Assembly (NCBI RefSeq): GCF_037042905.1
Contig: NC_087250.1
Location: 22,322,001-22,386,000, forward strand
Length of the DNA stretch: 64,000 bases
Reading direction: 5' to 3'
Source: Lytechinus pictus
Lineage: Eukaryota
The notes beneath the pieces were generated by a model, which saw nothing but the letters and a program-made list of their open reading frames with translations, did no database searches and was not told the origin of the DNA. Positions within the stretch are counted from its first letter, which is position 1, and each line of letters starts with the position of its first letter. The translations under genes were made by a program, and so were the position numbers. Of the stretch, positions 1 to 64,000 are shown one piece after another.

Positions 1-141
1 ACATTATAGTGTCAACTCTGTTTTTTTTTTTGGGGGGGGGATTTTCCGGAATTTCCTAGATTTATTCATTATCATGATTGCATGTTTAATTGAAGTAATT
101 TAACATAATCACATAATTACACGATTGGAATGATTAATTAC

Positions 142-358
142 CATGGCGTTCATTGATGGAGTCGCAGATTTCGTTATAGCGCCCTCTGTCATTGAGTAGT
201 TGGAATGCGTCGTTCCACCATTTGACCAAATCGGTGTTAGTATGTCGTGTCATAACTGACCCACCAGCAGCTCTGCAATTATTCTCGAAGTCCGGTGGTG
301 AGATGCGTTTCAATGAGGAGGTGAAAGCTCCAAGAACTTCACCAAACGCCACATCAAC
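142..358 (-). CDS. Gene A exon 7 (VDVAFGE...YNEICDSINERH)
   Basis: taag|GTT...G|gtaat; ORF 134-373. If this donor is not used, the frame ends at the stop at 134-136. Confidence 0.85.
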
Positions 359-3300
359 CTTACATGAAAACAAGGGGGAAAAACATGAACTAGCTAGAAG
401 AAACTATGGAAGAATTGTTTACATGATTTCCCCGATGATTTCGGCTGAATTATTTTCGATTGCCTCCTCGAAGATGGTATGGGATACAATAAAGCTATAC
501 TCCAGCCGCTGGTGTAGCGGTCGATACGGTGCTAGGCAGATACGGTTCTAGGAACACTATCTGCCGGCGGATCGGCAACTCCAGCGGATTCAGAACCAAT
601 TTCTCCGGCGGATATCGTTCTTGCTATCGTCTCTCGATCGGCATACACACGGTACAAATTTCCTTCAAATTTATATAGGACCTACCATATTTATTTATCT
701 ATTTTGATAGGAAAATGAATAATAAGAAAATCAAACCGCAGCAACCAGACAGATATGGATATATGGTTCCGAGGAAAGAACGATATCTGCCGGTGGAACC
801 AGATCTGCCGCTACACCGGCTCAATTTGTTTGGCAAGCTGTAGACTAAATTTGTCAACAATTCTTTTCCTCGAAATTTGGTATTGAGGTTTATGTTAGTA
901 AAACATCGAAACCTAGAACTGCCCTCGTTCCGATATTTTTTTGGTCAGCTGTTGCACCATCGGCACGAGAGTAAAGTGTCATCTAAACAGCACAGAGAGA
1001 GAGAGAGAGTGTGTGTTTGTGTGTTCGGCTGACCCGGGTCCAAAGGGTTGCCAACATGGCGCATGAGGTTTGTTAGGCAAGTCCCATTCAAAAGACAAAA
1101 CGCACCACTTTAGTAGCCCATTGAAACTGGGTTGGCCGAACTCTCTCGTTTGCCATTTATATACAGGGGGGTGAAACTCCGCTTCTGCATCCGGTTAGAC
1201 ATGGGGAAATTTTGGAAGGTCAAAAGTGCACACTGCTCCCATTTTTCGCGTACAAGCCTATGGACACCCCAATTTCATGGCACACCAGCGAAACGGAGGC
1301 GTGGTCATAATTGGCCTGCGCGCACAGCGTAAAGATATGCAAATAAGTATATTGTTACTAATTAGCATAATGCGCGACGTGATTGATTATGAAATGATTT
1401 CATAGAGTTGCGTCTTTGGTAATTAATAAGGTAGATTATGTCATTCATTCCCCGTTATTCAGTTGTTACTTCATCTTTCCTTGTTTACATATTTTCCTGT
1501 CGCGATTATTACTACATCAATTAATAAAATTATTTATTTGCTATAGCTATTTCCCTTGAAGAAATGTGGAAGCTTACAAGGAATTCATTAATAGGATTGA
1601 ACTTAGGGATCTGCTTGCTCGATCTATTCATACAGTCATCACTGCATTTTATTTTCATTACACATCATTAATAGCCATAATTGTTTATATGTTTGGTTTT
1701 TTTTTTAGGGGGGTAAATACTTAAAATGATCAGAGAAATCTTAGCAAGAGAGCAAAGCAATTTAGAAGGCCATTTTGTCTTTATTTTGAAATTGAAATGA
1801 ACAATCTGGTGCAAATCTTATAAAGATAAAAAAAAAAACAATTTCTGAGTTTGGGATGGGAGCAAAATTAAGACAGCCCAGTACCCCCCCCCCCCCTCCT
1901 CCCCCCGCATGAATTCACTCTCATCAAGGCTATCTTAAAAAGGTCACTTCCAAACAAGATAAAATTTTATTTGAACCTGCCCACCCCAAAATCTATCCAT
2001 CGATCCCACCCTTCCCCCCTCTCTTCCACACACACACATACATGTACCACATAATCATGCGAGCAAACAATTATTCTCATATCATTTTTATCCCACTCTT
2101 AAATCAAACTCATTTATCTCTTTAGGAAGAATATCTAATTTGGCTGCACCTGATCTTAAAATATCACAGTATGCCATATTTTTATGGGCTATCTTGCCAT
2201 GCATGCATGGTATTTTGATACTTTATGTTATACTCTTACCTGTTGTACTCGTATCATACCCATAGATACCTGACAAACAAAATCAATCAATCAGTAGCAC
2301 CATCATATTCCAGTCATATAGAAGTATTCTTCATTATCATCATTACCTACATCACAACACAGTTTGGTAGCAATAACATCATTATCACATATCTTTCACG
2401 CAATGTGAATAAATAAATCACGAATATCAAGATTAGAAAGTATATTTCAAATTAAAATATTTATTAAGGAATCAATTTCTGAATATGTGATCAAAATATT
2501 CCTGTCCTCTTTTTCTCGCCAAAGCATTACATTAATTTACATCAGCAAAATGCATATAATTAATGCAACAGAAATTGCAAGGCTGTTACAAGGGAGGGGA
2601 TGTTAATTTTTTTGGTAAAATCTTGAGAAAACAAATTAAAAAAAATCACTTTCATAGGTATTGATAAGCCTTATATAGTCAATATAAGGGGACATCAAGG
2701 ATGTCATTAAAAAAATTTACGATATACCTCTCTCTCAAAGTCGGTTACTCAAATATCAAGTAATTTTTTTTCAGCATTTGCTGACAAGAAATAGCATGCT
2801 AATCTAACCGAGAGCACCTCACAAAAAAGGGAGCACATTGCCACATTTCTCTCAAGAGTGCCTTCCCAAATCTGCACATTAGTAAATTAGTAACAAAATT
2901 GCTTATTGTCTATTGTTGTGAAGTGCTGCTAGAGCTGTGTTCTATTTCCAACAATTTTTTTTTCATTTTGAAGAGCTAATTTAATTCATAATACGGGACA
3001 TGAACAATACAGTGCTACAAGAACAAAAAGAGATTAAAAACGAACAAAACAGTGCAACTTTTCACTTCCCCCAAAAAATAAATTCAACAGCTTAATGTCC
3101 AGCACTACATATCCTTGTTTCATAAAGACGTCAATTATGGTAAATTTGCCCCAATTGTAACTAGCAACTAGCATGGGAACCTCAATGTTGATCTGTTACT
3201 TTAATGTTTCCATGGTAATTACCAGAATGGCAAAGAGTTAGAGTAATGAAATGGGGTCCAGGAGTGAGTGATTTCTTAATCCTTTGTTCTGTCACCTTGT

Positions 3301-6300
3301 TTTTTTTAGTATGCACATTTTCAATGAAAATCCATTATTTCTAATTGTCTTATGTATGTCTGTAGGCATGTACATAGCCCAGAACTCAATAAAGACCAAT
3401 TCTGAATTGATTATATTACCAGAATACAACTTATCCCTTTCAAACTACTTATATCATTAACAGTTCTTTCACTGCTACTACATGTAGATGATTAGAACAT
3501 TAATAAAGGGTGGGTAGGTGTGCCCTTTGGGAAAATATTTCAATCTTGTGTGAAACCTATGGACCTAAATATCAATACTCCAATTTTTTTTTCTACAGAT
3601 GTGTAGTTCAAGCAACATTCAATATGTATTGACATGTTTATTCAAATTCATTCAATTTTTAAAATGTGTAATTGTGATGAAGTAGCTACTTGTTATGAAC
3701 TTGGCCTCCATATTTCTTCTTATAATCTGCCCTGGTGATACTCAAACTGCCTGCGGAACCTGCATGGTAAACAAAAAAAAAGAAAAGAACAAAATGAGCT
3801 GCTGATATGAATTATTCTTACTCATCTAGTTCAGTTTATTAAGAAGTTTTAAACTTTTAATTAGGCCCTAATCTTCCATGCAATATTGTTTAGATAATGC
3901 ACATGTAGTAATCTATATAGCCAGATAAAAATCACGGATCACTATTTATAGAGCATTATTCATAGAACTTTTTTGATTAAGTGTGTAAACTCATTCAAAT
4001 ATATATCATAAAATTACTCTCAATATTTTGTCCTTTTTTATTTCTGTCTACAAAGTAAATGAGTTTTAAAGTGATATCACATATGACTCATGTAGATAAG
4101 ATAAGAGACATGGACAATAAGTATGTATTGATGAGAATGGAAATACTGGTGAATCTGAATCCAAATAGATATTTACTCACAATGGAGCTTTACTATATGG
4201 GATAACATGATCCAGAAAAAGTTGCTATAGCCCTCCCCCCCCCCCCAAATAAAAAAGAAATAGGAGGCCTTTTTTAACGAAAACAAGCATACCTTACAAG
4301 TTTTCAGTTCAAATATCCTGTTCCTCATCAGATTGTAACTCTTGGTGATGTGTAAATGGTAGTTGACTTTGTACTTCTGACTGGGCTGGGACTGCTAAGA
4401 ACTTGATCCCATTGGATCTGCAATTCAAAATACACACAATACAGTTTAGAATTTTAGAGGTGATCAACATAATTCCTCTTTTAAAACAATATTTTCAAAA
4501 TTTCCAGCTAGTCCTATCCTAAGCCTATGAATATTCCCAACTAGAAAAAAGCTGGTCTTGACCGAAAACTTCCTTCTCTCTGTATTATGTTCCACTGACG
4601 AAATAGGCATAGGCCTACCTGGCTGTTTCCACTGACCATCTTCATTGTCAATAAGACTAGAGTCAGTAAATGGTTCAAGCATATACGTGGCCTACTATAG
4701 CGAGGCCTTTTGTCAATCTTATACACCAAGCCAGCTTTGACAGATGTAGGATAATTATTATTTGTGTGATAATTTGGCTCTCGCTCATTCACCAGTGCAA
4801 GACAATTGGGTTTTTTTTATCGTCTAGATCTATAAACATGTGAATCTCTACATCTAAGTGAGTTCCTCTTTAAGTTTGATTTTGATTTTTAAAAAAAGTT
4901 AGCTTGCTCACAAGTTTAAATGACCCTTTGCCTTTCACCAGAAATATGGTCAAGTGAGGAGGACAATAAAGATAAATCAATTGGATCAGCCCTCTCTCTA
5001 CTTATACTTATAAAATTTAAAATGGGGCACTTTAAATTTTGTCACCCCTTCCCATAAAAATTGCACTCATGGTATACGATAACTGAGCAGTTTGAAACCT
5101 GACAAAGAAATGTTGTCCCCCAAAAATAAGAATCATTTAACTCCGTTATATGATTTTAGACTTTTTTAGTCCAACGGTCCAGGCAGGGACTAGAATAAAG
5201 TTAATTTAAATCTTCGTAGAAAAAGTCAAACCAGACAGATCTAGAATTTCATTTTTAGAAATCAAGATCTAAGTTAGACCTATCATAGGGCCTTACTTTT
5301 TAGTAAAAAAAGACTAATGTTAAAATCAGTCTCAAACCATTCCACCAGTGGGCATGCAGTGGCAAATCTACCGATATCAATATCATTCCAAATAGATTTT
5401 AGTTCATTTAAATAATTGATTTAAAATTAATTTCTTTTTAAATGCAGAGAATTATATTGATTCATATAAAGATGGAATAGCGGTGTCAAAAAATCAGTAG
5501 GCTCAGGCCCAACTTTAAACTTCAACTCAAGCTTGTCAGTGACATTAATTCCCAACACCTAATAACCTAGCCTACATCGCCATCGGCAATATCGCAGCCG
5601 GCTGGCACCGGCGGTATCAATGCCCATTTCCCGCTCTGACTATAATATTTAGCTTAGATTTAATGAAGCTTTGCCGTTACTGAACAAGTCCACATCTACC
5701 CCTGATATTTGACAATGTACTGAAATACAGATTTAATAAGGACGGACATGAAGCATTCTAATTAACCAACATAGTTCTACGAAAAACTATCATTTTCTGA
5801 GAAAATATGTCAGTCAGATCCGGAGTCAGATCTCAGTACCGGTAATGGAAATATGGAAATTGTGGTTTCCGTAGTAAACTACGCAAAGTACATAAGGCCC
5901 TGACTGCGACGCCGAACCCCAGCAGCAAACACATTACAATTAGGTTGAATTACAACCGAGATCAAAGCACGAAATTGAACTTAACTTACTTTTATTTGGA
6001 TGGAATGCCATTACTTTGATGTAGATGTTCCCTCATAATTTTCTGCTCAACTGAATTTCACTCAGAAATCCTGATTCCGGATACTAATTCTATAAACAGA
6101 TAATTAGTCTTGCTATTGTATTTCAAATGTTGAATTTCGCAGAGTAAAAAAGAACGACACTTCGCGCAGATATCGTAGGGAATTGTGGGAAGGAAAAAAA
6201 TGTTTAATGCATGAGGACATGAATAAAACATTAGCGTTTTATCCAATCATACAAGTGCATTATGCGTATTTTGACGTCATTACTCATGAATTAAACATTG

Positions 6301-9300
6301 ACCTTCCAAAATCAACCTTCAAATTGGCCAAATGGCAGCCATGTTTGTTATGTACAAAACCTATGGAAAATCAAAAACGCGCGAAAAGAGTTCCCTCTCT
6401 AGCTCCCTTCGGGAGCTTACGTATACGTAAGATCGTATCTCTGTGTTTATATATTATGACACTGCCCTCTTGCGTCGATAGCATAACAACTGACAATGGA
6501 TCTAAACGGTACCGCGCCAGGTACGAGACTAGAAAAAAACACTAAATACCTGAGATCACCAACGTTCAACGTTCAAATAAATTCGCCTCTGATTTTTGTG
6601 ATGCTGCCCTCAGAGTTTCAGCTTATAATCGGTAAAGGTCATCAAATTTTCAAGGATGGTCTGTATGCACGATGTAGACATCATTTTTTCCAACAAATTC
6701 CTCCCCCCCCCCCCTCTCAAAATTAGATGTATGCATTGGTCTAATCCCAACAACCTAGAAATTTTGATAATGCTCCCAAAGGAGTTCCGTCTTTTGCTTA
6801 ATTTTTTTTTTAATGTGCCCTTCCCTTCCAATTTATGATAAGTACCCTGTTAGAAAATATATCCTTAAAATTAAAGAAGTTCCTGCAGCAGAGTCTCGAG
6901 AACACCTGTAATCTTACCAAATTGCGTAATCTTACAGGAAATTGGTATTTGGTGTATGGAACCTTACAAATTTCCTTAAATAAAACAGCCTTTTCCCCTT
7001 TTTAAACAGACCTTTTCTGTTAAATTGCAGAAAAATTCCTGTTTTATGAATTTACAGAATGATTATGTTATTGCTTTCTGCAAAATCTTCTGTTTTTTCT
7101 GTAAAATCAGGGTTTTTTTTAACAGTGCAGTCGATTTTGCCCCCTCTATATACTTACCACATCATTTTGTACTGCGGCTGCTAGGAGATCAGCAGTCTCA
7201 AAATAAAATACCTGATCGGGACGAAGTGTGGAACCCTGCATGAGAGATGGAATAAAGAAGGACACTTAGCTTAATATGCAGATAAAAGGAGGATATAGAA
7301 AAGGTGAAATTGTGACAGGCAAGAGCTGCAGAAGGAAATATAAGTTTTTGGGGCTGCACATGCATAAAAACACATTTAATGGCATTTTGTAGACGGTTAA
7401 TAAAACAAAAGAGGTATGGGCTGTCAAACTCCAGCCGCATTTGAAAGGGCCCGGGGTAGGATCGAAGACCTAAAAAGTAAAACGTTGGTTACTTTTCTGC
7501 TGAGAAATTGATATGAATTCCCTTATGTGTGTATGTGTGTGTGTGTTAGGGTGTGTGTGGGTGTGTGTGTGAATGGTAGGGGCGCGCGAGAGAGGGTGTG
7601 CGAGTGAGGGATGTGTGTGAGGGGGTGTAAGTGTGTGTGAGAGGGAGCAAGCGAATGGGTTAGCATAAAGAATACACAATGAGTCAATTTAATTGCACAA
7701 GGTATAGTGACAATAATAATGATTACACTGATACTAATGATCAGAAGGTTTCTATAACATAGGCCTACAGAATATTGCTACATTATCTTTCATTTATGTG
7801 TTACCATGACTCCAGTGGAGGGGGTGGTTTTTAACAGCTTACCACCAACCCCCCCCCCCCCCATGTCCACATTTATCTCGCCAAATCGACATCATAACGT
7901 TATTTCAACTTGGCAACACATGTCATCTCGTCAAGTCGACACACAAAAGGTAAATGTTAACTTGGCGAGATATTTTGTCGAGTCGACAAGCAACAGAGTA
8001 CATGTATATGTCGAATTGACAAAATACGTTATGTCGACAAGTCGACATGGTGATATTACTATGTATACTTGGCGAGATACATTATCTCGCCAATTTGACA
8101 TAAAAACGGGTGTAGGTCAACTTGGCGAGATACAGTTTGTATATACGTCGTCTACGCGAAATTGTGTATCTCGCCAAGTCGACATAATAACATCATAATG
8201 ACGACTTGGCGCGATATCTTGTCTCGCTCAGTTGAAACACTCCGGTATTTCGACTTGGCGAGATAACGTGTCTGGCCAAGTTGACATACACTTTTTCGTA
8301 TGTCGACTTGGCGAGATAAGATGTGATGAATTATTTTCCCCATCTCTACACGTCGATGACACTTTAAAGCTTCCGTACAGTCAGGTTTGTATTTACCATA
8401 ATGTTTGTGTAGCGGGCGAGACAGAATTCGTCCGAGTTCCACCCATCTATAAATCCAACTTTCTGATTGGTCAAATCGTCATACGTCACGAAGCTGTCAT
8501 TTTTCACAAAGAGGCCAACAGTACCTCCTTTGGTATATGGCGCGGAGAATGTGAAGGTCAGAAGACGATCATACGTTTGAACCCATTCTAAAGCAAAATA
8601 AGGTTTAACCGGCGGCGTAAATGAGATAACAATTTTGAGGGGACCAGGGGGTGTTTCACAAAGATTTAAGTACATGTATGACTTACTGCGTTCGGTATAA
8701 AAGCCATGACCGCATTGGTCAGACCATGCCACGAGGATGCGCACTGCTGTGTATTGATTAATAAGATTGCGCGTTGCATATCTTGCTTACGCGTCAGCAT
8801 TTAAGTGCGACACTTAAGTCATACTTAAATCTTTGTGAAACACCCCCCAGATATGACATAATGATGCAAAAAAAATTGAAATAAAAAAGGCTACAACTGA
8901 TATATTTTTCATATATAAATATATCTTGTGATAAATTTTGAGATACCATATTTCTTTTTCATATCTGTCAACAAGGCAAAGCCGGCAAACAAACTCCCTC
9001 TCAGGGGTCGTAAAACGGGTTTAAAAGTGGGGGTGTGGGGATGGGAGCTGGCCATGGAAAGAAAATCACATTCAGTTGGTCATTTGTACGTTTTTGTACA
9101 CGGTTTTGGAAAGCAGGGGGCTGGATGAGAAGCTTCCCCCTCCTGTTCCGCGGTCCCTGCCTGCCTTTATTCTTAGTTTTACTATTATATCCTGAGTATC
9201 ACAAAAAATAAATGCACATGAACTGTTTGTAACAAGTATGTAGCGTTCAGTAGAAGTGGTGACGAGGATATTATTCGAATTGTAGTTCCTAAAGGAATTA

Positions 9301-12300
9301 CGGTGGGTCCAATTTTATTCCTTATCATGGATGGCAATTAACGTCTCAAAGACAAATCGTATTATAATTGCGACCTATGGACCTATAGGAACTACAGTAA
9401 GAATCGTACCTTTGTCACCACTTTTACTGAGAATAACATTTTGTTTGTTATACTTTAAAACTCAATTTATGTTTTATATGTTACCCAGAGTATGCTAAAC
9501 ATAAATACAGTTTATTTGTTGAAGAAAGTAACTTTGGCAAAATAAAGAAAACAAGAAGAACTAAAAAATCAACATTTGGGGGCGCTAGGCTTATAAGCCA
9601 ATATGCTTCCTGCACTACGAGTGCAAAGTTGGATCCCCGGTCAAAATGTGCAAGTCTAAAAACAGAATGTTCCCATCGATTATGTTAATTAGTAACATTT
9701 TTTCTTGTTCGTTACATTATCAAAGACGATCGTGTTATCAATAATGAAATATCTATCATTATCATCACCATCATCAACCAAAGTAAATCAAAGAATTGTC
9801 AATTAAAATCATATTCTTAGCTTTGGCCAAAGGCGATTGGGTTTATTGTTGAAATAGTTTGAACCAGAAGTGTACTGGGTCGATAATTTTGAGGGGGGTC
9901 TTTCATGGCTTCTGGGGCAACATTTCTAGTAAGCTGCTATACGAGCGACAATTTTGACCTCTTAAAAGATATTCATTACAAAAGTCTGATTTTCTGGTAG
10001 ACTTATGTCATATAAAGAAAATGATACCATACCTAGACAGCCATCGTACCATCCACTCATGATGCCCTTGCCGCCCCTGGGGCGCTCACCAGCCTTGCTG
10101 TCCCAACAGTTCGCGGAGATGTCATACACCGTTACGCAATTCTTGTTCGCTATCTCGCACACTGAAAATTACAATTAACAAGCAATTCGAGAAAACAATA
10201 TAGATCATTGGGCAGTGTTGGGGTTTGAATAGAATTGCAATGAATATTTTGAAGATTTCCTTTAAAAGTCAATAAAAGACAAAATTACATGTAATTTTTG
10301 GATTAATAGTAATGTGAATTATGTTCATGGCCAGTGGCGTATCTAGCGGGGAAAGGGGGCACATACCCCTGGCGCCTCTTTCAGGGGGCACAAAAAGGGG
10401 GAAGGGTGCACAAATAAAGAAAATAAAATTAAAAAATGAAGAGAAAACGCAAAGTAATAAAGGCACAGAAAAGGAATACCACGGAAGGTGATTAATACCC
10501 TGTCCTGTTCTATTACCATGGTAATGCAGTTTAGAAAATGAATCTTGTATGTCTTTACCCAGGGATGAATATTCGTGCCAACTATTGATAAGTGATATCC
10601 ATATTCTCTTCAAGAATTCCAACAAAACTCCTTTGAAAGAATCCTTTTTCAAATACATATTTTTCTGGTTCAATTGTCAAAACTTTTTATCACACGCTGA
10701 TTTGATAAGGGATATAAAAATTATGTTCATTAATTTTACAACCATGACCCTTTTTAGATGAGGATATATATATAAATCAGCTCAGTCGCGCTTCGGCTCG
10801 CATTACGCCAGTGAGATACGTATCCTTTTCATGAATTCCTACAAATAGTCCTTGAAATTTTCCCTTTTCAGGTAAGTATATCAAATATTTCAGCTTATAT
10901 ATCCTGCTTGCATTAATTGCTTAGTTAGATACGCATCGTGAAATTACTTCTCCCTAAAAATGTCTCGATTGCAGGTCAGAATATCAATAATTTTCAGCTC
11001 GCGCTTCGCACTCGCATTAATTGTCCAGATATGTATCATGTTAGTAATTACAGACAGTGCTTAGAATATTCATTCTTATAGATCTTAATAAAAAAAATAT
11101 ATGCTCTCGCTTAGCCCTTGTATTAGGTCTGTTTATTTACTGAGATACCTATCGTCTCTTTCCTAAAAAGTGTCTTTTTACATGTTCCTTTTTCAGGTCT
11201 GATATCAGTAATTAATTCATCATTCATTGCATACGTACCCATCATGTTCATGATTAAAAAAACATCTTAGAATATTCCGTCTTTTGACGTCATAATTTGG
11301 AAAAATATTCACATCCGCATACATACATACATACATTACATACACATAATGCACTTTGAAAGGGGTGTAATTTTAGCGCTTGCCCTGGACGCCGTTTAAA
11401 TTAGATACGCCACTGTTCATGACTCTTTGCTTAAAGGGCATTTTAAGAAACTAAAGTTCAATTTGTAGGTCAAATATCATGCACAAGTTCTTTATTAAAC
11501 GTTAACTCGTAGTTGATTTGCGTTTTAATGCAAATAAACTTTCTTGCAAAACAAAATAAGTTTCTTGTGCTGCCCTTTCACGCTTTTGATTTTCACAAAA
11601 GAGAACATGGAGTTATATATTCGAGCATATTAAATCAATGCTTCACTTCGTTTGCGTGTGGCAACTAAGCGTTTCAAAAATCTGCACACATTCATGCATG
11701 GCCCTGCATAGGTGCTTATAAGATTCAAAGTAGATTTACCGCCCTTTCACACGGTCAAAAATGTTGTAATTTGAATAATGATTCCAGTGAAAAAAAAGGC
11801 CAATAACGAATTTCTAGCACGAGTGAAACCAAACTAGAACATGATTAAAATCACGAACGCTAATCACAATCACGAATTCAAATTCTACTCCGGATGTGTA
11901 TTCATGTGAACGGCTTGACCTCCAAAACATCTTTTGGGGGAGGAGCTTACATGACCTTTCAAGCACTTCCATAGATAATACAATTGTCATGCACTCATCG
12001 TAGTTTGTATTTGCGATGCAGTGCTTTGATTGGCAAGTCACCAAGGACACATACCGCCTTCGCTCGGGAATTCGAATTCAAATCACAGTTTTCGAGTGAG
12101 CGTGTGAAAGGTCCGATGATTCTAAAGACGAATTGCAATCATCATGAGAATGATGATTCACGTGTAAAAAGGCCCTTAATTGAAATCAACTCTATTTCAA
12201 TGCAATTGCATGAACACTAAACACAACAAAGGCATTGTGTATTTGTGATGAATGCCGTCTGGGGTTCCAAGGCTGCTGGCATAATGAGGAATAAAGAAGA

Positions 12301-12870
12301 TTAGATAATTGCTGCAAGGCCCTCCGGGATTTTTCTTGACATATAATTCCACATTCATCACTTCTAGTTTTACTGCCCTCGCTTTTGGGGGCGGGGGGCA
12401 TTTGAATACTGTATTTCGGGGAGGGGTTTTTATTCAGAATTTTATATTAAATATTAGTGGAAATCAATAGCTAATCATTCGACTGATTTTGTATTCGATT
12501 TTCTCACCAGCCTCAACGATATCTGGAGTGAATCCCCTGATTGTGTGTGTTGTCTTATCCCTGTAAACATAGAAACAAAAATAGATAATTATACATATAA
12601 AATATAGACTATGAATATCATTATCATCATGAATCTCATCATTCACGACATACACTTTATTACAAAGACATCACGGTACAAATCGCTCACCGATGAAACT
12701 TAAAAAAAAAATGCATAATATTCCTTTATTCAAGATAATATGGTTCGAACAATGTGGATTAAGTAATAGTAATAGTAGTAGAAGTATTAGTAGGGAGTAG
12801 AAAAAGAAGAAGAAAAAGTAGTAGTAGTAGTAGAAGTAATTTCAATAGTAGCAGTAGTAGTTAATGTACT

Positions 12871-12905
<35 letters not shown>

Positions 12906-12911
12906 TGTACT

Positions 12912-12972
<61 letters not shown>

Positions 12973-12985
12973 AAGTAGTTGTACT

Positions 12986-13041
<56 letters not shown>

Positions 13042-16000
13042 TGTAGTAGTTGTTGTTGTAATACAATATTTTGGTACCGGCGCGGCGTGGCTGCGCAGCG
13101 CATTCACCGCCAAGGATATTGAAAGTAAATAGGCCTAAAATGAAAATGAACGAATGTTTTCCCCCTTCTTTCCATCCTCAGTTAAACACACACGCTCCCA
13201 CCCCCGCCCCACACACCAGACTCACCTCAATAGGCATCCACAAACTTACACAGACACACTAATTAAAAACCGGTACAGAACACGACTCAGCACAGCGTTT
13301 TGTGCCCCCCCCCCCCCCCCCTGGTTGTCTGGAAAATGTGCGTCAACTTGACTTCCGTCCATCAAAATAATAATTGATGCAGGATTTTTTTTTTATAGCG
13401 CACGTATCCACCGTGCTAGGTGCTCAAGGTGTTCCTGTATTACCCCGGCTTAGCTAGTCTACCGATTCCGGTGCGCACAGTTTTTCAACCCACCCTTTCG
13501 AGAAAAGCTCATCCAGTTTTTCACGAAGGGGTGTGGCCACCCCCGCTTAATCCCCGCTCCGCGAACGCAGACGATCGTCACCAGCCGTATAACCATCATG
13601 CACTTCCACCAACTTCTCAAGCAAAGCGTGTGGCGTTCGGCGTTGCGATCGCGAAAACTTCCTAGATCTTAACATATATTTTAAGCTACTTCACAGACGC
13701 TTTCTGCAACGTTCAGAATCTATTTGAAATGCCCGTCAAATCACAATGGACAGATTAGAGGTCTTTGAAGAAAGTTGGTGGACTGGTCCAGCACATCGTC
13801 TTAAGTTACTGGTTAAAAATTGTCGTTTTTCCAGACAACACTGCAGTTTTGATTCACCGATTTTCGACAAAGACTGTTTTGTTATGAAGGTCTTTTGACA
13901 ATATAATCTCTATATTCCCCTCTTGTCACCTGACCATAAACGTTTCATTCTAACCAGGGGCGCCCGTAACACAATACTTAGCAATGATCGTAGAACATTT
14001 TTCTACGATTGATTCCATTGACTAGAATGTACAATCAATCGTACAAATCAAACGTACGATCAATCGCTAACCTTTGTGTTACGAGACCCAGTTTATACCA
14101 AATGGCAAGTCAGCGTTGACTGTCCACGCAACACCCATCCAACAAACCATCTACCAACATAGAGATCACCTTCATAATCACCATCATAATCATCATTATT
14201 TTTTATTTACCACTCGTGGGATGGACACCCTATCAGCAAATTTTTGGGTTGTTAATTTTTTTCGTAGGGTCCATCATCACCACCAACAACAACAAAAATA
14301 CATCATCACCATCTATCACCATTTGTACAATCATCATCGTAATCATTACAAATATAGTCATAATCATCTTAATTTCGAGGATCGCAGGAACACCATTGCT
14401 GTCGTTCTCATAACTATCCTCATCATCTCAAAGAACAATCATAATACATAATCGAAACAACCATCGATTGTCTGCAAAGAAATACATATAAATTTCATTC
14501 AGTTTCGTCAATGTTGAGCAATCAATTTTCTACATAACTATTGTATGATTTTGTGAATTTATATTGGTTATAAAAGGTCATTTTTTGTTACTGAATATAT
14601 CTACTGTATATGAATATGTTAATACTATGACATTTTGTACGATTATTTGTATTATGGATAATTATTTGTCTTTTGTGAACAGTATTTTGTTAATATTTAT
14701 CACCATCACTTTCATTTTGAACTGAATGGTTAATAAATATTATTACAAAACAAAACAAAATTAAGAAGACCCCATTCCGGGTCAAATTCAGACTTACAGA
14801 TATGCTCTTTTGTCATCATAATGACTAATGGCGAACATCCAAATTTTATCATCATCATCATCGCTGCTTCCTAATGCATGAAGTAAAGTGGATTTTGAAA
14901 TATTATTTTTATCTACATGTAGTTATTAGGGCTGTTACGTTTGAACCTAATTTGGCATTTTTGAAAACAGCATAGGTAAAGCTTATGAAATATCCCCGAT
15001 TTGAGTAGGATGAAAAGAGTATTATACAACGTTTATGCCATGTATAATTTTAACTTTCAAGCGAACAAATACTCATACCAACAACCTAACACACATCCTC
15101 CCATATAAATCCACATTCAACTAACCCTGTTACAATGGTTGAAGACCTTTGGCCAGTTGTTTAAAACCGGCTTTGTACCTAATAAACTTATGACTGAAAT
15201 CACCACTTTCCCAAACTGTACTTCTAATAAGTTTTATATAATTACCTACTCATCTAATAAGTCCATGTAAATCGTTACTTTAAATAGACATGGTATAAAC
15301 ACTATACAATCACATGAAAATATCAAATCTCCACCCAAAATGTCAAATTCTAATCCAAATACTGACAAGAAGCTAAAGTTACTAGCATTTTAATGCAGTC
15401 GTTATTAATTTTAAGTCCAGACATTTTTCCAAAGTCTCCAAATAGCACTTTTAGTCCAACAACTGATTTTACATTGAGAGCATAAACTGTCGTATCATAC
15501 ATGATCATCTGCATAAAGTGCTAACTTTCTTTCCTTATATCCAAATCTAATTTCTCCTATCAAATGATTCGTTATTTATGAACCATTACTTCAATACACA
15601 AGATAAAAATATAATGACTGAGAGGGTGCCCTTGTCATACCCTTGTCTTGAATGTGAAAATCCGTTACTTTTTTACTTAGTAATACCTCTTTTTTATAGA
15701 AAGAATGTTAACCTAGCAATATAAAGGGCATCACTGACATTCACACTAAATAGTCAGGTTTTTCTGTTTCTGTTATTAAACTCCCGTTAGGAACTCCCCA
15801 GTATAGCTTTCTGTTGGTTGTACACCGTTAACTGCTGGTACACTATAAAAACTGTGGTGTTAAAACTGACACCAGTGGGTTTTAATAGAGGACCACACCC
15901 TCTGGTGTTAAAATTACACCCTAGAGATTGAATATAACACCAAAGAGTGAACATGTAACAACCAAGGGTGTTGCAATAACACCTATAGGTGCTATACTAA

Positions 16001-16682
16001 CACTGTCAATCTAACACCGGTGTAAAATAACTGGTGTGGTCCTCTAAGTACACCGGTTAACACCGCAGTTTTTGCTGTGTATATATCAAATTACACAGGG
16101 GGCATTTTCATGCCTCAGTTAATCAGGCATCGTGGCTGACCTTAAAGACGATAGAACTTATACTCTTGGCTATTTGTTTTATCAAAGTGAAGACAATTGC
16201 AGTGCAGAACTCACAACCTAACCATCTTGAGTCCGATACTCTTACCACTACACCACACAACCCACACTGCAAAAACTCCGGTGTTGATTTAACACCAGCC
16301 CGGAATCTATATAATATATTTCCACACCAGAGAAGTGTTAAACAACACCAGTTATGTTTTGGTCCATACTCACCAATTAGTATTAAAACAGCATCGGTTT
16401 GATTCCAAACTGGTGTTGTTTCAATACTTCTCTGATGTGGATATATATAGATTCCGGGCTGGTGTTAAATCAACACCGGAGTTTTTGCAGTGCACCGCCC
16501 GAATTGGACCCACCTGTTGATGGCTGTGTATAGATGTTAATCGACTGTGGATCGTTGGTAGACTCTCTTTGCGTGCCTTGAAGGGAAGTGATGCTGATGA
16601 TACCAAGAACCAAGGCTGCGATGCTCACCACACCCAAACAGCAGACCAAACTTCCAATCAAAACAAACCTGTCCTGAGCCAT
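142..16682 (-). CDS. Multi-exon gene A (3' end runs off window): membrane-anchored protein with bacterial-type solute-binding protein family 3 (PBP2) ectodomain; exons 16682-16514, 14870-14798, 12560-12508, 10161-10033, 8587-8397, 7235-7158, 358-142
   Basis: Seven GT-AG exons join in frame (intron phases 1,2,1,1,0,0,1; 910 nt). Product: MAQDRFVLIGSLVCCLGVVSIAALVLGIISI (TM)...GFTPDIVEAVCEIANKNC...DRLLTFTFSAPY...DDLTNQKVGF...AVQNDVVDVAF...DLVKWWNDAFQLLNDRGRYNEIC. These motifs are colinear with those of HisJ/ArtJ/GlnH-type proteins. Confidence 0.85.
3620..6350 (-). ncRNA. Putative small spliced transcript (lncRNA or micropeptide) nested in gene A intron 6; candidate exons ending at 5990, 4417-4293, and 3759 to about 3620
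   Basis: Donor AA|gtaagt at 5990; internal exon gcag|...AAG|gtatg; strong pyrimidine tract plus cag at 3760; AATAAA at 3642-3637; upstream CpG-rich promoter-like region. Only very short ORFs. Confidence 0.45.
6150..6560. promoter_or_regulatory. CpG-enriched promoter-like region with CCAAT (6243), CRE TGACGTCA (6272-6279), YY1-like AACATGGCTGCC (minus, about 6335-6346) and a CTCF-like motif (about 6463-6475)
   Basis: Motifs read directly; local CpG excess over the AT-rich background. Confidence 0.45.
7158..7235 (-). CDS. Gene A exon 6 (GSTLRPDQVFYFETADLLAAAVQNDV)
   Basis: gcag|GGT...GTG|gtaag; 78 nt, phase 0-0. Confidence 0.82.
7863..8320. repeat. Array of alternating direct and inverted TATCTCGCCAAGTCGACAT units
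   Basis: More than 10 copies in both orientations. Confidence 0.75.
8397..8587 (-). CDS. Gene A exon 5 (WVQTYDRLLTFTFSAPY...FCLARYTNIM)
   Basis: tttag|AA...ATG|gtaaa; ORF 8364-8744. Confidence 0.88.
8647..8847. mobile_element. Palindromic MITE (GGGGGTGTTTCACAAAG TIR)
   Basis: About 30-bp TIR. Confidence 0.7.
10033..10161 (-). CDS. Gene A exon 4 (VCEIANKNC...GWYDGCL)
   Basis: ttttcag|TG...G|gtatg; ORF 9962-10162. Confidence 0.88.
10332..11415. mobile_element. hAT-like non-autonomous element
   Basis: TIR CAGTGGCGTATCTA / TAGATACGCCACTG; 8-bp TSD TTCATGGC/TTCATGAC. Confidence 0.8.
12508..12560 (-). CDS. Gene A exon 3 (DKTTHTIRGFTPDIVEA)
   Basis: cag|G...G|gtgag; GFxxDI motif typical of family-3 binding proteins. 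Confidence 0.85.
12764..13060. repeat. (AGT)n microsatellite
   Basis: Read directly. Confidence 0.95.
14798..14870 (-). CDS. Gene A exon 2 (GSSDDDDDKIWMFAISHYDDKRAY)
   Basis: tag|GA...CT|gtaag, 73 nt, bridges phase 1 to phase 2 exactly; absent from the ORF track. Confidence 0.8.
14900..15720 (-). mobile_element. Old degenerate L1/Tx1-like RT fragment
   Basis: Remnant G.*QGHPLS (about 15620-15640) followed by LYADD (about 15503-15517) on the minus strand. Confidence 0.55.
15841..16078. mobile_element. Related CAC-ended palindromic MITE
   Basis: CACTATAAAAACTGTGGTGTTAA / TTAACACCGCAGTTTTTGCTGTG; internal inverted GAGGACCACACC. Confidence 0.6.
16090..16262 (-). mobile_element. Degenerate tRNA-derived SINE
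   Basis: Minus-strand head GTGGTGTAGTGGTAAGAG..GGACTC..GAGTTC (A/B-box-like). Confidence 0.5.
16265..16492. mobile_element. CACTG-ended (CMC/EnSpm-like) MITE
   Basis: About 47-bp perfect TIR CACTGCAAAAACTCCGGTGTTG...; 2-bp CA flanks. Confidence 0.8.
16514..16682 (-). CDS. Gene A exon 1 (start Met, N-terminal TM/signal anchor, S/T-rich stalk)
   Basis: ATG at 16682, hydrophobic segment, donor ACAG|gtggg. Confidence 0.8.
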
Positions 16683-19288
16683 AGTGATGGGTTACAATCA
16701 CCTAATTACTTAATTTTCTACAATTCGATCAGAATACTAAGGTTGATGAGTCTCGATCGAATCCCAAAGTAGGAATGAAACGAGATGACTCTTCACTCGG
16801 GTCCCAATCATAAAATGACTACATGCGAGGTTATAGGCCTACTATAAGGATCAGCGGTTTTCTCCTTCTCTCTTTATATCTTTCTCTCTCACTCAAACGC
16901 AGCCACACCCATACCCCCTCAAGGTCACATATTCTCCTCCTTCTATCCGTAAATACTCGTAAATTCTTTTGATTTGTGTTTAAATTGTACTGATAACTTT
17001 TCATTTCCTGATCAATAGCTTCATAAGAATGGTCTATTACAACAAGTAATCATTTCGACGCGAAGGACGCGAGACCTTCGGTTACATAATCGTCCCCAAA
17101 AAATGAATGATACAGACATTTATTTTCAACTTTAGCACACATGCAAAATTTTCCAATAACACATAGGAGTTGTTTTTTCCAGTTTCAAAAGACATTTGCT
17201 GCCGTCTCACTAACGACTCAGACACCAGGCCGATAAAAGCTACTTTATTATTTTTTGAATGGCATATCATCGAATGGTGCCGAGTTGGTTGAATAGGTGT
17301 GACTTACCATTGGTATTCAGGAGTCTCATGAGCATCTCCACACTGCCAAAGAAAGACCAGTCTAATTGTATTTAATTTTTCAAACTCTCAAAAGTGGTTC
17401 GTCCATTCTGTCTCGCCTGAAAGAAGTTTGGCAGACTCGAACCTCGTGATCATTTCTCCTGTGTAGTCATTATTAACAAAATTGAAAAGGGTTTGTTTAA
17501 TAGAGCGAAATGATAAGTACCTTTTTTTGGCCTTTTGAGTTAATCTCAACACATAAGCCCCCCCCCCCCAAAAAAAAAAAGAACCTTATCAAAAGCGGAC
17601 GGTAAAAAATAAATGAAAGAACAAAAATGAAAATACTATGCATATATACTCGCATGTAAGCGGTGACGTTGTATGATAATTCACCAGTAACCGGGGACGC
17701 AAGGGTGTACACAGATTTTGGGTCAGTTTAACTCCATCAACTTTCGTTCATCAAACACTTGAAATACTACAACACGGGCGCCATCCAAATTTTCGGAAAT
17801 CGCCCTAATGGTGAATGTAAGTTCACGCAGACACACACACTCACACACACACCCTCCCACCCTCACACACCCTACACACACTCTCACACACAGATGGGTT
17901 TATGGTTTATTCAAATCTACGTTGTCACATGTAATTCCATGCGAGCCAAAAACACACACACGCATCCTCACCCTCACAAGCCGACACACACTCACACCGT
18001 ATACATGGTATAGGTGAAATTATCAATGTTGACAAAAAGGCTGGTCGGGTAATATAACGGGTGTCCGAATAAAATAAAGATTGTTAGGGGTTCCTTTTTT
18101 TCAATTCTCTCTCTCTTTATTATCTTATAACATGATATGGGTTGGAAAATTCAGGATAGAATCCTGGTCTGTATCTTTCTAACATCCAATTTTAAGAATC
18201 AAGCTTAAAAACATTTTATTGTCCGTATTATAATTCATAAAAACATTGGCGTGCGTCCGTGATTTTATAATCAGCTGAGCGGTATTAATGGCGCGTGGGC
18301 TTATTAGCTAATATGGCCCGAACAAGGTAAATTAATTAAAATATAGATTACCTGGCAGAAGTTGAAAAAGAAATTAAGTACAGTATGCGTGTGTGGTTGT
18401 AGACATTTATGTTCTGGGGTCCGTTGCAGAAAAAGTTGCGTTTAAACGCAAGTCAAAAAATCAATCGCAAGTCCCAAACGCACGCTGTTGAAAATCAAGT
18501 TTCGCATGGTTTTTAGAGTTGCGATTGATTGCAACTTTTTCTACAACGAGCCCCTGGGCAATGACTGCAAAATCCAGGTATTAGGAAGAGTGTATTTAGT
18601 AAACCATTTTAATAAAAAAAAGGGGGTGCGTTTGAGCAGAACAAGTTCAAACTACATTACAAAGAAAGGTAGGTTTATAATCTCTTTAGTATAAAATAGT
18701 ATTATGTACATTCGGCAATATTCTAGTTACATGCTGTCAATGTACTTCATCATCTTAATAATCACAATCATAGATACTTACACATTCTGCGTCCATGTAC
18801 ACCTCCGTAAATATTGTTTTTCTTCATGTTTGAATTTATTCATAATCTTTAAGGAGAATTTAACGTTATGTGCTGCTCTTTTTTTTATTCGGTGCATATA
18901 ATAAAGTCCTTGTTGGTTAAACACCTCTTTTGTATTGCACTAAAGAGATTACACCTTTCATTGTAATGTCGTTAGGACAGGTTCTGCTCAAGTGCACCTT
19001 TTTTTTACTAAACTGGTTTTGAAATACGCACTATGCTTGTAACTAAGATTTAACGGTCATTACACAGACCGTATAGGCTCACTCATCCTGTGTATAAACA
19101 TACCAGAGAGTACTTCCTGAACATACTGTTTTACAGAAATTTAGCTTCGACTTCTGCCAGGTAATTTTCATTTTGAATCGTTTACATTCCATTATGATTT
19201 TACACTTGAACCTGTTTTTTTTTTGTTACGCTACTTCCGTCTTTTCGATTGTCATGTGAGAATTTATTTATTTTTGGTTAAAATTTCA

Positions 19289-20324
19289 TTTTTGTCTCGC
19301 CTGCATAGCATAGCGAGAGTATAGACGCCGCCTTTCCGGCGGCGGCGTCGTCAACATAAAATCTTAACCTAAGTTTAAGTTTTTGAGATGTTATCATAAC
19401 TTAGAGAGTATATAGACCTGGTTCATGAAACATGGATGTAAGGGAAATCAAGTATTACTGAACAAGCTGCCTAAGTTTTAGGTAACAGGACCAAGGTCAA
19501 AGGTCATTTAGGGTCAATGAACTTAGACCATGTTGGGGGAATCAATATCAAATCTTAACCTAAGGTTAAGTTTTTGAAATGCCATCATAACTTAAAAAGT
19601 GTTAAAAGCTAGTTCATGAAACTTACACATAAAGGTGAAGAAGTATTACTAAATACCCTGCCTAAGTTTCAGGTCACATGATCAAGGTCAAAGGTCATTT
19701 AGGGTCAATGAACTTTGGGCATGTTCGGGGTATTTGTTGAATTTCCATCATAACTTTTAATTTGTACGGAGCTAGTTCATAAGACTTAAACATAACAGTA
19801 ATCAAGTATCACTGAACATCTTGGGCGAGTTTCAGGTCACATGACCAAGGTCAAAGGTCATTTAGGGTCGATGAACTTTTGTCATATTTGGAGTATTTGT
19901 TGAATTACCATAATAACTTTTGAAGTTTATGAATCTATTTCATAAAATTTAGACATAAGAAGAAACAAGTATCACTAAACATGCTGTGCGAGTTTCAGGT
20001 CACATGACCAAGGTCAAAGGTCATTTTAGGTCGATGAATTTAGGCCATGTTGTAGGTAATTGTTGAATTGCCATCATAACTGAAAGTTTATTGATATAGT
20101 TAAGGAAATGTGACGGAGGGGAAATCCAGTATCATTGCTCATCTTGCACAAGACATAGGTCACTTGATCAAGGTCAAATATCATTTAGGGTCAATGAACG
20201 TAGTGGCATATTATATGAACGGTGTTCTTGTAAATAATTATTTTATAGACACTTTAAAAGTTAGCACTGTTGCTATATTAAATCGCGTAATACAGGCGAG
20301 ATTGCCAGAGGCGCTCCACTTGTT
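19289..20324 (+). mobile_element. Helentron-associated (HINE/DINE-1-like) element with about 5 internal 160-190-bp tandem repeats
   Basis: T-run start, subterminal IR TCTCGCCTG / CAGGCGAGA, (GGC)n microsatellite, repeat core CAAGGTCAAAGGTCATTTAGGGTC, TTGTT end. Confidence 0.7.
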
Positions 20325-20635
20325 AATCTTATCGATTCATGTTCTGTTGCAATCATTTTTTTTGGTTAGTTTCTAATTATTATTTCATTATCTTCTTCAT
20401 TAGTTTATTATACTTGTATATTACATATATTTTCAATTTATATATTTTCGCTAATAAAAAAGAAGAACGCAGATAGATTAAATGTCAAAAGAAATAAACT
20501 TTTCTGAAATCTATATGCATGCACCGAGTTGGATATTTCACCAAATTAAGTAATATCATATTACCATTTTTCATATTATATGATATATATATAAACGTAT
20601 ATTATTAACATATTATTTTTATTTGACTATTCCAG

Positions 20636-63117
<42,482 letters not shown>

Positions 63118-64000
63118 GTAAGAAGTGTGAAGGAGCACCACTAGAACAGTCACAAGCGAAACTGAGTCCAGACTATCCAAGTTATTTACAGGGATGCCAC
63201 TTTTCTGTTTTTACACAGAATTCCGGGTCCCCCCCCCCCCCCGTCATCTATCTTATTTCTTTTTTTTTCCCACGTTTGCCGTTTTCTATGTATCAGAAAA
63301 AAGTCGGAATATTCCGCCTTTCTCCTCCCCTCTATTTCTCATTTTCATGTCCGATCACAGAGAGATACTGGTACACAGTTGTACATGTGTAGGTCACAGT
63401 TTTGGGCTCATTGCACTTGTTTGACCGAGGGAACCATCTTTAAAATAGCTATGACTGTAGCATAAAGGGAGACTCTCCAATGTGGTCAGTTGCTCAGGGA
63501 GTGTGCTCTCGGACCCCTGTGCTTTGAACAAGTGTTGATTTTTTTTTCTGTAAAAATTATTGAAGATGAATTGCCAAGTTTAGTTTAAATAGCTAGGGCC
63601 ATTCAGTACCTATTGGCATCTATCTATGATTTGAATTTTATAAGAACTAAGTTTAAAATGTAAATACAATTTGTATTATGTCACAGGACAACATGATGAA
63701 AGTGTGTAATGGGGTCCTTTGAAATCAAACAAACAGTCATGCTTAACCAATCAAAACGGGTATTTCAGACTTTTTCAATTTCTTTGGGTTGGGTTTTAAT
63801 TTGCAGCACTTTTATGTATTAGGGCCCCCAAAATGTTATGTTATTTGCACACTAAAGAAAGGGAAGTGTATTCCTTTAGGGCTTAAATCCAATAAGGAAT
63901 TCACCCTTGAGTGACAAAGTTTTTTAGTCTTTGTTCTGCAATGTTTTATTTTTTTCTTGTTTCCTTGATTTTGTACTTTAATCGTGCAATACTTCTTGTA

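What the first reader, a model, noticed from the sequence alone, without database searches (positions are those of the whole stretch)
142..16682. Intron-containing animal gene encoding a stand-alone, membrane-tethered bacterial-type amino-acid binding protein
Seen: seven spliceosomal exons, two of them absent from the ORF track, join into about 303 aa consisting of an N-terminal hydrophobic anchor, a short stalk and a domain with GFTPDIVEAVC..ANKNC, R..TFTFSAPY, DDLTNQKVG, AVQNDVVDVAF and DLVKWWNDAFQLLNDRGRYNEI. Known: this motif order matches family-3 periplasmic binding proteins (HisJ/ArtJ/GlnH), the fold of iGluR ligand-binding cores. In iGluRs the domain is split by channel helices; here it is continuous and carries 7 Cys, consistent with disulfides. 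Inference: a channel-free cell-surface small-molecule sensor or scavenger, possibly from ancient horizontal transfer followed by intron gain. Homologues may exist as uncharacterised proteins in marine invertebrates.
Basis: partly seen in the sequence, partly recalled or inferred. Interest (0 to 1): 0.78.

Follow-up and report, generated by a model that had tools for sequence, protein, structure and literature searches.

The report
Membrane-tethered amino-acid-binding-type protein in sea urchin
A spliced sea-urchin gene encodes a small cell-surface protein whose outer part has the fold of a bacterial amino-acid-binding protein with no ion channel attached. It belongs to an unstudied family found in several groups of marine invertebrates.

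Summary
On the minus strand, seven GT..AG exons (16682 down to 142) give 303 codons plus one base. All six in-window junctions appear in a spliced contig of a public run. An eighth exon lies 1,819 nt beyond the window edge. It adds 15 residues, an eighth conserved Cys and the stop, so the protein is 318 aa.

The protein is about 97% identical to the annotated 'uncharacterized protein LOC129262819' of Lytechinus pictus. That ortholog passes Pfam SBP_bac_3 (31.3 bits, cut-off 26.4). It folds with mean pLDDT 90 into an N-terminal membrane helix, a disordered stalk and a two-lobed type II binding domain. The nearest solved folds are bacterial LAO, HisJ and ArtJ (Z about 21-22). iGluR ligand-binding cores score lower (Z 16.2-19.6). 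No channel or transporter domain was found in it or in 13 longer relatives.

All 17 named relatives, of 30 looked up, are animals: echinoderms, hemichordates, a brachiopod, a mollusc and annelids. A transfer specific to sea urchins therefore looks unlikely. Ligand, partner and origin remain untested. My reading is a tethered flytrap-type binder of an amino-acid-like molecule that needs a partner protein. The gene model is already annotated, but I found no paper on the family.

The parts
16683..16845 (-). 5' untranslated part of exon 1 (minimum extent)
   Evidence: The X15 contig (record 12) runs without a break from 16513 to 16845. An in-frame stop lies 12 nt upstream of the ATG.
16514..16682 (-). 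Exon 1 coding part: Met1 to the first base of Gly57. Holds the 5-residue N-terminal tail, the hydrophobic helix (residues 5-32, about 16587..16670) and the start of the stalk.
   Evidence: Sequence; tblastn; joint 14869>16513 (cut +1) in X1 and X15; model helix at residues 5-32.
14798..14870 (-). Exon 2: acidic stalk and first beta strand (GSSDDDDDKIWMFAISHYDDKRAYL).
   Evidence: joints 12559>14797 and 14869>16513.
12508..12560 (-). Exon 3: DKTTHTIRGFTPDIVEA.
   Evidence: joints 10161>12508 and 12559>14797.
10033..10161 (-). Exon 4: VCEIANKNC...WYDGCL. Holds four conserved Cys and the roughly 11-residue insertion absent from bacterial binding proteins.
   Evidence: joints 8587>10033 and 10161>12508; gap in the alignments to 6h30 and 2y7i.
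8397..8587 (-). Exon 5: EWVQTYDRLLTFTFSAPY...GFIDGWNSDEFCLARYTNIM. Holds Arg150 and the hinge.
   Evidence: joints 7234>8396 and 8587>10033. The Arg aligns with the Arg of bacterial amino-acid binders.
7158..7235 (-). Exon 6: GSTLRPDQVFYFETADLLAAAVQNDV.
   Evidence: joints 356>7156 (X1 only) and 7234>8396.
142..358 (-). Exon 7: VDVAFGE...ERH plus the first base of Gly. Holds Glu at the position of the amino-group-binding Asp, plus Cys260 and Cys297 (numbered as in P0001). The gene continues off the window into exon 8 at G000:C6:22320276-22320322.
   Evidence: joint 356>7156; exon 8 found. The donor at 142 is inferred, not seen in reads.

Best explanation
This is an expressed, eight-exon sea-urchin gene for a 318-residue single-pass membrane protein. 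A 5-residue N-terminal tail (MAQDR) is followed by a hydrophobic helix of about 26 residues that most likely acts as an uncleaved signal anchor. Next comes a disordered, acidic stalk of about 30 residues. The rest is a disulfide-rich extracellular domain with the two-lobed type II (Venus-flytrap) fold of bacterial polar-amino-acid binding proteins (Pfam SBP_bac_3).

Inferred mechanism: the two lobes close on a small molecule that carries an alpha-amino-acid-like head group. Arg150 would bind the carboxylate and Glu239 the ammonium group. With almost no cytoplasmic part, the protein cannot signal or transport by itself. The loaded domain must therefore act on a partner membrane protein (a transporter or receptor), or simply hold the ligand at the cell surface.

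Shown here: the gene model and its splicing, the domain family, the fold, the absence of any channel part, and the conservation of the key residues. Inferred: membrane orientation, disulfides, ligand class, and the need for a partner.
For: - Splicing: all 6 in-window junctions are in one spliced contig of X1, and 5 of 6 are in X15.
- Annotated ortholog: P0001, 97% identical over exon 5, with all seven exons matched.
- Domain family: Pfam SBP_bac_3 at 31.3 bits against a cut-off of 26.4 for P0001, and in 66 of 66 family members.
- Solved relatives: a family profile against solved structures gives 85 hits at E<=0.001. The best 60 shown are all bacterial binding proteins or proteins built on or derived from that domain, such as GlnPQ SBD at 9e-28, STM4351 at 3e-21, ArtJ, HisJ and LAO.
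- Model: mean pLDDT 90.3, pTM 0.78, helix at residues 5-32, low confidence at 33-60, alpha/beta domain at 61-319.
- Fold: Foldseek gives at least 500 hits at E<=0.001, led by LAO, NocT, ArgBP and GlnP. VIA-align against 48,161 chains gives LAO Z 21.8 (rmsd 3.1, 223 aligned), and the best rows are ligand-bound closed forms.
- Carboxylate-binding Arg: Arg150 aligns with the Arg of the bacterial '...T..R...F(S/T).PY' motif. It is at least 90% conserved in 66 sequences and present in 11 of 12 diverse animals by my reading of the alignment.
- Ammonium-binding acid: Glu239 aligns with the Asp after 'VDA' in bacterial binders. By my reading, 10 of 12 diverse animals have an acidic residue at that position or the next.
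- Cysteines: eight Cys are invariant across the 12 diverse animals. Cys101 and Cys108 align with two Cys of STM4351.
- No second function found: 13 long relatives carry no Pfam family at E<=0.001 other than SBP_bac_3 (12 of 13) and one borderline NMT1 match.
Against: - No ligand binding was tested.
- The urchin protein matches no NCBIfam bacterial amino-acid-binder model, and its relatives score far below the cut-offs (at best 65 bits against 256).
- Glu239 is replaced by Ser or Thr in 4 of the 7 closest paralogues or orthologs, and Amphiura P0009 has a gap there.
- The bacterial 'G-T' carboxylate-capping turn is replaced by a family-specific 'DGWxxDExCLAR' motif. The pocket may therefore take a different ligand.
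- The hydrophobic N-terminus was not run through a signal-peptide or topology predictor (none was at hand), so cleavage and secretion are not excluded. Hemichordate relatives have only short leaders.
- Two rRNA-depleted RNA runs of the same species label show next to no reads on the exons, with about 6% of each run read.
- From general knowledge, no binding-protein-dependent transporter is known in animals.
Confidence: 0.6

Rival explanations
1. Secreted rather than tethered. The N-terminal hydrophobic stretch is cleaved as a signal peptide and the domain works as a soluble carrier, scavenger or decoy in coelomic fluid or at the larval surface. This would be analogous to the soluble acetylcholine-binding protein of molluscs (an analogy recalled from memory, not from a call).
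For: Relatives in Saccoglossus and Glandiceps have only short N-terminal leaders and no long hydrophobic helix. The stalk is disordered and could be shed.
Against: The hydrophobic run of about 26 residues is longer than a typical signal-peptide core (general knowledge). It is conserved as such in echinoids, Amphiura, starfish and Lingula, and is modelled as one long helix at residues 5-32. The starfish forms carry 60-100 residues before it, which does not fit a cleaved N-terminal signal.
Confidence: 0.15
2. The binding fold has been recruited as an enzyme, as in cyclohexadienyl dehydratase (PheC) or the MltF-type lytic transglycosylase module. The protein would then be a surface enzyme, not a binder.
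For: Cyclohexadienyl dehydratases and their reconstructed ancestors are among the profile hits (5jos at 1.9e-11, 5kkw at 8.4e-09). They are also among the fold hits (8cq4 Z 16.7, 8pnj Z 17.1).
Against: They rank well below the amino-acid binders in both searches. The Arg/acid pair typical of amino-acid binders is kept. No second catalytic domain was found. The catalytic residues of the dehydratase were not examined here.
Confidence: 0.05
3. A structural or adhesive surface protein that keeps the fold but no longer binds a small molecule. It could be a duplicated, fast-evolving member of a 12-locus family that is losing function.
For: The urchin branch is the most diverged from the bacterial models: P0001 has no NCBIfam hit, whereas abalone P0126 reaches 65 bits. 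The position of Glu239 varies among paralogues. Expression is near zero in two RNA runs.
Against: The frame is intact over eight exons with canonical splice sites. The spliced transcript has depth 68.7 in X1. Arg150, eight Cys and about 50 other ectodomain positions are invariant among the 8 echinoderm sequences.
Confidence: 0.1
4. Bacterial contamination or a very recent bacterial insertion wrongly read as an animal gene.
For: The best structural and profile matches are all bacterial.
Against: There are seven spliceosomal introns, six of them confirmed by spliced contigs. The gene sits in a 28.5 Mb contig next to a multi-exon MAM-domain gene and retrotransposon remnants. The same genome holds 12 paralogous places with the same exon limits. 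All 17 named relatives are animals. The best solved bacterial match to the single protein is only 31 bits.
Confidence: 0.01

Closest known systems
Bacterial polar-amino-acid ABC-transporter binding proteins (LAO/ArgT, HisJ, ArtJ, STM4351, GlnH; Pfam PF00497 SBP_bac_3, NCBIfam TIGR01096)
   Same: - Two-lobed type II fold: Z 20.6-21.8, rmsd about 3 A over 213-223 residues.
- Profile E-values from 3e-21 to about 1e-13.
- The Arg that binds the ligand carboxylate and the acidic residue after 'VDA' are kept.
- Cys101 and Cys108 align with two Cys of STM4351.
   Different: - It is an animal gene with seven introns and an N-terminal membrane helix instead of a periplasmic signal or lipobox.
- It has eight conserved Cys, an insertion of about 11 residues in lobe 1, a 'DGWxxDExCLAR' motif in place of the 'GT' turn, and a C-terminal 'HGHIPG...C' extension.
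- It is below every NCBIfam cut-off.
- No ABC permease partner is known in animals (general knowledge).
Membrane-tethered or fused binding domains of Gram-positive bacteria (GlnPQ SBD1/SBD2)
   Same: This is the best profile hit (6h30 at 9e-28) and the best single-sequence hit (4zef at 1.3e-06). The binding domain is held at the membrane surface. Tandem two- and three-domain relatives also exist in this family.
   Different: In GlnPQ the domains are fused to the permease that takes the ligand. Here the membrane helix is followed on the cytoplasmic side by only 5 residues, and Pfam finds no permease domain.
Ligand-binding cores of ionotropic glutamate receptors (GluR0, AvGluR1, GluRIIB, GluK2, NMDA subunits; plant GLR3.4)
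   Same: Same fold class: GluR0 Z 19.6, AvGluR1 18.1, GluRIIB 17.5, GLR3.4 17.4, GluR6 16.5.
   Different: - The domain is continuous and is not split by channel helices.
- There is no Lig_chan domain, and exon 8 ends the protein.
- Pfam Lig_chan-Glu_bd matches only 2 of 66 family members, against 66 of 66 for SBP_bac_3.
- iGluR cores rank 2-5 Z units below bacterial binders.
Binding-protein-type sensor domains of bacterial signalling proteins (BvgS VFT2, the histidine-kinase sensor 3h7m, RmcA)
   Same: Close fold: 3h7m Z 21.6, BvgS 18.2, RmcA 18.6. These are membrane-tethered flytrap domains used for sensing rather than transport.
   Different: Those domains are covalently joined to cytoplasmic kinase or cyclic-di-GMP modules. 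This protein has no cytoplasmic module.
EhVFT of Entamoeba histolytica (PMC12965686; abstract only read)
   Same: A eukaryotic, stand-alone flytrap protein of the periplasmic-binding-protein superfamily. It is held on the cell surface without a signalling transmembrane domain, and the authors propose that it acts through downstream partners.
   Different: According to that abstract it resembles class C GPCR ligand domains and is GPI-anchored, and it comes from a protist. The present protein has the SBP_bac_3 fold, a helix anchor, and comes from an animal.

Membership tests
Pfam PF00497 SBP_bac_3 (family 3 solute-binding proteins) | Score above the Pfam gathering cut-off | tested here: met
   P0001 (97% identical ortholog) scores 31.3 bits against a cut-off of 26.4, E 2e-07. 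66 of 66 family members match at E<=0.01. Single exon translations from the window give no hit on their own.
Pfam PF00497 SBP_bac_3 (family 3 solute-binding proteins) | Two alpha/beta lobes joined by a two-strand hinge (type II periplasmic-binding-protein fold) | tested here: met
   Model pLDDT 90.3. Foldseek top hits are LAO, HisJ and ArtJ with TM 0.71-0.77 on the target. VIA-align gives Z up to 21.8.
Polar-amino-acid binders (LAO/HisJ/ArtJ type) | Arg binding the alpha-carboxylate and Asp/Glu binding the alpha-ammonium group | tested here: met
   Arg150 and Glu239 align with the corresponding Arg and Asp of 2y7i, 4zef and 6h30. The Arg is at least 90% conserved. The acidic residue is at that position or the next in 10 of 12 diverse animals but is Ser or Thr in some close paralogues. 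The roles of these residues in LAO are recalled from memory.
Polar-amino-acid binders (LAO/HisJ/ArtJ type) | Meets a curated NCBIfam model for ArtJ, ArtI, HisJ, ArgT, GlnH or TIGR01096 | tested here: not met
   P0001 matches 0 families. 4 of 5 animal proteins hit TIGR01096 at 18.8-65.1 bits against a cut-off of 256.
Polar-amino-acid binders (LAO/HisJ/ArtJ type) | Works with an ABC permease/ATPase | not testable with these tools
   The only in-window neighbour identified is a MAM-domain gene. Gene adjacency is not informative in animals.
Polar-amino-acid binders (LAO/HisJ/ArtJ type) | Measured binding of an amino acid | not testable with these tools
   Needs recombinant protein.
Ionotropic glutamate receptors | Binding core interrupted by pore-forming helices (Pfam Lig_chan PF00060) | tested here: not met
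   No Lig_chan hit in P0001 or P0002 or in 13 long relatives. The domain is continuous, and exon 8 ends with a stop 15 codons after exon 7.
Ionotropic glutamate receptors | Pfam Lig_chan-Glu_bd (PF10613) match | tested here: not met
   No such match for P0001. Only 2 of 66 family members match, best E 2.3e-4.
Cyclohexadienyl dehydratase (binding-protein-derived enzyme) | Catalytic residues of the dehydratase pocket | not tested
   Only overall similarity was seen (5jos at 1.9e-11). The residues were not compared.
Type II (signal-anchor) single-pass membrane proteins | One uncleaved N-terminal hydrophobic helix with the C-terminal domain outside | tested here: inconclusive
   Helix at residues 5-32 in the model. 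The hydrophobic run is conserved. Eight conserved Cys in the C-terminal domain fit an extracellular location. No topology or signal-peptide predictor was available.

The most novel reading that the evidence does not exclude
Soft-bodied marine invertebrates (echinoderms, hemichordates, brachiopods, molluscs, annelids) keep a family of surface-tethered or secreted binding proteins of the bacterial amino-acid type. These proteins capture dissolved free amino acids, or related seawater or microbial metabolites, at very low concentration. They then hand the ligand to a secondary transporter or present it to a receptor. This would be an animal version of binding-protein-dependent uptake or sensing. 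It could bear on the long-known uptake of dissolved amino acids through the body surface in these animals, and on amino-acid or amine cues for larval settlement. Both of those points are recalled from general knowledge and were not tested here. The family could also be a living relative of the free binding protein that was fused to a channel to make the first glutamate receptors.
Probability: 0.15. Interest if true: 0.8.

Novelty: new variant of a known kind. Interest (0 to 1): 0.55.

Why it matters
In animals, the type II binding-protein fold is known almost only as the ligand-binding core of glutamate-receptor channels. Here it stands alone, is closer to bacterial transport binding proteins than to receptor cores, and is tethered to the membrane by a single helix with no signalling or transport part of its own.

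The family has at least 12 places in this genome. It occurs in at least five marine invertebrate phyla. I found no paper on it: searches turned up none, and database names are only 'uncharacterized' or '...-binding protein-like'.

If the protein binds amino acids, it gives a concrete molecular handle on how these animals sense or capture dissolved amino acids. It would also provide a useful outgroup for the origin of glutamate receptors. If it binds nothing, it is merely an orphan surface protein.

Tried and rejected
- **Script machine lost.** It failed while a script was enumerating splice sites. Exon limits were then worked out by hand. No tree, no dN/dS and no distance check of Cys pairs in the model could be done.
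- **Exon pieces alone.** They give no Pfam family of relevance and only a weak solved-structure hit (4zef, E 0.0019).
- **Sequencing-run search with exon 5.** No RNA holder was listed. The holders X1-X4 are only guessed to be RNA. X1 and X15 also hold intron sequence, so they are not pure mRNA. The spliced contigs are what count.
- **Raw RNA runs X19 and X20.** They gave one junction read and otherwise almost no exon depth, with about 6% of each run read.
- **The search for related loci in prokaryote genomes with alignment A3.** The nearest bacterial relatives were therefore not sampled at the DNA level.
- **Third homologous-protein search, with the profile.** It scored only 8,000 candidates and added three echinoderm or hemichordate proteins, with no new phyla.
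- **Earlier-findings look-ups.** By place and by sequence they returned nothing.
- **Literature.** Searches found no paper on this family. The sponge genome preprint 10.1101/120998 (passages read) mentions SBP_bac_3 only as a label inside sponge glutamate-receptor-like proteins.
- **Contamination.** Considered and rejected (see rival explanations).
- **Complex prediction.** Not used, because no specific partner is proposed.
- **Absence from other animal groups.** Absence from vertebrates, arthropods or cnidarians was not tested. Only 30 of the 253 hits could be named or looked up, and 13 of those 30 carry no name.

Full report
**1. What is in the sequence**

The candidate exons all lie on the minus strand. 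The closest database protein is P0001, named by nr as 'uncharacterized protein LOC129262819 [Lytechinus pictus]' (319 aa), found. Using it as a guide, tblastn placed seven collinear pieces between 16682 and 137.

The script machine was lost, so I read the exon limits by hand from the sequence:

| Exon | Window coordinates (minus strand) | Length (nt) |
|---|---|---|
| E1 | 16514..16682 | 169 |
| E2 | 14798..14870 | 73 |
| E3 | 12508..12560 | 53 |
| E4 | 10033..10161 | 129 |
| E5 | 8397..8587 | 191 |
| E6 | 7158..7235 | 78 |
| E7 | 142..358 | 217 |

- Each intron starts with GT and ends with AG, and the phases fit.
- The sum is 910 nt, which is 303 codons plus one base.
- The ATG at 16682 is preceded by an in-frame stop four codons upstream.

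**2. Are the junctions real?**

A search for public runs with exon 5 listed runs of one species label. I laid four of them on window 1-17000.

- One contig of run X1 (877 nt, depth 68.7) joins exon to exon at 356>7156, 7234>8396, 8587>10033, 10161>12508, 12559>14797 and 14869>16513. With the stated cut offsets of +1 or +2, these are exactly my six in-window introns. All are CT..AC on the plus strand, which is GT..AG on the minus strand.
- A contig of run X15 (857 nt, depth 2) shows five of the six junctions. It continues unbroken to 16845, so the 5' untranslated region is at least 163 nt.
- One raw RNA read of X19 crosses 10161>12508.

Against this:
- X1 and X15 are only guessed to be RNA, and they also hold intron sequence.
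- The two certain RNA runs (X19 and X20, about 6% read) have almost no depth on the exons.
- The X1 contig stops at 165, so the donor at 142 is not seen in reads.

A spliced form nonetheless exists in two studies, which genomic DNA alone would not give.

**3. The gene runs off the window**

P0001 has 15 more residues than the window encodes.

- The window's genome is held (811.7 Mb in 368 contigs; the window is C6:22322001-22386000).
- I fetched the 10 kb below the window and found one exact match to a pattern for HIPSGDY.
- There, a polypyrimidine tract and AG are followed by ..GT CAT ATT CCC AGT GGC GAT TAC CAA GAC TTC TGC ATC GGA TAC TAG.
- With the leftover G of exon 7 this reads GHIPSGDYQDFCIGY plus the stop.

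Exon 8 is therefore at C6:22320276-22320322, intron 7 is 1,819 nt, and the protein has 318 residues. This is one less than P0001, because of a shorter acidic run in exon 2. Exon 8 carries a Cys that is invariant in the family. The odd count of seven ectodomain Cys becomes eight, enough for four disulfides.

**4. What the protein is**

*Sequence family*
- Single exons are too short for Pfam.
- The full ortholog passes SBP_bac_3 at 31.3 bits against a cut-off of 26.4.
- All 66 of 66 aligned relatives match SBP_bac_3. Only 2 of 66 match the glutamate-receptor family Lig_chan-Glu_bd.
- A profile of the 66 sequences finds 85 solved chains at E<=0.001. The best 60 shown are all bacterial binding proteins or proteins built on or derived from that domain: GlnPQ domains 9e-28, STM4351 3e-21, an ancestral Gln/Arg binder, ArtJ, HisJ, LAO, nopaline binders and cyclohexadienyl dehydratase.
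- The protein-atlas look-up points the same way, to bacterial amino-acid ABC binding proteins with feature scores of 0.95-0.96.

*Structure*
- AlphaFold2 with that alignment gives mean pLDDT 90.3 and pTM 0.78. It models a helix at residues 5-32, a low-confidence stretch at 33-60, and an alpha/beta domain at 61-319.
- Foldseek gives at least 500 hits at E<=0.001, led by LAO, NocT, ArgBP, GlnP and HisJ.
- An independent all-against-all alignment to 48,161 chains gives:

| Matched structure | Z |
|---|---|
| LAO | 21.8 |
| Histidine-kinase sensor domain (3h7m) | 21.6 |
| ArtJ | 20.6 |
| Prokaryotic GluR0 core | 19.6 |
| Rotifer AvGluR1 | 18.1 |
| Drosophila GluRIIB | 17.5 |
| Plant GLR3.4 | 17.4 |
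| GluR6 | 16.5 |

The protein is nearer to bacterial binders than to receptor cores.

**5. Features that set it apart from bacterial binders**

These are seen.

- An N-terminal hydrophobic helix follows a tail of only five residues.
- Eight Cys are invariant in 12 animals from five phyla. Cys101 and Cys108 align with two Cys of STM4351.
- About 11 residues are inserted in lobe 1 ('CWD..G.RPRGG.G').
- A 'GF.DGW..DE.CLAR' motif sits where bacterial proteins have the 'G-T' turn.
- There is a C-terminal 'HGH.PG....C' extension.

Features kept from bacterial binders:
- Arg150 sits in '..R...F.F..PY', aligned with the Arg of bacterial binders. It is at least 90% conserved.
- Glu239 follows 'VDVAF', aligned with the Asp of 'VDA...D'.

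That these two residues hold the carboxylate and ammonium groups of the bound amino acid in LAO/HisJ is my recollection. The titles of the LAO R77A and D161A mutant structures at least show they are studied binding-site residues.

Against a plain amino-acid binder:
- The acidic residue is Ser or Thr in several close paralogues.
- P0001 matches no NCBIfam model. Its relatives reach at most 65 bits on TIGR01096 against a cut-off of 256.

**6. No channel, no transporter, no kinase**

- Pfam finds only SBP_bac_3 in P0001 and P0002, apart from a weak, below-cut-off match of the membrane helix to DUF4190.
- Of 13 relatives between 383 and 865 residues, 12 show SBP_bac_3 at E<=0.001. Some carry it two or three times in tandem, and one (P0150) scores below the cut-off. 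One of the 13 has no hit, and one also has a borderline NMT1 match. None has a channel, permease or seven-helix domain.

**7. Who has it**

- HMMER read 1.84 billion cluster representatives. It found 253 proteins at E<=0.001, 148 at E<=1e-10 and 51 at E<=1e-30. That is very few for a family with enormous numbers of bacterial members, so ordinary bacterial binders fall beyond reach of the single sequence. The best solved bacterial hit is only 31 bits.
- I looked up 30 hits. Seventeen carry names and all are animals:
  - sea urchins (Lytechinus pictus, L. variegatus)
  - a brittle star (Amphiura)
  - starfish (Acanthaster, Asterias)
  - hemichordates (Saccoglossus, Ptychodera, Glandiceps)
  - a brachiopod (Lingula)
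  - an abalone (Haliotis)
  - annelids (Owenia, Lamellibrachia)
- Strongylocentrotus appears.
- The other 13 are unnamed short contigs. Those I aligned share the invariant Cys pattern.
- In this genome, 44 exon-level matches fall at 12 places when counted by exon-5-like pieces, including this gene. These include a cluster on contig 9. Paralogues only 40-50% identical break at the same residues (about 99, 142-146, 204-209, 227-233 and 306), so the introns predate the duplications.
- The tether varies across relatives: a helix anchor in echinoderms and Lingula, a short leader only in the two acorn worms Saccoglossus and Glandiceps, and a leader plus a C-terminal hydrophobic tail in abalone.

**8. 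Origin**

Presence in both deuterostomes and spiralians, together with the old introns, makes an urchin-specific or recent transfer unlikely. Contamination is excluded by splicing and by context: a multi-exon MAM-domain gene and retrotransposon remnants lie in the same window. Whether the family entered an early animal from bacteria or descends from the same stock as the receptor cores needs a tree, which I could not build.

**9. How it most likely works**

*Shown:* a tethered or at least secreted, Cys-rich flytrap domain with the amino-acid-binder residues, and no effector part.

*Inferred:*
- The domain faces outward.
- It closes on a small ligand with an amino-acid-like head group.
- It acts through a partner, or by holding the ligand at the cell surface.

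Bacterial precedents for tethered flytraps are transport domains (GlnPQ) and sensor domains (BvgS, 3h7m, RmcA), all among the fold matches. A eukaryotic precedent for a surface flytrap without its own signalling part is the GPI-anchored EhVFT of Entamoeba (PMC12965686, abstract only).

Rivals are a cleaved, soluble carrier, an enzyme of the dehydratase type, and a degenerate binder.

**10. Novelty**

The gene model and the Pfam label already exist in public annotation. Eight literature searches found no study of the family. Supplements and non-open papers were not searched.

I rate it a new variant of a known kind. It is a bacterial-type family 3 binding domain in an animal, in a single-pass, channel-free, disulfide-rich architecture. 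Interest is moderate. The anatomy is solid and the family is untouched, but the function is still a conjecture.

Noticed in passing
window 23488..63392, + strand: A large multi-exon gene made of repeated MAM domains fills most of the rest of the window. Pfam MAM matched 6 of 6 ORF pieces tested, at 28-67 bits. It runs off the right end of the window.
   Followed up: partly
window 24833..27021: About 2 kb of triplet-type low-complexity repeat reads as poly-Val, Leu, Thr or Ser in all frames and has GC skew of 0.4-0.5. It lies between MAM exons, so it is probably intronic.
   Followed up: no
window 20793..21253: A low-complexity tract reads as poly-His, Asp, Met or Ile depending on the frame.
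   Followed up: no
window 36023..40550, - strand: A decayed non-LTR retrotransposon: zf-RVT at 33 bits, RVT_1 at 22.5 bits (below cut-off), and several broken frames.
   Followed up: partly
G000 contigs C21 (~16.08 Mb), C9 (2.22-2.32 Mb), C4 (9.56-9.69, 12.74, 13.69 Mb), C3 (8.46, 40.50, 55.38 Mb): Paralogues of this gene fall at 12 places in the genome, counted by exon-5-like matches and including this gene. They include a tandem cluster on C9 and what looks like an ~80 kb segmental duplication on C4 (paired matches with equal or near-equal scores). Exon limits are shared.
   Followed up: partly
window 8506..9072, 13609..14175, 15877..16443 (introns): Contig depth is in the thousands in runs X1 and X15, and many loose ends occur at 8815 and 8848. 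These are likely high-copy repeats inside the introns.
   Followed up: no
window 1883..1906 and 13304..13321: Short poly-C/poly-G tracts attract hundreds of RNA reads with homopolymer loose ends and 'opposite strand' joints between the two sites. This looks like a homopolymer mapping artefact rather than a transcript.
   Followed up: no
relatives P0126 (Haliotis), P0052 (Saccoglossus), P0016/P0040 (starfish): The mode of attachment differs among relatives. Abalone has a signal-peptide-like start and a C-terminal hydrophobic tail, possibly a GPI signal. Saccoglossus has a short leader followed by an acidic region. Starfish have 60-100 residues before the membrane helix.
   Followed up: no
relatives P0022, P0039, P0056, P0137 (unnamed contigs): These proteins carry two or three SBP_bac_3 domains of this family in tandem, reminiscent of the tandem domains of GlnPQ.
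   Followed up: no
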